Of a DNA stretch of 64,000 nucleotides, positions 1 through 64,000 are shown piece by piece. How positions within the stretch are numbered: the stretch's first letter is position 1; the number at the start of each line of letters is the position of its first letter. The translations under genes and the position numbers were made by a program. The DNA comes from a virus. The stretch lies in IMG/VR virus record IMGVR_UViG_3300045988_077266, positions 17,375 to 81,374 of that record; one strand, given 5' to 3'. Below the pieces are notes generated by a model. It searched no databases, was not told the DNA's origin, and worked only from the letters and a program-made list of their open reading frames with translations.

Positions 1-34
1 AAGCATAGCTTTAACTTGAGCATCGTTCCTCGCA

Positions 35-454
35 TTACTTACCATAATTTTTCATTGCGGCCTTAAATGTATCAGTTTTGACAACTTTAGAAGCATCTTT
101 TAATAGTTTATAGCCAACACGAGTCAAAGATTCTGTATAATCAAGCGCATTGTAAACTTCATCAATATTGATAACATTATCTCTTACACAGTCCATCAGC
201 CCACTCATAACAAACATCTCATGGCCGACTTCCTCAAGTTTCTCTTTACCAATATCAGTAGCGTGCATCAGTACAAGCATATCAATATTAGTCTGTCTTG
301 CAGACCAACTATCATTTTCCTTACTTGCCATCTCAACCGCATTAACAATCTGCTGAATCTGAGCATAAGTTAGATACTGCTGAATATCAATATCATAAGT
401 ATTACTATGGATTACCTTTTCCTTTAACGCTACCATTCCATTCATTCCTTTCAT
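35..454 (-). CDS. hypothetical structural-module protein (possible tail assembly chaperone, by position only)
   Basis: 139-aa ORF with a 4-nt gap to the upstream co-oriented gene. Start choice (M1/M4/M7) is uncertain and no motif was recognised. Confidence 0.45.
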   Translation of the reverse strand: MKGMNGMVALKEKVIHSNTYDIDIQQYLTYAQIQQIVNAVEMASKENDSWSARQTNIDMLVLMHATDIGKEKLEEVGHEMFVMSGLMDCVRDNVINIDEVYNALDYTESLTRVGYKLLKDASKVVKTDTFKAAMKNYGK

Positions 455-458
455 TCAA

Positions 459-860
459 TCAAAATTTAACATATTGTGAAACATATAAGATGCCCATACC
501 TAAAACAACTACAATCCAAGGGAAATTATGCTTTAAATAAGCCTGAATATCAAACTTACCAGCTTCTTCTAAAATTGTTACTTTTGATTCAACCGTAGTT
601 AATTTATCAGCCGTGGCTTTATTGGCCTTTTCAAAGTCTGCTTTCATTTCTTTCATTTCTCTTGCTTGTTCGTCCATTTTATCATTTAACTTAACCATGG
701 ACATCTGTACATCTTGCATCGTTTTAGTCAAAATCTCGTTGCTTTTGACACTGCGCTGAATTAAATCTTGGAGAAATGGCCGTGTACTTTCAAGCTTGGT
801 GATTCTGTGGTCATGGTCATCTAATTTTGCGTAAATTTTGCTGGTTTCGCCCTCTGCCAT
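459..860 (-). CDS. coiled-coil protein with C-terminal transmembrane helix (XhlA-like architecture)
   Basis: 133-aa ORF with a heptad-rich N-terminal part (DDHDHRITKLE...) and a C-terminal hydrophobic helix (WIVVVLGMGILYV). The XhlA resemblance is by architecture only. Confidence 0.45.
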   Translation of the reverse strand: MAEGETSKIYAKLDDHDHRITKLESTRPFLQDLIQRSVKSNEILTKTMQDVQMSMVKLNDKMDEQAREMKEMKADFEKANKATADKLTTVESKVTILEEAGKFDIQAYLKHNFPWIVVVLGMGILYVSQYVKF

Positions 861-869
861 TTTGCTCCC

Positions 870-1166
870 TCACTCTCTTAATTTATATTCGCCGGATTTC
901 ATTTTCCTAACACGGACATAAAGAGGTGTGTGGTCAAATGGATTTTTTACCTTAATAGTTATGTCATTATAATCAATATATAGCCAACCCTTGCGCTCAT
1001 CTCGCACTCTGCAATACCCTGTTGGAGTGTTTGCTTGTTGCTTGACCTTGCAATCGTCAGGCATATTGGGAGATGGTTTAAAGCCCCTAATCTTATCACA
1101 ATAATACATATAAGGACATACAGATTGGGTCACTCTACATTGATTTCCACTTACATATTCACACAT
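870..1166 (-). CDS. small Cys-rich hypothetical protein
   Basis: 98-aa ORF directly downstream of the tail-gene terminator, tightly packed and containing several Cys residues. Confidence 0.45.
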   Translation of the reverse strand: MCEYVSGNQCRVTQSVCPYMYYCDKIRGFKPSPNMPDDCKVKQQANTPTGYCRVRDERKGWLYIDYNDITIKVKNPFDHTPLYVRVRKMKSGEYKLRE

Positions 1167-1177
1167 TTCTTACTCCT

Positions 1178-1216
1178 TAAAAAATTGGGAGGGAAGGTTA
1201 TTCACCAACCCTCCCA
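1178..1216 (-). terminator. rho-independent terminator after the tail tube gene
   Basis: On the minus strand, GGGAGGG...CCCTCCC forms a 7-bp GC stem (1187-1193 / 1209-1215) followed by AATTTTTT. Confidence 0.7.
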
Positions 1217-1231
1217 AAAAGAAAGATTAAA

Positions 1232-2267
1232 TTAAGCAGTAACGGTTACGGTAGCATAAGCAGGGGGCACGTTAGGAGCATTCTTTAGAGAAACCTCAAT
1301 AACAGCCACACCATCAACACCGCCAGCACTAACAACGCCTGTTTCAGCCGCCACCTGAACACCAGTGGCAGTAGCGGCAGGGCTAGTTTCAACAGTAAAG
1401 TTAAAATTGCTATTATCTTTACGCTGAGAAGCCATACCCTTACCAAACACAGCACGGACAATTAGAGCCTCAGTATCGTTTTGATTCATATCAAGTTCAG
1501 CATTTTCAATAGCCAAAGCGATAACATCATCTTGCCATTTAGCGCCATAAATCTCTTCAGTCATAGTGCCATAATAGGGGTCATCCTCACAAGTAGCGCC
1601 ATCAAGCACAGCCAGAGCCATACCAGTTAGGTTAATAGTAGCAGCAGAAGTAGCAGTCAAAGACAGGTTTTGATTACCTTCAAGCTGGAACTGAGGAATA
1701 TCAACAATCAGACGGCCATAACGAGTAGCATCAGACTGTGTACCAACCTTGCCACTATACAGGTCAGTCATAACAACGACATGCAAAGTAGCAGGAACGT
1801 ACTGAGATTTAATAGTAATACTCTTGGCATTTTCATTTTGATAGAAATACTTGACACAATAAACTTGGCCAGCAGTAGCGCCGGTAATGGTCATAGTAGT
1901 ACCGGCAATAGTACCAATCTGCCAATCACTGTCAGTGGGCTTCTTATACCAACCAATCATAGTGCCATCAAAAGCTACAGGGGTCTCAGTAACAGTAACA
2001 GCGCCAGTAGTAGCGGTTAGTTCCTCTTCTTTAACAGAAAGACCGCCAGACTCAATATTAACACCCAGAGACAGCGCCATATAGTTTAAGTCAAACATTG
2101 CATCGGTCAAAGTGGCAGTTAGAGTAGAGTCGTGAAAATAACGACCAAGCAAACCATTACCCTGACCACCACGAATATCCTCAGCAGTAATAGCAAAGTC
2201 GAAGGTACTTTCAGTCAGAGTTTTAGCATAATTTTCACATAGGGACGTTAATCCTATGCCGCTCACT
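1232..2267 (-). CDS. putative major tail (tube) protein with C-terminal Ig-like domain, exon 2
   Basis: Long ORF whose only in-frame start is GTG 2266, immediately preceded by an in-frame TGA. The C-terminus looks like a Big_2-type Ig domain (TATGVQVAAETGVV...ATVTVTA). It joins in frame to exon 1 if spliced after G2268. Confidence 0.6.
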
Positions 2268-2325
2268 CACACCTTCATAAGTAAGCTGCTCATGCTTTCA
2301 CATGAGATAAGACTATATGTTCTTC

Positions 2326-3339
2326 TTATTCATTCATATCTATAAACACAATATGGTGATTATCCTTGACTAAATAATCAACCGCATTTTTAATTTGTTC
2401 AACGGTTGGCATTGTATCAACGCAATTCGCCTTGATACGTACAACTCTATAACCCATATTCATCAGCACTGAGTTTCTTGCTCTGTCCTTTGCCTCTCTA
2501 CCTTTATGCCAATAGATACCATCGTACTCAAAGTCAATTTTAACTCCATTAACAACAACGAGGCAGTCGAGTGATAGGTTCCCTTCTGGATAATTTGGAT
2601 AACAGTTGTCTTCGCCATACATCCGAACAAGTAAATTACACATCTCTTTTTCTGCCTTAGAAGATGGTGTTGTACCATTCTTATAAAATGTCTTTCGAGC
2701 CTTAGCTTGAATATCCTTAGACTGATATGCGTTCGGCACACCATACTTATCAAGGCAACTCTGAATAGTCTTTGCTCTAATATCTGGGTCACACTGAGAA
2801 CTATTGCCGCCATACCGCTCATTATTAGTCTTGATGGCCTTTTTAACAACCTCAGCGCTCTTCATGGCGTTATCAACACCATACCTATCCATTATAGAGG
2901 CAACTATTGTTTCTTTAACAGAAGAAGATGCAATCGCCCATTCATTACCATAACGTTCAAGATTAGTAGCTTTTTTCTTCTTAATTACAGAAGGCACGTT
3001 TGCTACATTGTCAAAACCATATTTGTCTTTCACAGCTCTTGGTAATTTTATCTTAGAGGCACAGTTTTTACACAAGTCACCAAGTTCTGGGTAAGTAGCA
3101 GACACCCAATCATGATACTCTGTACTAAATATACCGCCACAACAATCACAGCGATATTCAATTCGAGTATGAGAACCATTAGGTAAATCATTGGTTTTTA
3201 CCACAATCTTCTTGCCAACGTCAATAACATCTTTGCCGGTTTTATCATTACGTTTCATTGGTATATCATAACCAAGTGCTTTATAATATCCTGCGTTTCT
3301 TGATGTAATCACCATTTCAACCTGTTTTGTCAGTAACAT
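2326..3339 (-). CDS. intron-encoded homing endonuclease, Vsr/DUF559-like PD-(D/E)XK C-terminal domain
   Basis: 337-aa ORF with an AAGGAGG RBS. It has an N-terminal CxxC...CxxC zinc motif and four (E/D)RYG...N repeats. The C-terminal IDFEYDGIYWHKGREAKDRARNSVLMNMGYRVVRIK resembles Vsr-type nucleases. Confidence 0.65.
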   Translation of the reverse strand: MLLTKQVEMVITSRNAGYYKALGYDIPMKRNDKTGKDVIDVGKKIVVKTNDLPNGSHTRIEYRCDCCGGIFSTEYHDWVSATYPELGDLCKNCASKIKLPRAVKDKYGFDNVANVPSVIKKKKATNLERYGNEWAIASSSVKETIVASIMDRYGVDNAMKSAEVVKKAIKTNNERYGGNSSQCDPDIRAKTIQSCLDKYGVPNAYQSKDIQAKARKTFYKNGTTPSSKAEKEMCNLLVRMYGEDNCYPNYPEGNLSLDCLVVVNGVKIDFEYDGIYWHKGREAKDRARNSVLMNMGYRVVRIKANCVDTMPTVEQIKNAVDYLVKDNHHIVFIDMNE

Positions 3340-3360
3340 ATTACACCTCCTTTTTGTTTA

Positions 3361-3389
3361 ATTATATAACATTTGCCTAATTTTGTCAA
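3361..3389 (-). promoter_or_regulatory. sigma70-type promoter inside the intron, driving the homing endonuclease gene
   Basis: Minus strand: TTGACA aaattaggcaaatgtta TATAAT with a 17-bp spacer. Confidence 0.6.
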
Positions 3390-3681
3390 GTTTATATGAA
3401 TGTAAGAAGTGGATTTTTCGAGGCACTTGCCCCTACTCCCCCGCAAGGGGATAGTCGTTGAGCGTGTTCCTTATAGCATAGCTACTTAGGACTTTCGTTG
3501 CTGAAGAGCCATTATATCGATTACTTAGGATTTAACCTTATAATCATCCTACAACTTTTTTCTACTTTCGTCACCATTCAGCTTGTCGTTTCCAACTACT
3601 GTTTAGGCTTGTAGGCTTTAGGCATTGCCAGCATTTAACACAAAGTACACACTGATTGCTCAATGCGCATGGCCTTATTTT

Positions 3682-3755
3682 ACCACACCAACAAGGTCAT
3701 TGCCCTTAAATAGCAGAGCAGTGCCTACACCAGCTAGAAAATGATTCTGTGCCAT
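3682..3755 (-). CDS. putative major tail (tube) protein, exon 1 (24 codons + 2 nt)
   Basis: ATG at 3755 is preceded by AAGGAGG and encodes MAQNHFLAGVGTALLFKGNDLVGV. If unspliced the frame stops two codons later. Confidence 0.6.
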
Positions 3756-3768
3756 TATAACATCCTCC

Positions 3769-4602
3769 TTATTTATTTACAAATTTATCATATACTTGAG
3801 ACAAATTGTCTCCATAATCTGTCCCTGAAGTTGTTTTTATAGCGTTTGCATTGCTACCCATAGATTGAGCATATTTGTCAGCGTCAGCCATATAACCATC
3901 GTATTTACCTTTCTTTTTCTTAAAAATCCAATGGTCAATTTCATTCCCTTTACCAGCATATAGCAAAATAGGCCGAGTTGTCTCAAACTCAACCTCACCA
4001 TAAACTTCCTCAAACAACAGACTGTGACTTCTATAAGTCATATTCATTTGTTCTTGTTTACTTATCCCACAATGCGCCGTAATAATCGCCATACGCCTCT
4101 CAATAGTGGGCGGTTCAACACCAGCGTTTTTTACAGCGTCAACCTCAGTCATCATCTTCTTAATCTCAGGATTGATATACTCATCGTCATAATGTATCAA
4201 GTTCTGATACATAATGATTTTACGAATGTTATCAAAATCTTTCGGCCCTATTGAAAAGTCATCATTTATCTTCAAATATGGCCTTGAATTATCATCAAAC
4301 CCCACATAAGGATTTTCAACGTGTAAGCAATATTTGAGAATATTGACAAATTTACTTATGTTAATTTCATTTTGAAACAAAACATTATAAATAAAAGCTA
4401 AATAAGACATTTGAATAATCTCAACTGAATCCGAGGCGTTTTTATCAATATCTATTACAGACATACTTGATAAAAAAATTTCACTGTCTTTCACAGCGAT
4501 AGGATAAATAAGCAATGTTTTATCTTTTATTTTATATTCAACAGGCAAGTCAAAGTAAAAATATGCTTTGCGATATAGGTCTAAATTAAGATTCGCACCC
4601 AT
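3769..4602 (-). CDS. hypothetical structural protein
   Basis: ORF trimmed to ATG 4602 (MGANLNLD...), which has a GGTGAGGAG RBS. It overlaps the upstream gene's stop by 17 nt. Confidence 0.55.
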   Translation of the reverse strand: MGANLNLDLYRKAYFYFDLPVEYKIKDKTLLIYPIAVKDSEIFLSSMSVIDIDKNASDSVEIIQMSYLAFIYNVLFQNEINISKFVNILKYCLHVENPYVGFDDNSRPYLKINDDFSIGPKDFDNIRKIIMYQNLIHYDDEYINPEIKKMMTEVDAVKNAGVEPPTIERRMAIITAHCGISKQEQMNMTYRSHSLLFEEVYGEVEFETTRPILLYAGKGNEIDHWIFKKKKGKYDGYMADADKYAQSMGSNANAIKTTSGTDYGDNLSQVYDKFVNK

Positions 4603-5158
4603 ACTCCTCACCTGTATCTCCAACATTAACAGCCAAGAAAAGCTGAACGCCAGTGAATGTTTTAGAATTGCCAATGGTAGCACGGCCTAACGCATATCTT
4701 GACATATCATCAAAGAACATTAATTTACCAACGCCACCAACTTCAGCGCCATTCAACACAGTCATCACCTTGTTAATAAACAAATCGCCTCTGCTAACAG
4801 GGATTCCATTATATTCTACAAGGCTCATTTGACCTCCATATAAGAAGTCAAACGCATATACTACTGTGCTACTATATAGCTCTTTGGCATGAATATAATA
4901 GTCATAGATTTTAAGCACACACTTGCTTTCACAAATAGCGTCTTCTACTAATGGCGTAAAGAATACACCAAATTTCTCTTGAGGCCCATTTCGCCAAATC
5001 AACTCTAACTTTTGGTCAAAAGTCAAATTAGGCTTAGATAGTGCATCATAACTATTATATTGCAGCAATTTCCACAAATCTTCAGCTGCATCTTGACGGG
5101 CAAGATAAACAAGTATATTATATGGAATATAAGGCAAAGCCGATAATGAATTATACAT
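4586..5158 (-). CDS. hypothetical structural protein (head/tail completion region)
   Basis: 190-aa ORF with an AAGGAGG RBS, co-oriented and packed in the structural block. Confidence 0.55.
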   Translation of the reverse strand: MYNSLSALPYIPYNILVYLARQDAAEDLWKLLQYNSYDALSKPNLTFDQKLELIWRNGPQEKFGVFFTPLVEDAICESKCVLKIYDYYIHAKELYSSTVVYAFDFLYGGQMSLVEYNGIPVSRGDLFINKVMTVLNGAEVGGVGKLMFFDDMSRYALGRATIGNSKTFTGVQLFLAVNVGDTGEEYGCES

Positions 5159-5169
5159 AACTTACCTCC

Positions 5170-6441
5170 TTATCCCATCATGCTTACAGCTTGAATATCA
5201 AACTTGGTCGTTTTACTGATATTATATGTTTTATCAACAATAATGGCATTCATTATTAAGGGCGTAGTGCTCCGCTTATTACAAGTCAACTGCCAGCCAG
5301 ACGTTGTTTTCTCGACAGTTAAATATTCACTGTCTACATTTATTCTAACTGTCTCAGGCTTAATTTCTACACCACCAATGGACACCTTAACATCAAATTC
5401 AATAGTTTGATATTCTCTAATCTTATTAAAAGCCGGGTCAAGATAAATCTCAGGCTCAACAACTTGTTCGCCAACAGTAATCTTAATACTGTCTGTAACG
5501 GCCTCATTGCCACTCAACGTGACGGCAATATCCGCACTCTGGCCGACTTCACCAACTACAGTATAATTGCCGGTTTCGGCAATCGTGACAATTTCAGGAT
5601 TACTAGTTTGCCAAATAACCGGCCTATCAACCTCTTTACCATTTAACACAACGTCAACGGTCAGAGTACCAGTAGAACCAGCACTTAATGTCATGTCGGC
5701 AGAGTTGATTTTGGCTTTATAGTTATAATCTCCATTATAAGCCACACCATTAACTAAATCATCGCCATCATGAATCTCATCCAAATACAAATCAAGATAC
5801 AATAAAGTATCGTAATCTGTAGTCAAGTTAAGATTCAGAGCGTTTTGATAACCATACAGCTTAAAAGGCCGACCGCTAAGAACATATCTTGTGTTGGTCT
5901 TGAACAACCGTAATGTATTGACATTGCCTTGTACCATAACAGTAGCATGGTTGTTTGGTGTTAAGATATATCTGGACACCTGTACCGAGGGGCTTGACAT
6001 ATCATAATCAACCACGCAAGGAGCACTAAACACCGAGCCATTCTCAGGGTCAACAATTTTTAGAACGTTGTTGCATCTTCTTAATCCAGCATCTTGAGCA
6101 ATGCCACTGAAATGGCCAAATTCATTACAAATCCACCAAGAGTTATAAAACTGATAATATAAACCTCGTGCCACAATATGGTTAATATCACGAAAATAAA
6201 TCTTAATGAAATCACCTGAATCTCTCATACCAGTGGTCACATCGCCAACAGTTGTCTTAACCCATGCGTCAACAATCTTATATTCATCAGACCCAATTTC
6301 GGTTTGTTCTTTGATTTCCCCACCATTCTCAGGTGTTTTGGCGGCAGTATTGTCCCAAGACTGGTTAATAAAAGACTGAGCCAAATCCCGGTAATAATCG
6401 TTTGGAGTGGCCCCGCCAATGATGCTATACTCGATAGGCAT
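5170..6441 (-). CDS. structural protein with Big_2-type Ig-like repeats
   Basis: Start trimmed to MPIEYS..., which has an AGGAGGG RBS. The C-terminal third has Ig-like repeats (TLSAGSTGTLTVDVV...SNPEIVTIAETGNYTVVGEVGQSADIAVTL...). Confidence 0.55.
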   Translation of the reverse strand: MPIEYSIIGGATPNDYYRDLAQSFINQSWDNTAAKTPENGGEIKEQTEIGSDEYKIVDAWVKTTVGDVTTGMRDSGDFIKIYFRDINHIVARGLYYQFYNSWWICNEFGHFSGIAQDAGLRRCNNVLKIVDPENGSVFSAPCVVDYDMSSPSVQVSRYILTPNNHATVMVQGNVNTLRLFKTNTRYVLSGRPFKLYGYQNALNLNLTTDYDTLLYLDLYLDEIHDGDDLVNGVAYNGDYNYKAKINSADMTLSAGSTGTLTVDVVLNGKEVDRPVIWQTSNPEIVTIAETGNYTVVGEVGQSADIAVTLSGNEAVTDSIKITVGEQVVEPEIYLDPAFNKIREYQTIEFDVKVSIGGVEIKPETVRINVDSEYLTVEKTTSGWQLTCNKRSTTPLIMNAIIVDKTYNISKTTKFDIQAVSMMG

Positions 6442-6709
6442 GACGATAGCCCTCCTTTTCTTTTTCAATTAGCTTAATCATGTGCAAGACGACACGCCGA
6501 ACATCCTCTTGTTTGGCCTCGCCTCCTAAATGAATAAGCCCTTTGATTAAATCACAGATTTCTTCATTGCCCCGCCCAACATACTGAATATATACTCGGC
6601 TTAAATAAGACCGATAACATTGTAAAGCAAAATCATCTTTTTCACGAATAGCCGCTTCAAAAAGGGGCAAAATTTTATAAATTCCATCTACCCTTTTATT
6701 CTGACTCAT
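6425..6709 (-). CDS. hypothetical head/tail-joining region protein
   Basis: 94-aa ORF with a GGTGAGGG RBS that overlaps the downstream gene start. Confidence 0.5.
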   Translation of the reverse strand: MSQNKRVDGIYKILPLFEAAIREKDDFALQCYRSYLSRVYIQYVGRGNEEICDLIKGLIHLGGEAKQEDVRRVVLHMIKLIEKEKEGYRHAYRV

Positions 6710-6721
6710 GCCCTCACCGCC

Positions 6722-7153
6722 TTAAAAACCGTAAGAATCAAGGTCAAGTAGTAGATACTCTTGTGTTGCCCTATCGACTTCTTCTCTTAGCTTATCAATG
6801 ACATTTTGCTTTTCCTTAAAATTCTGAGATTCGCTGTTATAAGAATACTGATTCTTAATGCCCAGCTTTAGCGCAATCTGCGCCGCATTGTTGTTTTCTC
6901 TCTCCCACCAAGCAATCACCCAATAACGAGAAAGAATATAAATCTCAAGATTAGTTAAATCAACGTCAAACTCACGAGTTTCAACGTTATAAGTCAGGTC
7001 TTGCCGACATTCGGTAAATTGAGGAAGGGCGTTAAAAAGTAGGCCATCACAGAATTTCTGAAAATTATCATAGCTATTCTCAAAGAGCTTATTCAGCTTA
7101 TAATCTTCAACAATACTGAGGGCCAATGTTTCAATCTGGTCGAAACTTGTCAA
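6722..7153 (-). CDS. hypothetical head-completion/adaptor protein (position only)
   Basis: 143-aa ORF with a TTG start preceded by AAGGGGTGA. Confidence 0.45.
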   Translation of the reverse strand: MTSFDQIETLALSIVEDYKLNKLFENSYDNFQKFCDGLLFNALPQFTECRQDLTYNVETREFDVDLTNLEIYILSRYWVIAWWERENNNAAQIALKLGIKNQYSYNSESQNFKEKQNVIDKLREEVDRATQEYLLLDLDSYGF

Positions 7154-7166
7154 CTAACATCACCCC

Positions 7167-7808
7167 TTATTCCTCTTCTTCAGGTGTAATGCTCATTAAA
7201 TCCTTTCCACAGAGCTTGCCAATCTCGACAACGATATTGGCATCAATAGGTAGCCCGTTTAGCTTACGATTAACAACCATATCCACAATAATCTCTCTCT
7301 GCGCCATAGAAGCCTGTTTATAAATCTCACAAACATCGTTAGCGTTCTGCTGAAGCAGTTCCTTAAGCTGTTTATCGCTTAGAATTTCCTCATAAACGCC
7401 ACTCAGGTCATTCTTATTCACAAACTCCTTGTCTGCAATATACACCATGCCACTTGCGACAGTGTTGGGCATATTGGATAGGATAGCTCTAGCCTCAGAC
7501 TCAGGAATCATCTTATAGCCAAACTGCTTATCAATGTGATACATTCTATTGCCCTTGAGGGTTAGACCACCGGGCACAAGGCTAATAAACTTAATACCAC
7601 GAGCCGCCTTTTCCTCAATATTTACAGGATTGGTAGCGGCCTGAGCTTGCATCATAACCTTGATTTGGGCCATTAAGTCTGCCATCTGCTGTTCCTGTTC
7701 AGCAATCTTGGCCTTTAGAGCCTCGTTCTCCTCAACAGCAGAATTAGTAACCTCAGCAGTCTCAACAACCTCTGCTTCTGCGGACTTGACTTTCTTAGTG
7801 TTAGCCAT
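7167..7808 (-). CDS. hypothetical protein with N-terminal coiled coil
   Basis: 213-aa ORF with a GGAGAT RBS. It is the first gene after the capsid-gene terminator. Confidence 0.5.
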   Translation of the reverse strand: MANTKKVKSAEAEVVETAEVTNSAVEENEALKAKIAEQEQQMADLMAQIKVMMQAQAATNPVNIEEKAARGIKFISLVPGGLTLKGNRMYHIDKQFGYKMIPESEARAILSNMPNTVASGMVYIADKEFVNKNDLSGVYEEILSDKQLKELLQQNANDVCEIYKQASMAQREIIVDMVVNRKLNGLPIDANIVVEIGKLCGKDLMSITPEEEE

Positions 7809-7839
7809 TTTATTTAATCTCCATTCTTTCCATTTAATT

Positions 7840-7869
7840 CAAAAAAGGGGCCATATTTCAGGCCCCTTA
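7840..7869 (-). terminator. rho-independent terminator after the capsid gene
   Basis: On the minus strand, AGGGGCC-tgaaatat-GGCCCCT is followed by TTTTTT. Confidence 0.7.
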
Positions 7870-7883
7870 ATAAAAGTTAAGGA

Positions 7884-8981
7884 TTACTCAGTAATCTTGT
7901 ACTCACCAACATAAGCAGCACCAACGAACTCGGCGGCATAAGACTTACGAAGGGTGAAATTCTGAGAGATGTCAGCATTGTCATAGAACTGATTGCTATT
8001 GGTTAGAGTGGTACTCATAGCCATAACAACAGGCTTAGCAACAGCGGCAGAAACAACATACAGGGTGTTGTCATCTAGAGCCATGCCAAAATCAGCAGAA
8101 CCGGTAGGAGCCTGAGGTAGCTCATAGATACCAAAACCATAGAAGTCCTTCACATAAGACACAACGGGGTCACGGCCATCAATAACCAGACGGCCACCCA
8201 GAGTGCTGTCGGGTAGAACGTTCATTAGAGCGGCGGCAGTACCCATAATGACGGGCTTGGCCATCATGTTATAAGCCTGAACACGCTGGGCAAGCTGAAC
8301 CAGCTTCTTACCGTCAAACGCACCAGTCTCCTTGAACTGAGTGGGATAAGTGCCAGCGGCCAGACCAGCATTCAAAGAAGCAATAATCTCAGCGTTCATA
8401 TCAAGCTCAATAGAGATGATGATAGCACGAACGGCCTCAGCAAGGTCATCCTTACCAGCCAGAACACGAGCCATATCAACATAAGTGGTAATGATATGCT
8501 CAACGGGGCTGATTTCAACATTGCCAGCATACTTCTTCTGACGGAAGGAGGTACGCTCACCACGAGCGCCACGAGACACAGTATACAGGGTCTTGGGAGG
8601 AATCTTCAGATTCACAACGTCAGCATAACCAACAGTGCGGAAATCCACGAAGGGAGCAAAGGTGGCCTGAACATAAGCGGGTAGAACCACGTTGATGGTG
8701 GCGTTAATCAGAGCAAAGTTGGCATAGCGCAGCATGGGGTTGGCCAGAGCCACATCCATATTATTCTTGTCAATCTTCTGACCAGAGATACGCTCAAGTT
8801 CAGCAAAATAAGCCTCACGAATCAGAGGAGCCTTCTCAGCAATGGTACGAGACTTATCATAAGAACCCATGTTCTGACCCCACTCTTCAGCGGCCTTGTG
8901 ATTATGATAGTCAGCGAAAGCAGTATAGAAAGTGGTATCGCCCTTGGCAAAAGCCACAACTTCATTAGGCATAACAGACAT
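7884..8981 (-). CDS. putative major capsid protein
   Basis: 365-aa ORF with an AAAGGAG RBS and its own terminator. It sits downstream of the portal, protease/scaffold and small capsid-associated genes. The call rests on position, size and expression signals, not on a motif. Confidence 0.55.
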   Translation of the reverse strand: MSVMPNEVVAFAKGDTTFYTAFADYHNHKAAEEWGQNMGSYDKSRTIAEKAPLIREAYFAELERISGQKIDKNNMDVALANPMLRYANFALINATINVVLPAYVQATFAPFVDFRTVGYADVVNLKIPPKTLYTVSRGARGERTSFRQKKYAGNVEISPVEHIITTYVDMARVLAGKDDLAEAVRAIIISIELDMNAEIIASLNAGLAAGTYPTQFKETGAFDGKKLVQLAQRVQAYNMMAKPVIMGTAAALMNVLPDSTLGGRLVIDGRDPVVSYVKDFYGFGIYELPQAPTGSADFGMALDDNTLYVVSAAVAKPVVMAMSTTLTNSNQFYDNADISQNFTLRKSYAAEFVGAAYVGEYKITE

Positions 8982-9033
8982 ATTTATAATCTCCTTTATT
9001 ATTTATTAAAATTTAATTTAAATCTGCTTTGAA

Positions 9034-9528
9034 TTAAGCCAGCTTCATTAGAACCCAAGTCTTGATAGCTTCGCCACCAATATCCATGGTACGAGCGCCA
9101 AGCACCTTAAAATGAGCGCCAGATTCAGTAGTATTTGCAGTCAGTTTACCAGTACTTTGAACAGTAGCAAAAGTAGCGGAAGAAGCGGGTTCAGCAGTGA
9201 AAGCACCAACAGAAACCTCAATGCAGTCGCCCTTGATTAGACGCTTAACAGAGATGGGCTTGCCAGCCTCGTTGGTGAAATAGCGGGGGTCATCATAGAC
9301 CTGAGCATCCACATTGTAGCCCTGAGGTGGAGTGCCAGCAACAAGGTCAGGGTTAGCGCCAGCAGTCACAGTAAACTCGTAAGCACCGTCACCAGCGGGA
9401 GACATAGCACCCAGAGTCAGGAAAGTGCCGTTATCAATTTCAGTAGCAGCGATGCCGACAAGGTTCAGAGAATCTACGTCCCAGAAAGCTGCATGAGTGC
9501 CGTTAAACACGGTATGATTCTTAGCCAT
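9034..9528 (-). CDS. hypothetical capsid-associated protein (decoration/scaffold position)
   Basis: 164-aa ORF immediately upstream of the capsid gene, with an AAAGGAG RBS. Confidence 0.45.
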   Translation of the reverse strand: MAKNHTVFNGTHAAFWDVDSLNLVGIAATEIDNGTFLTLGAMSPAGDGAYEFTVTAGANPDLVAGTPPQGYNVDAQVYDDPRYFTNEAGKPISVKRLIKGDCIEVSVGAFTAEPASSATFATVQSTGKLTANTTESGAHFKVLGARTMDIGGEAIKTWVLMKLA

Positions 9529-9598
9529 AATTAAATTTCTCCTTTATAACAATAATTTTTTAGTTTAGTAGAGGACAACTATTCCTCAAACCAGAGTA

Positions 9599-11344
9599 TT
9601 ACTTGTTTTCAAGTTTTTCCCAAATACTATTGGGGTCAGAATGTTTAATGACCTTGGGCATAGCAAAACTAAATACACCCTTATCATCTTTCTTAATGTT
9701 CTTCTTTACTTCGCTAAAGCAAGTGGCCTTGACCTTGTTGCTCCAAGCATCAATATCATTTTCGCCACAAGATAGTCCCTCAGCCTTAAATTCTGCAAAT
9801 TGTTCATCGTTGATATAAGTACGGACTTCCTCCATAACACTATCCACACGGCAAGCCATTTCCTTAGCAACAACAGCGGCCTTATAAGCCCGTAGTTCCT
9901 CAAGCTCAGTGTCCTTGTCCATGATGATATGGTCACGTTCCTCAACGCTCTTTTCAAGCTCAGCAATCTTAGCCATCATCTCGTCCTCAGACATCTTAGT
10001 GGGTTCCTCTTTATGCTCGTTCTCGTCCTCATCATCCTTGTCATCAGACTCATCATCTTCATCCTTGGGGTCAGCGAACTTGGTATACTGTTCAACATTT
10101 TCTGGTTCAGCAAACTTCTTAATATTGTCAGTATCAGTAAACTCTTGCTTTACCTCGACAAGCTCCTCATCATAACTAAAGCCTTCCTCGGTCAAGCTAA
10201 AGTTAAGACGATATAGTTTCTGGTCACGGTCAATAAGAATAGCGAACTTCTGATTATCCTCTTCATAAATGCCCTGAATACAATAATCCCAAGCATCATG
10301 TTCATGGATAGCATGATAAACATGACCCCAAAGGTCACCAATGTTTACAGCGCTAAATTCAATCTCAGCCATCTTTTCCTCCTTTCCACCTTCATTGTCA
10401 TCCAAATCAAGTTTCTTATAAATCTTTTCAATTTTATTTACAACGGTAGTCTCGTTCTCTTTCTTGGCATAACCAAGAGCAGAGGTAAGGCCGTCCCGGT
10501 TGTATACAAAAGTGTCACCTTTAAGTTCCATCACTGGATACTTTAGATGTTCAGAGGGAGCTTCTTCCCAACCATCTTCGACAAGCATATAGACAGCCTT
10601 AACAAGGGTAGCCTTGTTGTTGGCCTCCATAATCTTATCTCTCATGGTCGTTTTATCCACTTCGCCCCATGCCTTATCAGACATGGCCTCTTTGGATTTA
10701 TCAATCTTATAAGTCTTAGCCATACTTTCAATACGCTCCTTGGCAAACTTTTTCAAGGGGGTGAGATTATGTTCATTCATTTTGTTAAAATAAGCATCTG
10801 CATCTTCTTGAGAGAAACGAATCATAGTTACATCGGACTCAGGGCAACTGGGTTTAACAGCCTTGCCGAGAGTGGTCACACCTACAATGTTCAGAGATAA
10901 AACCTTATCGTTCGTATCATCGCCATTTTCGGTCTCAACCCTCATCTCAACACTAACCGCCCGTTCATTATCATCTACAAACATATCATAATATTTCTTT
11001 GCATACATCTTAGAGATAACAGCCGTTGCATAAGCCCTCAAATAACCATCATCATCTTCCACGAACTCAATTTCTTGCTCTTTGGGAAAAATACCCATAA
11101 TTTGTTCATCAGGCTCGTGCGTAGTAGCATCAGTGCCAAGCCAATTCATCTTGGCCACCATCCACTTGCCTAAAACCGTGCTTGCGCATTCTCTCAATAC
11201 TTTTTCAGAAATCTCAAGCCCATGACTATTTGGCCGTGTGCTTAAAAAACCAACTTTGGCGATTGCGAACTCTTTTTCATCGTAATCGTCAAATTGAATT
11301 TGCTGAATAGTATCAACAGCAAAGTTAATAAGTTTTTCCAACAT
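9599..11344 (-). CDS. putative prohead protease/scaffolding fusion protein
   Basis: 581-aa ORF between portal and capsid genes. It has an acidic central tract (DEDDESDDKDDEDENE) and a C-terminal coiled coil. The functional call is positional. Confidence 0.4.
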   Translation of the reverse strand: MLEKLINFAVDTIQQIQFDDYDEKEFAIAKVGFLSTRPNSHGLEISEKVLRECASTVLGKWMVAKMNWLGTDATTHEPDEQIMGIFPKEQEIEFVEDDDGYLRAYATAVISKMYAKKYYDMFVDDNERAVSVEMRVETENGDDTNDKVLSLNIVGVTTLGKAVKPSCPESDVTMIRFSQEDADAYFNKMNEHNLTPLKKFAKERIESMAKTYKIDKSKEAMSDKAWGEVDKTTMRDKIMEANNKATLVKAVYMLVEDGWEEAPSEHLKYPVMELKGDTFVYNRDGLTSALGYAKKENETTVVNKIEKIYKKLDLDDNEGGKEEKMAEIEFSAVNIGDLWGHVYHAIHEHDAWDYCIQGIYEEDNQKFAILIDRDQKLYRLNFSLTEEGFSYDEELVEVKQEFTDTDNIKKFAEPENVEQYTKFADPKDEDDESDDKDDEDENEHKEEPTKMSEDEMMAKIAELEKSVEERDHIIMDKDTELEELRAYKAAVVAKEMACRVDSVMEEVRTYINDEQFAEFKAEGLSCGENDIDAWSNKVKATCFSEVKKNIKKDDKGVFSFAMPKVIKHSDPNSIWEKLENK

Positions 11345-11372
11345 CTCACCTCACTTCTTTATTAGGATTATA

Positions 11373-11552
11373 TCAAGACTCGACAACGCCAAGTCTTTTT
11401 AACACTTTGTCTAATTTATTAGACTTTTTAAAATAAACGGCCCCATTATCCATATAAGAAGGGGCGACACCGGCTTGATGGATAGCAAACGCCAAATCTT
11501 CATCAGCCATAAAATATTTACTTAGGTCAGATGGTGTATCTCTAATAACCAT
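11373..11552 (-). CDS. small hypothetical protein
   Basis: 59-codon ORF (MVIRDTPSDLSKYF...), below the ORF-track cutoff. Its ATG overlaps the upstream stop as TAATG. Confidence 0.35.
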   Translation of the reverse strand: MVIRDTPSDLSKYFMADEDLAFAIHQAGVAPSYMDNGAVYFKKSNKLDKVLKRLGVVES

Positions 11553-12085
11553 TACTTATTCTCCCCAAGAATCCAAAAGTCAGGAATATCATGGTCATAG
11601 GCAGGGCTATCGCCATAAATATCAATTTTATCGCTGAGCAATATCACTTGCTCAACAACCTTATTTACATCTTCCAGCAAATCAAGCAAATCTGCATAAA
11701 CATGAATATCATTGTTATCAAAAGCGATTTTAGCACAACCCATCATCATTGCTTGGAAATTAATATTAACTTTTTCAAGGTCTTTAATAATCTCGATTAC
11801 AGAACTATAATCTTGGCCACCTTCAGGTGTTGCCGCATAGTAAACAGGGATGTTGTAACGCTCTAAACATTTCTCGCCAATCAAATCAGACAAAGCGGGG
11901 TAATAATGAGCAATACCATGATGCACCAAATTAGCAGTCTGATTATATGCGAACTTAACACCAAGAACGCTAACCAATCTATCCAAATGACGGTTCATCT
12001 TAAAGCACTCACCAATCAACTCTGTAACAGCATTAATAGTATTTTGTGTCACTAACATATCTTTCACCTTCTTACTGGTCATCAT
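11552..12085 (-). CDS. hypothetical helical protein
   Basis: 177-aa ORF overlapping the portal gene's end. A weak Dps/ferritin-like pattern was noticed but is not supported. Confidence 0.5.
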   Translation of the reverse strand: MMTSKKVKDMLVTQNTINAVTELIGECFKMNRHLDRLVSVLGVKFAYNQTANLVHHGIAHYYPALSDLIGEKCLERYNIPVYYAATPEGGQDYSSVIEIIKDLEKVNINFQAMMMGCAKIAFDNNDIHVYADLLDLLEDVNKVVEQVILLSDKIDIYGDSPAYDHDIPDFWILGENK

Positions 12086-13631
12086 TAAGTTCTGCTGAAT
12101 CAGATTTATCTAACCTGTCTTTTTCAGGTCGACCACCCATGTCTCCACCAGCCGTTGTGTTTGTATTCAACATGAGTTGACTATACTTATTAAGCCAACC
12201 ACTATTCTTGCTGGCCATCAAGCTCTTCTCAAATACAACAGGGTTCATGCCAATCAAAGACGCATAAACAGAACTATCAAACACAACTCCCTTATCGGCC
12301 AATTTCATTACATTATCAAATCTCTGTTGGCGCTCACTGCGATAAGTAGACCCATTAAACACAAACTGCCACTTAAATTTCTTAGTAAGCTGATTACCAA
12401 AGAAATTCATAAACTTGCTAAACTGGTCATATAGAGGGCGCATAGTTTGATAGGTTTCATTCTGCCCAGCCTCAATCTCAGCATTAGACATTCTGTCAGA
12501 GCTATAAATAACCCTGCTTACGTTACTACCAACACCAGCAGTAGAGCTTACTTGAGTAGTATACATTGAGGGGTTGCTATCGTTATACTGGAAGAACTTG
12601 TTGTCACCAGTAGGCATGGCCGCAACCTTAATTGTGTTACCAAGACCTTGCTTCACCTTAGACATAAAAGCGCCCAGCGTCTTAGGGTCGATTGCGAACT
12701 GGTTTTTCTGTGTACCAGACTTAGCATTATCAAACAACTGAATAGCACCAGCCAAAATACCATAAGCAGCATTTATGTCCTTATCCAACTGCAACTGCTG
12801 AACTTCGTCATCAGTAATGGCGTTCTTTAGCAGAGGGGCAAGATAAGGTGTGGTGTTAAAGTTGCTAAGATTCATTTTGAAGCAGAAGGCACCATCATTA
12901 GGGCTTGTCTGTGTCCACATAGCATAAGTGCCAACACGGTCTGCAAACGGATTGGTAGGGCGATAGTCTTTGAAAGACTCGTTTTCACTAAATACACGCT
13001 TATAATATTTTTTAAAAGCAGGGTCAAAACTATCAATGTCTACGCCCGGATTTAAGAAATACTGCATATTAAAGTCAAACAACGGCCCAACATCGCTCAT
13101 GGCAGTCATCATACAATAGTCTTGTGGTAGCATCTGCAACGCATACCGCATCTGACCTTTATTGCCCCACTTGGTTTTGCGCCACCAGCAATAATATACT
13201 TCATGCAACAAAACCTGTTCAACTACTTTTCTAAACTCGCCCTTATAGTCAAACTTTAGCAGAAAATCATCAATTCGCCGTTTATCGTCCTTATATGCCT
13301 TTGTATCGTAATCAGATTCATCAGCATTGATACAGATACACTGTAGGTCAAAGGCCAAAGAGTTGGCATAGTTTTTGATGGTTTTGGCGAAAATCATATC
13401 AAAGCAGTTTAGATACTCCATATAGCTCTGAATATTTTCTGCATTATTACGATAATCAGATAGTGCTTGTCTAACGGCCTTAGATGTGGCTTCTCTTGCA
13501 TCATTGTTAAGGTTTTGCAGAATAGCGTTACTCAGCCAAGGCGACCATACATTATACATCTCGCCATAAGCCAATCCAGAAGCAAAATCAATAACATCTT
13601 GGACTTGGGATTTAGTTAATTTTTCAGGCAT
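12072..13631 (-). CDS. putative portal protein
   Basis: 519-aa ORF directly downstream of the large terminase, with an AAAGGAG RBS. The call is based on size and position. Confidence 0.55.
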   Translation of the reverse strand: MPEKLTKSQVQDVIDFASGLAYGEMYNVWSPWLSNAILQNLNNDAREATSKAVRQALSDYRNNAENIQSYMEYLNCFDMIFAKTIKNYANSLAFDLQCICINADESDYDTKAYKDDKRRIDDFLLKFDYKGEFRKVVEQVLLHEVYYCWWRKTKWGNKGQMRYALQMLPQDYCMMTAMSDVGPLFDFNMQYFLNPGVDIDSFDPAFKKYYKRVFSENESFKDYRPTNPFADRVGTYAMWTQTSPNDGAFCFKMNLSNFNTTPYLAPLLKNAITDDEVQQLQLDKDINAAYGILAGAIQLFDNAKSGTQKNQFAIDPKTLGAFMSKVKQGLGNTIKVAAMPTGDNKFFQYNDSNPSMYTTQVSSTAGVGSNVSRVIYSSDRMSNAEIEAGQNETYQTMRPLYDQFSKFMNFFGNQLTKKFKWQFVFNGSTYRSERQQRFDNVMKLADKGVVFDSSVYASLIGMNPVVFEKSLMASKNSGWLNKYSQLMLNTNTTAGGDMGGRPEKDRLDKSDSAELNDDQ

Positions 13632-13654
13632 TTGTCACACTCCTTTCTTTTAGA

Positions 13655-15502
13655 TTAAAAGACAAGTTGAATATCATCTATATCAACATCATCTTCTTGC
13701 ATAGATTGGTTGTATTTGTTTTCAAGTTTACTAGCAATATAATTGCCGTAAGATAGACAGACAGCACGGTCTTTAGTCCCCATTCGGGGTTCTTTTAATT
13801 TCACCCTGCCATCCTTAAACTCAGCACTTAGATTAACAGCCTCTTGTATCATCAAGTCAACTTGGCCATATGGAGCAAGCTCCTTTGCTAAATCCTCACT
13901 TGACAACTCAAAAAACTGGCCATTATCCTCAAGCACCTCTTGTCTATTCTGAGTAGGTATCAAGAACTTAACATTATTGCTTTCAAGCTGTTTCTTCAAC
14001 TCAACCCACATAATAGCGTTGAGTTCACTTGTGCCAACAACAGGAACAATACAAGGTAAGGCGTTTTTATCAACTGTTCGCCCCACCAAGTCATCTATCT
14101 TATTGTTTGGGACAACGTGTAAATCTTTGTCATTTACAACAGTAAAACCACAAGAGTTCCACATATTACCACGTTCAGGGTGTTCCCATTGCATAGTCAT
14201 GCGGTTATAAAGGACTTCGCCGCCACTACGAAGGTCGGGCACATAATAATCGGCCTGATAGTCCCAAAACAACTCTCTTGCTCGGTCAGCAGCGCCTAAG
14301 CTATCACTAGCCGGGTGTCCCTCAATGTAGTCTACATGACGCTCGAATCGGTTACCTTTCCAATGTAAAGACATCAGCATAATAATGGTATTATCGTTTG
14401 CTTCACGAGAGGTTGTATTAGCGAAAGCATAGTCTGTGATTACCAAACGCAACTCATTATCTTTCTTAGGGATATTACCTAAGTCTTTCATTGTATATAT
14501 GTCTATACTGGTAGGCGGTATGAACGCTTGTTCAAGTGTTTGATTTTCCTTAAAATTCTGTATCTTAAAGAAAGCATCTTCAGCCTCGCCTATCATCTCA
14601 TTCAAGTCCTCCATGCGATAATCCATATCACTTGACATTTTCCTTGAACGGCGCAAATCGCCCCACGTTTTTAGGCCATTCGCAATAGACAAGAATATAT
14701 CGCCAGCAAAAACATTGTATTGCGTCCTTTTATCATTATAATACCCTGTTACACACCCCTTGAATGTTCGCCAAAACCACTCAAACCGATAACGAGCAGA
14801 CGTAATATAAATAGATTGACATTCTTCAGTCCATCGTTTATTATTAGAATACTCAGGGTTTTCAATGATATACTTCGCTTGTCTTGGGTGTGCCATCTTT
14901 TCAAATACTGAGTCAATAATACCTTTCTTTAACAAACGACACTCTTCATAAATCAACAACGTAGCTCTACGGCCACGAGACCCTTCGTTAGCTGGTAACA
15001 CCTCAAGTGTAGAACCATTTAAAGCACAAGTTATCTTGTAACCATCATCACTCTTGGTAATAACCAAATATTCTTTCTCATATAAGAAAAGTAAATAAGG
15101 CGATAGTTTTTTAATCAATTCGTCCCTTATCTTTTTTTCTACAATAACGTTGGCTTGGGCGATGGTTGATGCAGTAATAATAACCTCAGAATATGGGTAA
15201 AGCAACATCTTTACTATTGCGGCGAGGCCAACCATAAAAGTCTTTGACAAGCCACGGCTACAAATAGCAAAGAATACATCACTAACGCCCATCAGATATA
15301 TCATCAAAGCCTGAAACGGCTTTAATTTAATCTGCAACACTAAGTCTACAAAAATATGCCAGTTACGACGAAACAGAGTAACCCAGTTAATGATATTATC
15401 TTCTTTTTCTTGAGATGTGAGTTTATGAGATGAACGTAATTGAGTGGTTATAAGATTGTTTTCCATGAACTGTCTACGCAGTCCACCCATCCGACTACGC
15501 AT
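13655..15502 (-). CDS. terL: terminase large subunit
   Basis: 615 aa with a Walker A-like motif (CSRGLSKT), a Walker B-like motif (LLIYEE) and an N-terminal LKPFQ motif. Position is upstream of the portal gene. Confidence 0.65.
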   Translation of the reverse strand: MRSRMGGLRRQFMENNLITTQLRSSHKLTSQEKEDNIINWVTLFRRNWHIFVDLVLQIKLKPFQALMIYLMGVSDVFFAICSRGLSKTFMVGLAAIVKMLLYPYSEVIITASTIAQANVIVEKKIRDELIKKLSPYLLFLYEKEYLVITKSDDGYKITCALNGSTLEVLPANEGSRGRRATLLIYEECRLLKKGIIDSVFEKMAHPRQAKYIIENPEYSNNKRWTEECQSIYITSARYRFEWFWRTFKGCVTGYYNDKRTQYNVFAGDIFLSIANGLKTWGDLRRSRKMSSDMDYRMEDLNEMIGEAEDAFFKIQNFKENQTLEQAFIPPTSIDIYTMKDLGNIPKKDNELRLVITDYAFANTTSREANDNTIIMLMSLHWKGNRFERHVDYIEGHPASDSLGAADRARELFWDYQADYYVPDLRSGGEVLYNRMTMQWEHPERGNMWNSCGFTVVNDKDLHVVPNNKIDDLVGRTVDKNALPCIVPVVGTSELNAIMWVELKKQLESNNVKFLIPTQNRQEVLEDNGQFFELSSEDLAKELAPYGQVDLMIQEAVNLSAEFKDGRVKLKEPRMGTKDRAVCLSYGNYIASKLENKYNQSMQEDDVDIDDIQLVF

Positions 15503-16368
15503 TATTCTTCACCTTTTTGAATCTCAGGGTAGTCACGAGTATTGGCGATTAAATTCCTCATACATCTCATAATCTCGGCCCACTTAATACCAAAACCACT
15601 AAAATCTTTATATTTCTCTAAATCTTCACATTCACATGGCTTGGTATTTTCAACCATCCAGCACATACGTTCAATATGTTTTTCAACCTCACTCTGTTTA
15701 TTATCTTGGAACTTATCAAGTTTGAGCAAAGCCATATTCTTACGCAAACTTTCTTCGGCCTTGGTTATCTCACCAATATCACCGTTTTCATCGGCCTTGC
15801 GTTTACGCAATTCAGCCTTACATAAATCTCGGTATCTTAACTCAAGGGCAGTATCCATATTGGGCAAATCTTGTGTGTACATATCAAAAAAGGCGTTTAA
15901 CAGTTCGTAATCCTCGACCTCAAACTTGCCCCAAAGACGTTCCATCTCAGTCAAGTCCAAAGGCGGCTTATCCTCTATTTTTTCTCTTTCTACGCCAGTA
16001 TCCACAAAGTCACTCAACTTCATGTCGCTCTGCCAAAAGCCCTCTATAACAAAGCCCAGTTCCTTGAGCGTATTGTGATAGGCCATAAACAAAGTAGACC
16101 CATTAGACCCACCACTCTTGCGGCTAACAGCCATGTCATAATATTCTCTAATAACAGGATAACCCATCTCAGCGCACAGACACCACAATGCCCCGCCCTC
16201 AGACTTTAATTCTTCCTGATATTGCTTAAATCTAATGTTAAGACAAGCACGGCAAAGTGGTAGATATATATTATGATGAGGGTTGAGGCTTTGAATAAAG
16301 GCCGTCTTTTCTTTTGGCTTCATACAGCCTACACACCATGTTTGTGTAGTCCTATTAAACTCTGCCAT
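15502..16368 (-). CDS. putative small terminase / DNA-recognition protein with N-terminal zinc ribbon
   Basis: Start trimmed to MAEFNRTT..., which has an AAGGGG RBS. It has CVGC...CRAC cysteines. Its stop overlaps the terL start as TAATG. Confidence 0.4.
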   Translation of the reverse strand: MAEFNRTTQTWCVGCMKPKEKTAFIQSLNPHHNIYLPLCRACLNIRFKQYQEELKSEGGALWCLCAEMGYPVIREYYDMAVSRKSGGSNGSTLFMAYHNTLKELGFVIEGFWQSDMKLSDFVDTGVEREKIEDKPPLDLTEMERLWGKFEVEDYELLNAFFDMYTQDLPNMDTALELRYRDLCKAELRKRKADENGDIGEITKAEESLRKNMALLKLDKFQDNKQSEVEKHIERMCWMVENTKPCECEDLEKYKDFSGFGIKWAEIMRCMRNLIANTRDYPEIQKGEE

Positions 16369-16656
16369 GTTTCCCCTTTCTCTACATAGGAAAAGAGTGG
16401 GCCAAGTTGTCTCCCTTAGCCCACACGTCCCATGAAGAATATCCAATAATTCCTTATATTCAGTTTTGCTGGTAGTTTGGCTTTAGACCACTTACCAGAG
16501 ATACAGGGCATAGCCCTTAGAATCACCTCCTCTCATACTTTAGTCAGATATTTTCTGACAGTTGGACGCAAGGTTGTGACCCTCCTCTCATTTGAGAATT
16601 TAATTAATGTCTTACCTTTCGGTTGGTAAGATATTCAAACCGCATAGCGGGATGAA

Positions 16657-17844
16657 TCAATTTAGGTAATAAATCTTGTTAAAACATTCACCATCTTCGT
16701 CAAAACAAGCAAAATAAGCACCAGCACGATTATTTTTCATAATGCTCTTGGCAAATGGGTCGGTTCCGCACATAGACGGAACACGAATCACTCTTTTAGA
16801 CCCTACATTGCCAACTCCAACTGCCTTGCTTGATTCGCTGTGAAAATGAGCGCCATAACAAGCATCAATGGTAACATTATACAAATCCTCAAAATATTTC
16901 ATTAACATTTCAAGGTCTCTTGTTTCTCCATGAGCGAATAACAGGTTTTCATTAAAAACTGTTGTGAAATACACATCATCATAAGGCTCAACCTTAATAT
17001 TTTCACAATCTTTCAATCTTAAAGACACAAAAGCATGAATAATATATTCAAGGTTTTCTTCTGGAAACTCTGGCTTTTGAGAAAGATAGCGTTGAACCGT
17101 ATGATTGCCGGGAACAAAGGCCACCTCAATAGGTACTCCAAGCCGATTCTGTACTTCAGCAAGCCAATTAGAAACAAATTCGGCGAACTCTACCGTAGAT
17201 TTAACCACGGGCTGACGTAACTTAACTAAGCTTGAGGCTCGAATAAGACCTTCAAGAGAATCCCCATCAAATACAATCTTTAACTTATCAATATCAAGGT
17301 CATCAGCGTCCATTTTTGCAAGTAAAGACCACATTCTTGTTTTGAATATATCTTTGTTATATATATTCGCAACTTCACCCATTAAACCTTTAACTGTATA
17401 ATTGCTATCGTAATGAGCATCAGCTACTACAAGCAATCCAATCTTCTCTGCTGGGTTAGTATGATTAAAATGTTTAATCTCGATAGGAGACAAACCGGCA
17501 ATAGATTCTTTTAATTGCTCAATAAGCAGTTCATTTCTACCAATGGCTCGATAATATTCTTGTGCTTGAAGATTGACCGTTTGTAATTTTTTGCGTTCTT
17601 TGATAAGTTGCTCTTTTGCCTCGGTCAGTTCTTGAATTTCATCAATATCCTCGGCCTCAACGTCTCCCATATCCTCAAGATGTTTCAAAAAGATACCAAA
17701 AACCTTTGCTCCTCTGCGAATATACTCATCCGCAAACACATCCCTATAATCTGAACCAAGCACTTTCTCGGCCCAATCTTGATAGCTAATGACTCTATCC
17801 TCAAGCTCTTGAGTCGCTATCTGCGCTTTGCTCAATAATGTCAT
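16657..17844 (-). CDS. calcineurin-like metallophosphoesterase with N-terminal coiled coil
   Basis: The motifs appear in canonical order: VADAHYD, FDGDSLEG, VPGNHT, FAHGE, GAHFHSE. Confidence 0.65.
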   Translation of the reverse strand: MTLLSKAQIATQELEDRVISYQDWAEKVLGSDYRDVFADEYIRRGAKVFGIFLKHLEDMGDVEAEDIDEIQELTEAKEQLIKERKKLQTVNLQAQEYYRAIGRNELLIEQLKESIAGLSPIEIKHFNHTNPAEKIGLLVVADAHYDSNYTVKGLMGEVANIYNKDIFKTRMWSLLAKMDADDLDIDKLKIVFDGDSLEGLIRASSLVKLRQPVVKSTVEFAEFVSNWLAEVQNRLGVPIEVAFVPGNHTVQRYLSQKPEFPEENLEYIIHAFVSLRLKDCENIKVEPYDDVYFTTVFNENLLFAHGETRDLEMLMKYFEDLYNVTIDACYGAHFHSESSKAVGVGNVGSKRVIRVPSMCGTDPFAKSIMKNNRAGAYFACFDEDGECFNKIYYLN

Positions 17845-17850
17845 ATCCTA

Positions 17851-18579
17851 TTATCCCTTTTCTTCTTTTTCAGCATATCTCCACTTGAACCCGCCAGCCG
17901 TCTTTTGCTTTCTGAATGGGCTGCAACAATTAGAAATATAAATTTTATCAATTCCTGTTGCAATACCGGCAGCAGTCATAGACTCAAACACAGCAATAGT
18001 ATTTCCGTCCATATCCATTTGGACTACAGCACGAGCAGTGGTTGATTGACCAGCCGTTCTTTTATTGGTCTTAGCCTTATCTTCCCTCTTTTTCTCAAGT
18101 AACTTTTGGAACTCTTTCTTTGCCGACTCTCGCCGTTGTTCAATTATTTCGTCAACACAAGCGCTTGCCGCCAAACTGTCAGCCCTAATCTGTCTTGTGT
18201 AATCACGCTCAGTTAAAGCCCCTTTTTTGAGCCTCTTACGATATTTCCTTGTCACGCCTTGCATATTTACATCATTGATAAAATCATCTTCAGGCGTAAA
18301 TATCGGCACAATCCGACCCGGAACAAGGTAAGTTACTTCTTTACCATTTGGCATCCGCTGTTTTATATAATGGCTTTCTTCCTCTTTTATCGTAAAAGTC
18401 CCTATCCCCGGTACTCTACAACACCCGTTATAAAACACTTCACGAATAATAACCTCTTGAAAAGCAGACCACCATTCAGCAGCGGTTTGGATAGAGGTGG
18501 TGTCTTTCCAACGACAGGCTTGTTTGAAGAACTCTTTATTAGTGGTCATCATGCCACGAAAATTATTCACTTGTGCCAT
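17851..18579 (-). CDS. HU/IHF-like DNA-binding protein fused to a NUMOD-like C-terminal DNA-binding module
   Basis: HU-like arm pattern (VPGIGTFTIKEE...GRIVPIFTPEDDF). The C-terminus (DGNTIAVFESMTAAGIATGID...GGFKWRY) resembles homing-endonuclease NUMOD/IENR-type modules. Confidence 0.5.
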   Translation of the reverse strand: MAQVNNFRGMMTTNKEFFKQACRWKDTTSIQTAAEWWSAFQEVIIREVFYNGCCRVPGIGTFTIKEEESHYIKQRMPNGKEVTYLVPGRIVPIFTPEDDFINDVNMQGVTRKYRKRLKKGALTERDYTRQIRADSLAASACVDEIIEQRRESAKKEFQKLLEKKREDKAKTNKRTAGQSTTARAVVQMDMDGNTIAVFESMTAAGIATGIDKIYISNCCSPFRKQKTAGGFKWRYAEKEEKG

Positions 18580-18994
18580 CGTCTACATCCTCTTCATCGT
18601 TTTCGTCATCTTCGTCATAATTAACTAAACTCGTGTTAGCGGGATTTTCCTCACCCACATCAAACAATGTAGCCTCTTTTTGCTTTTCTGCCCATCTGTT
18701 GCTTAGTCTTAACACCGTTTTCTGGAAACCCGGAACATCTTTGGGTTCAGTATAACATTTCTTTTGCGGGTTCCATCTCCGCACATCAGCACGAGGAGCA
18801 ACCTGTTTCCAACTAAGATGTCCAATACCCGGAATAGGAACTTCAACCTGTCCTAAAAGCCCCTCTTGGATAATCTCGCCATAAATATCAAGAACAGACT
18901 TAATTATATCTGCTTGAAGCCCTGTTCTAAGAAAAATTTGATAGGCCACCTCTTTTTGAGTTAACCTTGGTTTTTTTGAACTATAACCAGCCAT
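18563..18994 (-). CDS. HU/IHF-like DNA-binding protein with acidic C-terminal tail
   Basis: HU-like pattern (KEVAYQI...VPIPGIGHLSWKQVAPR...) followed by the tail DEDDENDEEDVDD. Confidence 0.5.
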   Translation of the reverse strand: MAGYSSKKPRLTQKEVAYQIFLRTGLQADIIKSVLDIYGEIIQEGLLGQVEVPIPGIGHLSWKQVAPRADVRRWNPQKKCYTEPKDVPGFQKTVLRLSNRWAEKQKEATLFDVGEENPANTSLVNYDEDDENDEEDVDDGTSE

Positions 18995-19026
18995 ATTTTA
19001 CTCCTTTTCCCTAATATTCCGTCACT

Positions 19027-21636
19027 TTATAGACCACTAAAATCGTCAGACCCTTGTGCCCCAAGGGTTTCAGAGGTTGCAACCGCCAAACTTTTCCGTT
19101 CTCTGGTTTTTTGGCGGTTGCCCTCTACATAACACTCGTCAGAGCAATAAACATCTTGGTTGCCACGTTTAGGCTCAAATCTGCACCCACAAATGGGACA
19201 CACTTTGCCGCTAACATTGTCCTTGAGATTAGCAACAATGACATCCCCAAAACAAGCCCACAGCATTTTCTTTGTGCTAGTCTTTTGTACAGTATAAAGA
19301 TAAGCCACAAGAGTATTCACCACATAATCAAGTTCTGCCCCTGTTTCTTCAAGAATCTTATCTCGGATGTATTGATACATGAACAAATCTTCTTGATTGC
19401 TGTGATTTTCATCTTCGGCCTTAAACAAATAGTTCTGGTGAGTATTGTAATACTTATACCGCTCAACAATTTTACTATTCTCTCGAATGTCAAAACCAAT
19501 ATCTTGTTTCATTAGCATCCGATAATCAAATCGACCAATCGTCTTACAATACCGAATGTTTCTGTCTGGAATAGATAGACTTAGCCGATTCATAGCCGAT
19601 TCATTCGCTTGCTCGACTTGATGTGGTAATTTATCTTTAGCGAATTGAAAGAAGTGAGGCACGTTCGCCTTTGTATAAGATTTAATAATTTTATCAATTT
19701 CCTTGGGGCGAGTAGGAATATATAAAGTCTTAGCCGCATCGATGACAAAGTTGTTTTCCATGCACAGCCAACGCACAACATCAACCTCTTGTTGCCCCAC
19801 ATGGCCATTGTTCCAAATCTTAGTAATATTGTTACTGATAGGCCCTATGTTACCAGTTGTATAAGCTTTAGTCATCCCATCATATAGCGCCTGATTGCTT
19901 AACTCGCCGCCTTTGGCCTTTTTCATCTCGTAATATAAAGGCACTATATTTTGCATATTGCGTTTAGCAATCTTGGTTAAAACCTTATCTTTAATAACCA
20001 ATGTTTTATCGCCATCAACGTCAAACTGAAGAATCCTTGAGATTGTATCATGGCAACTTGTGTACACACACTTGGTCATACCAAACCACTTATCCAGTTC
20101 TTCGTTCCGAACGTTATTTCTAATCGGCCATTCACGATATAAGTGGGGGCTTCTTAAACAAGCTAACTCATCGCTATCACGATAATCTCTACAATAGACT
20201 TGGCCATCCTCTAACAATCCCTTGGGGTTTTGTTCACCCAAAAACAACCACTCGCAAAACGCATACAAATCAGGGCTAAGAAAGGTATAGTGACCATTAA
20301 CTCTAAGCCGACCAGCCTTAGCTTGTTTAACTAAACTCTTTTTAGTCTGCTTTAACACATCTCGTGAATACTGGTCTCTGAACAATTCAGGGTATATTGT
20401 TAAAGCCTCTTGAAAGCAACTCTTGTCTGTGTTATAGTCTGTGGCCCCAAGCAGTCTCATGGTTGTTTGGTAATCAGAGCCAATCATTTCAATTTCATCG
20501 ACTGTTTGTTTGGTTAACTTAGCTATCTCATCGTCTGTCATATCAGTTAGTGTCTGAAGCATCTGATAGTTGATTCTGGCCTTTGGAATATAATCTTCTT
20601 CGATATTGCAATAACAAGCCTCACAGCCGAAATGCTTAAACTTCTCTTTATAACATTCCCAACTGTTGTAATACTTGGCCATCTTAAACTGGCTTTTAGT
20701 AAAGATATACTTTATGCCCTCAGCGATAATATTATGCTCATTGCCATAAATATCACAAACAGTGGCCTCGCCCCCGCATTTTTCTTGAATGAACTTATCA
20801 AACGGAAAATTAACCAGCAACCCCTTGACCCAAGGCAATCTTACCATTCTGGTCTTTGCGCCCAATACCATGCCACAGCCATCCGTATGGGGAATTGACA
20901 CGCCCATCTCTTTGCGCTCAATCTGGTAAGTAATATCGCTGATATAATCTACAAGACCGGGGACAAGAGTTTCAAAGTCATCTACAACAATAGACTTGTC
21001 AATGTCAAAATCTTCCCAAACATCTGTCGCAGAGTTGTTAAGAGCAAGATAAGCAAGGAATTTATTTGGGTTGATTCCTCCGCAATAGTTTATCTGGTCA
21101 GTAGTAAGGCCACAAGTCAGCCGACCCGCCACCTCATCATAAGCCGATTCTTTAACAAAAACCGCCCTTTTTGTACGGATTTGTCCAGCAGAGGCCGTCA
21201 AGAATATATATCTCTCACCATTGTACTCAAATCCATCAAGCACCAGATTCTTAAACACCTGAAAGAAATAAACATTGATAACCATAATAGCGTCAGTTAG
21301 TTCATTTTGCTTTAACTGCAACGCACGAGTCAAGCTACTTTCAAACAATGAGATAACATTTTTTGTGTTTAAGACATCAGGATTAAGTTTTCTTGGTGTT
21401 CTATCTTCAGCCCTATCATCAAGAATTTTTGACAATTCGGATTTTTTCTTAGACAATACTCTGTTGATAGCAGATTTTTTCCAAGCTAAATCTTTACCAC
21501 CCCATTTGTCCTTATCTTTATATTTTTTTCTAAGTTGGTAAAGCCCCAACATCTGCTTGTGATAAGATTGCTCTATTGGCTCATAAAATGCGTCCGTCCC
21601 AATAGACCACGCAAAAACTTGACGTGACAGGCTCAT
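19027..21636 (-). CDS. YonO/RdRP-like two-barrel single-subunit RNA polymerase
   Basis: 869 aa. It contains FDVDGDK (DVDGD at 20008-20022), LRSPHLY upstream of that, FLTASAGQIRTKR (compare the SQlR motif of the RdRP family), and a C-terminal CPICG...CSDEC zinc ribbon. Confidence 0.55.
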   Translation of the reverse strand: MSLSRQVFAWSIGTDAFYEPIEQSYHKQMLGLYQLRKKYKDKDKWGGKDLAWKKSAINRVLSKKKSELSKILDDRAEDRTPRKLNPDVLNTKNVISLFESSLTRALQLKQNELTDAIMVINVYFFQVFKNLVLDGFEYNGERYIFLTASAGQIRTKRAVFVKESAYDEVAGRLTCGLTTDQINYCGGINPNKFLAYLALNNSATDVWEDFDIDKSIVVDDFETLVPGLVDYISDITYQIERKEMGVSIPHTDGCGMVLGAKTRMVRLPWVKGLLVNFPFDKFIQEKCGGEATVCDIYGNEHNIIAEGIKYIFTKSQFKMAKYYNSWECYKEKFKHFGCEACYCNIEEDYIPKARINYQMLQTLTDMTDDEIAKLTKQTVDEIEMIGSDYQTTMRLLGATDYNTDKSCFQEALTIYPELFRDQYSRDVLKQTKKSLVKQAKAGRLRVNGHYTFLSPDLYAFCEWLFLGEQNPKGLLEDGQVYCRDYRDSDELACLRSPHLYREWPIRNNVRNEELDKWFGMTKCVYTSCHDTISRILQFDVDGDKTLVIKDKVLTKIAKRNMQNIVPLYYEMKKAKGGELSNQALYDGMTKAYTTGNIGPISNNITKIWNNGHVGQQEVDVVRWLCMENNFVIDAAKTLYIPTRPKEIDKIIKSYTKANVPHFFQFAKDKLPHQVEQANESAMNRLSLSIPDRNIRYCKTIGRFDYRMLMKQDIGFDIRENSKIVERYKYYNTHQNYLFKAEDENHSNQEDLFMYQYIRDKILEETGAELDYVVNTLVAYLYTVQKTSTKKMLWACFGDVIVANLKDNVSGKVCPICGCRFEPKRGNQDVYCSDECYVEGNRQKTRERKSLAVATSETLGAQGSDDFSGL

Positions 21637-21755
21637 TCACTAATCCATCCAATCCATTCTTCTAAAGTCGGCTCATATATCTCATCCCAAATTTCTGGCT
21701 CAGTCTCTTGACCTGTTTGGGTATATACTTCATAGCTCATCTCTTGCCACAGCAT
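21633..21755 (-). CDS. small acidic hypothetical protein
   Basis: Start trimmed to MLWQEMSYEV..., which has a GGGGAGTAGGTGAG RBS. The longer ORF would begin inside the -35 hexamer. It overlaps the RNAP gene start by 4 nt. Confidence 0.45.
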   Translation of the reverse strand: MLWQEMSYEVYTQTGQETEPEIWDEIYEPTLEEWIGWISE

Positions 21756-21792
21756 AATCTCACCTACTCCCCTTGGCGATTTTTCTAACTTG

Positions 21793-21821
21793 ATTATACC
21801 ATGTTTTGTGCAATTTGTCAA
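21793..21821 (-). promoter_or_regulatory. sigma70-type promoter of the RNAP/HU/phosphoesterase operon
   Basis: Minus strand: TTGACA aattgcacaaaacatgg TATAAT with a 17-bp spacer and a TG-extended -10. Confidence 0.65.
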
Positions 21822-21860
21822 GTATTATTTTGTTCACAACAAGTATTATTTTGTTCACAA
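21819..21860. repeat. perfect 21-bp tandem direct repeat (caagtattattttgttcacaa x2)
   Basis: Identical copies at 21819-21839 and 21840-21860. The first copy overlaps the -35 of the leftward promoter. Confidence 0.9.
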
Positions 21861-21869
21861 TTTGTTAAC

Positions 21870-21898
21870 TTGACAAATAGACTATTTTATGTTATAAT
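21870..21898 (+). promoter_or_regulatory. sigma70-type promoter, rightward, upstream of an AT-rich ORF-free stretch
   Basis: TTGACA aatagactattttatgt TATAAT with a 17-bp spacer. Confidence 0.5.
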
Positions 21899-22119
21899 AA
21901 AAATAGAATATATATAAATATATATAAATATATATATTATTATAATTTATATAATCTTATTAATCTTAATCTATGTATTCACATATAAGGGTATTCACAT
22001 ATACTTTAACATATATATTTTATATTGTCAAGTATATATAGAATTTTAATTTTAATATATTAGACTGCGTAAGCAGGATAATATATTAAAAGAAAAATTC
22101 AAGTAAAAAGAAAATTTAC

Positions 22120-22148
22120 TTGACATTCTCTCGCCATTGTGCTATACT
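22120..22148 (+). promoter_or_regulatory. sigma70-type promoter of the rightward early operon
   Basis: TTGACA ttctctcgccattgtgc TATACT with a 17-bp spacer. Confidence 0.65.
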
Positions 22149-22176
22149 TGCCTTGAAAGGCGAAAGAGGTGAAAAT

Positions 22177-22416
22177 ATGGCAAGAACAAAACAACTGAAC
22201 CTTGTTGTCCGGTTTAATGGAACGCCCTATGTAATTAATGACCTTGGACTTGATAAATCTCCTCGTTTTGAGCTTTACAACGAGACAACCAAAGCCGTTG
22301 AAGCCAAATCAGACAATCCGAGAGATTTTGACAATATCGTGTGGAAGGAAGATATGGATGATGAATTTTCTGAAGCGCCTAAAAGCAGAAAGAGCAGAGG
22401 AAGAAAAGAAACTTGA
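22177..22416 (+). CDS. hypothetical protein
   Basis: Start trimmed to MARTKQLN..., which has an AAAGAGGTGA RBS. 79 aa. Confidence 0.5.
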   Translation: MARTKQLNLVVRFNGTPYVINDLGLDKSPRFELYNETTKAVEAKSDNPRDFDNIVWKEDMDDEFSEAPKSRKSRGRKET

Positions 22417-23491
22417 AGAACTTAAACAAAAACAATTCGTCCTCAAAAACAGTATTGATGAGCTAACCGTTCAAAACGCCAAACTTAAACAAGAGAACCA
22501 GTCTTTCCAGTTCGTTACTGCTGGGTTTAATACTCTTGAAGAAGTTGGCTATGAACGTTATGCCCCCACCACACCAGACGATATTCTTGAAGGCAATATT
22601 TATTTGGCTGAAAACAAAATGGCAGAAATGGCTGGCAAAGGCACTATCATCCAATACAACAGGATTTATCGTATTGATGGGTCTGAGGCTAAAGGCAAAA
22701 AGTTTCAAGAGGCGTTTGGTAAGAATTTGCTTATTGGATTCAATATTTATGTCCAAACCAAAACAAAATCTATCACAGATGGAAACTATTATCGCACCTG
22801 TGATTTAATTAAAAAGTCTTTCGACAAGTATAATAAACAAGGCGAGATGTTAGGCATCAGTCTAAACCCATGTTATCTTAATCTTCGCCTTGAAATCCTG
22901 CAATACACACTTGAGTTAAAGATTAAAAAAGCCAAAGAAAAAGTTCAACTTCGTGAAGAACGTAAGCGGATGCGAGAACAAGAAAAACTATTAGAAGAAA
23001 TCGCCAAAGAGCAAGAACAACTTGAAAAAGAACGCAAATCTATGGATATTGCTTTTGCTAAGGCTTTGACCGATGAAGAACGTGAATTAATCAAGTCTAA
23101 AATGAACGATATTGATAAGCGGATGGATAACTTAAAATATCGCCGTGAACATAGTAATGCTGGTTGGCTATATGTGATTAGTTCTCCAAGTTTACCCAAT
23201 ATGGTAAAAATCGGTTGTACCAGAAGATTGGTGCCTACAATTCGTGTAAAGGAACTCAGCTCGTCATCGTTGCCTTATGCGTTCAGAACACATGGCTTTG
23301 TGTTTAGTGATAATTGTTTTGAACTTGAAACACAAATGCACCATTATTTTGATGACAAACGTGTAGCCCCTGACAGAGAGTTCTTTTATATCTTGCCCCA
23401 AGAGGCCATTAGTGTGCTAAAGAATAAATTTAACCAAGAAGTCCATTTTGAGGATGTTGAGAATAATCATGAACAAGACTCAGATTGCTGA
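22358..23491 (+). CDS. coiled-coil protein with C-terminal T5orf172/MUG113 (GIY-YIG-like) domain
   Basis: Start trimmed to MMNFLKRL..., which has a GGAAGGAAG RBS. The C-terminus (GWLYVISSPSLPNMVKIGCTRRL...RVKELS...) matches the T5orf172 pattern. The N-terminal part is DUF4041-like coiled coil (from memory). Confidence 0.55.
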   Translation: MMNFLKRLKAERAEEEKKLEELKQKQFVLKNSIDELTVQNAKLKQENQSFQFVTAGFNTLEEVGYERYAPTTPDDILEGNIYLAENKMAEMAGKGTIIQYNRIYRIDGSEAKGKKFQEAFGKNLLIGFNIYVQTKTKSITDGNYYRTCDLIKKSFDKYNKQGEMLGISLNPCYLNLRLEILQYTLELKIKKAKEKVQLREERKRMREQEKLLEEIAKEQEQLEKERKSMDIAFAKALTDEERELIKSKMNDIDKRMDNLKYRREHSNAGWLYVISSPSLPNMVKIGCTRRLVPTIRVKELSSSSLPYAFRTHGFVFSDNCFELETQMHHYFDDKRVAPDREFFYILPQEAISVLKNKFNQEVHFEDVENNHEQDSDC

Positions 23492-23780
23492 ACTTATCCA
23501 ACGCCGTAGATTACAATTGCTTGTGCATAGTTGTATTTACTACGCATACAATGAAAATCTTGTAACAGATGACACATGGACTAAATGGGCTTTAGAACTT
23601 GAGGAGTTGCAAGCCCAATATCCAGAGATTGCTAACAAGGATAGATGGGCTGAAGCTTTTAAAGGTTTTAACCACAGCACTGGTTATAATCTACCTTTTG
23701 AAGAAATTGGAATTAGGTCAAAAGCAATTCAGTTACTAAGATATGCAGAAAAACGAAAGGAACAAAACAAGTATGTTTAA
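23469..23780 (+). CDS. hypothetical protein resembling the N-terminal (Ia) helical region of NAD-dependent DNA ligases
   Basis: IYYAYNENLVTDDTWTKWALELEELQAQYPEI resembles the YY..P.isD.eYD.L..eL..lE..yP pattern. Start is uncertain (23448/23454/23469). Confidence 0.35.
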   Translation: MNKTQIAELIQRRRLQLLVHSCIYYAYNENLVTDDTWTKWALELEELQAQYPEIANKDRWAEAFKGFNHSTGYNLPFEEIGIRSKAIQLLRYAEKRKEQNKYV

Positions 23781-23937
23781 GGCTATTTTTTATCCAGGCC
23801 CATGCTATGCCCCAATGCTTGTTACAGTTTGCAACGTTAGAGATGACAAGAGGGGCTACCCACATTTTCTTGTTTACATTGATAATCAATGGCGTTATAT
23901 TAGCGCAAAATATTTTAAACTGGATAAGGAGAATTAA
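23773..23937 (+). CDS. small hypothetical protein
   Basis: 54-aa ORF (MFKAIFYPG...) with a weak RBS, packed between neighbours. Confidence 0.35.
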   Translation: MFKAIFYPGPCYAPMLVTVCNVRDDKRGYPHFLVYIDNQWRYISAKYFKLDKEN

Positions 23938-23938
23938 C

Positions 23939-24409
23939 ATGACACACGAAAATTTTAAAAAACTGCTTGAGGAACTTGACGGCAACGCCTCTGGAACCTT
24001 GGCCGAAAAGAACGCTCGTTATTCCAGCTCTGATGACGCTCTACATAACTTTAAGTCTGGCGCAGAAATCATGGGTGGTACACCGGCTCAAGCCTGTTGG
24101 GGATATTTAACTAAGCACCTCACAGCCCTTAGAGATATGATTCAGCGTGACGATTTTAGTAACCGTGATGACTTTCTTGAGAAGGTTCAAGATTCTATGA
24201 ATTACCTGCGATTTATTTGGGCGTTGGGTAATGAGAGTTTAGAAAATAAGTTTATTGGGACAAATGATGACCTTGAAACTTGTTATGATTGTATCTATTT
24301 AACAGTAGGTGAAGATAATTTTCCATGTGCCAAATGTAAAGGAACTGTTGTTCCTACTAATAAAGAATATAAAACCAGATTAAATTATTATAAAAAACTT
24401 GACAATTAA
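23939..24409 (+). CDS. all-alpha MazG/DUF1599-like nucleotide-binding protein with C-terminal zinc ribbon
   Basis: Start at MTHENF..., which has an AAGGAG RBS. EKNARYSSSDDALHNFKSGAEI...CWGYLTKHLTALRDM resembles the DUF1599/MazG-like pattern (from memory). It also has CYDC...CAKC. Confidence 0.4.
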   Translation: MTHENFKKLLEELDGNASGTLAEKNARYSSSDDALHNFKSGAEIMGGTPAQACWGYLTKHLTALRDMIQRDDFSNRDDFLEKVQDSMNYLRFIWALGNESLENKFIGTNDDLETCYDCIYLTVGEDNFPCAKCKGTVVPTNKEYKTRLNYYKKLDN

Positions 24410-24427
24410 CCCCAATCATGTTATAAT
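24399..24427 (+). promoter_or_regulatory. sigma70-type promoter upstream of the dCMP deaminase gene
   Basis: TTGACA attaaccccaatcatgt TATAAT with a 17-bp spacer. Confidence 0.6.
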
Positions 24428-24447
24428 ATCCTCAAAGGAGCGATACT

Positions 24448-24879
24448 ATGACACAGTTTCACAATACAAAAATTATTAGATACTTGAAAATGGCGAAAGA
24501 AGCCAGTAAACAGTCTAACTTTAAACAGCATCACTTAGGTGCTGTAGCAATTTATAAAGGCAGTTTGCTGGCCACAGGCCACAACAGTACAAAGACAAAC
24601 CCCCGACAGAAAGAGTTTAACCGTGAGCGTGGTTGGGATGTTGAGGCCAGTGATGCTCATAATACTGTTCATGCTGAAATGGCTTGTTTGAGCAAGATTA
24701 GATACCTTGACATTGACTTTAGTAAAGTTAAGCTCTATGTTTATCGTGAACATAAGAATGGGGTTAAAGCTCTTGCAAGACCATGCCCAGCTTGTCAAAA
24801 GATGATTAAGGATATGGGGATTAAAGAAGTTTGGTTTACAACAGAGAATGGTTTTGGATATGAATGGATGGAGGATTAA
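24448..24879 (+). CDS. dCMP (deoxycytidylate) deaminase
   Basis: Zinc-binding motifs HAEM(ACL) and PCPACQKMI at typical spacing. 143 aa with an AAAGGAG RBS. Confidence 0.75.
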   Translation: MTQFHNTKIIRYLKMAKEASKQSNFKQHHLGAVAIYKGSLLATGHNSTKTNPRQKEFNRERGWDVEASDAHNTVHAEMACLSKIRYLDIDFSKVKLYVYREHKNGVKALARPCPACQKMIKDMGIKEVWFTTENGFGYEWMED

Positions 24880-24881
24880 TA

Positions 24882-25016
24882 ATGAAGTGGAAAGATTGGT
24901 TGCCGTTTATTTTTTATTGCTTAGTTGTTGTTGGATGTATTGTGTTTGTCATTTTTTATATTAAAAGCATTGTAACTGCGGATATTCCGGTCTGGTTAAA
25001 ATTATTTTTATTGTGA
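24882..25016 (+). CDS. small membrane protein
   Basis: 44-codon ORF (MKWKDWLPFIFYCLVVVGCIVFVIFY...) with one hydrophobic helix. It starts 2 nt after the upstream stop. Confidence 0.35.
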   Translation: MKWKDWLPFIFYCLVVVGCIVFVIFYIKSIVTADIPVWLKLFLL

Positions 25017-25028
25017 GAGGTAAGTAAA

Positions 25029-25217
25029 ATGGCTGAATACAAACTGAAACCATGCCCGTTCTGCGGATATAAGGGGGTAGAGATACTTGCGGATGATAAT
25101 GAATATTTGTACTATCGATACTTCTCACAGTGTCAGAGATGCGGTGCAGGTGCAAAGCGAGGCCACACAAAAGAAGATGCTGCTAAGGCGTGGAACAGGA
25201 GGGCTGACAATGGCTGA
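25029..25217 (+). CDS. Lar-family restriction alleviation-like zinc-ribbon protein
   Basis: KPCPFCG...CQRCGAGA...EDAAKAWNRR matches the Lar family pattern as I recall it. Confidence 0.55.
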   Translation: MAEYKLKPCPFCGYKGVEILADDNEYLYYRYFSQCQRCGAGAKRGHTKEDAAKAWNRRADNG

Positions 25218-25506
25218 CATTAAGACAAAACTGAATGTTGGAGATACCGTTTGGTGGGTGCATTGTTCAAACAAAATATACAAGGGGACAGTCGAAGAAA
25301 TTTCATGCTGTGACTATCAAGGGGCACTGTACTGCCAAATTTACAGCCCGTCTTTTAGGCGGAATCCGTATCCGACCGTGCATTATTCTAACGTTTTCAA
25401 GTCCAAGGATGATGCAAAAGAATTTGCAGAGTATCAAAAAGAAAACCCTGACGATGTATTCCCCAAGTGTATGGAGTGTCACTACAATGCGTTCAAGGAG
25501 GGCTGA
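25210..25506 (+). CDS. hypothetical protein
   Basis: Start at MADIKTKL..., inside the repeated junction AGGAGGGCTGACAATGG. Confidence 0.5.
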   Translation: MADIKTKLNVGDTVWWVHCSNKIYKGTVEEISCCDYQGALYCQIYSPSFRRNPYPTVHYSNVFKSKDDAKEFAEYQKENPDDVFPKCMECHYNAFKEG

Positions 25507-25508
25507 CA

Positions 25509-25776
25509 ATGGATGACTACATTAAGCGGGAAGCAGTGCTTATGAAACTAATGCAGGACAGGTGTAGTGCAAAAAAACTTACAATCCATCTTGGATGTAC
25601 CCGTCGCTGATGTTGCCCCGGTGGTGCATAGCCACTGGGAGTACAAAATTACAGATGACGGAGAAAATATTGGTATTTGTCATAACTGCAAATATCCTGT
25701 TAGCTGGTTTTGGGAACAAGCAAAATACTGCCCCAACTGCGGGGCCAAGATGGAGGTAGACCATGAGGATGATTGA
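25509..25776 (+). pseudogene. small zinc-ribbon protein gene interrupted by a frameshift at an A7 run
   Basis: ATG 25509 (MDDYIKREAVLMKLMQDRCSAKK...) runs out of frame at A7 (25571-25577). The ORF 25567..25776 (…NLQSILDVPVADVAPVVHSHW…CPNCG) continues in the -1 frame relative to the ATG-25509 frame. Removing one A joins the two. Confidence 0.5.
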
Positions 25777-26017
25777 TGCAGATGAACTGGAAAAGAAATG
25801 GACTATTGCAAGTCCAGAGCCATACAACATAGATGCAGTAGAAGTGCTTGACTCGATTAGAAATATGCCAACTATTGACGCTGTGCCTGTTGTGCGCTGT
25901 AAGGACTGTAAATACCGTGATGGCACTCCGGGTCAGCCTAACATCCTGTGCGGCAATATGCACGATGATGACTTTTGTAACTACGGAGAGAGAAAGGATA
26001 AAGCCAATGAATCTTGA
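25763..26017 (+). CDS. small Cys-rich protein, paralog-like to the preceding gene
   Basis: MRMIDADELEKKW...MPTIDAVPVVRCKDCKY shares the (I/V)xA(A/V)(D)VxPVV motif with 25509..25776. Confidence 0.5.
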   Translation: MRMIDADELEKKWTIASPEPYNIDAVEVLDSIRNMPTIDAVPVVRCKDCKYRDGTPGQPNILCGNMHDDDFCNYGERKDKANES

Positions 26018-26318
26018 ATGGAATGTCTGGCGAGATGAACTTAACACAAATAAAATTCAGCCGTTTAATGTTTTCAATCATTATAGCTTTAATAAAGCTG
26101 TAATTAACATCTTTAACAAACGCCTACGCATAGATGAATTCGAGAAAATGATAGACAAAGAGGTCATGTATTATTTCTGGTGTAGGGCTGAATATGAGGT
26201 TATGATTGGCGGTTTATTTGAGAGAGGGCAAAAGGCCAAGATTGATATTTATAGCCAGTTAAAGTTGAACTGGGATAGGTTTATTGATTATTTGTGGAAT
26301 GAATACACATCAAAATAA
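26007..26318 (+). CDS. hypothetical protein
   Basis: Start trimmed to MNLEWNVW... 103 aa. Confidence 0.45.
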   Translation: MNLEWNVWRDELNTNKIQPFNVFNHYSFNKAVINIFNKRLRIDEFEKMIDKEVMYYFWCRAEYEVMIGGLFERGQKAKIDIYSQLKLNWDRFIDYLWNEYTSK

Positions 26319-26335
26319 ATCAAAGGAGAGAATGG

Positions 26336-27568
26336 ATGGATAAAATCTTTGAAATCATTAACAATGAGCAAAAACGCCAAGACAACACAGTAGAGCTTAT
26401 CGCTTCAGAGAATTTTGTTAGCGATAGAGTTAAACAAGCTGTTGGGTCTTGCATGATGCTCAAGTATACTGAGGGCTATCCCAGCAAAGAGAGCATTGCA
26501 AAGTTCCAAGAGAAATATCCTGACTATGTGCATACCGGTAACACGGGCAGATATTATGGCGGGTGCGAGAACTTTGATGAACTTGAATTATATTGCCGTT
26601 ATATGTGGCAAAAAGTATTTAAGACTGATTATCATGTGAACGTTCAGCCCCATTCAGGTTCTTCTGCGAACATGGAAGTCTATGCCAGTGTGCTTGAGCC
26701 GGGTGATACTGTGCTAAGTATGAGCCTTAATAATGGGGCACACCTCACCCACGGTTCTCCTGTAAACTTTAGCGGCAAACTGTACAACATGGTATTCTAT
26801 GGCGTAAATCAATATGGCCGAATTGACATTGATGATATTTATAACAAGGTCATTGCATACAAGCCTAAGATGGTAGTTGTTGGAGCGTCTGCGTATGCCA
26901 GAGCAATCCCCTATCATACCATCCGAACAATCATTGATTTGGCTGCAATGAAGGCTGGTATTGATGCGCCCTATATGTTTGTGGACATGGCACACATTGC
27001 TGGACTTATTGTTAGTAGCGACCATGAAAGCCCATTTGGTGTGGCCGACTTTATTACCACTACAACACAAAAGACATTAAGAGGTAATAGAGGCGGCATT
27101 ATCTTTTGTAAGCCTGAATATGCAAAGAAAATTGATAGCGCTGTGTTCCCCGGCAATCAGGGCGGTAGCCTAATGAATGAGATTGCTGGAAAAGCTGTAA
27201 CGGCTGAGGAGGCACTAACGTCTGAATTTAAGGAATATGGACACCAGATTATCAAGAACGCCAAAGCTATGGCAAATGAGTTTATTAAGTTGGGATTTAA
27301 GTTGGTTACTGACGGCACAGACAACCATTTAATTTTGCTTGATTTGACCGACATTGGCGTAAGCGGTAAACAAGTACAGGACGAACTTGACAAGCACGGT
27401 ATTACACTAAACAAGAATATGATTCCCAACGACACAAGAAGTCCGGCTCAGACAAGTGGTGTTCGGATTGGTGTCCCAGCCCAAACAACAAAGGGTTGGA
27501 AAGAAGATGATTTTATCAAATGCGCTGATAAGATTGCTGAAATTATCAGGGACATGAAAACAGAATAA
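26336..27568 (+). CDS. glyA: serine hydroxymethyltransferase
   Basis: VELIASENFVS, KYTEGYP, QPHSGSSAN and the PLP-lysine block TTTTQKTLRGNRGG. 410 aa. Confidence 0.8.
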   Translation: MDKIFEIINNEQKRQDNTVELIASENFVSDRVKQAVGSCMMLKYTEGYPSKESIAKFQEKYPDYVHTGNTGRYYGGCENFDELELYCRYMWQKVFKTDYHVNVQPHSGSSANMEVYASVLEPGDTVLSMSLNNGAHLTHGSPVNFSGKLYNMVFYGVNQYGRIDIDDIYNKVIAYKPKMVVVGASAYARAIPYHTIRTIIDLAAMKAGIDAPYMFVDMAHIAGLIVSSDHESPFGVADFITTTTQKTLRGNRGGIIFCKPEYAKKIDSAVFPGNQGGSLMNEIAGKAVTAEEALTSEFKEYGHQIIKNAKAMANEFIKLGFKLVTDGTDNHLILLDLTDIGVSGKQVQDELDKHGITLNKNMIPNDTRSPAQTSGVRIGVPAQTTKGWKEDDFIKCADKIAEIIRDMKTE

Positions 27569-27573
27569 AGATA

Positions 27574-27605
27574 AAGAGGGCTGATTTCTCAGTCCTCTTT
27601 TTTTA
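27574..27605. terminator. bidirectional rho-independent terminator between convergent genes
   Basis: AAAGAGGGCTGA-tttc-TCAGTCCTCTTTTTTT. It overlaps the stop of the minus-strand gene. Confidence 0.65.
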
Positions 27606-28512
27606 ATTCTTCTGCTGTTGCAAAAACATCAAGTTCATATTTGATTGCCTTTTCTATCATTTGTTCATGCACAACAGGCGGTATCATCTTAAATCTACGG
27701 CTCTTGAGCAATCGGTCAACCTGAGCCTTATTAAACTTAGGAGCAAAGAATCCTACCATCTTTTTTAACCCACTTGGCCTTGAGATAATAAATGCTTTGG
27801 CATAATTATCGTAACCAAGATTTTTTACTTTGGCCAATATAATGGCATAATATTGTTTAATTTTTTGTGGGCTTAATTGGTATAATTCTTGCACTGAATG
27901 AGCGTTATTGTCTTTCATAAATTCAAGCTTTGTCTGTTCTATTTCAGCCCATTCTTCTGTTGTTGCAATTTGCCCTTTACTATAAACTTTGCCATTTTCA
28001 TATTTAACTGCTTTATATAATAAATATGTTTCGTTATACTCTATAAGCCCCTTTTCTTTTAGCTTGAGAAGATTGCTCTTTAAAACATATTTATCATGCG
28101 CCTCAACGATATTAAACCATCTATCCTCAAATTCTTCTGCGAGATAATCAGGGAAATCTTTTGGTAATTTTATATCAATATTTTCTTTCCCATATTTATA
28201 TAGAAAGTAATTAGTATTAACCATATATAGCCCTTTGCGAAAACTGGTATATGTATGGGTTTGAACAACATCGCCCTCAGCAAACAAGTTTAATAAAGCA
28301 GCTTGAACGAAATTGTTATAATTCTTTTCGGCTTGAATTAGTTGTTTTTCTTCTGCTGTGTATTGGCCATGAATAATATATTTACCATAACCAACTTTTT
28401 CTATGTTGTATTGTTCTTGTAAACTCTCAATATGTAATTTTCTGTTCCGGCCTCCTGACCTTTCTTTTTCGCCTAATTGACGGCATAACTCTGAATAATT
28501 TAATTTTTCCAT
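27589..28512 (-). CDS. hypothetical DNA-binding-like protein (possible regulator or replication initiator)
   Basis: 307-aa ORF, the only reverse-strand gene in the 42 kb rightward block, with its own promoter. The N-terminus NYSELCRQLGEK looks HTH-like. It lies adjacent to an iteron-rich non-coding region. The function is inferred. Confidence 0.5.
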   Translation of the reverse strand: MEKLNYSELCRQLGEKERSGGRNRKLHIESLQEQYNIEKVGYGKYIIHGQYTAEEKQLIQAEKNYNNFVQAALLNLFAEGDVVQTHTYTSFRKGLYMVNTNYFLYKYGKENIDIKLPKDFPDYLAEEFEDRWFNIVEAHDKYVLKSNLLKLKEKGLIEYNETYLLYKAVKYENGKVYSKGQIATTEEWAEIEQTKLEFMKDNNAHSVQELYQLSPQKIKQYYAIILAKVKNLGYDNYAKAFIISRPSGLKKMVGFFAPKFNKAQVDRLLKSRRFKMIPPVVHEQMIEKAIKYELDVFATAEELKKED

Positions 28513-28674
28513 AAGCGCCCCTTTGTTAAGATGGTACTTGGTACCAAATCCTTGTGCCCAGCAATAACGCTCTGCGTTTTGCGTCTCCTTATTTCATCAA
28601 TATTAAAGATGGTACTAAATTTTCTATTACATATATATAGTGATTACAAAAGTGGTACCATCTTCACCTTTACC

Positions 28675-28703
28675 ATATTATCACATATCAACGCTATTGT
28701 CAA
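28675..28703 (-). promoter_or_regulatory. sigma70-type promoter for the 27589..28512 gene
   Basis: Minus strand: TTGACA atagcgttgatatgtga TAATAT with a 17-bp spacer and a TG-extended -10. Confidence 0.55.
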
Positions 28704-28740
28704 TATATATAAATATAAGTTAATAAATTGTTAATAATTA

Positions 28741-28880
28741 TGAAAGTTATAAGAAATAAAGGTAAAGGCAGATGGTAAGAAGTAAGAGATGTCTGGATGA
28801 TGTAGGTTGGGTGAGGTGGATGGTTTGGAGTGAGGGGAGATTGGGATTAAGGTGGTGATAGGCGGTTGTGTTGTGTGGGT
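28741..28880. repeat. C-depleted G/T/A-rich tract
   Basis: By eye there are only 3 C residues in 140 nt (28769, 28793, 28863). The tract has many GG/GGA runs (ggttgggtgaggtggatggtttggagtgaggggagattggg). Confidence 0.85.
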
Positions 28881-28988
28881 ACTACTAAGCGTTTTGCTTT
28901 CACGCTTTAAAGCGTCATCCATAACCGACCCCGGCTGTGGGTTAACATAATGTCCCGCTGATAACAAAAGTTATTTGCGTAGTCAAGC

Positions 28989-29024
28989 AAAACTAGAATC
29001 AATACTAGAACGCATTCTAGTTTT
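28989..29024. repeat. perfect 11-bp inverted repeat (aaaactagaat / attctagtttt) with a 14-nt loop
   Basis: Read directly: arms at 28989-28999 and 29014-29024. Confidence 0.9.
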
Positions 29025-29104
29025 AATCTAACTTCAGGTTGTGCCCGTGATGTCAAGCCGCAACAGCATGAGAGCGCATATATTAGGCGGGACTGTTGCG
29101 TTTG

Positions 29105-29460
29105 CAACACACTACCACACACAACATCACCCATTCCCACAACCACATCACACACTATCCATCTTCACATCACATCACACTAACAACCATATCCTTCATA
29201 TCCTTCACACTTTACTCAACATCACGCCATACAATCACCACAACTATTATATACTATATCAATACCATACAATACAGTTATCAAAACCATATTCAATCAT
29301 ATTATAAACCATATTTATATATCATTCATACAAACATACAATCTATAAATCATTATCATATCATATAGTATTAAAGACTATAAAGACTATATCACCACCT
29401 ACACCAGAACAATAATTATTATCATATTTTATAATCATTATAACTATATCATATAATCTC
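29105..29460. repeat. G-depleted C/A/T-rich tract (mirror of 28741..28880)
   Basis: By eye there are only 6 G residues in 356 nt. The tract is rich in CAC/CAT/ATC motifs (catcacacactatccatcttcacatcacatcacac...). Confidence 0.85.
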
Positions 29461-29520
29461 AATCTCTATATAATATAGTTTTGAAAATCATATCAAGTCA
29501 TATATTAGGCCGAAATTCCT

Positions 29521-29636
29521 ATATTCATTTATTCATGGATATTCATTGAATATTCATATCAATATTGGCCTTAAATATGAATATTTGAACTTTTCAAGTG
29601 AATAAAGGGCGAAAAGTTAATTAAATCTATGAATAT
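29521..29636. repeat. iteron-like ATATTCAT array
   Basis: Direct copies lie at 29521, 29530 (7-mer), 29539 and 29550, spaced 9-11 bp. Inverted ATGAATAT copies lie at 29577 and 29629, with another at 29874. Confidence 0.75.
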
Positions 29637-29856
29637 CATAACGTTATAAATATACAAATCCAAGTTAAGGCGTCTGCCATATAATTATAGCGCCCATGCC
29701 TAAAAGCAAAACGTAACCGTTTACTTAGCGTTATAGGGGCGTTCTTGCGTGGTGGACATTTGTAAGTGTTTTGTGTTTGGTTTATATATTATATATGTAT
29801 ATAATCCACTATACAATATCACTAAAAACTTTTTAATATTTTAGTTATTTTGCCTA

Positions 29857-29884
29857 TTGTAATCCGGGCCAATATGAATATAAT
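29857..29884 (+). promoter_or_regulatory. possible promoter of the small-gene module
   Basis: TTGTAA-16 bp-TATAAT, weaker than the other promoters. Confidence 0.35.
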
Positions 29885-29933
29885 AATAATCACAAGGAAC
29901 GCCTTACAAGGTTAACAAAATAAGGAGGGCAAA

Positions 29934-30029
29934 ATGTTATATATGGACTGGACAACATTTTTTATTATTGTAGGGGCCACTACTGTTAGTTATTTCATTT
30001 GCAAGTTTTTATTTTGGTTGGATAAATAA
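29934..30029 (+). CDS. small membrane protein
   Basis: 31-codon ORF (MLYMDWTTFFIIVGATTVSYFICKFLFWLDK) with an AAGGAGG RBS. Confidence 0.4.
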   Translation: MLYMDWTTFFIIVGATTVSYFICKFLFWLDK

Positions 30030-30042
30030 GGAGGAAAGAAAA

Positions 30043-30273
30043 ATGGAAAATATTTGTTTTAACTTTAGCTCGGATTATGATACTATCAACAAATTAATTA
30101 AAAAATATGGGGCGAAAGGTTTGTTTACCACCGGGAAAAACGAGGACGGAGAAAGTGTTATTATCATGATTTATGCTGATTGTATTATTGTAAAAACACT
30201 ACAAAAAAATAATTGGATGCGTATTAATACCTACTGGGCAGATGGGAATATAGATGAAAATTATGAACGTTGA
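30043..30273 (+). CDS. hypothetical protein
   Basis: 76 aa with an AAGGAGG RBS. Confidence 0.55.
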   Translation: MENICFNFSSDYDTINKLIKKYGAKGLFTTGKNEDGESVIIMIYADCIIVKTLQKNNWMRINTYWADGNIDENYER

Positions 30274-30302
30274 ATTTATTAAATAATAAGGAGAAAAGAA
30301 AA

Positions 30303-30533
30303 ATGAAAAGAATGACACAAAAAGAAATTAAAAATCTTGTTGCTTTGGGCGCGGCCGAAGATATTACATATCTTTCTTTTGATGCTTGTGAGGCTTTGAG
30401 AAAGGCCCATAGCTTTACAACGCTAAACGTCAGTACGGGCGTTTATGGTATGAATGGGGCTTTGTTCCGTGATGAAAACGGCAAATTTTACGCTATTACT
30501 TCCAGAACGTCAACATTATTTCAGATGGTTTAA
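30303..30533 (+). CDS. hypothetical protein
   Basis: Start trimmed to MKRMTQKE..., which has an AAGGAG RBS. 76 aa. Confidence 0.55.
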   Translation: MKRMTQKEIKNLVALGAAEDITYLSFDACEALRKAHSFTTLNVSTGVYGMNGALFRDENGKFYAITSRTSTLFQMV

Positions 30534-30546
30534 GGAGGCTTGAAAA

Positions 30547-30732
30547 ATGCTTTTACGTAAAGATATTGAAACCATTATGTCAACGCCTGAATTGTGGCAA
30601 GCGTTTCATGATTTAGAAGAACTATACCATTTCCGGCGGAGTAGTCCAGAAATAAACGCTAAGTATAAAGCGGCGTTTCGTATATTTAAAGCACAAGTAG
30701 AAGGGCAGAAAGGCCAGATAATCCCATTCTAA
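30547..30732 (+). CDS. hypothetical protein
   Basis: 61 aa with an AAGGAGG RBS. Confidence 0.5.
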   Translation: MLLRKDIETIMSTPELWQAFHDLEELYHFRRSSPEINAKYKAAFRIFKAQVEGQKGQIIPF

Positions 30733-30775
30733 CAAATTAACTAAAAAATTTTTCAAATCTTGTGCAAAATGCCTA

Positions 30776-30804
30776 TTGAAAAAGCCTTTAAGATTTGGTA
30801 TCAT
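30776..30804 (+). promoter_or_regulatory. sigma70-type promoter
   Basis: TTGAAA-17 bp-TATCAT with a TGG-extended -10. It is preceded by an AAAAAATTTTTCAAA tract and CTTGTGCAAA. Confidence 0.55.
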
Positions 30805-30850
30805 ACAATTACCGAAAGGAACAAAAAATATTTTTGGAGGTTATTATATT

Positions 30851-31408
30851 ATGAAAAAGACTTTTAATTTTGGTAAAATCGACTACATGGGCAGAGGCCG
30901 GAAAGATTGCGCCGTTGATGTAACTATCTGGTTGGAAGAAAAAGGCGGAGAAAAAGTTCTTGACAAAGACGGCAATTTTGCCGGGGATTATTGCAATAAG
31001 TATATTGAGTTTACCGCAAGCGGGAATATCTGGAATCATTGTCATTCTAATATTTATTCTGGCGGTCAGAACCTTGATACAATCGTAAAATACATTAAAA
31101 CGCCGCTTTTCCACAAAATTTATACTTTCTGGAAAAAGTATCACCTGAACGGTATGCACCCCGGAACGCCAGAACAGGAAGAAGCTATTGCGAAATGGGA
31201 GGCTAAAGGCAACGCATACGATTATACCAAGGCTTGCGAAATGCTGAAAAGCTGCGGCCTGTACGAAGTGCCGCTAAACGCTGATTTAATCGGCACACGC
31301 AAGGCAGACGGCAAGCCGTATAAATACGGTCATGGCTGGGTCATTTCCAACATCCCGGAAGAAGATTTGAAAGAAATTAAAGCCCTTTTTGCAGCCTCTT
31401 GCAGATAA
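30851..31408 (+). CDS. hypothetical protein
   Basis: Start trimmed to MKKTFNFGKIDY..., which has a GGAGG RBS. 185 aa. Confidence 0.6.
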   Translation: MKKTFNFGKIDYMGRGRKDCAVDVTIWLEEKGGEKVLDKDGNFAGDYCNKYIEFTASGNIWNHCHSNIYSGGQNLDTIVKYIKTPLFHKIYTFWKKYHLNGMHPGTPEQEEAIAKWEAKGNAYDYTKACEMLKSCGLYEVPLNADLIGTRKADGKPYKYGHGWVISNIPEEDLKEIKALFAASCR

Positions 31409-31463
31409 TATGCAGTGTACGCCATGCAACAGTAAACGGAAGGAGGTATAAACTATGAAGATT

Positions 31464-31492
31464 AGAGGCCGTCGGGCCTCTTTTCTTTTTTC
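31464..31492 (+). terminator. rho-independent terminator
   Basis: AGAGGCC-gtcg-GGCCTCT followed by a T-rich run. Confidence 0.7.
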
Positions 31493-31546
31493 TGTATGTT
31501 TGTCAATATGCACAAGTATTTTTTAAAAAGTTGGTGAAAATGACGA

Positions 31547-31575
31547 TTGACTTATGGGTAAGGTGGTGGTATATT
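31547..31575 (+). promoter_or_regulatory. sigma70-type promoter
   Basis: TTGACT-17 bp-TATATT with a TGG-extended -10. TGCACAAG lies upstream. Confidence 0.55.
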
Positions 31576-31605
31576 ATAATTACAAAAACAAAGGAGGTCA
31601 ATAAT

Positions 31606-31890
31606 ATGAAATACGGAATCATGACTGAGAGCGGCAAGTATTATATCATTGATGAGCATAGCCGCATTAATCGCCTTGACATGAAGTTTACGCCTAGTGA
31701 CGGCTGGCGGTGCGTTGGTTTTCGTGAAGTGCTGACCTTTGGGCATAGAGGCCCTATCATTTCCCCAGAGGAGCTTATCAGAAAAAACGTGCGTTTCAAG
31801 AATGGTAAAGGCCGCTATGTGATGGTTGATTATGATTATGGGACACATAGAGAATGGGGAGACAGAATCGTTAATATCTGGAAGTATTAA
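31606..31890 (+). CDS. hypothetical protein
   Basis: Start trimmed to MKYGIMTE..., which has an AAGGAGG RBS. 94 aa. Confidence 0.55.
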   Translation: MKYGIMTESGKYYIIDEHSRINRLDMKFTPSDGWRCVGFREVLTFGHRGPIISPEELIRKNVRFKNGKGRYVMVDYDYGTHREWGDRIVNIWKY

Positions 31891-31903
31891 GGAGGCTAAC
31901 AAT

Positions 31904-32077
31904 ATGTGGAATGCTGTTGCAGAGTATGCAGACGGAACTCGAATTGAAAAGAATTTCCCTTATAATGAAAACGGCAACTATCAAGCAGAATGTGAACGGC
32001 AATATGATTTAGAATGTTGGCTGTTGTCGCAACATGAAGATTGCACTTTTTATAGTGTGGCATACGTTGAAGATTGA
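31904..32077 (+). CDS. hypothetical protein
   Basis: Start trimmed to MWNAVAEY..., which has an AAGGAGG RBS. 57 aa. Confidence 0.5.
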   Translation: MWNAVAEYADGTRIEKNFPYNENGNYQAECERQYDLECWLLSQHEDCTFYSVAYVED

Positions 32078-32092
32078 ATAGGAGGTTTAAAT

Positions 32093-32347
32093 ATGTTCTT
32101 TATCACGAAAAATTGTGCTTGCATTTCTGATAGCGGCAAAGACGAATACAGAAACAAAGGCCGTAATCATGACGGAATGTTCAAGTTTCGTTTGCTGGAT
32201 GATGACGGCGAAGTTTATTTCTATGGCTATTCGTCAAGTTGTGATGACGAGGCCGCATTTGAACCGCTGGATTATTACGGCGAAGCATACGGATGCACGA
32301 TGATTGAATACAAGAATACGGAAACAGGCGAATATGAACAGTTGTGA
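32093..32347 (+). CDS. hypothetical protein
   Basis: 84 aa with a TAGGAGG RBS. Confidence 0.55.
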   Translation: MFFITKNCACISDSGKDEYRNKGRNHDGMFKFRLLDDDGEVYFYGYSSSCDDEAAFEPLDYYGEAYGCTMIEYKNTETGEYEQL

Positions 32348-32388
32348 ATTTGCACAAGAATTTTAATAAATCTTGTGTAAATCGTCAA

Positions 32389-32417
32389 TAGACAAGCGTG
32401 TCCGTATTGGTTATAAT
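32389..32417 (+). promoter_or_regulatory. sigma70-type promoter
   Basis: TAGACA-17 bp-TATAAT. It is preceded by the inverted pair TTGCACAAG...CTTGTGTAA. Confidence 0.5.
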
Positions 32418-32449
32418 GAATACAGTAAATCAAACAAGGAGGATTGAAT

Positions 32450-32782
32450 ATGCGTTATACATTTGACACTACTACTACCATGAACCCCTATAACAATAAG
32501 AAGTGGTATATTTGTGGTGATATTGTGAGATGCAAAACCATTGAGGCCAAAAATTTGTCTGAGGCCCTGAAAAAATATCAAGATGAAGTGATGAACAGGG
32601 ACTATATCACGATTTCTGATACGGCATTGAAACGCAAAAATCCGATGTTCGTTGATACGGTTAAAGGAACTAAACAAGTTGGTTATGTTATTACCGGGTC
32701 AACAGATTTTGATAATGACGGGCGTGGCTGGGTAAAACAGTATATCGAACTTTGGGTAACAATTACACAAAGTGTATTTTAA
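32450..32782 (+). CDS. hypothetical protein
   Basis: Start at MRYTFDTT..., which has an AAGGAGG RBS. 110 aa. Confidence 0.55.
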   Translation: MRYTFDTTTTMNPYNNKKWYICGDIVRCKTIEAKNLSEALKKYQDEVMNRDYITISDTALKRKNPMFVDTVKGTKQVGYVITGSTDFDNDGRGWVKQYIELWVTITQSVF

Positions 32783-32787
32783 AACTA

Positions 32788-32816
32788 GAGGCTGGCGAAA
32801 AGCTGGCCTCTTTTTT
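32788..32816 (+). terminator. rho-independent terminator
   Basis: GAGGCTGGC-gaaaa-GCTGGCCTC (9 bp including two G.U pairs) followed by TTTTTT. Confidence 0.6.
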
Positions 32817-32984
32817 ATGCCTATTTTCTATAAAAATCAATCAGAAACGGGCCTACAATCGTTTTTGCATTGTCTGCCGTATGTTTTCACGTCTGACGCT
32901 GGAAGGGCTGCAAAGGGCCTTAAAATGGGCTATAGAGGCATTGCTAAAATAGGCTGTTGTTTTGTTGCTTTTGCAATAGCGAAA

Positions 32985-33188
32985 ATGTCTAATGAAGAAG
33001 TTGAAATGGGCACCCGTTCCGAAGTTTCCGCCGTTTATCATTCTTTCCCCTCTGAAGTGCGGAGTTACGAAGGAACCGGAAAAGTCCGTGACCGTGTAAA
33101 ACATTGTTATATTAACGTTCACGTTGTTTCCGTTCCTAATGGAGAAGGCGGTACAAGGCTTCTTGTTTATCCTATGGTAAAGCAATAA
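32985..33188 (+). CDS. possible small protein (weak call)
   Basis: 67-codon ORF (MSNEEVEMGTRSEV...) followed by a good terminator. No clear RBS or promoter was found. The longer 138-aa version is rejected. Confidence 0.3.
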   Translation: MSNEEVEMGTRSEVSAVYHSFPSEVRSYEGTGKVRDRVKHCYINVHVVSVPNGEGGTRLLVYPMVKQ

Positions 33189-33194
33189 CAAAAA

Positions 33195-33228
33195 AGAACG
33201 GGCCACACAAGGCCCCTTCTTTTTTTTG
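33195..33228 (+). terminator. rho-independent terminator
   Basis: AGAACGGGCC-acaca-AGGCCCCTTCT followed by a T8 run. Confidence 0.7.
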
Positions 33229-33281
33229 TGCCCAGACTTTAGCACGCTAAACCGTTAAAGAAAAATTTTTTCAAAAACCTA

Positions 33282-33310
33282 TTGACAAAACCAGAGAATA
33301 GCGCTATACT
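33282..33310 (+). promoter_or_regulatory. sigma70-type promoter with no substantial ORF downstream
   Basis: TTGACA aaaccagagaatagcgc TATACT, preceded by AAAAATTTTTTCAAAAA. Confidence 0.55.
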
Positions 33311-33436
33311 ATACTTGACCACTCCGGGAAGGGGCTAGGGAGGGGAGAGAATGTCTAAAAACTTTAGTTAAGTAAAGTAATAAAGCAAATGGGCAAAATA
33401 GCTAAAAATTTTTTAAACTTTTGTTGAAATTGACTA

Positions 33437-33465
33437 TTGCAAAATGGGGCTGCATCTGGTATTAT
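33437..33465 (+). promoter_or_regulatory. sigma70-type promoter
   Basis: TTGCAA-17 bp-TATTAT with a TGG-extended -10. Confidence 0.5.
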
Positions 33466-33509
33466 ATAGACAATCCCAAACGGGAAAACAAAAACAGGAG
33501 GAACAAAAT

Positions 33510-33677
33510 ATGAAAGTAAAAGATTTCCCCAACTGGTGCAAAGTAGTGTTCAATGACCGCACCCTTCTCAAAAGTGACTTTCGTTATATGAGTTGGCAAC
33601 AAATCCGGGCACTTGATGAAATGGAAGTTATTCTGACAGAGGATAACGGAAAAACGCTTGTACTTGAAAATCGGTAA
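33510..33677 (+). CDS. hypothetical protein
   Basis: Start trimmed to MKVKDFPN..., which has a CAGGAGG RBS. 55 aa, followed by a terminator. Confidence 0.5.
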   Translation: MKVKDFPNWCKVVFNDRTLLKSDFRYMSWQQIRALDEMEVILTEDNGKTLVLENR

Positions 33678-33700
33678 AGGGGCTTCGGCCCCTTTTTCTT
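33677..33700 (+). terminator. rho-independent terminator
   Basis: AAGGGGC-ttcg-GCCCCTT followed by a T-rich run. Confidence 0.7.
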
Positions 33701-33820
33701 TATCGCTTTAGCGATTTAAAGTGTAACGGTTTAGTTGACTAAATCACTAAATCAAAAATTTTTTCAAATTCCCCGTAAATGGGCACACGATTAAGCGGTT
33801 TTTTTAAATTTCCCAGCGAT

Positions 33821-34061
33821 ATGGTATATATATGGATATATAGATATATGTATATATATGCTTATATATAGATATGTGGGGGTTTGGGTGTATGGATAGA
33901 CTGTATATGGATGGATGGATAAATTTAAGGGGTTGGATAAATGGGTTTAGATAAATGGATAGGTAGATGGATTTAACGTTATAAGTGTGAATGGATAGAC
34001 GCATATAGCTCAGTCAACATATAAACAAACCCATGTGCAAAATTCTGTGGATATGTGGATA
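33821..34061. repeat. C-depleted TGGATA-rich repeat tract
   Basis: Eight exact TGGATA copies start at 33833, 33893, 33916, 33934, 33956, 33992, 34048 and 34056, plus TGGATG/TGGATT variants. By eye there are only 4 C residues in 33821-34000. Confidence 0.85.
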
Positions 34062-34270
34062 GGTTAAGGTCGATAGCTGTATAGACACATGGACAAAGCT
34101 GGTGCATAAACCTATCAACTCATCAACACATACACGTAGAATCGCTAAACTGGGTGTAGATGTAGGTGACTATACCAATGCAAATGTGGCTGTGTTTGTA
34201 TCTGCATATGTGTATGAAAATGTTGCTGATTATGTAGATGTGTGCATGAAAAGAAAATTTTTTATATCTA

Positions 34271-34299
34271 TTGACAAAGCCAAATGGCTGTGCTATAAT
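34271..34299 (+). promoter_or_regulatory. sigma70-type promoter
   Basis: TTGACA aagccaaatggctgtgc TATAAT with a 17-bp spacer. Confidence 0.6.
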
Positions 34300-34446
34300 G
34301 GCCTTACAAAATAAAAATGCAGAGCCAACCGTTTGGAAAATTGAATTTTATTTTTGGATTAATGAGAACGATTCCCATTTTTGAATTTTATTTTTGAATT
34401 TCAATTTTGATTTTTGGTTTTGCATTTGTAGAAAGGAAATTTAGTT

Positions 34447-35076
34447 TTGAGTCGGAAATTTGTAAACAGATTTTTGATTTTGGTTTTAGGATTTGAAATT
34501 TTAACTGCGATTTTCATTGTTGATTATCGAGCCATAGAAATCAAATCTGAAATTAAAAAACAGGATTTAGAAAAATTAATTGGAAATAATAGTGAAGTCA
34601 TTAATTCAAAAAACCAAAATCAATTAGATTTATATATGACAGAATATGATAAACCGTTTTATCCTATTACTGAGGATGATAAATATGTGATTGAGTGTAT
34701 TGTGGCAGGAGAAGCTAAAGGAGAACCCACAGAAGGTAAAATGGCCGTTGCTCAATGTTTACTCAACGCTATGGCCAAAGACGGCCTCTCTGCATCTGAC
34801 GTGCGTAAAAAATATCAATATTCTGGTTGGGATGATGAACTACAAAATTCAAATCCTGATTGTTGGGCTGAGGTCTGTGAGTCCGTAAGCCGTGTTTTTG
34901 ATGATGGTGAATTTGTATCTGAAAATTCAATTTTGTATTTCTATGCGCCCAAGCGAGTTTATAGCCGTTGGCATGAGAGCCTAAACCATGCTGTTACAGT
35001 CGGTGGTCATAAATTCTTTTATCTTGATGAAGATGTAAATGCAAATTGGTTTTTGAATTTGAAAGGAGAATCTTAA
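34447..35076 (+). CDS. SleB-like cell wall hydrolase with N-terminal signal-anchor
   Basis: VIECIVAGEAKGEPTEGKMAVAQCLLNAM...YQYSGW...FYAP resembles the SleB/Hydrolase_2 family. It has an N-terminal hydrophobic helix. The TTG start with an AAAGGA RBS is uncertain because low-complexity repeats run into the 5' end. Confidence 0.55.
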   Translation: MSRKFVNRFLILVLGFEILTAIFIVDYRAIEIKSEIKKQDLEKLIGNNSEVINSKNQNQLDLYMTEYDKPFYPITEDDKYVIECIVAGEAKGEPTEGKMAVAQCLLNAMAKDGLSASDVRKKYQYSGWDDELQNSNPDCWAEVCESVSRVFDDGEFVSENSILYFYAPKRVYSRWHESLNHAVTVGGHKFFYLDEDVNANWFLNLKGES

Positions 35077-35291
35077 TGAAATGTGATTGTTACCATGTAA
35101 TCGAAAAAAAGCCCGGTAAATTCAATGGTGAGTGCTGGGGCACAAAAGAGCGTGAATTTTGTACTTGTGAAGGAATAACAGAAAATTGTAATTTCTATCC
35201 TGAGCGCCGAAAAATGAAAGATACTGATAATACACCTGTCATGACACGTCTTGAAGCAGAGAAAAAATTTAATATCAAAATCGTAGATTAA
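35076..35291 (+). CDS. small Cys-rich hypothetical protein
   Basis: Start at MKCDCYHV..., which has an AAAGGAG RBS. It overlaps the upstream stop as TAATG. Confidence 0.5.
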   Translation: MKCDCYHVIEKKPGKFNGECWGTKEREFCTCEGITENCNFYPERRKMKDTDNTPVMTRLEAEKKFNIKIVD

Positions 35292-35294
35292 GTA

Positions 35295-35323
35295 TTGACA
35301 AAATCATTTGTATATGATATGGT
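35295..35323 (+). promoter_or_regulatory. sigma70-type promoter
   Basis: TTGACA-17 bp-TATGGT. Confidence 0.45.
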
Positions 35324-35351
35324 CTATATATATCTACAAAGGAGAACAAAC

Positions 35352-35549
35352 ATGAATATCTCAAATAATATTAAACCTCCATGTAAGGATTGTATTTCCA
35401 GAAGTGTTGGATGCCACAGCAATTGTTCCGAATATTCTATTTACCAAGATAGGCTTAATGCTTTTAGAGAGCAGCGAAATATGTCCCATAAAGTCAATAG
35501 AGATGTTATCATGTCAAAAAACCATTTAAGACGTTCAAAAATTTTTTAA
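35352..35549 (+). CDS. small Cys-rich hypothetical protein
   Basis: Start trimmed to MNISNNIKPPCKDC..., which has an AAAGGAG RBS. 65 aa. Confidence 0.5.
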   Translation: MNISNNIKPPCKDCISRSVGCHSNCSEYSIYQDRLNAFREQRNMSHKVNRDVIMSKNHLRRSKIF

Positions 35550-35566
35550 GAATTTTAAAAATAGGG

Positions 35567-35595
35567 GTGACAATTCCATAATCATGTGATAGAAT
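35567..35595 (+). promoter_or_regulatory. sigma70-type promoter upstream of the tRNA
   Basis: GTGACA-17 bp-TAGAAT with a TG-extended -10. A leader hairpin GCGGTT-agcctgtaa-AACCGC follows. Confidence 0.5.
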
Positions 35596-35640
35596 CTAAT
35601 CAAGATAAAGGTTTGCGGTTAGCCTGTAAAACCGCTTTAT

Positions 35641-35716
35641 GGGAGGTTCATATAGTGGTCAAGTATGCACGACTTATAATCGTGTCACAGGTGTTCGAAT
35701 CACCTACCTCCTACCA
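35641..35716 (+). tRNA. tRNA-Ile, anticodon UAU, with encoded CCA
   Basis: Hand-folded cloverleaf. The acceptor is GGGAGGT/ACCTCCT (G1.U72). The D stem is ATAT/GTAT. The anticodon stem is CACGA/TCGTG with loop CT-TAT-AA. The T arm is AGGTG-TTCGAAT-CACCT. The discriminator is A, followed by CCA. Confidence 0.8.
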
Positions 35717-36220
35717 GACCGCCTATTGGGGTTCTCGTGCGAAATACAAATAACGAAGTGGGACAATAAAGGTTGTAGAAGATGGGGGATGCGAGGCTTC
35801 TTTCCAAATTCAAACCTCCCAACGGCTAAATCGGCTGACCCACAGTTGATGAAAGAGAACGAGGTCACATATCCCCGTGAAAGTGGGATAGCGGGGCACA
35901 CCAAACAATCAAGCATGGCCGAGGATGAGGATGTGAGGTAGGGCGAACGGGCTTTTGGCCAGAGCGTGTAGGTCATGTTTGATTATGGAAAACAATAGCG
36001 CATGAGCTTGAGTTTTCCTTTGAATCCTTTCTGCTTTAGAAGGTGGCTCCTTCTATAATCCTCATACTCACTACCTGTTGCCAGACGGTTGGATGAATAA
36101 AGGTGAGGTTATATTGAACGAGGCTTCTCAAGGGTTGAGCCTATCAGCCCTATCCCAAAGCCATGTTCCCCATGGCATGGTTTACCTCCTATACTTCATA
36201 ATATACTTCCTTTATATCAC
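35717..36220 (+). ncRNA. candidate structured non-coding RNA and/or attP region
   Basis: About 500 nt without a credible ORF, visibly more GC-rich than other spacers. Several local hairpins are present, for example TAGAAGG-tggct-CCTTCTA at 36036-36054, CCCCG...CGGGG and GCCATG-ttccc-CATGGC. It lies directly 3' of a promoter-driven tRNA and 5' of the integrase promoter. Confidence 0.3.
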
Positions 36221-36248
36221 ATGGCTCGAATTTGTTTAGAAAAAACTC

Positions 36249-36277
36249 TTGACAAGTTCGAGCCGTTGTGGTATCAT
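36249..36277 (+). promoter_or_regulatory. sigma70-type promoter of the integrase gene
   Basis: TTGACA agttcgagccgttgtgg TATCAT with a 17-bp spacer. Confidence 0.6.
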
Positions 36278-36304
36278 AAAGACAAATCAAAGGAGGCCAA
36301 TAAA

Positions 36305-37144
36305 ATGATTGAGAGTTTTGTTAATTATATGAAGGCTGAGAAGATGTCTGAGAATACTATGCGTGGTTACACCAACCATATTAACCAGATGCTCAAGACC
36401 ATCAACAAGCCTGAACAGGACATTACCTACCTTGACCTGATTGATTGGAAGGCTGGTATTGCTAATCAGGCCAGTGCAACGGTAGCTAATAAGGTTGCTG
36501 CTGTTCGGTCTTATTTCAAGTTTTTAGTTGATGCGGGTGTGGTTGAGGTTGACCCCAGTAAGAATCTCAAGCGTCCAAGTAACATCAAGAACAAGGAAAA
36601 GCCCCGTATGACCGAGGAAGATGCAAAACAGCTTATCTCCTATGCTCGTACCCCTCGTGACAAGGCCATGTTCAGCTTCTTGCTTTCTACTGGTGTTCGG
36701 TTCTGTGAGATGGCCAATATCACCATCGGTCAGTACAAGAAGGCCATGGAGAGCAATCGAGAGATTGAGTTGCCCGTGACCAAGGGCGATAAGGGCGGCA
36801 AGGTTTATATCAACCAGTCTACTGAACAGGCGATTGAGCGGTATTTACGTTTGCGTGATGATGATTGCCCCTATCTGTTCGCTTCTTTCCAGAATCATCA
36901 ACTGAGTGACAACAGCGTATCTCAGACCATCAAATCTGCGGCTCGTAGAGCTGGTTTAAAGTATTGGGATGAGCTTAGCTGCCATGGGCTGCGAGCTGGT
37001 TGTGCAACAATTATGAGTGACAAGGGAGTTCCAGTGGCTACTATTAGTAAGGTCTTACGTCATAGCTCTTTGGCCGTGACTACAAGATATATTAAAGCAA
37101 ATCAGGATAACATCAATAATGCTACGGCATTGATGGAATTTTAA
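36305..37144 (+). CDS. int: tyrosine recombinase/integrase (XerC/D-like size)
   Basis: Start trimmed to MIESFVNY..., which has an AAGGAGG RBS. It has an N-terminal SAM-like core-binding region and the catalytic pattern ...R...HGLRAGCAT...LRHSSLAVTTRY. Confidence 0.75.
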   Translation: MIESFVNYMKAEKMSENTMRGYTNHINQMLKTINKPEQDITYLDLIDWKAGIANQASATVANKVAAVRSYFKFLVDAGVVEVDPSKNLKRPSNIKNKEKPRMTEEDAKQLISYARTPRDKAMFSFLLSTGVRFCEMANITIGQYKKAMESNREIELPVTKGDKGGKVYINQSTEQAIERYLRLRDDDCPYLFASFQNHQLSDNSVSQTIKSAARRAGLKYWDELSCHGLRAGCATIMSDKGVPVATISKVLRHSSLAVTTRYIKANQDNINNATALMEF

Positions 37145-37155
37145 GGAGGTAAAAT

Positions 37156-37629
37156 ATGAGTAATTTGGCAAAGGATTGGCAGACTGGAACGTATGTTGTT
37201 AGCGTTTATAACAACAGAGTGAAGGTATCTCGCCCCAAACAAGGGAATGGCAAGCCTTTTGTTGAAGCAGAGGCCAGATGCGCTCCAGAAGATGAGTTTA
37301 GCCTAAGTATGGGTATGGCGTTAGCCATGGCTAGACTCAATAAGGAATTGAGCAAGAACAAGATTGAGGTTGGTGATAAAGTTAAGATTAAGGATATTAG
37401 CAAAGTTTATCCTACTTATATTTCTTGGTTAACTAAGAACTTATATGGTGTTGGTGACATCGCAAGATACGCTTATGGTTGTCGGCCTTTCTTGGATGAA
37501 TTTTATAGAATTCTTGTAATTGCGCCCCATAGTCTCGATAATAATAAAAAATTGGCATACATTGAACCGTTTGAAAGTGTGACCAAGCCTTGTTATTTAA
37601 TCGAAGTTGATGGATTGGAGAAAGTATAA
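37156..37629 (+). CDS. hypothetical protein
   Basis: 157 aa with an AAGGAGG RBS. Confidence 0.55.
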   Translation: MSNLAKDWQTGTYVVSVYNNRVKVSRPKQGNGKPFVEAEARCAPEDEFSLSMGMALAMARLNKELSKNKIEVGDKVKIKDISKVYPTYISWLTKNLYGVGDIARYAYGCRPFLDEFYRILVIAPHSLDNNKKLAYIEPFESVTKPCYLIEVDGLEKV

Positions 37630-37904
37630 TGTATCCAAAAATGATGAGTGAGGTCATCGAGGCCATTGAAACTCATTTCTGTGATGAACCGGACGTTATT
37701 GTAGATTGTATGCTATATCTAATGAACGCAAGCGCCAGAGTCGAGGACGTACACAGAATTGAGCAATGGTTTGATGATAATGGGCGATGCCCTGAGTGTG
37801 GTACAAAAATCAAATATCAGCAAGTAAAGGAATATCATAGTGAGGTCGATGCTTATGAGACCTTGTATGAGCCTTACTGCCCACATTGTGATAGAGGTGA
37901 ATGA
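37629..37904 (+). CDS. hypothetical zinc-ribbon protein
   Basis: 91 aa with CPECG...CPHC. Start and stop are coupled as ATAATG. Confidence 0.5.
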   Translation: MYPKMMSEVIEAIETHFCDEPDVIVDCMLYLMNASARVEDVHRIEQWFDDNGRCPECGTKIKYQQVKEYHSEVDAYETLYEPYCPHCDRGE

Positions 37905-38233
37905 TGGATAAGAGAACTCGTGAACGGCTTGAACGTGAGAAGCTAAAGCAGATGATTGACAATAATCCCAAGCTCAAGGCTTTTCTTGATGCGGCCACAG
38001 AAGAAACAGGCAATAAAGACCTGAAGGAACTAATTCAGCCGGTACTTGCAGACACTTTTGATAAGATTCGCCTACAAGGTATCCAAACAGGCTGGTATGC
38101 TCATGCTTTGAGGTGCGTGGATAAGATTAAGGATTGTAAGACGATTGAAGAAGCCATTGAAATCTTAAAAGAGGATGTAAAGATGGCTCAGGAAAAGTTG
38201 GGGATTAAGGAGGTTGAGGATGAAGATATATGA
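37901..38233 (+). CDS. hypothetical protein
   Basis: 110 aa, overlapping the upstream stop as ATGA. Confidence 0.5.
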   Translation: MMDKRTRERLEREKLKQMIDNNPKLKAFLDAATEETGNKDLKELIQPVLADTFDKIRLQGIQTGWYAHALRCVDKIKDCKTIEEAIEILKEDVKMAQEKLGIKEVEDEDI

Positions 38234-38976
38234 GAAAAAGAGAAAATGTTGTTGGAAACAGGTATGGAAGATTAACTGTTATTGAAGATGCTGAGCCTTA
38301 CATATGGCGAGGAAAGAAAAATCGCATGGAAAAGTGTTTGTGCGATTGTGGTAATATTGTCTTTTGTCAGTTGTCTGCATTAAAATGCGGCCTTACAAAA
38401 TCTTGTGGCTGTTACGGACGAGAATTAACGTCAAAAGTAACTGCAAAAACAAACAACTATGATTTTTATGATGATTATGTTATTGGTCATTGTAGTAATT
38501 GTGACGATGTGTTCTATGTAGACGCAGAAGATTATGAAAAGATAAAGAATTATTGTTGGTTAAAACATAAAAACAATGGCTATATCATCTCCAACACATA
38601 TAAAATAAATGGTAAAAAGAAAGAAATAAAACTTCATCGCCTTATAATGGACGCAAAAGAAGGAGATATTGTAGACCATATTAACGGACAGAAAACAGAT
38701 AATAGAAAGAGTAATTTAAGATTTTGTAATGTTTATCAAAATGGCATGAACAGCACTAATAAAACAAAAAACATAAGTGGGAAAAAGGGAGTTTATTATA
38801 TTAAACGAGACGATAGTTGGTTGGCCGATATTAGTGTTAATGGAAAAAGAATTAGGCTTGGACAAAGAAAGAATTTGAAAGAAGCCATTAAATTAAGAAA
38901 GGATGCAGAAGAAAAATACTATGGAGAATTTAGAAGAAAAGAGCAAGAAAATGACCCCGCTATCTCAAATCCATAA
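38230..38976 (+). CDS. free-standing HNH endonuclease with AP2-type DNA-binding domain
   Basis: HRLIMDAKEGDIVDHINGQKTDNRKSNLRF (HNH) and GVYYIKRDDSWLADISVNGKRIRLGQ...EAIKLRKDAEEKYYGEF (AP2-like). Confidence 0.7.
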   Translation: MRKRENVVGNRYGRLTVIEDAEPYIWRGKKNRMEKCLCDCGNIVFCQLSALKCGLTKSCGCYGRELTSKVTAKTNNYDFYDDYVIGHCSNCDDVFYVDAEDYEKIKNYCWLKHKNNGYIISNTYKINGKKKEIKLHRLIMDAKEGDIVDHINGQKTDNRKSNLRFCNVYQNGMNSTNKTKNISGKKGVYYIKRDDSWLADISVNGKRIRLGQRKNLKEAIKLRKDAEEKYYGEFRRKEQENDPAISNP

Positions 38977-39160
38977 CTTTTGCATTAGCTGTATGGGCGA
39001 CCAATCAAGGTTGGTTAAAGAATGTACTACAAAGTCTTGTCCTCTGTGGCCTTATCGAACAGGCCATAACACCAATGCCAAGCGTACAATGACAGAGGAA
39101 CAGCGTCAAATGGCAGCAGAGCGGCTAAAGAAGGCCAGAGAAGCTAAGAAATCTACATAA
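38951..39160 (+). CDS. small zinc-ribbon protein
   Basis: Start trimmed to MTPLSQIHNFCISCMGD...CPLWPYRTG. It overlaps the HNH gene's end. Confidence 0.45.
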   Translation: MTPLSQIHNFCISCMGDQSRLVKECTTKSCPLWPYRTGHNTNAKRTMTEEQRQMAAERLKKAREAKKST

Positions 39161-39278
39161 AGTTACTATGTTTTCTGGTATATTTTCAATTTGTTTGTCT
39201 AAGCAATATAAGTTGATGGGTTAATAACACAGGCCCTTTCTGTGTTAAAATTATAATAAAATTATAGAGGTATGAAGA

Positions 39279-40349
39279 ATGGATATTCTAAACAAGAGTA
39301 AGAATTTTTATCGTTGTGTTGGTACGGTCTATGAATTGGGCCTGAAGAAGGAGGACTGCGAGGTTAAGCTATATGCGGATGGCAAGCCCACAGGTGAGAA
39401 GGTTAAGGCTGAGTGCATCAAGGGCAAGTTTGGTGTTCGCACTGATGGCGGCATTGTCACCTTTATGATTTACTTTGCGTCCAAGGGTCTGGACGGTAAG
39501 GAGTCCCGTCAGTGGAAGATGGCCACTGATATGATGGAACTGAACCCCGAAGTCAATGGCGATGGTGGTGCGCCCTCCGTTGTTGTGGTCGAAGGCCGTC
39601 TTGAGAACAATATGTTTATGAGCCGTGACGGTAAGGAGGTCAAGGAGGCCCCTCAGTTCCGTGTGAGTAAGGTATCCACTACTACCTACAAGGAAGGTAT
39701 GGAATATGGTATTACCGTTAATATGAGCGGTTGTATGACCAAGAACGTGCCTGAGACCAAGATGGTTGATGGTGAGGCTGAAGAAACTGGCCGTGGCGTA
39801 ATGACTGTGTATATGGCTAATGGTAAGGGTGAGGTATTCCCTGTTACTGTCATTGTGCCTGATGACCTTGTAGATGATGTTAATGACGCTGTTGAGGCTG
39901 GTTGTACCATTGACGCTACTCTGGATGTGAACACTATTACTTTTGGCGGTGTAGCCAAGAAACATGGTATTGGCCGTGCCGGTAAGATTGATACCTCTAA
40001 TGTGTCTACTCGTACTGAGTTTGTGCTTGCTGGTATGGACATTGTTGAGGAGCCTGACGAACTCTACATTGAGGATGAGGACGGTAAGCAGACCCCTGTC
40101 AAGACTCTATGGATGGATAGCTCTGTGGTTAAGAAGGCTATTAAGATGTATCAGGTCAAAAAGGATGAGTTCGCCAAAAATGGTGGTAACAAGACCACTA
40201 AGAGTAATTCCACGCCTAATCTAAAGGATAAGAAGGCTGAGTACAAGTCTAAGCGTGTGGGCAAGAAGGCCACTAATGACTTTGATGATTTTGGCGATGA
40301 TGAGAATCCTTGGGGTGATGATGAAGCTGGCCTTGAGGATGAGTTCTAA
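39279..40349 (+). CDS. putative ssDNA-binding protein
   Basis: 356 aa, the first gene of the replication cluster. It has an SSB-type acidic C-terminal tail (DDFGDDENPWGDDEAGLEDEF). The fold was not verified. Confidence 0.4.
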   Translation: MDILNKSKNFYRCVGTVYELGLKKEDCEVKLYADGKPTGEKVKAECIKGKFGVRTDGGIVTFMIYFASKGLDGKESRQWKMATDMMELNPEVNGDGGAPSVVVVEGRLENNMFMSRDGKEVKEAPQFRVSKVSTTTYKEGMEYGITVNMSGCMTKNVPETKMVDGEAEETGRGVMTVYMANGKGEVFPVTVIVPDDLVDDVNDAVEAGCTIDATLDVNTITFGGVAKKHGIGRAGKIDTSNVSTRTEFVLAGMDIVEEPDELYIEDEDGKQTPVKTLWMDSSVVKKAIKMYQVKKDEFAKNGGNKTTKSNSTPNLKDKKAEYKSKRVGKKATNDFDDFGDDENPWGDDEAGLEDEF

Positions 40350-40364
40350 TTGAGGTGATGTGGG

Positions 40365-41387
40365 ATGGCAAATTCTGGTATTGATATTTTTTCTCCTTCT
40401 ATTTCTACCGTTTCTAATGGTATCGAGGGCAAGCTAATCCTACTACACTCCAATGAACGTAAGTTGGGGAAAACCGCACAAGCTGTGCGGTTCCCCAAGC
40501 CTTACTATCTGCGGTTTGAGCAAGGTATTAACGCTATTGCTGGTCTTGCTTATGCGCCTCTAACAAAGTGGTCTGATTTCAAGAAGGTCAACAAGCAGTT
40601 GACTGACCCTAAGACGCTTGATAAAGCCCGTGCTATGTACTCTACTATTATCGTAGATACTCTTGATGTAGCTATCAAGTGGTGTGAGAAGTATGTGTGC
40701 GGTATGCAGGGTGTAGCTCGTTTGAACGATGGCAATAGTGGTTATGGTCTTTGGAAGGAATATGAAAACGAGTGGTTTGGCGAGTGGAATAAGCTATTAA
40801 ACGCTGGGTACTGCATTGTGTTTATTTCTCATTCTGAAGAACGCAAGATGATTGACCCTAAGACCAACGAGGAATATGTACAACTATACCCCAAGGGTGA
40901 TAAGCGTACTATTGACCTTATCATTGATGCTGTTGACTTGATTGGTTATGTAAAGAGTAATGGTTTTGACGAGAATGGTAATCCTCAGATGTCCAGTGTC
41001 TACTTTGCTAATTGCCCTCAGTTCCTTGCTGGTGGCCGGTTTAAGTACATGGCTCCTGAGATTACGCCGTTTACTGCTGAGGCAGTACAAGAGGCTCTAA
41101 AAGAAGCTGTGGAAAAAGAATCTCAGGAAAGTGGTATTCAGGCCGTTGATTATAGCACATTCAAAGATGAATCTACTGTTAAGCAGCTAACCTACGAAGA
41201 AGCTATGGAACAGGTTAAGCCTTTGTATAAGAAGCTATATAAGGTAAATAAGGATAAGACTATTGCAATCGTTGAAAAGTATCTTGGCGAAGGCAATAAG
41301 ATTAGTGAGACTAATGAGGCCCAGACTGAGCAGATTATTATGATTATTGATGATTTGCGGGACGCTCTGGACGAAGTTGAAGATTAA
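40365..41387 (+). CDS. RecA-fold AAA ATPase (AAA_24/Sak4-like recombination protein)
   Basis: P-loop-like NERKLGKT near the N-terminus and Walker B-like IIVDTLD. It sits between the SSB-like and helicase genes. Confidence 0.45.
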   Translation: MANSGIDIFSPSISTVSNGIEGKLILLHSNERKLGKTAQAVRFPKPYYLRFEQGINAIAGLAYAPLTKWSDFKKVNKQLTDPKTLDKARAMYSTIIVDTLDVAIKWCEKYVCGMQGVARLNDGNSGYGLWKEYENEWFGEWNKLLNAGYCIVFISHSEERKMIDPKTNEEYVQLYPKGDKRTIDLIIDAVDLIGYVKSNGFDENGNPQMSSVYFANCPQFLAGGRFKYMAPEITPFTAEAVQEALKEAVEKESQESGIQAVDYSTFKDESTVKQLTYEEAMEQVKPLYKKLYKVNKDKTIAIVEKYLGEGNKISETNEAQTEQIIMIIDDLRDALDEVED

Positions 41388-41396
41388 ACCAAACCA

Positions 41397-41428
41397 AAGA
41401 CGGCTGGCCAACGCTGGCCGTCTTTTTC
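41397..41428 (+). terminator. rho-independent terminator
   Basis: AAGACGGC...GCCGTCTT stem followed by TTTT. Confidence 0.65.
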
Positions 41429-41441
41429 AATAGGAGGGTAT

Positions 41442-41819
41442 ATGGCCACCTCTAAACTAACAGAACAAGAGAAGAAAGACCGCCGCAAAGTCACAGATTT
41501 AATCCAATCTATGTGGGGCGAAGATGTTAACTGGAAGTTGCTCACCGCTCAACTCAAGAATATTATGAAAGAATATGACCTAACACACAAAGATGTGTAT
41601 TATATTCTTAAATATTGTAAAGATTATGAGCAAGTAGTAATTGATGGTGAGTATGGATTGTATCAGTTGTTCCCCAAATATATTGACGCTACACAGATGT
41701 TCAGGGATAAGTTGGCCGAAGCCAAAGAAAAAGCAGATGAAATAGGTACAATTCTACCTATTAAGGTCAAGAAATATCGGCCTCAAAGAAAGATTAAAGA
41801 TGATTTGACTTTTGATTGA
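41442..41819 (+). CDS. hypothetical protein (possible helicase loader by position)
   Basis: 125 aa with a TAGGAGGG RBS, immediately upstream of the DnaB-like helicase. Confidence 0.45.
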   Translation: MATSKLTEQEKKDRRKVTDLIQSMWGEDVNWKLLTAQLKNIMKEYDLTHKDVYYILKYCKDYEQVVIDGEYGLYQLFPKYIDATQMFRDKLAEAKEKADEIGTILPIKVKKYRPQRKIKDDLTFD

Positions 41820-41858
41820 GATGGTGGTATGATTAAGATAAAGGAGGGATGATAATGT

Positions 41859-43385
41859 ATGCTATACAATTCTAACATGGCCTCGCTCTTGCTTGGCTGC
41901 CTAATGAACAACACCCAACTTCTATTCAATCCGTCTTATCCCCTAACCAAAACCGACTTTGACCCCGAGCCAGTACATCGTATTATCTTTATCGCCACTT
42001 GTAAATTGGCTGAAGCTGGGGCTGGTAATGTCAGTGAGGTTGAGATTGATAATTATGTCAAGGACTACCCGGCTCAATACGAAACACTAAACGATAGCAA
42101 CTTTCTTGACTTTGTGCCTACTGTAAAAGAGCTATGTTCGCCTGAGAGCTTTGAGCTATATTATACCACCTTGCGTAAGTTCAGCCTATTACGTGAATTA
42201 AAGTCCGATGGGTATAACATTGCTGATTACTATGATGAAATGCTCGATGAAACAGAGCAAATGGCCAAGTTAAACAAGTGGACTATTGGCGAGATTCTTA
42301 CTGACATTGAGTTTAAGTCGGCAAAGTTGAGAACCAAGTACGATGTTAAGTATGTACGGAATGAAATCAAGGCTGGCGAAAATGTAGCTGAACGGCTTGA
42401 GGCGTTTAAAGAACAACCGTCATTTGGTGCTTTGTTTCAATCAGGCTATCTAAGCACAATTTGGAATGGATGGTGTAGAGGTCACTTAGGTCTAAGAGGT
42501 GGTGGGTCTGGTACGGGCAAAAGCCGTCTTGGTGTAGCTGATTTGGCCAGAGTTGGAGCAAAAGAACTGTGGTTAGATGAGATTGGTGATTTTGTTGTTA
42601 ATGATAATTACCAATCACCTACTCTATTCATTGCCACAGAGCAAGACATTGAAACAGAGGTTGAGCCGATGTTCTGGTCGGCTGTGAGCGGGGTTGAGTA
42701 CAGGTCAATTAAGAATGGCCTATGTACACCTGACGAAGAAGCCCGTATTGTTAAGGCTGGTGAGATTATCGCCCAATCCAATCTCCATATCACGTCTATG
42801 CCCAACTTTAACACCAAAGCCTTAAAACGCAAGATTAAAGAGATGGTTGAGTGTGAGGGTATTGGGTATTGTGTGTTTGACTATATGGAACAGCAGGGCG
42901 ATATTAGTCAAGAATACCGTGAAGTTGTGGGTAACGCCGGTAGACAAGACCAAGTGTTGCTATATCTGGCCACTGAGTTAAAGACAATGGCTGAAGATAT
43001 GAATGTAGGTATCTTAACAAGCCAACAGCTAAACGATACATGGAAAACCCTTAGCTTTGTTGATGAAACGGCCTTGGCTGGTGGCAAATCGACTAAGAAT
43101 AAAATTGACTTTGGCTCTATTATCATCCCAACATCTTACCTACGCAAAGACATGAAACAGATTGAGCCTTATCTAAAGCGTAATGGGGTAGGCGATAACC
43201 GTCAACCTGTGCCTAATATCTGTGAGTTTATCATCAAGTCACGTTATGGTATTTATGGCGATAAACGCCTAAAGCTATGGTCATACTTTGACCGTGGTAC
43301 ATTCCAACGCCATGATTATTTTGTAACAGACGACGAGAATAACGTAATGGCCGACATTAGACCAACTGAATTGGAGGATTTTTAA
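41859..43385 (+). CDS. dnaB: DnaB-type replicative helicase
   Basis: 508 aa. It has a DnaB-like N-terminal domain (LLGCLMNN...) and Walker A GGGSGTGKSRLG in a RecA-like C-terminal domain. Confidence 0.65.
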   Translation: MLYNSNMASLLLGCLMNNTQLLFNPSYPLTKTDFDPEPVHRIIFIATCKLAEAGAGNVSEVEIDNYVKDYPAQYETLNDSNFLDFVPTVKELCSPESFELYYTTLRKFSLLRELKSDGYNIADYYDEMLDETEQMAKLNKWTIGEILTDIEFKSAKLRTKYDVKYVRNEIKAGENVAERLEAFKEQPSFGALFQSGYLSTIWNGWCRGHLGLRGGGSGTGKSRLGVADLARVGAKELWLDEIGDFVVNDNYQSPTLFIATEQDIETEVEPMFWSAVSGVEYRSIKNGLCTPDEEARIVKAGEIIAQSNLHITSMPNFNTKALKRKIKEMVECEGIGYCVFDYMEQQGDISQEYREVVGNAGRQDQVLLYLATELKTMAEDMNVGILTSQQLNDTWKTLSFVDETALAGGKSTKNKIDFGSIIIPTSYLRKDMKQIEPYLKRNGVGDNRQPVPNICEFIIKSRYGIYGDKRLKLWSYFDRGTFQRHDYFVTDDENNVMADIRPTELEDF

Positions 43386-43642
43386 TGAAAGAAAAGAAAG
43401 AAAAAGAACATGACCTAACCCACCTATATGCTACACTTGGGGCAGTTGCCTTTTTCGTGGCTGGTGTTCCTATCCTTGACGCTATTGGAGGGTGGATAAG
43501 TAATGTGTTTGGTTTAAAGTCGGTTAAGCTGAATTATGAAGCCGCTAAGTACGCAACCGAGGAGCATCAAGAAACCCACACTCAGGCCGTTGGGTTCTAT
43601 ACCGATGATGATTGTGAAGATGGGTGTTGTGAAGATGAATGA
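43385..43642 (+). CDS. small membrane protein with acidic Cys-rich tail
   Basis: 85 aa with one transmembrane helix and the tail DDDCEDGCCEDE. Confidence 0.45.
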   Translation: MKEKKEKEHDLTHLYATLGAVAFFVAGVPILDAIGGWISNVFGLKSVKLNYEAAKYATEEHQETHTQAVGFYTDDDCEDGCCEDE

Positions 43643-43838
43643 AAGAATTAAGTATTTGAAAGAAAGCCCTTGCTATCAGTGTGGTGTGGCACAACAATGC
43701 TTGGCCAAGATTACCAGATGTCCAAGGCTGCAAGAAATCAGTGATTATGTAATGCCAAGGGCAGATTATGATTACCATGATTGTATGCTATATAAGGTGT
43801 TGATGATGGAGGTAGAAAATGGGAAGCGGCACAGCTAA
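43635..43838 (+). CDS. small Cys-containing hypothetical protein
   Basis: Start trimmed to MNERIKYLKESPCYQCG... 67 aa. Confidence 0.45.
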   Translation: MNERIKYLKESPCYQCGVAQQCLAKITRCPRLQEISDYVMPRADYDYHDCMLYKVLMMEVENGKRHS

Positions 43839-45207
43839 ACCTTATGTTAAGTTCTCATCTAATGCCTCTGTTGCGGTAGCTGGGTCATCTCATCTTGTAC
43901 GATTTCAGCAGTATGGAATTCTGTTAGATTGTGGTCTTTCTCAAGGCCATGATGTAGCCACAGACTATCAGAATAACAAAGACTTCCTCAAGTCTGTGCG
44001 TGTGAAAGAAATCCAGTGGGTCATTCTCAGTCACCCCCATGCAGACCACAGTGCCCTTGTTCCAGCTTTATTCGCCAAAGGTTCTCAAGCCCATGTTTTT
44101 GTGCCATTAGGGTCTAAGCCAATTTTGAGACTGTTGTGGGAGGACAGCCTAAAAATCCATCAATCTGACTGTATCAAGCTAAATAATAAGCATGGTAAGG
44201 GGTACAGCCCATTTTATACCGCCGATGATATTGAAACAGCATTGGGTAGATGTATTGAGGTCGATTACCACCAAAAGACTAATCTAACAAAGAACATTTG
44301 GTTTGAATACTACCCTGCTGGCCATATCTTGTACTCTGCTCAAGTATATTTGTCTATGACACAAGGATATAAAGAGTATAGAGTAGGATTCAGTGGTGAT
44401 GTGGGTGGCCAAACTGAGCGGCCTTATACAATCCCTTATGAGCCTTTGCCCTTTGTAGATATGCTTATCCATGAGTGTACCTATTGTCAGCCTACCAGAC
44501 CTAATAGTGTGAAAGATAGGCCAAAGGACATTGAGAAGATTGAGACCGTGGTTAATGATAGTCATAGAATCCTGTTTCCTTGTTTTTCTCTACAGCGGAC
44601 CCAAGAGCTATTGACAGTGTTATATGAGATGTGGGAGGATAGGTTGTTACCTGACATCCCCGTTTATCTTGATAGCCCTTTGGCCATTAAGATTAGCAAC
44701 ATCTGGCCTGAGACCGAACAATGGCTAAAAGTAATGAAATGGCCGAGGCTCAAGTTTATTACTGAGACAATGGATAGTAAAGCGTTGCAGATGTCTAATG
44801 AACATTGTATCATTATCGCTGCGTCAGGTTTTTTGTCCGGGGGGAGGATTTTAAGCCACCTAACAACGGCTTTACCTAATCCTAATAATACCCTTATGTT
44901 CATTGGTTACAGTGGTGAGAATAACCTTGCATATAAGATTAAGTCTGGTGAGCCATTTGTAGAGGTTAATGGTGTGGTGCTTGAAAATAAGGCTAAGATT
45001 GTTGAGTTGCGTTCTTGGTCAAGCCATGCAAGTTATGAAGAACTAATGGATTATTTCACTACATTGAGATATAACAAGGTGTGTCTCGTACATGGTGACA
45101 TGGATGGCAAAGTATCTTTCGCTAAAACTCTCAAAGAAAAATTAGTGGAACAAGGCAAATCAAGCCGTGTTGTAGCTGTAAATCAAGACTCAAAACTGTA
45201 TATTTAA
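43819..45207 (+). CDS. metallo-beta-lactamase fold beta-CASP nuclease
   Basis: HPHADHS (HxHxDH) motif, downstream D and H motifs, and a length typical of the RNase J/CPSF/SNM1-like family. Confidence 0.65.
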   Translation: MGSGTAKPYVKFSSNASVAVAGSSHLVRFQQYGILLDCGLSQGHDVATDYQNNKDFLKSVRVKEIQWVILSHPHADHSALVPALFAKGSQAHVFVPLGSKPILRLLWEDSLKIHQSDCIKLNNKHGKGYSPFYTADDIETALGRCIEVDYHQKTNLTKNIWFEYYPAGHILYSAQVYLSMTQGYKEYRVGFSGDVGGQTERPYTIPYEPLPFVDMLIHECTYCQPTRPNSVKDRPKDIEKIETVVNDSHRILFPCFSLQRTQELLTVLYEMWEDRLLPDIPVYLDSPLAIKISNIWPETEQWLKVMKWPRLKFITETMDSKALQMSNEHCIIIAASGFLSGGRILSHLTTALPNPNNTLMFIGYSGENNLAYKIKSGEPFVEVNGVVLENKAKIVELRSWSSHASYEELMDYFTTLRYNKVCLVHGDMDGKVSFAKTLKEKLVEQGKSSRVVAVNQDSKLYI

Positions 45208-45210
45208 CTC

Positions 45211-45239
45211 TTGACAAGCCGCCTCCTTTATGATATAAT
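45211..45239 (+). promoter_or_regulatory. sigma70-type promoter
   Basis: TTGACA agccgcctcctttatga TATAAT with a 17-bp spacer. Confidence 0.6.
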
Positions 45240-45270
45240 TCAAGTATCTTAAAAAAGGAGGCGGTTTATT

Positions 45271-45552
45271 ATGGCAAAATTCCATGTCGGTCAAATGGTT
45301 AAATATGTGGGACGAGAAGGATATTGGAGTCCACTTGTGGGAACTGTTGGCCAAATACTTAAAATTAACTATTGGGGGACTAACTTTCTTGTGGAGTTTC
45401 CTAAAGGTTCTATTGTCTCTCTTAATAGCTTTCCTGATAACACTTGTTTTTGGTATGAAGAAGATGAACTTGAGCCGATAAATGACCAAAACACAACAAA
45501 AAAGATTAAAGTTCGTTGTGCTAAACATGAATGGGGGTGGACTAAAGTATGA
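45271..45552 (+). CDS. hypothetical protein
   Basis: 93 aa with an AAGGAGG RBS. Confidence 0.55.
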   Translation: MAKFHVGQMVKYVGREGYWSPLVGTVGQILKINYWGTNFLVEFPKGSIVSLNSFPDNTCFWYEEDELEPINDQNTTKKIKVRCAKHEWGWTKV

Positions 45553-45800
45553 TGTTTAACATAAACAGTCTATTCGATACAACAGATTATCTTGTGGAAA
45601 TTTATGAGGGCAACGCCCTTGTCCAGCGTCAGCGAATGTCTATGCCAGAGCAGATGGCTCAAGGCCAGTTTATGCAGTTGTGTCAACAACTTAAAGAGAC
45701 AGGTCGCCCAATGAGAGTTAAGATGATTAAGTATCAAGAGATTGAAGGCCGTGCCACGCCTCTTGAGTGTTCAATAGAATATCAGACATGGAGGGATTGA
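45549..45800 (+). CDS. hypothetical protein
   Basis: 83 aa, with start and stop coupled as ATGA. Confidence 0.5.
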   Translation: MMFNINSLFDTTDYLVEIYEGNALVQRQRMSMPEQMAQGQFMQLCQQLKETGRPMRVKMIKYQEIEGRATPLECSIEYQTWRD

Positions 45801-45801
45801 T

Positions 45802-45996
45802 ATGGGAGAGATTATTGCTTTCTTAGTGTATGTGCTTTTAGGTATTTATTTGGCTAATATTGTGATTGGCAATAGCGGTCATAAGATGGATGAGTTTGAG
45901 GAGCTTGTTGCAATCATTGTATTGGCTGTATTTTGGCCGGTGGCTTTAATTGCTATAGGCTTTATCATCTTAGATAACTGGTTGAATAGGAGATAA
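45802..45996 (+). CDS. small membrane protein
   Basis: 64 aa with two hydrophobic helices and a GGAGGG RBS. Confidence 0.5.
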   Translation: MGEIIAFLVYVLLGIYLANIVIGNSGHKMDEFEELVAIIVLAVFWPVALIAIGFIILDNWLNRR

Positions 45997-45998
45997 GT

Positions 45999-46226
45999 AT
46001 GGATAATCTGATTAAGGCTATGCGTTGCTGTACACAAGATTGTGACAGGCCGTGTTTCGCTTGTGAATATAACCAACCTGAGTATGCACCTTGTGAAGCA
46101 TCTACTCTTATGCCACTTGCTATTCAAAAGATTGTTGACCTACAAAAGTCTAACCGCAACTGGCGTAGAAAAGCCCAACGTTTACGGAAAGAAATTAAAG
46201 AATTGAAGGAGAAAGAAAATGTTTGA
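45999..46226 (+). CDS. small Cys-rich protein with basic coiled-coil tail
   Basis: 75 aa with CCTQDCDRPCFAC and a TAGGAG RBS. Confidence 0.5.
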   Translation: MDNLIKAMRCCTQDCDRPCFACEYNQPEYAPCEASTLMPLAIQKIVDLQKSNRNWRRKAQRLRKEIKELKEKENV

Positions 46227-46392
46227 GATTGTGTTGACTGGATTACTGTTGATTTTGGCCCTTGTTAATCTGTGGACGGCTAAGACTGCTTATAAAGACA
46301 AGCGATATAGCTCTTCTTGTGTAGGTTGTTTTGTGAGTGGAATTTGTTTTTCAGGGGTTGTGTTTGATGTGTTGCATTTGATTGGAGGGTAA
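46219..46392 (+). CDS. small membrane protein
   Basis: 57-codon ORF (MFEIVLTGLLLILALVNLW...) with an AAGGAG RBS, below the ORF-track cutoff. Confidence 0.4.
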   Translation: MFEIVLTGLLLILALVNLWTAKTAYKDKRYSSSCVGCFVSGICFSGVVFDVLHLIGG

Positions 46393-46393
46393 T

Positions 46394-47455
46394 ATGGTAT
46401 ATCTTGACTATGCCGCAACCTACCCTTATGTTAAGTACCCAAGTTCAGCTTATGGGCCTTTCCTTAATCCAAACACCAACTATGCTTACAAGGAAAAACG
46501 CCTACTAGCTGAAGCAGAGAACAGAGTAAAAAAGGCTATTGGGGCTAAAAGCGGCAAGGTTGTTTTTGGTGGCACGAGTAGTCAGTTGATTGAGAATTTG
46601 ATGAATGTCATTCTATCGTCCGAATATAGTTGTGATGTTTTTTGTTCTAAGTACGAGCATGATAGCTTTTTTAGATATAGAGATGATAGTTTTTACGACA
46701 AAGACGAACTTGAATTGCTTTTGAGTCAAGCAGATAATTATACTATCCCTATCGTGTTATGGCAAGCCGTACAAAACATCACAGGCGAAATTTTTCCAAC
46801 TAAACAAATTGGTGGACTTGTTCATAAATATAATGGCTTTTATATTTGTGACGGTACAGCACAGATTGGGCATACGCCTATTGAACCCAATATTGATGAC
46901 TGGTGTGATTTTTTAATTCTTGACGGGCACAAAGCCGGGACAGAATTAGGTATTGGTTGTTGTTGGATTAGCAACCGCTTAGACAAATGGCTTAATGGTT
47001 TTAAGTTGCATGGTACACCCAATCTTGCTGGTGCATTGGCTTTGACTCAAGCGGTTGAGGATGCTTGCGATAAAGAAAATTTAACTAAACAAGAGCATGA
47101 ATGGTTTGATTTACGACTTTACTTGGAACAATTATTTTTTGAGCAAGATATTGAGTTTGAGTATGCAGGTGAATTAATAGTTCCAAAACTTACTAATGCA
47201 ATTCACGCCATTCGCCTACCGGGATTTAATGCGGATGCTCTACAACAATATCTCGCTTCCAAACAAATCTATGTATCTATTGGCGGCTCTGCTTGTACCG
47301 AAAAGCATGATTATCGAGTGTTAAATGCCTATGGTTTGAGTAACGATGAAGCCAGTGAGGTTATTAGAGTTAGTTTTGGCGAGGATAGTAGTGTTGAGGA
47401 TATAGAAGCGTTGGTTGATGGCATTAAGAATTTTAAGGAGTTATATCTAAAATGA
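46394..47455 (+). CDS. class V aminotransferase-fold cysteine desulfurase (IscS/NifS/DndA-like)
   Basis: Start trimmed to MVYLDYAATYP... (compare IscS iYLDysATTP). It has the PLP-lysine block ILDGHKAG and the active-site Cys loop GGSACTEKHDYRVLNAYG...IRVSFG. Confidence 0.7.
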   Translation: MVYLDYAATYPYVKYPSSAYGPFLNPNTNYAYKEKRLLAEAENRVKKAIGAKSGKVVFGGTSSQLIENLMNVILSSEYSCDVFCSKYEHDSFFRYRDDSFYDKDELELLLSQADNYTIPIVLWQAVQNITGEIFPTKQIGGLVHKYNGFYICDGTAQIGHTPIEPNIDDWCDFLILDGHKAGTELGIGCCWISNRLDKWLNGFKLHGTPNLAGALALTQAVEDACDKENLTKQEHEWFDLRLYLEQLFFEQDIEFEYAGELIVPKLTNAIHAIRLPGFNADALQQYLASKQIYVSIGGSACTEKHDYRVLNAYGLSNDEASEVIRVSFGEDSSVEDIEALVDGIKNFKELYLK

Positions 47456-48423
47456 GCCATACAAAATCAGGAGGAGTGGATAGCACAGTTTTAAGTTGGC
47501 TTGTCCATCGTGTTTATCCTGATGTTATTGATGTATACTGTGATACTGGATTAGAGTACCCTGAGCTAAGAGAGTTTGTGTTAAGTCAGCCTAACGTTAA
47601 AAAATTAACCCCTGCTGAATATGACAGACATGAACACAAGTATAAGCACATTACATTCTCTGAAATCATCAAAAGGTATGGTTATCCTTTAATCGGTAAA
47701 GAGCAAGCAGCATTTATCCAAGAATACAAAACCACAAAAAGTGAGAAACTTAGAAACATTCGCCTTAACGGTAATAAATATGGCCGAGGTAAAATTTCTA
47801 AGCGTTGGTTAAAATTTATTAAGCCTACTTGTGATATTTGCGTAGGAGACAAATGTTGCGATATTATGAAGAAAAACCCGGCCAAGCGCTTTGAACATGA
47901 GTCTGGTCTACACCCATATATCGGAACCATGACTGAAGAAAGTGCACAGCGTCAATCTAATTGGTTAAAGTTTGGATGTAATTCTTTTGACAAAGACCGC
48001 CCCACAAGCAACCCTATATCTTTTTGGTCGAAGTCAGACGTATTGCATTGTTTAGCCAAATACAACATCCCCTATGTCAAAGAGATTTATGGTGATATTA
48101 TATGTGAAAACGGTGTATACACAACCACTAAGCAGAAACGTACCGGATGTATTTTCTGTGGGTTCGGTTGCCACCTTGAAAAAGAACCTAACAAATTTCA
48201 AACATTGGCCGTTCTTGAACCCAAGTTATATGATTACTGTATGCGTGGGGGGAAATACGATGAATCTGGTAAATGGGTTCCTAACAAGGGACTTGGGATG
48301 GCCAAAGTTCTCGATTTTATCAACGTAAAATGGTGGAATGATGGCGACGAAGCCAAGCGAGATGAATATAGAGCCAAATACAAAGAGAAAGAGCAAGAAT
48401 ATTCTGCAATGACTGATAAGTGA
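47452..48423 (+). CDS. PP-loop ATP pyrophosphatase of the PAPS-reductase/DndC/SspD-like family with Cys clusters
   Basis: SGGVDST P-loop only 5 residues from the start. It has CDICVGDKCCDIMKKNP and a C-terminal CIFCGFGC. It overlaps the desulfurase stop as ATGA. Confidence 0.6.
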   Translation: MSHTKSGGVDSTVLSWLVHRVYPDVIDVYCDTGLEYPELREFVLSQPNVKKLTPAEYDRHEHKYKHITFSEIIKRYGYPLIGKEQAAFIQEYKTTKSEKLRNIRLNGNKYGRGKISKRWLKFIKPTCDICVGDKCCDIMKKNPAKRFEHESGLHPYIGTMTEESAQRQSNWLKFGCNSFDKDRPTSNPISFWSKSDVLHCLAKYNIPYVKEIYGDIICENGVYTTTKQKRTGCIFCGFGCHLEKEPNKFQTLAVLEPKLYDYCMRGGKYDESGKWVPNKGLGMAKVLDFINVKWWNDGDEAKRDEYRAKYKEKEQEYSAMTDK

Positions 48424-48433
48424 GGTTAAAGTA

Positions 48434-49522
48434 ATGGGTAAGGTTGATGTTAAAAAACTCAAGAAGGCATTGACCTTATCGCATTATGATACCATCCTTC
48501 GTGAGCTTGGTATCCCTATCTTTAGTAAAAGCAATACTGAGTGGCGTTGTTATAGCGGAGATAGACATAAGAATCCATTTGATGGTAGCCCAAGCCTCAT
48601 CTTTTACCCTGATACAAAGATATTCCAAGGATATTCAGCAGGAAGAGCTTATGATGCAATTGCATTAGTCCAAACTCGCCTAAATCTGCTTGGCCAAACT
48701 TGTTCATTCATTGATGCTTGTAACTGGATTCTTGAGAAAACTGGCCTTGACCCAACTAAGATAACTAAGCCCCTCACAAACAACCATGTTTATGACTGGT
48801 CTGAGCTTGAGCGATTTATTAGGGTGAGAAAGTATGGTAATCAGCTACCTGAATACAACCGCAACATCATCAACACTTTACCCCCACTATACCCCCAAGC
48901 ATGGATAAATGAAGGTATAAGCGAAGAAACAATGGCCAAATATCAGATACGATATTATGAGCGTTGTAACCAGACTGTGATACCATGCTTTGATGACGAG
49001 GCAAGGTTAATTGGGGTTAGAGTAAGAAATTGGGATAAGGATAGAGTTGAACAGGCCAAGTATATGCCATTGATTACATTGGATGGACAATGTTATAAGT
49101 TTAATACTAATCAGGTGTTTTATGGGATTAACTATAACAAGCCTGAAATAGAGAGAACTGGTAAGGTCATTATCGTAGAATCCGAAAAAGCGGTAATGAA
49201 ATTAGATACTTATATGGGCAGACATAATATAGCTCTCGGTATGTATGGTAGTAATCTTGGTATTCAACGGCGTAATCAGTTAATCAAAATGGGCGTTAAT
49301 ACAGTTTCTTATGTTGTTGATAATGATTTTATAGGTCAAGACGATGAATTTTTTGAACAATGGCGAAAAAAGATACAACACTTTATCAAATTATGGGACG
49401 GGTTTTGCCGGATAGAAATAGTGTGGGATAATTTAGGTTTGCTTGGGCCAAAGGAAAACGCAACAGACAGAACTAAAGAAGTTTGGGAACAACTTTGGGA
49501 AAATAGAGAAATAATTGAATAA
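48434..49522 (+). CDS. dnaG: DNA primase (TOPRIM, DnaG-like)
   Basis: TOPRIM pattern VIIVESEKAVMKL ... YVVDNDFIGQDD. The N-terminal region has only a degenerate zinc-finger position. Confidence 0.6.
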   Translation: MGKVDVKKLKKALTLSHYDTILRELGIPIFSKSNTEWRCYSGDRHKNPFDGSPSLIFYPDTKIFQGYSAGRAYDAIALVQTRLNLLGQTCSFIDACNWILEKTGLDPTKITKPLTNNHVYDWSELERFIRVRKYGNQLPEYNRNIINTLPPLYPQAWINEGISEETMAKYQIRYYERCNQTVIPCFDDEARLIGVRVRNWDKDRVEQAKYMPLITLDGQCYKFNTNQVFYGINYNKPEIERTGKVIIVESEKAVMKLDTYMGRHNIALGMYGSNLGIQRRNQLIKMGVNTVSYVVDNDFIGQDDEFFEQWRKKIQHFIKLWDGFCRIEIVWDNLGLLGPKENATDRTKEVWEQLWENREIIE

Positions 49523-49528
49523 AAACGC

Positions 49529-49557
49529 TTGACAAATAAGTGAATATGTGATATAAT
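49529..49557 (+). promoter_or_regulatory. sigma70-type promoter of the HNH-like cassette
   Basis: TTGACA aataagtgaatatgtga TATAAT with a 17-bp spacer and a TG-extended -10. Confidence 0.65.
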
Positions 49558-49653
49558 TAAAGTATATGGGGAGCATAGGAGTAATTAACTTATGAGTAAT
49601 GATGCCTTTATCATCAAGCCATATACTATATAATATTATAAAGGAGTATTATA

Positions 49654-50313
49654 ATGGGTAGAGAAAAAGACTTAGTTGGACAAAGATTTGGTCGTTTAGT
49701 AGTAATAAAGAAAACTGGTCGCTATGTATCTCCGCATGGCAAGACGGCTACTACTTGGTTGTGTCAATGTGATTGTGGGAATACAAAAGAGGTTATTACC
49801 AGCGAATTGACCACTGGGCATGTAAAAAGTTGTGGCTGTTATCAAATTGAGGCACGATTTACCCACAAATTAACCAACCATAAATTGTATTGGGTTTACC
49901 AAGGTATGAAAGACCGATGTTATAGACCCAATAATAAACATTATAGTGATTATGGTGGACGTGGAATCACGGTTTGCGATGAATGGATTGAAGATTTTGT
50001 GAATTTCTATAATTGGGCTGTCAATAATGGCTATCAGGAAGGATTGACTATTGATAGAATTGATGTTGATGGCAATTATGAGCCTTCTAATTGCAGATGG
50101 GTAACTACGAAAGAACAACAATTTAATAAGCGTAATAATAAAAGATTTTTTCACGACGGTAAAAATTTGACATTACCAGAATGGAGTGCAATTCTTCATA
50201 TTAGTCTTGATACATTGGTTTCAAGAATATATACTCGTGGCTGGGACGCTGAAAGAGCACTGACAGAACCAGTGCATACACAAAGCCGGAATAAAAAAGC
50301 CAAATATGTGTAA
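49654..50313 (+). CDS. free-standing HNH-like homing endonuclease-type protein
   Basis: It shares the N-terminal G(N/Q)R(Y/F)GRL(T/V)VI...C(D/Q)CGN...CGCY module with 38230..38976. The central part is LTIDRIDVDGNYEPSNCRWVTTKEQQFN. Confidence 0.55.
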   Translation: MGREKDLVGQRFGRLVVIKKTGRYVSPHGKTATTWLCQCDCGNTKEVITSELTTGHVKSCGCYQIEARFTHKLTNHKLYWVYQGMKDRCYRPNNKHYSDYGGRGITVCDEWIEDFVNFYNWAVNNGYQEGLTIDRIDVDGNYEPSNCRWVTTKEQQFNKRNNKRFFHDGKNLTLPEWSAILHISLDTLVSRIYTRGWDAERALTEPVHTQSRNKKAKYV

Positions 50314-50377
50314 TGCAACTGACAGAGATAAAGAAACATGGGATAAACTATGGGAGAGTAGAGAGAGGTATTTATGA
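50312..50377 (+). pseudogene. relic duplicate of the primase 3' end
   Basis: It translates to NATDRDKETWDKLWESRERYL*, versus the primase C-terminus NATDRTKEVWEQLWENREIIE*. By hand alignment 46 of 66 nt are identical, 41 of the first 54. Its stop overlaps the next gene's ATG. Confidence 0.65.
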
Positions 50378-50688
50378 AAATGTTTTTGTTAGGCTTTTTG
50401 GCCTGTTATATTATTGCTTCTTTATTTTATTTTCTTGATGACGAAGCAAATACCAACCTAATGGCAGTTTTTGTTACGCCTTGGGTTGCTGTTTGTTTTG
50501 TTATTTCATTTATTCCTTATAGTATTTGGCGATTTGTGCGATGTTGTTTTAAGCCCGTTAGGCCAGATGTTATGAATTACCTAAAAGATACTTATGTTAA
50601 ACGTCTATTTGGTAATATTTATTTTTGCTATGATAAAAAAGCTAAGAATTGGCTGAATAAAATGCTTTTGTTTAGATATAAAAATTAA
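50374..50688 (+). CDS. membrane protein
   Basis: 104 aa with two hydrophobic helices and a GAGAGAGG RBS. Confidence 0.5.
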   Translation: MKMFLLGFLACYIIASLFYFLDDEANTNLMAVFVTPWVAVCFVISFIPYSIWRFVRCCFKPVRPDVMNYLKDTYVKRLFGNIYFCYDKKAKNWLNKMLLFRYKN

Positions 50689-50697
50689 AAATAATAC

Positions 50698-50726
50698 TTG
50701 ACAAAAGCCTTTTGGTGTGGTATTAT
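50698..50726 (+). promoter_or_regulatory. sigma70-type promoter
   Basis: TTGACA aaagccttttggtgtgg TATTAT. The annotated ORF start TTG 50698 is the -35 hexamer itself. Confidence 0.6.
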
Positions 50727-50769
50727 CATTACATCAAAAGGCTTTGCCTATTATGAGGAGGAATATTTA

Positions 50770-52410
50770 TTGAAAGTAAAACCTCTACTATCTAAAGTTA
50801 ACCCTTCTACGTTTATTGAGGATTATTTACAAGCTCATGGTATTGAGCAAACTGGTTTATATCTAAAACCAGAAGAAAGATGCTTAGACAACCCCAGATT
50901 CTATCCTAACATAGATAAAGGGGCTGAATTATTGAAGCAAGCAGTTGATGACGATTGGAAGATTGGGTTGTTAGTTGATGTTGACTGTGACGGTATGTGT
51001 TCTGCAACCATTGTTCGTCAGTTCCTTAACACCCAATACAACATTGACCCTATTATCTATATCCGCAAGGGTAAGGCTCATGGCCTAAGAAAGTCGGCTT
51101 CAGATGATGTTGTACCCAAGATTATTGAGGACGGATGTCAACTGCTGATTGTGCCAGATGCCGGAAGCAACGATGTTGATGAATGTCAAGAATTGGCACT
51201 CCATAAATGTCAAACATTGGTACTTGACCACCACAAAATTGAAGTTGATGATTTTTATTCTATTGTCATTAATCATCATCTTGGCGAAGGACTGAACACG
51301 GCCTTGTCTGGTACAGGTGTAACGGCCAAGTTTATTGAATATTACTGTAAGAAGTATAATCTACTTATCCCTTATGTAGATGACCTTGTGGCCATGTCTA
51401 TTATCTCTGATAGCTGTGACTTGACGGTTTTAGAGAACAGATATTATGTTCATAACGGCCTACACAACGTCCAAAACCCCCTAATCCAAGCCATGTTGCC
51501 TTCAGCAGTTAAACGTTATGGCCTAACGCCTACTGGTTATAGTTGGGCCATGATTCCACTAATCAATGCCGTGTGCCGCAAGGAAGAAACAGATGAAAAG
51601 CATGAGCTGTTTAATGCTTTTAGCGGTCATGGCGATATTGAGTCTGCTCTAAAGATGTGCCGTTCAGCACACCGCTTACAAACAGAGACAGTAAAACAAG
51701 CTGTAGAGGAAGTTGAGCCTACCCTCAACCTCGACCATAAGGTAATTATTGGGTTCTGTGATAGGGGGTTAGCTAATCAAATTGGCCTGATTGCTAATAA
51801 ATTCCAAGGCAAGTACAACAAGCCTACCATCCTACTACGTCAAGCAAGCTCTACAACATGGTCTGGTAGTCTAAGAAGCCCGGTAGATTTGACTGACGTG
51901 GTTAATGAGTCTGGTTTGGCTAAGGCCATGGGACATAATCAAGCTGCTGGTGTATTTGTTCGTAAGTCTAATCTTAATCGGCTGATTGCTTATCTTGATG
52001 AGGCCGATTTTCCACTTGAGCCTGAGATTGATGTGGCAGGGTATATCGCCCCCAAGCAAATCAATAACAAGCTCTGTAAGGCTTGTGAGGATAATGCTGA
52101 GTTGTGGGGTCAAGGGCTTAGAGAACCCACCTTCTATATTAACACCGAGATTGACGAGACTAACGTACAGGTCTTTGAAAAGCGTACTACAACAGTAAAA
52201 ATTACAGTAAATGGCGTTGATTTCTTGCTGTTTATGGCCACCCCCGAACAAGTAGACAAGTTGACACAAAAGGGCAAAAAAAGCCTATCTTTGATTGTAA
52301 CTTTGTCTACAAACGAATGGAATGGCGTGGTTAAGCCTCAAGGTAAAATTAAGCAGTTTGAGGTTGGTCAGGTTGAGGATAAGGATGAAAGTTGGGAGGA
52401 TGATTTTTAA
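50770..52410 (+). CDS. DHH-family RecJ-like phosphoesterase/exonuclease
   Basis: Start moved to TTG 50770, 9 nt after a GAGGAGG RBS and downstream of the promoter. The motifs are DVDCDGMCS, PDAGSND and VLDHHK. Confidence 0.6.
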   Translation: MKVKPLLSKVNPSTFIEDYLQAHGIEQTGLYLKPEERCLDNPRFYPNIDKGAELLKQAVDDDWKIGLLVDVDCDGMCSATIVRQFLNTQYNIDPIIYIRKGKAHGLRKSASDDVVPKIIEDGCQLLIVPDAGSNDVDECQELALHKCQTLVLDHHKIEVDDFYSIVINHHLGEGLNTALSGTGVTAKFIEYYCKKYNLLIPYVDDLVAMSIISDSCDLTVLENRYYVHNGLHNVQNPLIQAMLPSAVKRYGLTPTGYSWAMIPLINAVCRKEETDEKHELFNAFSGHGDIESALKMCRSAHRLQTETVKQAVEEVEPTLNLDHKVIIGFCDRGLANQIGLIANKFQGKYNKPTILLRQASSTTWSGSLRSPVDLTDVVNESGLAKAMGHNQAAGVFVRKSNLNRLIAYLDEADFPLEPEIDVAGYIAPKQINNKLCKACEDNAELWGQGLREPTFYINTEIDETNVQVFEKRTTTVKITVNGVDFLLFMATPEQVDKLTQKGKKSLSLIVTLSTNEWNGVVKPQGKIKQFEVGQVEDKDESWEDDF

Positions 52411-53097
52411 GTGAAACTAAATGAGCTTTATAAACAAGCCGACTATAAAGATAAGGCGGGTATGATGTTTAATGCTGATTGTCTTGAAATTATGGGTAAG
52501 ATGAATGAAGAGATTGTTGATTTTACTCTTACCGATATTCCTTACGATGCTGTAAATCGAGATAGTAACGGCCTGAGAAATCTTGATAAAGGCAACGCTG
52601 ATATTATTACCTTCGACCTTAATAAGTTTCTTAAACAGGTGTTAAGAGTTACTTCCAATTCTGTTTGTGTCTTTTGTGGTAAGGAACAATTTAGTCAAAT
52701 CTATAAATTTTTTGCCGATATTGGTAAAGGTACAGTACGCCCTATTATTTGGGAAAAGACAAACCCAAGCCCTATGAATGGTCAATATATTTATCTCAGC
52801 GGTGTTGAAATGGGCGTATGGTATAAGAAGCAGGGGGCTAAAACATTTAATGCTCGTTGTAAGAACACCGTGTTTCATTATCCTAATGGCCGAAGTAAGT
52901 TGCATCCTACTGAGAAGAATCATGCTTTGCTTGAAGATTTAATCAAGGATAATACGAACGAAGGCCAGATTGTATTTGACCCTTGTTGTGGTAGTAGCAG
53001 TCATTGTTTTGTGGCAAAGAATCTTGGTCGTAAGTATATTGGCATTGAAATAGACAAGGGTTACTTTGATGTGGCTGTTGAAAGGATGAAAGGATGA
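52411..53097 (+). CDS. DNA methyltransferase (N6-adenine or N4-cytosine, beta-class motif order)
   Basis: Motif IV-like TDIPYDA lies N-terminal and the AdoMet motif FDPCCGSSS lies C-terminal. GTG start with a GGGAGGA RBS. Confidence 0.65.
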   Translation: MKLNELYKQADYKDKAGMMFNADCLEIMGKMNEEIVDFTLTDIPYDAVNRDSNGLRNLDKGNADIITFDLNKFLKQVLRVTSNSVCVFCGKEQFSQIYKFFADIGKGTVRPIIWEKTNPSPMNGQYIYLSGVEMGVWYKKQGAKTFNARCKNTVFHYPNGRSKLHPTEKNHALLEDLIKDNTNEGQIVFDPCCGSSSHCFVAKNLGRKYIGIEIDKGYFDVAVERMKG

Positions 53098-53103
53098 TTT
53101 TTG

Positions 53104-53388
53104 ATGGTGTCATTGATTCTTAAAAATAATGAGAATGGCTATGAAAAAGTTGGAGAATATGTAAAAAGATACTGGGACGTGCATGGAGACGGAGATGTAA
53201 TCGTTTCTGTTGAAGCGTCCTATGATACGGTCGAATGGCACTGCACAAATGAAATTGCCTCACCATACCAAAGGGGCATTGAATGGCTAAACGATTGGTG
53301 GGAAGGTGAAAAGTATATTCATATTAAAGGCATCCAAAGTGTTGATACTTTTGATATTTCAGGTGGATTATATGAGGAGGATAAATGA
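53104..53388 (+). CDS. hypothetical protein
   Basis: 94 aa. Start is ATG 53104, or TTG 53101. Confidence 0.5.
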   Translation: MVSLILKNNENGYEKVGEYVKRYWDVHGDGDVIVSVEASYDTVEWHCTNEIASPYQRGIEWLNDWWEGEKYIHIKGIQSVDTFDISGGLYEEDK

Positions 53389-53507
53389 TGAAATACGAAT
53401 TTCATGTAGGTGATTATGTGGAGACTAAAGATGGCCAAATAAAGAAAATCAACGAGCTTGTTGAGGCCGTAAATCGTTTGGAGGAGAAAGCTAATGAAAT
53501 GGCATAA
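53385..53507 (+). CDS. small hypothetical protein
   Basis: 40-codon ORF (MMKYEFHVGDYVETKDG...) coupled to both neighbours by overlaps. Confidence 0.35.
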   Translation: MMKYEFHVGDYVETKDGQIKKINELVEAVNRLEEKANEMA

Positions 53508-53691
53508 AGTTGAAGATTATCCGGTTGGGTCGGATGAGTATGTACTTATAAGTACAATCGTAGTTGGTCAAAGAGAAGATTTGGGTTGTTTTGTTGCTGT
53601 GTTGCGCAATGGATACTGGTATGACGGACTTGCTACTAGCCCAGTGCAACCCACAGACCGTTGGTGCCATATTGATTTGCCGGAGGATTGA
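53494..53691 (+). CDS. DUF551-like small protein
   Basis: MKWHKVEDYP...VLI...W...VQPTDRWCHIDLP resembles the DUF551 pattern (from memory). GGAGGAG RBS. Confidence 0.45.
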   Translation: MKWHKVEDYPVGSDEYVLISTIVVGQREDLGCFVAVLRNGYWYDGLATSPVQPTDRWCHIDLPED

Positions 53692-53693
53692 GT

Positions 53694-54002
53694 ATGACAT
53701 TTCTAAATTATCAAGAATTTCTTGAAGAGATTGTTTATCAACTAAAAGACGAAATTAAAGGCCAAATTGAATTGCGCCATAACGATTATGGAGATTTAAT
53801 GTGTCGATATGATATTATGGTGAAATTTAATTGTAATTTAACCATCTGCGTTAGTTGTGATTTGGATAGTGAAGTTCATAAGCTGTATTATAACTACAAG
53901 AATACGCCGGAAATGACCCAATATATTCTTCATGCTGGGAAGATGCAAGTAGTTCAATTTATTAAAAAGGCTATATTCGATTACTTTTTTAAAATCGCTT
54001 GA
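53694..54002 (+). CDS. hypothetical protein
   Basis: Start moved to ATG 53694, 6 nt after GGAGGA. 102 aa. Confidence 0.5.
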   Translation: MTFLNYQEFLEEIVYQLKDEIKGQIELRHNDYGDLMCRYDIMVKFNCNLTICVSCDLDSEVHKLYYNYKNTPEMTQYILHAGKMQVVQFIKKAIFDYFFKIA

Positions 54003-54027
54003 CAACCATAATTAAATATGTTACAAT
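53999..54027 (+). promoter_or_regulatory. sigma70-type promoter upstream of the polymerase gene
   Basis: TTGACA accataattaaatatgt TACAAT with a 17-bp spacer. Confidence 0.6.
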
Positions 54028-54071
54028 TAAACCGTGGAGAAATCTACGGTTTAATTTTTAGGAGGGGTTGG

Positions 54072-57000
54072 ATGAGTTACTTTAACAACCATAATCACAC
54101 AGATATGAGCAATGCTCTATTGGGGTTCCCTGATGTTATCTGTAAAATCCCTGATTTGATTCAACGTGCTTATGACCTTGGTTTGAACGGTATCACCATT
54201 ACAGAACACGAGGGTATCTCAAGCCATATCAAGGCATTAGATTATTATGATAAGATGGAAAAGGATAGGCCATTTACATTAGCCTTGGGCAATGAGGTAT
54301 ATTTGCTTACTGAGGAAGAAGATTACCTCAACCGCCAAATTCCTAACACCATCCCTTATTATCACTTTATCTTAACTGCTCTTGATACTGAAGGCCACCA
54401 CCAACTACGCCTACTATCAACTCGTGCTTGGTTAAGGGCGTGGCGACAAGGCAAGATGTTTCGTAGACCCACTTATTATAGTGACCTTGAGGAAATTATC
54501 AAGCCCAATCAAGGCCATGTTATTGCCAGCACAGCTTGTTTAGGGTCAAGGATTGATAAGCTGCTACTTGACAATGAGATTAAGAAGGTTGGTTTAGAGG
54601 TAGAAAAGTTGCTTGATATTTTTGGTAAAGGCAACTTTTATATTGAATGTCAACCGGCGAGTGATAAAAATACACCACAAAGTCAAGTCAATAATTTGCT
54701 GTGGCAAACAGCTGAGTATCATAATCTCAAGATTATCCCAACCACCGACTCTCATTACCTCCGTAAAGAGGACGCTTTTATCCATAAGGTTTATTTACAG
54801 TCGCAAGAGGGTGATAGAGAGGTTGATGATTTTTATGCCACCGCCTATCTTATGGATGAGGCCGAATTAAGAGAACATCTGTTGATTGATTTTAATGATG
54901 CTCAAATTGACCAGATGTTTGAATGGAGTTGTGAATTAGGTGAAAGAATTAAGGGCTACAATATCCAGCACAATCCAATTATCCCGCAACTTCCGCTTGA
55001 CAAGATACCAGACTTTACTATTAATCATGTATTCAGTGATTATTATGATAAGTACCCAAATTTTAGTTGGTACTCTAATCGGCCTAAAATACATGAGCAA
55101 TATTTCTTCAGTCAGATTGAACAGGGCCTTCAAAACAAAATTGTAAATAAAGGCAAGCCCATTGAACAATATATCGCTCGATTGGACGAAGAATGGAAAG
55201 AGCTAAAAATTATCAGTGAACAGCTTGATACATCTATGGCCAGCTATTATTCGACCATGTCAGAGATTATTGAGCTTATTTGGCAAGCTGGTAGTTTAGC
55301 TATGCCAGCAAGAGGTAGTGCAGCAGGGTTCTTAACGTGTTATCTGCTTGAGGTTACACAAATTGACCCTGTGCCATTGGGTGATTATATGCCAAGTTGG
55401 AGACACTTGAATCATCAACGTGGCGTTGAACTGCCGGACATCGACAATGACTCAGAAGCCTCAAAGAAAAAAGCTATAGTTGACAAGATGAAGGAATATT
55501 TTGGCAAGGATAAAGTCATTAACGTAGGCACATTCTCTAAAATTTCCTCTAAAACAGCCATTGAACGAGCTTGTAAAGGTCTTGACATACCCAACGATAA
55601 GGCGGCTTATTTTAAGTCTTTAATTCCTGTCAACCGTGGTAAAGTTAGTAAACTAAAAGATGCTGTGTACGGCAATAAAGACAAGGGTATCAGCCCAGCC
55701 CCCGGCCTCAAGTTAGAACTAAGCCAATACCCGCATCTACTTGAGTCTGCATTGGCTCTTGAAGGGCTGATTACCAACCGTGGTACTCATGCAGCCGGTG
55801 TACTTGTATGCAATACCCCTTACACAGACTATATAGCCGCTATGCGTTCAGCAGATGGAACGTTAATTAGTTGTTATGACCTATGGGATGATGAGGCCGC
55901 TGGATGTATTAAGTTCGATATGCTCACGGTCGAAGCCGCAGATAAGATTCACCGTACAATGGATTATTTGCTTGAGAATGGCAAGATTAAGGATGAAGGG
56001 TCACTAAAAGAAACCTACTATAAGTGGGCACATCCTGACGTATTGGATTACAAAACACCCGATATGTGGGATATTCTACCTACCATTTATTCTGTGTTTC
56101 AGTTTGACACCCCAATCAGCACAAAAGCTCTGTCTGCTACTCATCCTCATAGTGTAATGGATTTGTCGGCTGCAAACAGCTTACTTCGCCTTATGCCAGA
56201 CAATGCAGACGAAACGCCTATTGACAGATATATCCGCTATAAGCAGTCAAAAGACGCTTGGTTGAAAGATACAACTGATTTTGGCCTAAATAAAGACGAA
56301 CAGGCTATTTTATGGAAGTACCTTGCGGACGCTTATGGCATGGCCGACAGCCAAGAGAAAGTAATGCGGCTAAGTATGGATGAGCATACCGCTGGTTACA
56401 CGCTTAAAGAGGCTAATAAACTCCGCAAATCTATCGCTAAGAAGGATGAAAAACTACAGGCTGAAGCTAAACAGTTGTTCTTTGATTGCTGTGAACGTCA
56501 AGGTACAAGAGAAGTCTTTGCTGATTATATCTGGAACGTAGTGTTTGCAGCAAGTATGGGCTATTCTTTCAGCCAATTACACTCTTATAGTTACTCTATC
56601 ATCGCACTGCAAGAGCTTAACCTTAACTATTACTATCCTCGTGTGTATTGGAACTGTGCTTGCTTGTCTGTAGAAGCGTCTGGTACAGACGAAGAAAACA
56701 CAGGCTCAACAGACTATGGCGAAATGGCTAAGGCTATTTATAAGATGAAAAAGTATGGGGTTGGGGTTCATGCCCCATCTATCAATGACTCTAACATCGA
56801 CTTTACCCCTCGTGAAAAAGACAGTGTTATCTTGTTTGGGCTTGGTGGTATAGCTGGTATTAACATTGATATTTCTCGCCAAATCCTCTCCAAGCGCCCA
56901 TACATATCCTTTACTGACTTCTACAACAAAAACGCCTACAAAGGCTCACTTATCACCAAGTCTAAGTTTATCCAACTAATCAAGGCCGGGTGTTTTGATG

Positions 57001-57968
57001 AGTTTGAGCCTGACAGACGTGTTGTAATGAGACAATATTTCATCCTATCTACGCCCAACGTCACATCCCTTTCTATGAACAATATCGGCCAAATTAAGGC
57101 CGCAAGAGTACCCATTCCCAAGTCTATCATTGGCCCATATAACTTTAGAAAGTATGTATGCAGCAGACAGTTCAAGTTCGCCCCCCACCCCAAGTTTAAG
57201 AGCAAAACCCTATACTGGCTCGATGATATGGCACAGCGTTATTTCAACGCTCGTTGCAAGAACAGTCTAACCGAAGGCGTGGATTATTGGTTTGATAGCG
57301 ATGCAGAGAATTGGGTTGTTGTTGATAAGAGCCTTGAAAAGTTGCTTGCTCCATCTATTGAAACGCTGAAAGATTATATCAACACACCTGAGTTCTTGGA
57401 TAAGTTTAACAAGGCCAGAGCCAAACAGAGCATGATTGAGAGTGTAGATGGGTTAGATGTAAATAGGTGGTCATTTCAGGCTTGTGCATTTTACAGCCAA
57501 GAGCATGAACTTGCCAATGTTGATTTAGCCAAGTACAGTATTTCTCATTTTTCTGACTTGCCTGAAGAACCTCAATTTGTTGAGCGTTCCTTTGGTAAGC
57601 GGTCTTGGAAACAGTTTGAGTTGTCTGCTATTTGCGGGACGGTGATAGGACGAACAGACAGCCACCACCTTGTTACTATCTTAACGCCTGATAATGAGGT
57701 TGTTAATGTCAAAATGAATGATGGTGCTTTTGCCCACTACAAGGCCCAATTAAGCACAATCAATCCAGATGGTACTAAAACGGTCATTGAAAAGTCTTGG
57801 TTTGAGCGTGGTAGTTTGTTGATTTGTTGTGGGTATCGTAGAGGGGTTGATGAATTTGTAACAAAAAAATATAAGGCTAGTATTTTCCCCTCTCAGCTTA
57901 TGAAAATAACCAGTATCAATGGCTCAGACATTGAAATCCAAACAGAACGATATTCTGAAGAAAATTAA
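54072..57968 (+). CDS. dnaE: DNA polymerase III alpha subunit (DnaE-type, N-terminal PHP domain)
   Basis: Start trimmed to MSYFNNHNHTDMSN... (PHP HxH), which has a TAGGAGGGG RBS. About 1300 aa with a Pol III alpha-like core (ARGSAAGF, PDIDND, HAAGV) and a C-terminal OB-like region. Confidence 0.75.
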   Translation: MSYFNNHNHTDMSNALLGFPDVICKIPDLIQRAYDLGLNGITITEHEGISSHIKALDYYDKMEKDRPFTLALGNEVYLLTEEEDYLNRQIPNTIPYYHFILTALDTEGHHQLRLLSTRAWLRAWRQGKMFRRPTYYSDLEEIIKPNQGHVIASTACLGSRIDKLLLDNEIKKVGLEVEKLLDIFGKGNFYIECQPASDKNTPQSQVNNLLWQTAEYHNLKIIPTTDSHYLRKEDAFIHKVYLQSQEGDREVDDFYATAYLMDEAELREHLLIDFNDAQIDQMFEWSCELGERIKGYNIQHNPIIPQLPLDKIPDFTINHVFSDYYDKYPNFSWYSNRPKIHEQYFFSQIEQGLQNKIVNKGKPIEQYIARLDEEWKELKIISEQLDTSMASYYSTMSEIIELIWQAGSLAMPARGSAAGFLTCYLLEVTQIDPVPLGDYMPSWRHLNHQRGVELPDIDNDSEASKKKAIVDKMKEYFGKDKVINVGTFSKISSKTAIERACKGLDIPNDKAAYFKSLIPVNRGKVSKLKDAVYGNKDKGISPAPGLKLELSQYPHLLESALALEGLITNRGTHAAGVLVCNTPYTDYIAAMRSADGTLISCYDLWDDEAAGCIKFDMLTVEAADKIHRTMDYLLENGKIKDEGSLKETYYKWAHPDVLDYKTPDMWDILPTIYSVFQFDTPISTKALSATHPHSVMDLSAANSLLRLMPDNADETPIDRYIRYKQSKDAWLKDTTDFGLNKDEQAILWKYLADAYGMADSQEKVMRLSMDEHTAGYTLKEANKLRKSIAKKDEKLQAEAKQLFFDCCERQGTREVFADYIWNVVFAASMGYSFSQLHSYSYSIIALQELNLNYYYPRVYWNCACLSVEASGTDEENTGSTDYGEMAKAIYKMKKYGVGVHAPSINDSNIDFTPREKDSVILFGLGGIAGINIDISRQILSKRPYISFTDFYNKNAYKGSLITKSKFIQLIKAGCFDEFEPDRRVVMRQYFILSTPNVTSLSMNNIGQIKAARVPIPKSIIGPYNFRKYVCSRQFKFAPHPKFKSKTLYWLDDMAQRYFNARCKNSLTEGVDYWFDSDAENWVVVDKSLEKLLAPSIETLKDYINTPEFLDKFNKARAKQSMIESVDGLDVNRWSFQACAFYSQEHELANVDLAKYSISHFSDLPEEPQFVERSFGKRSWKQFELSAICGTVIGRTDSHHLVTILTPDNEVVNVKMNDGAFAHYKAQLSTINPDGTKTVIEKSWFERGSLLICCGYRRGVDEFVTKKYKASIFPSQLMKITSINGSDIEIQTERYSEEN

Positions 57969-57976
57969 ATAAACCC

Positions 57977-58005
57977 TTGACAGACCTTCTTGTTCATGGT
58001 ATACT
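57977..58005 (+). promoter_or_regulatory. sigma70-type promoter
   Basis: TTGACA gaccttcttgttcatgg TATACT with a 17-bp spacer. Confidence 0.6.
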
Positions 58006-58033
58006 TAAACCATCAAACAAGGAGGTTTGTTTT

Positions 58034-58216
58034 ATGAAAGTTGATGATGTTTTCCGCTATGGCACGATTCTTACAGATGATGAACTTTTTGACCGTTGTG
58101 ATGATATGGCGGCAGAAGTTCGCATTCGATTGGTTAGTTATGAAAACGTTATCTATTATATCAAAATGGTTAATGGTGAAATTGAAGAATTTAAGAAAGT
58201 AGGTGTTGTAGGATGA
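58034..58216 (+). CDS. small hypothetical protein
   Basis: Start trimmed to MKVDDVFRYG..., which has an AAGGAGG RBS. 60 aa. Confidence 0.5.
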   Translation: MKVDDVFRYGTILTDDELFDRCDDMAAEVRIRLVSYENVIYYIKMVNGEIEEFKKVGVVG

Positions 58217-58560
58217 TTGGTTCGATTATTTGTATATCTCTTTTGATTAGTATAAGTATTATCGTTATTTTTTGTGGCGTAAAAGAAGATGAATCTATTG
58301 TATGTGCTATTGGGGTAATCTTTCTTATTGTTGCTATAATAGGTGGTTTTGAATTAAAGACTTCACGGCTTAATAATTCTATTGATACCCAATACATCCC
58401 CGCAGAACCTCTCGCCTATAACCAAACTCAAACCGTATTCACCACTGATGAAGGTACATATCTCGCAGACGGCCTTTATCCAGATGGTACATACCTATTA
58501 ACCGTAGACGGTAATGATGTTCTTGTCGTATGGCAAGCAGTTGATGGCGAGGTTGGATAA
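58213..58560 (+). CDS. membrane protein
   Basis: 115 aa with two N-terminal hydrophobic helices. Confidence 0.5.
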   Translation: MIGSIICISLLISISIIVIFCGVKEDESIVCAIGVIFLIVAIIGGFELKTSRLNNSIDTQYIPAEPLAYNQTQTVFTTDEGTYLADGLYPDGTYLLTVDGNDVLVVWQAVDGEVG

Positions 58561-60767
58561 TGAGCATTAAAATTAAACTAAGACCAATTAAACGGATTTT
58601 CTTTAACCCCTCTAACGGTTATAAAGTCCTAAGTTGTGAGCCTGTTGGCAGCTACCCCAACCTAATACTCAACTCATACAATAACTTTACTTTGGCCGGA
58701 ACCAATCTTGGTATGGTCGATGTAGGCGATGAATATGAGCTTGAAATCAGAGAGAACCAAAGGGCTAAATATCCAGCAAGCTATGTTTTGGTTGGGTTCG
58801 CTGATATTGACGTTAGTGCTGAGGGTATTAAAATCACGCCTGAGCAAGAACTAAAAATCTTACGCCATATCTGTGATGGCAACCAACCCAAGTATGTACA
58901 TGAAGCATACCCTGATTTTGTTCAGATGGTACTTGATGGGCGTGAAGAAGAAATCGACCACAAGAAAATTTATAATGTCGGCCCTGTTCGATTTGAGGAA
59001 TATGTGAATAAAATCAAGGGCTATTTCACTACCATTCAGTTCTTACCTCTTGCCTCTGATTGGGGTATTGAAAATGATAGTGATGTTAAGAAATTGATTG
59101 ATGTTTTCGCTACTCCAGCAGAACTAAACCAAGCTCTTGAGTCAAGCCCTTATCACATCTTCTTTGATTTGCTTAATTATTCCTTTGACAAGTCTGATAG
59201 ATATGTCTTAGACAAGCGGCCTGATTTGATTGATTCTAAGGAGCGTTGCGAGTTTGCTTGTTTGGCTATTCTGCAAGAAAATGAAGATGAGGGCGACACA
59301 AGAATATATACAGACTTGCTTGAGGAATTGGCCGAGGAAAAAGTGCCTGAGTGCGCTAAGTATGTAAGGGATGCTGTGCGCAATAGTGAAAGAATCTACT
59401 ATGACGCAGAACAAGAATATTCCAGTAATAAGGCCACCTATGAAGCCGAAGTCAATATTGCTGAGAATATCCTTGACCGCCTCGCCTTAGAGAAAAAGCA
59501 AGATTGCAACTTAGGCATGAATGTTAATGACTTTACAAGCGTTGATGGGTTTGAATGTACAGATGAGCAAAAGCAAATCCTCACCTTAGCCAACGAACAC
59601 ATGGTTGCTATGTTGAGGGGCTATGGTGGTTCTGGTAAAAGTACAGTAATGAAGGCTCTGGTATTGATGCTTGAGGCTAACCACAAAGACTATACCCAGC
59701 TTGCCCCGACAGGCAAAGCAGCAAAACGCCTAAGAGAAACAACGGGACGACCCGCAAGCACTATTCACATGGTATTGGCTCAAGAGGCTCATATCGACTC
59801 TGATTTTGTCATTATTGATGAGTGTAGTATGGTGGGCGTTCATTTGCTGTCTAAGTTGTTTGATATATGCGAGTCCAACACACGATTTATCTTTGTATGC
59901 GATGAAGCTCAGTTGGCCTCTATCTCTTGCGGCAACGTTGTACAAGACATCATTGATTCAGGTGTTGTGCCTATGGCTACATTAACCAAGATTTTCCGGT
60001 ACGGCTCGTCTGGCCTTGCTACGGTGGCCACTGATACTCGTGAAGGTAAGGTTGGCCCAAGACAAAACCGCAATTATCCTGACTATCAGTTTGTTTCCAT
60101 TGATGATAAGCCTATAGCACAAATCCTTGATGCCTATGAATCTCTGCTTGACAAATACACTAAAGATGATATAATGATATTATCCCCATTCAACAAAGGC
60201 CCGGTTGGTACGGTAGCAATCAATAAAGCCATTCAATCCAGATATAACTCAAACTCCGATACTAATGCCATTCGTAAGATAAGTGGTGGTGAGGAAATCA
60301 TGTTCAAGGTGGGTGATAAGGTAATCAATACCCACAACGAGTACCACTGCCCTTGCTTTAGGATTGATGAAGATGGGTCTTTAGTTGAGAGCATGAGCGA
60401 CATTATGGTTATGAATGGTGATATGGGCTATATCCGGTATATCAAAGAGACTGATACAGGTATTGTTATGGCCGTTGAGTTTGATAGTGGTATGGCAAGG
60501 ATTTATGGGCCTTATATGAATAACCTACTACTTGGGTATGCTATTAGTATTCACAAGAGTCAGGGTAGCGAGGCTAAGGCGGTGATTGTGATTACAAGCC
60601 CTATGCACAAGCGTATGTTAAGCAGCAATTTGTTGTATGTGGCTGATAGCCGTGCAAAAGAGCAGTTGATTGAGATTGGAGATATTGAGACAATTAAAGA
60701 AGGACTTAAACGGCACGAACAAAAAGAAAGAGAGACTTGGCTCTGTGAGCTATTAAAGGAGGATTAA
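58560..60767 (+). CDS. RecD-like SF1 DNA helicase with a long N-terminal extension
   Basis: Walker A GYGGSGKST and Walker B VIIDECSMV. The C-terminal SH3-like/2B region includes AISIHKSQGSE. Confidence 0.7.
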   Translation: MSIKIKLRPIKRIFFNPSNGYKVLSCEPVGSYPNLILNSYNNFTLAGTNLGMVDVGDEYELEIRENQRAKYPASYVLVGFADIDVSAEGIKITPEQELKILRHICDGNQPKYVHEAYPDFVQMVLDGREEEIDHKKIYNVGPVRFEEYVNKIKGYFTTIQFLPLASDWGIENDSDVKKLIDVFATPAELNQALESSPYHIFFDLLNYSFDKSDRYVLDKRPDLIDSKERCEFACLAILQENEDEGDTRIYTDLLEELAEEKVPECAKYVRDAVRNSERIYYDAEQEYSSNKATYEAEVNIAENILDRLALEKKQDCNLGMNVNDFTSVDGFECTDEQKQILTLANEHMVAMLRGYGGSGKSTVMKALVLMLEANHKDYTQLAPTGKAAKRLRETTGRPASTIHMVLAQEAHIDSDFVIIDECSMVGVHLLSKLFDICESNTRFIFVCDEAQLASISCGNVVQDIIDSGVVPMATLTKIFRYGSSGLATVATDTREGKVGPRQNRNYPDYQFVSIDDKPIAQILDAYESLLDKYTKDDIMILSPFNKGPVGTVAINKAIQSRYNSNSDTNAIRKISGGEEIMFKVGDKVINTHNEYHCPCFRIDEDGSLVESMSDIMVMNGDMGYIRYIKETDTGIVMAVEFDSGMARIYGPYMNNLLLGYAISIHKSQGSEAKAVIVITSPMHKRMLSSNLLYVADSRAKEQLIEIGDIETIKEGLKRHEQKERETWLCELLKED

Positions 60768-60768
60768 A

Positions 60769-60972
60769 ATGAGGAAGACAGTTTGTGACGTGTGTGGCAA
60801 AGAAATTACTGACATAAACCCCTATGAATTTCGTCTTGGACGTAAAATAAATATTAGAGGGGGGCTTGGTAATGCCACATTTAATGAGCACTCTATTATC
60901 TGCCAAGATGTATGTGAAGATTGTGCCAATTCTATTTATCATTATATTAAAGGCTTACAAAAGGAGGACTAA
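60769..60972 (+). CDS. small zinc-ribbon protein
   Basis: 67 aa with CDVCG...CEDC and an AAGGAGG RBS. Confidence 0.5.
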   Translation: MRKTVCDVCGKEITDINPYEFRLGRKINIRGGLGNATFNEHSIICQDVCEDCANSIYHYIKGLQKED

Positions 60973-60974
60973 GA

Positions 60975-61235
60975 ATGAAAAAGTATGTGATTGCTGAAAC
61001 CGTGACACATTACCACTCTATCGAGGTCGATGATGAAGTAGACATTTGTAATGTTATCGGAAAGGCAAAAACCCTACTACATCAGGCCACTGGGTTTGAG
61101 GCCATTGAAGAAGTGCTTAATGACTACCAAAACAAATATGGCTTTGATTATACAGTCAAGCCCAATTATTGTGGTACTTGCTCAGAGGGGCTTGAGATTG
61201 CCGGTTGTGAGGATGATAGCCCCGAGCTTGATTAA
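60975..61235 (+). CDS. hypothetical protein
   Basis: 86 aa with an AAGGAGG RBS. Confidence 0.5.
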   Translation: MKKYVIAETVTHYHSIEVDDEVDICNVIGKAKTLLHQATGFEAIEEVLNDYQNKYGFDYTVKPNYCGTCSEGLEIAGCEDDSPELD

Positions 61236-61322
61236 AGTTCATAAAATGTTTACATTTATTTAATATTGATGTAATATTTTTATGATATAATTATCGTCTT
61301 AACTCAAAGAAAGGAGGATAAT

Positions 61323-61526
61323 ATGGTCACATTTTACTCAACCCATTGTCCCAAGTGCAATATTCTTGAAAAGAAACTTAAAGCGGCTAACATCGACTAT
61401 ACAGAAAACAATGATGTTGATGTTATGTTGTCTAAGGGTCTGCTAACAGCACCAGCACTTGAGGTTGATGGTAAAATTTATACATTTACTCAAGCGGTCG
61501 AGTGGTTAAAAAATCAGGAGGGATAA
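61323..61526 (+). CDS. nrdH: glutaredoxin-like protein (NrdH-type)
   Basis: 67 aa with the CPKC redox motif near the N-terminus, directly upstream of nrdD. Confidence 0.6.
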   Translation: MVTFYSTHCPKCNILEKKLKAANIDYTENNDVDVMLSKGLLTAPALEVDGKIYTFTQAVEWLKNQEG

Positions 61527-61530
61527 AAGT

Positions 61531-63453
61531 TTGGATATTACACTTAAACTAAGCAAAGACTTTGAACGTTGTCTTGAGGACTTAAAGAAAAAGTACGGAG
61601 AAGATTTTGAATACATCAATGGTCTACACCCAAATCAACTTGATTTCTCTGAGTTCCTTGATAAGTTTGTTGCTGAAGATACCATGGCCGATGCAACTAT
61701 TGACCCCAATGCCAATGCGCGGCACAAGGACATTCGTTCTTTTATGACTGAAAAAGGTAAGTCTGAAGATAAGTTATTTGGTCTAAATAAAATTTTTACT
61801 GAAATCAAAAAACGTTGGGGTTTAAGAACAGCCAAACAGTGGCTTGAACAGGAGTTTAGTAAAGGTTTTTATCTAAATGATAGTGCGACAGCCAGTTATT
61901 TCCCATATTGTTGGGCAAATGATTTTACTCGCCTTGCTACTGAGGGGCTGTTCTTTATCAATGACTATAACAACCAACCCCCTAAACACCTCACCACTTA
62001 TCTTGACGATGTTATTGAGTTTGTATCGTTCCTATCTAATCGTCAGTCTGGTGCAGTAGGTATGCCCAATGTTCTGATTTGGGCCTATTATTTCTGGAAG
62101 CACGATATTGAGAATGGATACTATTTGAAAGACCCTGACACTTATCTACGACAGTGTTTCCAAAAACTAATCTATCGTCTAAACCAACCCTTCCTACGCA
62201 TCGACCAAGCCAGCTTTACCAACGTAAGTATCTTTGACCGACCTTATCTTGAAAGCCTGTTTGGTGGCATGGAGTTCCCTGACGGCACTTTTGCCATTGA
62301 CCAGATTGAAGAAATGCTTGAGTGCCAAAAGGTGTTTATGGAGGTTGTAAGTGACATTCGTGAAGAACAGATGTTCACTTATCCTGTACTAACCTATTCT
62401 CTACTTTATAAAGATGGCAAGTTTGTAGATGAGGATTTTGCTCGGTGGTGCAGCAATCACAATATCAAGTGGTCTGATAGCAACTTCTTTGTAAGCGATA
62501 ATGTGGGTGTTTTGTCTAACTGTTGCCGTTTGCTTAGTGATACTAACAAGTTAGATGCCTTTATCAACTCTATTGGTGGCACAGCCCTTTCTGTTGGCTC
62601 TTGCCGTGTAAGCACTGTCAACCTTGTGCGTATTGCTTACGAAAGCAAGTTGAACAAGAAGAAGTATTTAGACATTCTGCGAGATAGAGTATTGCTAGAC
62701 TGCAAAGCACTAACCTCCATGCGCCACATCCTAAAGCGCAACATTGAAAAGGGTCTACTACCTAACTATCAAGACGGCGCTGTTGAGCTTGATAAGCAAT
62801 TCTGTACTATTGGCGGTATTGGTATGTATGAGGTCATGGATTTGTTTGGCCTTATCAATACGGATGAATTCGGTAACAAGTCTTATAGTGATGAGGCCGT
62901 TGAGTTTGCCAGTCAAATCCTCGACACCATGAATGATGTTAAAGACCATTTTGAGTGCGACTTCACCTTTAACATTGAGATGATTCCTGCTGAAAACTGT
63001 GCCGGTGTCATCTGCACCGCTGACAATCTACTATACGAGCAGAACAAATATTTCATCTACTCTAACCAGTGGATTCCTCTTATGGAAAAGTGTACTATCC
63101 AAGAAAAGTGTCGTTTAGGCCATCTATTTGATGCCAAGTGTGGCGGTGGTTGCATTGCTCACATTGATATTGAGAACCGCTTTCCTAATGAAGAAGCTGC
63201 TTGGGATATGCTGAATTATGTGGCTAAACAAGGCGTGATTTACTTTGCTTTTACCACTAAGATTAACGTTTGTGAAGATAAACACGCCTTTATTGGTACT
63301 AAAGAGTGTCCTCAATGTGGTAAGCCTATAGCTGACCAATATGCTCGTGTGGTAGGGTTTTATACCCCCGTTTCCGGTTATCAGCGCATCCGTAAAAGCG
63401 AGTTTAATCAGCGTAAATGGTATGATGTTCTAAACAAGGACGGGATTATGTAA
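61531..63453 (+). CDS. nrdD: anaerobic ribonucleoside-triphosphate reductase (class III)
   Basis: 640 aa. It has the C-terminal zinc motif CPQCG and the glycyl-radical motif RVVGFYTPV. TTG start 7 nt after GGAGGG. Confidence 0.75.
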   Translation: MDITLKLSKDFERCLEDLKKKYGEDFEYINGLHPNQLDFSEFLDKFVAEDTMADATIDPNANARHKDIRSFMTEKGKSEDKLFGLNKIFTEIKKRWGLRTAKQWLEQEFSKGFYLNDSATASYFPYCWANDFTRLATEGLFFINDYNNQPPKHLTTYLDDVIEFVSFLSNRQSGAVGMPNVLIWAYYFWKHDIENGYYLKDPDTYLRQCFQKLIYRLNQPFLRIDQASFTNVSIFDRPYLESLFGGMEFPDGTFAIDQIEEMLECQKVFMEVVSDIREEQMFTYPVLTYSLLYKDGKFVDEDFARWCSNHNIKWSDSNFFVSDNVGVLSNCCRLLSDTNKLDAFINSIGGTALSVGSCRVSTVNLVRIAYESKLNKKKYLDILRDRVLLDCKALTSMRHILKRNIEKGLLPNYQDGAVELDKQFCTIGGIGMYEVMDLFGLINTDEFGNKSYSDEAVEFASQILDTMNDVKDHFECDFTFNIEMIPAENCAGVICTADNLLYEQNKYFIYSNQWIPLMEKCTIQEKCRLGHLFDAKCGGGCIAHIDIENRFPNEEAAWDMLNYVAKQGVIYFAFTTKINVCEDKHAFIGTKECPQCGKPIADQYARVVGFYTPVSGYQRIRKSEFNQRKWYDVLNKDGIM

Positions 63454-63947
63454 TGGCGGATACCATAGCACTAAGAGATGTGGTAGTTGAAGATTTTTGT
63501 AATTATAAAGTCCCCTCAATGTTCCTTATCTCGTCTTACTGTGATTGGAAATGTTGTCATGAGGCCAATATTGATGAGTCCGTGTGTCAAAACCACGGGC
63601 TTGTCTCTGGCCCTATCAAACAGATTTCCTATAAAAGCCTGTATAAAGCATATATTAACAACGATATAACCAAAGCAATCGTTATTGGCGGTCTTGAACC
63701 AATGCTTCAAATTGATGAAGTGGTTGGTCTCATACATTATTTTAGAGAAAAATCATGCCAAGACACGTTCGTAATCTATACAGGGTATTATCCCTATGAG
63801 ATACCTAAACCCCTTTCTGAGCTTAAAAAACTACACAATATTACTATTAAATACGGACGTTATGACCCCAACCTCAAGGCCAGATATGATGATGTACTTG
63901 GAGTTATGTTGGCAAGTGAAAATCAATATGGGGAGGTTTTAAGTTGA
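63453..63947 (+). CDS. nrdG: NrdG-like activating enzyme with a non-canonical cysteine motif
   Basis: Directly coupled to nrdD as TAATG. FLISSYCDWKCCHE aligns with the NrdG SGCxxxCxxC region, but the third Cys is shifted (CxxxCC). IVIGGLEPM resembles the GGEP motif. Confidence 0.5.
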   Translation: MADTIALRDVVVEDFCNYKVPSMFLISSYCDWKCCHEANIDESVCQNHGLVSGPIKQISYKSLYKAYINNDITKAIVIGGLEPMLQIDEVVGLIHYFREKSCQDTFVIYTGYYPYEIPKPLSELKKLHNITIKYGRYDPNLKARYDDVLGVMLASENQYGEVLS

Positions 63948-64000
63948 TTAAAATTAAACTAACCGATGACATTGAACTACGACAAGAAATTATCGAAAAA
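63944..64000 (+). CDS. 5' end of an unidentified gene (runs off the window)
   Basis: TTG start 8 nt after GGGGAGG, overlapping the nrdG stop. The frame is open to the window edge. Confidence 0.3.
   Translation, partial: MIKIKLTDDIELRQEIIEK

Follow-up and report, generated by a model that had tools for sequence, protein, structure and literature searches.

The question raised by this locus is what a gene-free region of 1.4 kb (28513-29930) does in a phage genome in which it lies between the late and the early genes. The window analysed here is a stretch of 64,000 nt, and its gene order runs from late genes on the minus strand, through a 5-kb plus-strand block and a gene for a 307-aa protein, to a module of unusual composition and then early/replication genes on the plus strand. 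A first-pass annotation had offered three roles for the region, namely replication origin, packaging or terminus region, and source of divergently transcribed skewed RNAs. Only the second of these finds support outside this genome, and the RNA role finds none. On balance, we consider it probable that the module at 28741-29477 is the packaging-start/genome-end (genome-opening) region of a phage belonging to the SPbeta/Enterocloster-phage supergroup.

The module consists of three parts:

28741..28879, plus strand: G arm; top strand made of G, T and A, with 3 C; G climbs to ~46% beside the core
28880..29104, no strand assigned: GC-normal core of ~225 bp; mean column identity 75% in an alignment of 16 cores (A2)
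29105..29477, plus strand: C arm; top strand made of C, A and T, with 6 G; ~40% C beside the core, fading to AT-rich

Base counts are A39 C3 G59 T39 in the 140 nt at 28741-28880 and A148 C98 G6 T104 in the 356 nt at 29105-29460, and the DNA between them is balanced (C50 and G48 at 28881-29104). The strand skew remarked on in the first-pass annotation is thus matched to the exact count. At genome composition, the binomial P is 3e-10 for the C depletion at 28741-28880 and 3e-25 for the G depletion at 29105-29460. In a depletion-run scan of the entire 81-kb genome, with 50 shuffles as control, the two arms proved to be the strongest C- and G-depletion runs genome-wide, the G-free run at 29105-29477 scoring 295 and the C-free run at 28702-28881 scoring 141, against a shuffle maximum of 65. 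The two sides share a polarity: on each, C is missing from the G-rich strand with its 3' end toward the core, and G is missing from the complementary strand. The ORFs listed inside the gene-free region overlie these skewed arms, and stop-to-stop frames there reach at most 93 codons. The G arm had also been credited with the ability to form G-quadruplexes. It does contain four GGG runs, but these are separated by long loops, so that the quadruplex potential is only modest here; in phage PMBT24 (see below) it is strong.

A comparison with related phages, which had been proposed as a check, was made with 18 relatives, defined as carriers of the neighbouring 307-aa gene family. The layout of G arm, GC-normal core (~220-310 bp) and C arm is found in 17 of the 18, at neighbouring-protein identities down to 46%. 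Layout and composition are therefore conserved, as is much of the core, but the sequences of the arms are not: those of the relatives have no conserved 6-mer in common beyond AT-rich words, and their arm lengths are unmatched (110-190 nt vs 130-500 nt). The arms are exchanged like cassettes. In the relative L002 the G arm has been swapped (61% identity) between flanks that are 99-100% identical, while the C arm is 98.6% identical in the otherwise distant L014, where identity of the neighbouring gene drops to 59%. Recombination breakpoints thus fall at the module, as expected near recombinogenic DNA ends.

The same three-part layout, in single copy, is also present in the Enterocloster (CB) phages, SPbeta and the BUCT phages, as well as in PMBT24. 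The persistence of composition through sequence turnover in three phage groups argues for selection on the composition of the arms. In PMBT24, a C-free arm (99604-99960) and a G-free arm (317-745) are the top-scoring runs of the genome, and the genome start, set together with the pac site by PhageTerm (Sprotte et al. 2024, PMC11035940), falls on an arm/core junction; the end peak there is on one strand only and could reflect a nick or a library effect at the G-rich boundary. PMBT24 resembles the phage studied here in having G arm, core and C arm as the top skew outliers of its genome, and probably in having a host of similar gut-Firmicute kind. It differs in that its core (316 bp) is unrelated in sequence and in that it has no homologue of the 307-aa neighbour. 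The composition pattern is symmetric under reverse complement, so the PMBT24 cut could correspond to either junction in the window.

SPbeta has this layout in the interval from yonP to yonR, and restriction mapping and read mapping both put the genome opening point there; next to it comes a sharply bounded block of ~250 bp in which coverage is raised (Fink and Zahler, 1982, cited in PMC8270828; Kohm et al., bioRxiv 10.1101/2021.11.22.469490). The first base of three database records falls exactly on an arm/core junction; that of BUCT083 begins at the G-arm/core junction, and that of BUCT082 at the core/C-arm junction, 250 bp away. SPbeta shares with this phage a C-poor G tract, a ~250-bp block and a G-poor tract (with strong arms in BUCT083 and BUCT082), presence in single copy, and related DnaE, YonO-like RNAP and HU-like proteins. 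Its placing between the late side of the genome (YonO RNAP, terminase) and the early side may also correspond, but the SPbeta module directly adjoins yonP/yonO, whereas a 5-kb plus-strand block and the 307-aa gene intervene here. A further difference is that the SPbeta arms are less extreme. No description of skewed arms was found within the searchable literature, including the passages searched on SPbeta. The packaging or terminus role proposed in the first-pass annotation is supported by these phages of like layout, in which the pac site or opening point and the record starts lie at core edges (PMC11035940; bioRxiv 10.1101/2021.11.22.469490).

The genomic context agrees with this comparison. 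By DnaE, the nearest cultured relatives are Enterocloster bolteae phages (48.7% identity), followed by SPbeta-like phages (37%), and the order of a YonO-like RNAP of the RdRP family (19027-21636), a HU-like protein (17851-18579), and then terminase and portal is syntenic with those phages. The module lies 7 kb from the YonO-like gene, on the same side as in SPbeta, and ~13 kb from the terminase gene (13655-15502), distances that count against the packaging reading. Because no sequence homology of the core is detectable, we base its equivalence to the SPbeta and PMBT24 pac regions solely on architecture and synteny: an nhmmer search with the core profile A2 against the SPbeta, PMBT24, CB and BUCT junctions gave no match below E=6, and blastn of the core against mapped pac regions returned low-complexity matches only. 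The gene-free region has no direct DNA similarity in the catalogued phages, and a search of 185,579 prokaryote genomes with the core pattern gave no match, hence no prophage or host; there were only three matches among the metagenome contigs searched.

The core carries the following features:

Left edge of the core: junction motif TAGGCGGTTGTG..GGGTACTAC
28903-28914: hairpin, palindrome CGCTTTAAAGCG
28923-28943: hairpin
28960-28975: hairpin GATAAC-N4-GTTATT
28976-29075: lineage-variable part of the core, with CTAGAA repeats (three sites in the window)
28989-28999 and 29014-29024: perfect 11-bp inverted repeat AAAACTAGAAT/ATTCTAGTTTT
29083-29090: right junction motif TTAGGCGG
29094-29109: hairpin TGTTGC-GTTT-GCAACA

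The palindrome, the 11-bp inverted repeat and the TGTTGC-gttt-GCAACA hairpin had already been picked out at these positions, and core hairpin 1 shows compensatory changes across relatives. The window and L014 share 94% identity in their terminase regions yet differ in the lineage-variable part, which is therefore not a determinant of terminase specificity; we counted this, too, against the packaging reading. Co-variation of this part with the terminase or another gene was considered more widely and set aside, since the terminase regions are 91-94% identical in L014 and L015 while the cores differ, and no gene stood out.

By analogy with PMBT24, BUCT083 and BUCT082, the edges of the core are predicted to be DNA ends, and we infer from these relatives that DNA ends may lie at the module in this phage as well. 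The terminase would recognise and cut the replicated concatemer at the conserved core, so that virion DNA would end at one core edge or at both (near 28879/28880 and 29104/29105). We further infer that both ends of the packaged molecule could carry the core as a short direct terminal repeat, and that the arms would be selected for their strand composition and not for their sequence. A possible purpose of such arms would be that single strands exposed at the ends, by end resection, repeat duplication or annealing-based circularisation, could neither fold nor anneal except through the core. The phage encodes an AAA_24 (Sak4-like) protein and a RecJ-like exonuclease, which fits end resection and annealing.

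Two kinds of known system may be compared with this arrangement. Two-armed pac sites of headful phages are exemplified by pacL-pacC-pacR of SPP1 and by the pac of P1 with its flanking hexamer clusters, in which the arms are sequence-specific small-terminase or methylation sites adjoining terminase genes. The module resembles these in having a non-coding centre, here the predicted cleavage region, between two arms, and phased short repeats. However, the arms here keep strand composition only, exchange freely and lie far from the terminase gene; a pac site of the SPP1/P1 type was therefore rejected, as arms without common 6-mers, swapped between near-identical phages, at ~13 kb from the terminase, do not conform to it. 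The short exact terminal repeats of T7-like phages, with their concatemer junction, share the feature of a unit of a few hundred base pairs between two precise cuts, and the SPbeta-like ~250-bp block with raised coverage, with two records starting at its opposite edges, would fit a terminal repeat; on the other hand, neither a T7-type RNAP promoter nor pause logic can be discerned here, and PMBT24 and the SPbeta-like phages were classed as headful (pac) by their authors (PMC11035940; bioRxiv 10.1101/2021.11.22.469490).

Assembled contigs also end here. Several metagenomic contigs break in the C arm or at its start, and one of 90.8 kb ends 15 nt past TTAGGCGG, that is, at the core/C-arm junction, its other end lacking the C arm. 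We did not take such contig ends as physical ends, since other contigs break inside the arm and assembly failure is as likely an explanation. Similarly, the 'direct terminal repeat' of the source contig was not accepted as marking true ends; it is a 55-bp overlap and looks like an assembler overlap.

A broader proposal, which we advance tentatively and with considerable doubt, is that the arms form a class of composition-coded DNA element flanking a short terminal repeat or pac core across a broad set of Firmicute phages, namely SPbeta-like phages, Enterocloster 'Kielvirus'-like phages and this gut family. Their end strands would not fold, the core alone would pair, and the arms could set the register of repeat duplication or circularisation, at a hub that is maybe also an origin with swappable initiator cassettes. 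End-protecting Chi arrays in the arms of SPbeta-like phages were ruled out, as Chi of B. subtilis (AGCGG) contains C and the arms are C-free. Recognition and processing of genome ends in large headful or terminal-repeat Firmicute phages is poorly understood, and even SPbeta, a model phage for 50 years, has a pac site that is mapped yet uncharacterised. A layout defined by composition would provide a sequence-independent signature for the genome ends of uncultured gut phages, and would account for assemblies that break and recombine at the module. It also poses a testable question, why one strand lacks C and the other lacks G, which B. subtilis/SPbeta genetics can address.

Replication origin ranks second after packaging start, and we regard it as unlikely. 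The module would then be a bidirectional origin, with initiators (host DnaA or phage proteins) on the lineage-variable half of the core forks leaving in both directions, and DnaB-type helicases loaded, on either side, onto the G-free C/A/T strands that template the lagging strand. The mirror polarity suits such an outward-moving machine, and the module heads the block of replication genes, among them those for a DnaB-like helicase and DnaE. Tandem copies of TTTTCCACA, a match to the DnaA-box consensus TTWTNCACA, stand 12 bp apart in the cores of 6 of the 18 relatives (one to five boxes per relative; 2.3 per kb in cores vs a background of 0.4 per kb), and in other lineages that position is taken by different repeats, CTAGAA in the window and CCTAAACC in L006. 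These DnaA-box-like repeats point toward replication or DnaA-dependent control, and we counted them against the packaging reading. The core of the window, however, has no DnaA box in a search with TTATCCACA allowing up to one mismatch; the arms flanking the core are 43-50% GC and offer no AT-rich unwinding element, the C arm turning AT-rich only beyond 150 nt from the core; an initiator gene was not found; and the genome has a second candidate site at 34046-34062, which contains TGTGGATATGTGGATA. Theta origins with iterons or DnaA boxes (lambda ori, P1 oriR, plasmid origins) likewise combine short repeats and hairpins in a non-coding hub near replication genes, but differ from the window in their DnaA boxes, AT-rich unwinding element and identified initiator, and the mapped virion DNA ends of the relatives coincide with the core edges. 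Cumulative GC skew over the genome turns at ~22 kb with gene orientation and not at the module; as it follows gene orientation, we set it aside as an uninformative origin marker.

Packaging start is our preferred reading, and the two explanations that remain bear on the promoters at either side of the module:

28675..28703, minus strand: sigma-70 promoter driving the 307-aa gene (TTGACA-17-TAATAT, TG upstream), in a block kept in relatives
29857..29884, plus strand: sigma-70 promoter TTGTAA-16-TATAAT of the downstream early/replication block, kept in relatives

A transcribed element seems improbable to us. It could be a long non-coding RNA zipping a G/U-rich 5' arm onto a C/A-rich 3' arm around a structured core, or inward transcription giving G-rich R-loops that prime DNA synthesis (as in ColE1 or at mitochondrial CSBII); high GC skew favours R-loops. 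Whichever G arm and C arm are combined, they can pair at about -60 kcal/mol per 100 nt. The core is enclosed by an imperfect inverted repeat, and compensatory and G-U-type changes on the plus strand are seen in its small hairpins. A giant hairpin with co-evolving arms was nevertheless rejected, since cognate arm pairs (-59.8) show no extra complementarity over non-cognate pairs (-57.7), and arm lengths are unmatched. A known RNA family was likewise rejected, no Rfam family reaching the gathering score and a search at E<=10 giving nothing better than E=1.8, and the consensus fold from RNAalifold amounts to only -3.55 kcal/mol in two short hairpins. No sigma-70 promoter points into either arm, as the module sits between promoters that both face outward, so the suggestion of divergently transcribed skewed RNAs is not sustained. 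It is equally improbable that the region is merely a long divergent-promoter spacer with early-regulator sites and with arms as by-products of mutational bias or recombination scars, for although two outward promoters bound it, operator-like repeats are present and it is a mosaic hot spot, C-to-T decay is unable to raise G to 42-46%, and composition is kept where sequence turns over in the three phage groups.

On the packaging reading, the remainder of the 1.4 kb would be ordinary control DNA, comprising the promoter and leader through which the 307-aa gene would be autoregulated, the ATATTCAT array, a small conserved element and the early/replication promoter. The left flank contains:

27589..28512, minus strand: gene encoding the 307-aa protein, whose family is uncharacterised and whose predicted fold is tandem winged-helix-like; constant neighbour on the module's left
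28530..28662, no strand assigned: leader with three operator-like GATGGTAC sites (28530 plus, 28608 plus, 28655 minus)
28566-28578: small leader hairpin AACGC-TCT-GCGTT, with a compensatory change (AACCC/GGGTT) in L008
28704..28740, no strand assigned: conserved AT-rich block adjoining the G arm, near-palindrome TTAATA-AAT-TGTTAA

The 307-aa protein has no sequence match in Pfam, PHROG or PDB, and no similarity was found in catalogued phages; its homologues fall into 98 clusters (39-93% identity), many of them on contigs of 74-102 kb. Its AF2 model is good (pLDDT 83.6), yet the best PDB fold match, ScpB, is not significant (E=0.2), and we did not adopt it as the identity of the fold. The protein had been suspected of binding the array and the central hairpins. 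It appears instead to bind its own leader, judging from the distribution of GATGGTAC, which occurs six times within the window (1.3 expected), thrice in the leader and nowhere in the arms, the core or the ATATTCAT array. The leader motif also shifts with the lineage of the protein, relatives carrying TTGCACCT, ATTGCGTCAGT, TTTCGTCACC or ATGGTATA. The block at 28704..28740, by comparison, is 91-97% identical even where the neighbouring gene of the relatives is only 59% identical.

The right flank contains:

29521..29636, no strand assigned: ATATTCAT array of four copies in direct orientation, spaced 8-11 bp, followed by two inverted ones; a third inverted copy at 29874
29641..29780, plus strand: conserved GC-normal element, found by alignment of relatives, with a small hairpin ATAACGTTAT and then an AAAACG...GGCC-type block

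The phased array with inverted copies described in the first-pass annotation is present (ATATTCAT on the plus strand at 29521, 29539 and 29550, besides a TATTCAT at 29530, and on the minus strand at 29577, 29629 and 29874). No other part of the window is as dense in ATTCAT (six per 200 nt here, three in the next best), and the array's TATATTCATT-TATTCATGGATA block is kept in L005, L006, L008 and L015. The inverted copy at 29874 contributes to the -10 box of the promoter that serves the downstream operon. ATTCAT repeats are not enriched in PMBT24 or SPbeta, which ruled them out as a motif common to those phages. The copy of the 29641..29780 element in L008 matches its counterpart in Enterocloster phage CB457P2, with a local score of 46 against a shuffle maximum of 28 and 40 of 49 columns identical.

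The gene-free region of ~1.4 kb at 28513-29930 is flanked by two outward-facing sigma-70 promoters. From left to right it consists of a conserved AT-rich near-palindromic block, a C-depleted tract (G arm), a GC-normal core of ~225 bp, a G-depleted tract (C arm), an array of ATATTCAT repeats, and a conserved GC-normal element. The two arms and the core are referred to here as the module.

27589-28512, minus strand: gene for a 307-aa protein
28530-28662: leader of this gene, with three GATGGTAC sites and a small hairpin
28703-28675, minus strand: sigma-70 promoter TTGACA-17-TAATAT, driving the 307-aa gene
28741-28879: G arm
28880-29104: core
29105-29477: C arm
29857-29884, plus strand: sigma-70 promoter TTGTAA-16-TATAAT, driving the early/replication block

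Base counts agree in full with the first-pass annotation: 28741-28880 is C-depleted (3 C in 140 nt, 42% G), 28881-29104 is balanced, and 29105-29460 is G-depleted (6 G in 356 nt). All the palindromes that the annotation listed, together with its 11-bp inverted repeat, TGTTGC hairpin, and ATATTCAT copies, lie where it had placed them; its inverted ATATTCAT copy at 29874 sits within the early promoter. In a whole-genome scan for depletion runs, the G and C arms scored 141 and 295 respectively, whereas the highest score across 50 shuffles was 65; one other C-poor tract (33818-33999) scored as high as the G arm.

We compared the window with the loci of 17 distinct relatives, whose 307-aa proteins share 46-100% identity (18 loci in total). 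The tripartite layout is present in all of them except one relative that lacks a clear G arm. The C-depleted arm is 110-190 nt long and begins 200-350 nt from the 307-aa gene, the core is ~200-310 bp, and the G-depleted arm is 130-500 nt. Arm G or C content is highest beside the core (46% and 40% respectively) and fades outward, and no 6-mer was found to be conserved in the arms across these loci. The mirror-skewed layout is real, conserved, and under selection for composition; we found no description of such arms in the literature searched. Within the core, the left half is conserved (75% mean column identity) and contains TTAGGCGGTTGTG..GTGCTAC, a small hairpin, ATCCATAACCC, a second hairpin, TTAACATAA, and GATAAC-N4-GTTATC, while the right half is a lineage-specific cassette and the right junction carries TTAGGCGG again. 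The arms themselves behave as independent cassettes. One near-identical phage (L002) shares 99.4% identity with the window in the neighboring gene, 100% in the leader, and 97.8% in the C arm, but only 61% with 21 gaps in the G arm (the equivalent of 28741-28880), a clean cassette swap; another relative (L014) has a 307-aa gene only 59% identical, yet a C arm 98.6% identical.

With moderate confidence, the module is most likely the region where packaging starts, or where the genome ends lie, in a gut phage of the SPbeta supergroup. The terminase would recognize the conserved core and cut at one or both of its edges. On either side of the core, the strand with its 3' end toward it is G-rich and C-free and the complement is G-free, so that single strands exposed at the ends would be unable to fold stably or to anneal with anything other than the core. 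Arms of this kind would lend themselves to strand-displacement duplication of a terminal repeat, and might also suit annealing-based circularization, which would fit the AAA_24 (Sak4-like) protein and RecJ-like exonuclease that the phage encodes.

The DnaE-type polymerase of the window phage has its nearest counterparts in Enterocloster bolteae phages (48.7%) and SPbeta-like Bacillus phages (37%), and, as in SPbeta, the window encodes a YonO-like RdRP-family RNA polymerase and an HU-like protein beside the terminase and portal genes. At 17851-21636 this single-subunit polymerase (Pfam RdRP, HNH-like C-terminus) adjoins the HU-like protein, which bears a NUMOD1 domain; the pair gives this uncultured gut phage a late-transcription synteny of the SPbeta type.

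DNA ends have been mapped in both groups. In Enterocloster phage PMBT24, the two top-scoring skewed runs, C-free at 99604-99960 and G-free at 317-745, sit right at the two record ends; PhageTerm gave one significant peak and the pac site was taken as position 1 (PMC11035940), so the mapped end is an arm/core junction. Other Enterocloster phages have the same module at an internal position. SPbeta has a C-poor G tract, a ~250-bp block, and a G-poor tract between yonP and yonR, where, according to the literature, restriction mapping and read mapping place the genome opening point (PMC8270828; bioRxiv 10.1101/2021.11.22.469490). The same literature also describes a precise ~250-bp coverage block after this point and packaging toward the late genes. 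The record of the SPbeta-like phage BUCT083 starts exactly at the G-arm/core junction, while that of BUCT082, which runs the other way, starts precisely at the core/C-arm junction, 250 bp from the first; the arms are strong in both phages. A short direct terminal repeat would produce this combination of a coverage block and two sharp ends separated by 250 bp, a reading that is ours and not that of the original authors.

A profile of the family core gave no significant nhmmer match to the SPbeta or Enterocloster regions, and the case for equivalence is thus one of architecture and synteny; a few short motifs look similar (GTGCTA for the left junction and AATCGAA for the right) but are anecdotal. 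Because the composition pattern is symmetric under reverse complementation, composition does not assign the junction matching the PMBT24 cut: going by gene order it would be the core/C-arm side, whereas one conserved flanking element suggests the G-arm/core side. Among the relatives compared, differences in the variable cassette do not follow those in the terminase genes, so a terminase that reads the core would read its conserved half. One 90.8-kb contig ends 15 nt past TTAGGCGG, at the predicted right junction, but the C arm is not found at its opposite end, and several other contigs have their breaks within this arm, which makes it weak support at best for a DNA end there. The "terminal repeat" of the parent record (81,374 bp in IMG/VR, of which the window covers bases 17375-81374) was rejected as true ends, as it is just 55 bp long and resembles the overlap that an assembler leaves on a circular assembly.

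A replication origin is a less likely reading, and the module may combine this role with packaging. In 6 of the 18 cores, one to five copies of TTTTCCACA lie within the variable cassette, all in one orientation and typically 12 bp apart where there are at least two; the motif matches the DnaA-box consensus and occurs at six times the background density, a real argument for initiator binding. Other lineages carry other repeats there, and the window core has three CTAGAA sites. Against an origin, the window core has no DnaA box, the DNA on either side of it is GC-rich, unlike an unwinding element, and genome-wide skew only tracks transcription. Elsewhere, at 33818-34066, a second strongly C-depleted tract (score 143, equal to the G arm) is built of GGATA/GGATGG words and is followed by two adjacent DnaA-box-like sites TGTGGATATGTGGATA (34046-34062), making it a separate candidate origin or binding array.

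A structured or transcribed RNA element would draw on the compensatory changes in core hairpin 1 and the ability of the arms to pair, but the region has no Rfam match, RNAalifold on 16 cores gave just two short hairpins (-3.55 kcal/mol), cognate arms pair no better than non-cognate ones (-59.8 vs. -57.7 kcal/mol) and so give no evidence for a specific long helix, and no sigma-70 promoter was found reading into the arms.

A RAGATH-5 RNA motif, absent from the window, scores above the Rfam gathering score in relative L008 (2374-2425, locus minus strand, i.e., plus in window orientation), which implies that this part is transcribed from the plus strand; the insertion separates the conserved GC-normal element from the early promoter, and L036 has a near-identical insert. 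At 27570-27610, between the convergent serine hydroxymethyltransferase and 307-aa genes, a hairpin and T-run read by eye look like a bidirectional intrinsic terminator, in which case outside transcription should not enter the module from the left.

The 307-aa protein had been proposed to bind the module or the array. It has no Pfam, PHROG, or PDB match and has 98 homolog clusters, many on 74-102-kb contigs; its confident AlphaFold model (pLDDT 83.6) predicts repeated helix-helix-hairpin units resembling winged helices, with no significant PDB fold match. The sites it presumably binds, GATGGTAC in the window and different words in other lineages, are located in the leader of its own gene and vary along with the protein, and none occurs in the arms, core, or ATATTCAT array; it looks like an autoregulated DNA-binding protein and not the binding protein of the module. 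Three more exact GATGGTAC copies (57768, 58483, and 58925), where the DnaE gene ends and near the beginning of an ExoV/Dda-like helicase gene, suggest a second target.

A full-length serine hydroxymethyltransferase gene (26336-27568) closes the plus-strand block inserted between the late genes and the module, and the corresponding block in relatives carries a dCMP deaminase gene (Pfam dCMP_cyt_deam_1). Adjacent genes at 46382-48423 encode a class-V aminotransferase (cysteine-desulfurase-like) and a PAPS-reductase-family protein (DndA/DndC-like or TtcA-like), which hints at phage-encoded sulfur modification of DNA or tRNA.

Follow-up and report, generated by a model that had tools for sequence, protein, structure and literature searches.

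The DNA examined here comprises 64,000 nt of the viral record IMGVR_UViG_3300045988_077266 (record positions 17,375-81,374), referred to below as the window, and derives from an uncultivated gut phage that carries a cysteine desulfurase gene next to the gene of a PP-loop protein belonging to the PAPS-reductase superfamily. The two ORFs lie on the + strand, at 46394-47455 (353 aa) and 47452-48423 (323 aa), and the stop codon of the first overlaps the start codon of the second in the sequence ATGA. Each gene is preceded by a Shine-Dalgarno sequence: GGAGGG (46384-46389, + strand) is found upstream of the desulfurase ATG, and AAGGAG (47435-47440, + strand) precedes the PP-loop gene, whose ATG at 47452 overlaps with the stop of the desulfurase. 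The desulfurase start is assigned to the ATG at 46394 because the exact 353-aa product is present in public collections, the form starting at TTG not being on record. An earlier, sequence-only reading of this DNA had described the genes as a coupled pair forming a candidate nucleic-acid thiolation module just upstream of a primase; its coordinates, the ATGA overlap and the motifs that it quoted were all verified in the sequence, and the window genes are indeed translationally coupled. The primase is a less secure assignment, since the downstream protein gives weak matches only (DUF6371 at 2e-4, which is under its cut-off, and, in PADLOC, a DnaG-like model at 5e-6). Related to the distribution of this DNA, zero megablast matches to positions 44000-50000 were obtained among GenBank phages. 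Among cultured phages, those of Enterocloster come closest (DnaE 48% identical), and these are absent among the tblastn matches for either protein of the pair.

The product of the first gene matches Pfam Aminotran_5 (9.7e-22; 77.9 bits, cut-off 21.5) and the PADLOC models of DndA (7e-25) and SspA (1.8e-24), and it aligns over its full length with the NifS-like structure 4ixo and with IscS. Three motifs mark it on the + strand: YLDYAATYP (46400-46426), DGHKAG (46922-46939) and GGSACTEK (47282-47305). The PLP-binding lysine is K180 of DGHKAG (46931-46933), which aligns with the lysine of the GHK motif in 4ixo and 5zsp and is Lys in 23/23 sequences of the phage clade, and the persulfide-forming cysteine is C301 of GGSACTEK (47294-47296), which aligns with the SGSAC loop of NifS/IscS and is Cys in 22 of the 23. 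In the alignment the His, Asn, Asp..Gln, Lys, Gly-Thr, Cys and Arg of the catalytic positions are all present, YEHDS, CDGTAQ, HGTPN and IRVSFG corresponding to the PLP-stacking His, the pyridine-nitrogen Asp (with Gln), the phosphate-binding Gly-Thr and the substrate-carboxylate Arg, respectively; of these, none of the 23 clade sequences lacks the His, the Asp, the Gly-Thr or the Arg. Catalytic residues are thus kept in 22-23 of the 23 desulfurases despite a mutual identity of only 31-36%. As had been read from the letters, the first gene encodes a desulfurase of IscS/NifS type, with a complete set of catalytic residues and a predicted activity. On the other hand, the protein stays below the curated NCBIfam cut-offs (NifS, E 4e-21, 75 bits against 530; IscS, 41 against 643; DndA, 40 against 480), and judged by its sequence it is a divergent phage clade of this type and not an equivalog. 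When GenBank phages were searched by tblastn, the only matches were of about 25% identity and in unannotated records, so the desulfurase gene is rare among sequenced isolates. An independent recruitment of the partner desulfurases in loci L016, L021 and L022 was considered and rejected, as all of them are about equally distant from the cellular NifS/IscS proteins (E 1e-7 to 1e-14); by sequence they seem to form a single, rapidly evolving phage clade.

The second gene encodes a PP-loop enzyme with cysteines of the Fe-S type, as had been proposed. It matches Pfam PF01507 PAPS_reduct (6.1e-9; 36.6 bits, cut-off 22.5) and PHROG 424 (1.1e-32); these matches, like that of the first gene to Aminotran_5, exceed chance by a wide margin. 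On the + strand the gene contains the canonical ATP-pyrophosphatase signature SGGVDST (47467-47487) and the cysteine segments CDICVGDKCC (47830-47859) and RTGCIFCGFGC (48139-48171). Conservation was followed in an alignment of 68 sequences (A2) and in a wider motif census of 200 family ORFs. The invariant cysteines of the family are a Cys-Cys pair, a CxxC and one more Cys, so that the two clusters singled out in the sequence-only reading are present and of Fe-S type, although within CDICVGDKCC conservation is limited to the CC pair. This pair (47854-47859, in KCCDIMKKNP) is aligned with the CysH segment that bears CC in APS reductases and, like the CxxC of RTGCIFC (48148-48159), is invariant in A2; both are putative [4Fe-4S] ligands. 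The additional Cys (48238-48240, in YDYCMRGG) lies 27 residues past the CxxC and is also invariant in A2, and this spacing holds in most, not all, of the wider family. SGGxDS was found in 196/200 ORFs of the census, and CC...CXXC likewise in 196/200, with a spacing of CC-X83-118-CXXC. The family is widespread in phages and prophages.

These features could be taken to mean that the second protein is a true APS/PAPS reductase boosting assimilatory sulfate reduction, with the desulfurase remodelling cysteine and sulfide pools; in other words, an auxiliary metabolic pair. The AF2 model of the longer relative P0121 (pLDDT 94.8) has its best Foldseek matches in the [4Fe-4S] APS reductase 2goy (2.7e-7) and in CysH, the top ones being 2goy, 6vpu and 7lhs, and CysH and APS reductases are also the best matches in sequence. 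With CysH and the APS reductases (2goy, 7lhs) the phage protein has in common DTG..PE, ES..R and a CC...CXXC at the homologous helix, and the position of its invariant Cys is close to that of the catalytic Cys of the Pseudomonas aeruginosa APS reductase, which lies 25 residues after CXXC. The family is moreover labelled 'viral cysH' in the viromics literature, where the annotation is marked 'not validated'. In APS reductases it is the motif CC-X~80-CXXC that ligates the cluster, and the C-terminal catalytic Cys of ECG(L/I)H is essential in all sulfonucleotide reductases (PMC1175818). However, ECG[LIV]H was found in 0/200 family ORFs and in 0/68 sequences of A2. Furthermore, CysH and APS reductases have a degenerate SFG loop and an ECGLH tail (E. 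coli CysH reads SSSFGIQAAV at the aligned position), whereas the phage family has an ATP-type PP-loop and about 130 extra residues, and the TM-scores, when normalised to the query, reach no more than 0.34-0.40. Scores with the NCBIfam CysH, APS- and PAPS-reductase models (13-26 bits for P0121, at most 44 bits for the relative P0205) are far under the cut-offs of 154-254, and instead of cys genes the family has DNA methyltransferases, HNH endonucleases and replication genes beside it. For these reasons a role in sulfate reduction is improbable. The CC...CXXC together with the PAPS-reductase fold shows shared ancestry with APS reductases, not shared function.

The cysteine clusters of the same protein had been likened to those of DndC/SspD/TtuA-type enzymes, and in the comparisons the protein is not recognisable as any of these: the nearest solved structures by Foldseek are APS/PAPS reductases, the PDB matches containing no DndC or SspD structure. 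NCBIfam DndC models (TIGR03183, E<=1) gave no match for the full-length P0121, P0205 and L035 proteins, and PADLOC DndC none for the PP-loop protein, while the matches to BrxP (4e-7) and SspD (3.3e-4) are limited to residues 27-80, that is, to the PP-loop region. SGGxDS and Fe-S cysteines also occur in other families and are not specific to DndC.

A desulfurase accompanied by a PP-loop (Fe-S) enzyme is also the classic arrangement for tRNA thiolation, and the pair might act in this way (MnmA/TtcA/TtuA/NcsA type) on host tRNAs or on the phage tRNA-Ile(UAU), for example by a U34 2-thiolation restricting wobble. A tRNA-Ile with anticodon TAT is encoded within the window (35641-35716); it lies 11 kb from the pair, with no apparent linkage. 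The Fe-S thiolases TtuA, LarE and NcsA are among the detectable structural neighbours (6e-4 to 1e-3), and the chemistry of TtuA/TtcA/NcsA and LarE, in which ATP adenylation is followed by transfer of sulfur from a [4Fe-4S]-bound sulfide, is the one proposed below for the phage protein. The likeness in structure and sequence is nevertheless weak, and the cysteine motif is another one: the PAPS/APS reductase branch (2.7e-7) is clearly nearer than TtuA (6e-4, TM 0.34-0.39, rmsd 15-16 A), and the TtcA and TtuA HMMs match with E 0.006-0.02, in relatives only and over the PP-loop only. No ThiS/TtuB-like sulfur carrier was matched by Pfam, PHROG or PADLOC among the ORFs tested near the pair. At one locus, L141, the two genes are separated by an AAA_33/KTI12-like kinase and a DUF2828 protein, an arrangement that would suit a tRNA target, against which stand the DNA methyltransferases as commonest neighbours of the family. 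On balance tRNA is a doubtful target, no better placed than sulfate reduction.

The allele present in the window is not a full-length one. Full-length family members have about 290-370 aa and start upstream of the PP-loop; the window protein has 323 aa against 360 aa in L044/L045 and 359 aa in P0121, 37 codons being missing. DNA alignment with L044 and L045 shows that 111 nt have been deleted in frame, the junction falling between 47466 and 47467 (47464-47469, + strand). Because of this deletion the PP-loop begins only 5 residues from the start; the position had been noticed from the sequence and is true of the window allele, but it is a product of the deletion, the close relatives encoding the 37 further codons. 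On the AF2 model of P0121 the missing segment corresponds to H16-33 plus E38-41, immediately ahead of S43GGVDS48. Helix 1 and strand 1, the central strand leading into the PP-loop, are thus removed, and the window allele is probably inactive. An assembly artefact was rejected as the origin of the deletion, as 9 contigs of several different sources encode the identical 323-aa protein. The lineage often has damaged alleles: apart from the window deletion, P0253 has a frameshift and L050 a split gene. It follows that the module envisaged for the window is probably not working there, its PP-loop gene lacking the strand that enters the PP-loop; with this 37-codon deletion the cassette is probably inactive in the window and the desulfurase alone functional.

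In the window and in 11 further non-redundant loci the two genes stand side by side, as a rule overlapping by 4 nt, and a 12th further locus (L020) has both genes 0.9 kb apart; the same 4-nt overlap is found in L008, L015, L016, L019, L031, L044 and L050. These 12 further loci belong to one gut-phage clade, occupy four contexts and show both gene orders, the pair being placed after RecJ, before the primase, or between a beta-CASP nuclease and the primase. A survey of gene neighbourhoods, which the sequence-only reading had asked for, thus finds the pair again in relatives, where it behaves as a mobile cassette of two genes, although each gene also stands alone in close relatives. A third cassette gene was looked for and rejected: five small ORFs upstream of the pair (45271-46392) follow the phage backbone and are not tied to the pair, which leaves a cassette of two genes. 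Among them, a Cys-rich ORF of 75 aa had no PHROG or PADLOC match.

The loci in which one gene stands without the other bear on a further explanation, according to which the two genes are independent, the desulfurase feeding Fe-S clusters or thio-cofactors (such as the radical-SAM activase NrdG) and the PP-loop enzyme working with no dedicated donor, with host IscS, or in a non-sulfur ATP-dependent ligation or amidation. The PP-loop gene occurs alone at 9 loci of the clade, and among about 155 family loci that are more distant, no more than 3 have a desulfurase within about 10 kb. It is in a single gut-phage clade that the PP-loop gene has a dedicated desulfurase partner. Conversely, genome IMGVR_UViG_3300045988_080330 keeps the desulfurase, and over its tiled 96% (77.4/80.9 kb) no PAPS-like sequence was found in six frames; a PAPS-like gene hidden elsewhere in that genome was rejected on the same ground. 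In other gut phages, with genomes of 120-216 kb, a phage-type desulfurase lies about 9 kb from NrdD and no PAPS-like gene is found in the vicinity, and in L050 a second desulfurase stands immediately after a class II ribonucleotide reductase. The window itself encodes an NrdD anaerobic ribonucleotide reductase with an NrdG-like 4Fe-4S activase (61531-63947, + strand; Pfam NRDD 1.4e-86, Fer4_12 4e-6), the latter being another possible Fe-S client of the desulfurase. The coupling of the pair is therefore loose, not obligatory, and since the desulfurase persists where the PP-loop gene is lost, it must have some other client. Against full independence stand the adjacency of the genes in the window and 11 loci, mostly with overlapping stop and start, and the conserved Fe-S-type cysteines of the acceptor protein. 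Besides, one would not expect genes of unrelated function to remain joined through four contexts and both orders with desulfurases down to 31% identity. Independence is for this reason rather unlikely, if a better candidate than either sulfate reduction or tRNA thiolation, and it is reasonably probable that both proteins cooperate in sulfur or Fe-S transfer.

The wider neighbourhood of the PP-loop family points to DNA. Its commonest neighbour families are DNA methyltransferases (N6_N4, C5 and D12), other neighbours being HNH endonucleases and replication genes. At the viral loci the density of methyltransferases is 0.11/kb within the first kb and about 0.02 at a distance of 3-5 kb; in GTDB genomes it is 0.144/kb, dropping to 0 beyond 5 kb; a methyltransferase lies within 3.5 kb at 34/116 viral and 24/80 GTDB loci, a proximity that is correlative, as many loci are interrelated and the probes were drawn from viral neighbours of the same PP-loop gene. 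In the window an N6/N4 DNA methyltransferase (52411-53097, + strand; Pfam N6_N4_Mtase 1.2e-26) is found 4 kb downstream of the pair. In a set of 112 loci even the most frequent neighbour family is present in 16 at most, and no recurrent ATPase neighbour was seen. No thymidylate-synthase/hydroxymethylase, which would hint at modified nucleotides, was identified near the SHMT and dCMP deaminase genes.

Among the systems already described, a close parallel to the pair is DNA phosphorothioation, since in DndA/DndC and SspA/SspD a NifS/IscS-type desulfurase likewise adjoins a PAPS-reductase-superfamily protein with canonical PP-loop and Fe-S cysteines. By this analogy, the pair may be a phage-borne sulfur-relay cassette working like DndA/DndC or SspA/SspD, the favoured reading, to which a probability of roughly 0.45 is given. 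First, the desulfurase, whose residues are in place, would take up the sulfur of cysteine, forming a persulfide on C301. This sulfur would then be handed to the adjacent PP-loop enzyme, whose [4Fe-4S] cluster the desulfurase would probably assemble as well. The acceptor has the PAPS-reductase fold, the canonical ATP-pyrophosphatase PP-loop and the CC...CXXC cluster site, and with these it could adenylate a nucleic-acid oxygen and then swap it for sulfur. The likeliest substrate would be phage DNA, marked for protection or epigenetically, given that the family adjoins DNA methyltransferases and sits in replication modules; that DNA is the target is nonetheless a tentative proposal. The desulfurase is optional, so that in most phages of the wider family a host IscS/NifS would have to take its place, and the phosphorothioation desulfurase itself is dispensable where host IscS can substitute (PMC12914056).

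There are also differences from these systems. The phage pair is phage-borne and located in replication or morphogenesis modules, and whereas phosphorothioation needs ATPase and DNA-binding partners, the pair has no DndD/DndE, SspB/SspC or BrxC/Z/L. In agreement with what had been noted for the window, PADLOC found no DndD/E, SspB/C or BrxC-like partner there, the 10 neighbouring proteins giving no Dnd, Ssp or Brx match. Gut isolates with a PAPS-reductase gene but without a DndD-type NTPase contained no PT dinucleotides (PMC12914056). The strongest form of the proposal, in which the intact cassette is a minimal two-protein phage system that puts sulfur into its own DNA as phosphorothioate or thio-base without the usual ATPase and DNA-binding partners, and the 'viral cysH' family is DNA-modifying and not devoted to sulfate assimilation, is unlikely as a whole.

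The question extends beyond this phage, as 'viral cysH' is among the auxiliary metabolic genes most often reported and the window PP-loop protein is a member of it through PHROG 424. Relatives in PHROG 424 annotated 'phosphoadenosine phosphosulfate reductase' occur in Clostridium, Ruminococcus, Vibrio and Enterobacter phages, where, unlike the pair, they are solo genes, often beside terminase or portal genes. No experimental paper was found in the literature on this PP-loop family, and no sulfur-modified product has been reported for any member. The ATP-type PP-loop, the lack of ECGLH, the methyltransferase neighbours and the desulfurase partner in one gut-phage clade argue together that 'viral cysH' is not a sulfate-assimilation gene. 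Should the family prove to insert sulfur into nucleic acids, the influence of viruses on sulfur cycling would have to be estimated anew, and phages would have a further, new route of DNA modification. Related to this, the gut-phage clade offers a natural allelic series, formed by the intact pair, the N-terminal deletion, the frameshift and the desulfurase only.

The two genes lie on the + strand with an ATGA overlap, as the sequence-only reading had described, and every motif that it quoted is present in the window. The first gene (46394-47455, 353 aa), preceded by the Shine-Dalgarno sequence GGAGGG (46384-46389, +), encodes a desulfurase that matches the Pfam model Aminotran_5 far beyond chance (9.7e-22) and aligns over its whole length with structures of NifS-like and IscS enzymes. 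In this alignment the proposed IscS/NifS hallmarks hold, since each catalytic position carries the expected residue: the PLP-stacking His (in YEHDS), the catalytic Asn (QNITG), Asp..Gln (CDGTAQ), the PLP Lys (DGHKAG), Gly-Thr (HGTPN), the persulfide Cys (GGSACTEK) and the substrate Arg (IRVSFG). These residues are kept in 22-23 of the 23 full-length desulfurases from the gut-phage clade, despite just 31-36% identity to the window protein. None of the curated NCBIfam cut-offs is reached, the PADLOC models for DndA and SspA match about equally, and the divergent clade desulfurases are all at a similar remove from cellular enzymes; for these reasons the protein appears to represent a phage-specific lineage of type I desulfurases that evolves fast.

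The second gene (47452-48423, +, 323 aa; Shine-Dalgarno AAGGAG at 47435-47440, +) encodes a PP-loop protein that passes the Pfam threshold for PAPS_reduct (6.1e-9) and matches PHROG 424 at 1.1e-32. Phage PAPS-reductase-like genes are well known and routinely labelled as cysH auxiliary metabolic genes, a label that is unvalidated. In the Foldseek comparison TtuA, one of the enzymes named by the sequence-only reading, is indeed among the matches, but APS reductase 2goy (2.7e-7) and CysH rank first, followed by FAD synthase, CysD, TtuA, LarE and NcsA. That the gene is a true metabolic gene of cysH type is, however, improbable. ECG[LIV]H, a motif that all sulfonucleotide reductases need for catalysis (PMC1175818), occurs in 0 of 200 family ORFs drawn from viral as well as GTDB contigs, and SGGxDS and CC...CxxC are each found in 196 of them. 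At the aligned position E. coli CysH has SSSFGIQAAV, whereas the family has SNSGGVDSTV. Invariant cysteines in an alignment of 68 homologues are the CC pair (KCCDxMKKxP), the CxxC (RTGCxFC) and one Cys 27 residues on; APS reductases bind their [4Fe-4S] cluster through CC-X~80-CXXC (PMC1175818). Of the Fe-S-type cysteines suggested earlier, the CC pair and the CxxC are conserved in the family, but the likeness to DndC and SspD is not borne out: the DndC model does not match even at E<=1, SspD and BrxP match over the PP-loop only, and no NCBIfam model is reached. These signatures point to a distinct branch of PF01507, predicted to be an ATP-pyrophosphatase with an Fe-S cluster and not a reductase. 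Some viral contigs carry two full-length PAPS-reductase-like copies, in tandem at locus L078 (8570-9568 and 9986-10975) or apart at L107 (9956-10993 and 18243-19244).

The PP-loop does stand near the start of the window protein, but this position is the product of a deletion. In the closest relatives the protein has 359-360 aa; the remaining full-length members recovered from the family measure ~290-370 aa. The homologue P0121 (95% identity) begins with MSHTK[DDLRELQSKSLEEKIQISTARIIEWYETWGGQVYISN]SGGVDS and the window protein with MSHTK-SGGVDS; DNA alignment with the relatives L044 and L045 reveals a clean in-frame loss of 111 nt between 47466 and 47467. In the AlphaFold model of P0121 (pLDDT 94.8) the missing segment comprises helix 16-33 and strand 38-41, which leads straight into the PP-loop. 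Adenine-nucleotide alpha-hydrolase folds have their first strand at the centre of the sheet. Because the lost strand is this central one, feeding the PP-loop, the 323-aa product is very probably inactive. The allele is real, since 9 contigs carry it, and the key gene is damaged in the window itself. Besides, P0253, a PP-loop protein of the same 90% cluster, has a C-terminal frameshift, and the gene copy of L050 is split.

The pair is partly conserved among clade loci from IMG/VR, ENA and Logan (those whose PP-loop protein shares at least 50% identity, or whose desulfurase shares at least 59%, with its window counterpart). Both genes are adjacent in the window and in L044, L008, L015, L016, L019, L021, L022, L025, L026, L031 and L050, with the 4-nt overlap in the window, L044, L008, L015, L016, L019, L031 and L050 and reversed order in L021 and L026; 0.9 kb separates them in L020. 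Each gene also occurs alone, the PP-loop gene in L010-L014, L017, L018, L024 and L034 and the desulfurase in L004-L007 and L009. Helicases of the desulfurase-only loci are 89-99% identical to the window's, and contig 3300045988_080330 (77.4 of 80.9 kb tiled) encodes the desulfurase and shows PAPS-like sequence in none of its frames. Depending on the locus, the pair follows RecJ, precedes the primase or stands between the primase and the beta-CASP nuclease. Beyond the clade, a desulfurase lies within ~10 kb only in L056 among the remaining viral loci and in 2 of 80 GTDB loci; the PP-loop gene of cultured Clostridium and Ruminococcus phages is solo, adjoining terminase or portal genes. Independent functions of the two genes are considered unlikely. 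Small ORFs upstream track the phage backbone and not the pair, and no recurrent neighbour family exceeds 16 of 112 loci.

In L007 (5028-6819) and L009 (4853-6810) the desulfurase gene is split after ~residue 77 by a 0.7-0.9 kb insert, which in L009 encodes a homologue of the homing-endonuclease-like ORF at 49654-50313 of the window. The interrupted gene is conserved, and the insert resembles either a group I intron or a homing endonuclease inserted as a free-standing element. RecJ (50698-52410) and DnaE (54018-57968) are intact in the window and fragmented in relatives: L004 and L005 have a split RecJ, DnaE of L044 consists of 456 + 824 aa with a 165-aa ORF in between, and the DnaE matches of Enterocloster phages fall into 3 pieces separated by 'DNA endonuclease' genes. 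With further endonuclease ORFs at 2326-3339 and 38230-38976, the window lineage appears rich in homing elements.

The commonest neighbours of the PP-loop family are N6/N4, C5 and D12 DNA methyltransferases, and HNH endonucleases and SAM synthetase also recur. Methyltransferase density falls with distance in both data sets, from 0.11/kb in the first kb to ~0.02 at 3-5 kb in viral loci (34/116 with one within 3.5 kb) and from 0.144/kb to 0 beyond 5 kb in GTDB genomes (24/80), an association that is correlative, as loci are non-independent and probes were taken from viral neighbours.

The best reading, with a probability of roughly 0.45, is a DndA/DndC-like sulfur relay. The desulfurase would form a persulfide and supply sulfur, an Fe-S cluster or both to the PP-loop enzyme, which would adenylate and thiolate a nucleic acid, most likely DNA; thiolation of tRNA by the pair has a low likelihood. 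Host IscS could stand in where the phage desulfurase gene is absent, as it can replace a missing desulfurase in Dnd systems (PMC12914056). Desulfurase and PAPS-reductase-family pairs are known in Dnd, Ssp and BREX type 4 systems. Unlike plain phosphorothioation systems, the phage pair lacks the ATPase and DNA-binding partners: in agreement with the sequence-only reading, PADLOC found no DndD/E, SspB/C or BrxC among 10 neighbouring proteins. Gut isolates with a PAPS-reductase gene and no DndD-type NTPase had no PT dinucleotides (PMC12914056). Plain phosphorothioation is weakened by these two facts and by the absence of DndC similarity. In the literature searched, we found no description of a partner-less, phage-borne two-gene cassette confined to one gut-phage clade, of sequence evidence that the family is no reductase, or of its link to methyltransferases.

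The desulfurase persists without its partner and, in other phages, near ribonucleotide reductase genes, so some other client must exist, with Fe-S enzymes such as NrdG as plausible candidates. Related to this, in other gut phages of 120-216 kb (L257-L259, L267, L268, L270, L271, L286) a phage-type desulfurase gene lies ~9 kb downstream of NrdD, at ~20.3-21.9 kb of each locus, and no PAPS-like gene is within reach; in L050 a second desulfurase (17576-18613) immediately follows a class II ribonucleotide reductase. Both the spread of phage desulfurases and the frequency of their linkage to such genes may be underestimated.

The window comes from an uncultivated phage, probably one of gut Clostridia. 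The stretch 44000-50000 has no megablast match among GenBank phages, the DnaE-type polymerase shows 48% identity to Enterocloster bolteae phage counterparts, and exact copies of the two proteins also occur on metagenome contigs of ~81 kb. Around the pair, the replication module holds a DnaB-type helicase, the beta-CASP nuclease, a primase (weak support), RecJ, an N6/N4 DNA methyltransferase, DnaE, a RecD-like helicase and NrdD/NrdG. The 462-aa metallo-beta-lactamase/beta-CASP protein (43819-45207; RNase J/Artemis type) has close homologues in L044 and L207 with a weak Anti-Pycsar Apyc1 match in precomputed annotation; its domain set points to a nuclease over a cyclic-nucleotide phosphodiesterase. 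Just upstream of the desulfurase, 45999-46226 encodes a 75-aa protein whose first 32 residues contain six Cys (CC..C...C..C.........C) and whose C-terminus is basic and coiled; it is conserved in the window's own lineage only and has no family match. The early-gene block includes dCMP deaminase and full-length serine hydroxymethyltransferase (Pfam SHMT, 2.5e-128) at 24448-24879 and 26336-27568; the ORFs nearby, several of them without a family match, include no identified thymidylate synthase or hydroxymethylase. The sole tRNA gene (35641-35716) is a tRNA-Ile with anticodon TAT (UAU), which is unusual, as AUA is normally decoded in bacteria by a lysidine-modified CAU anticodon.
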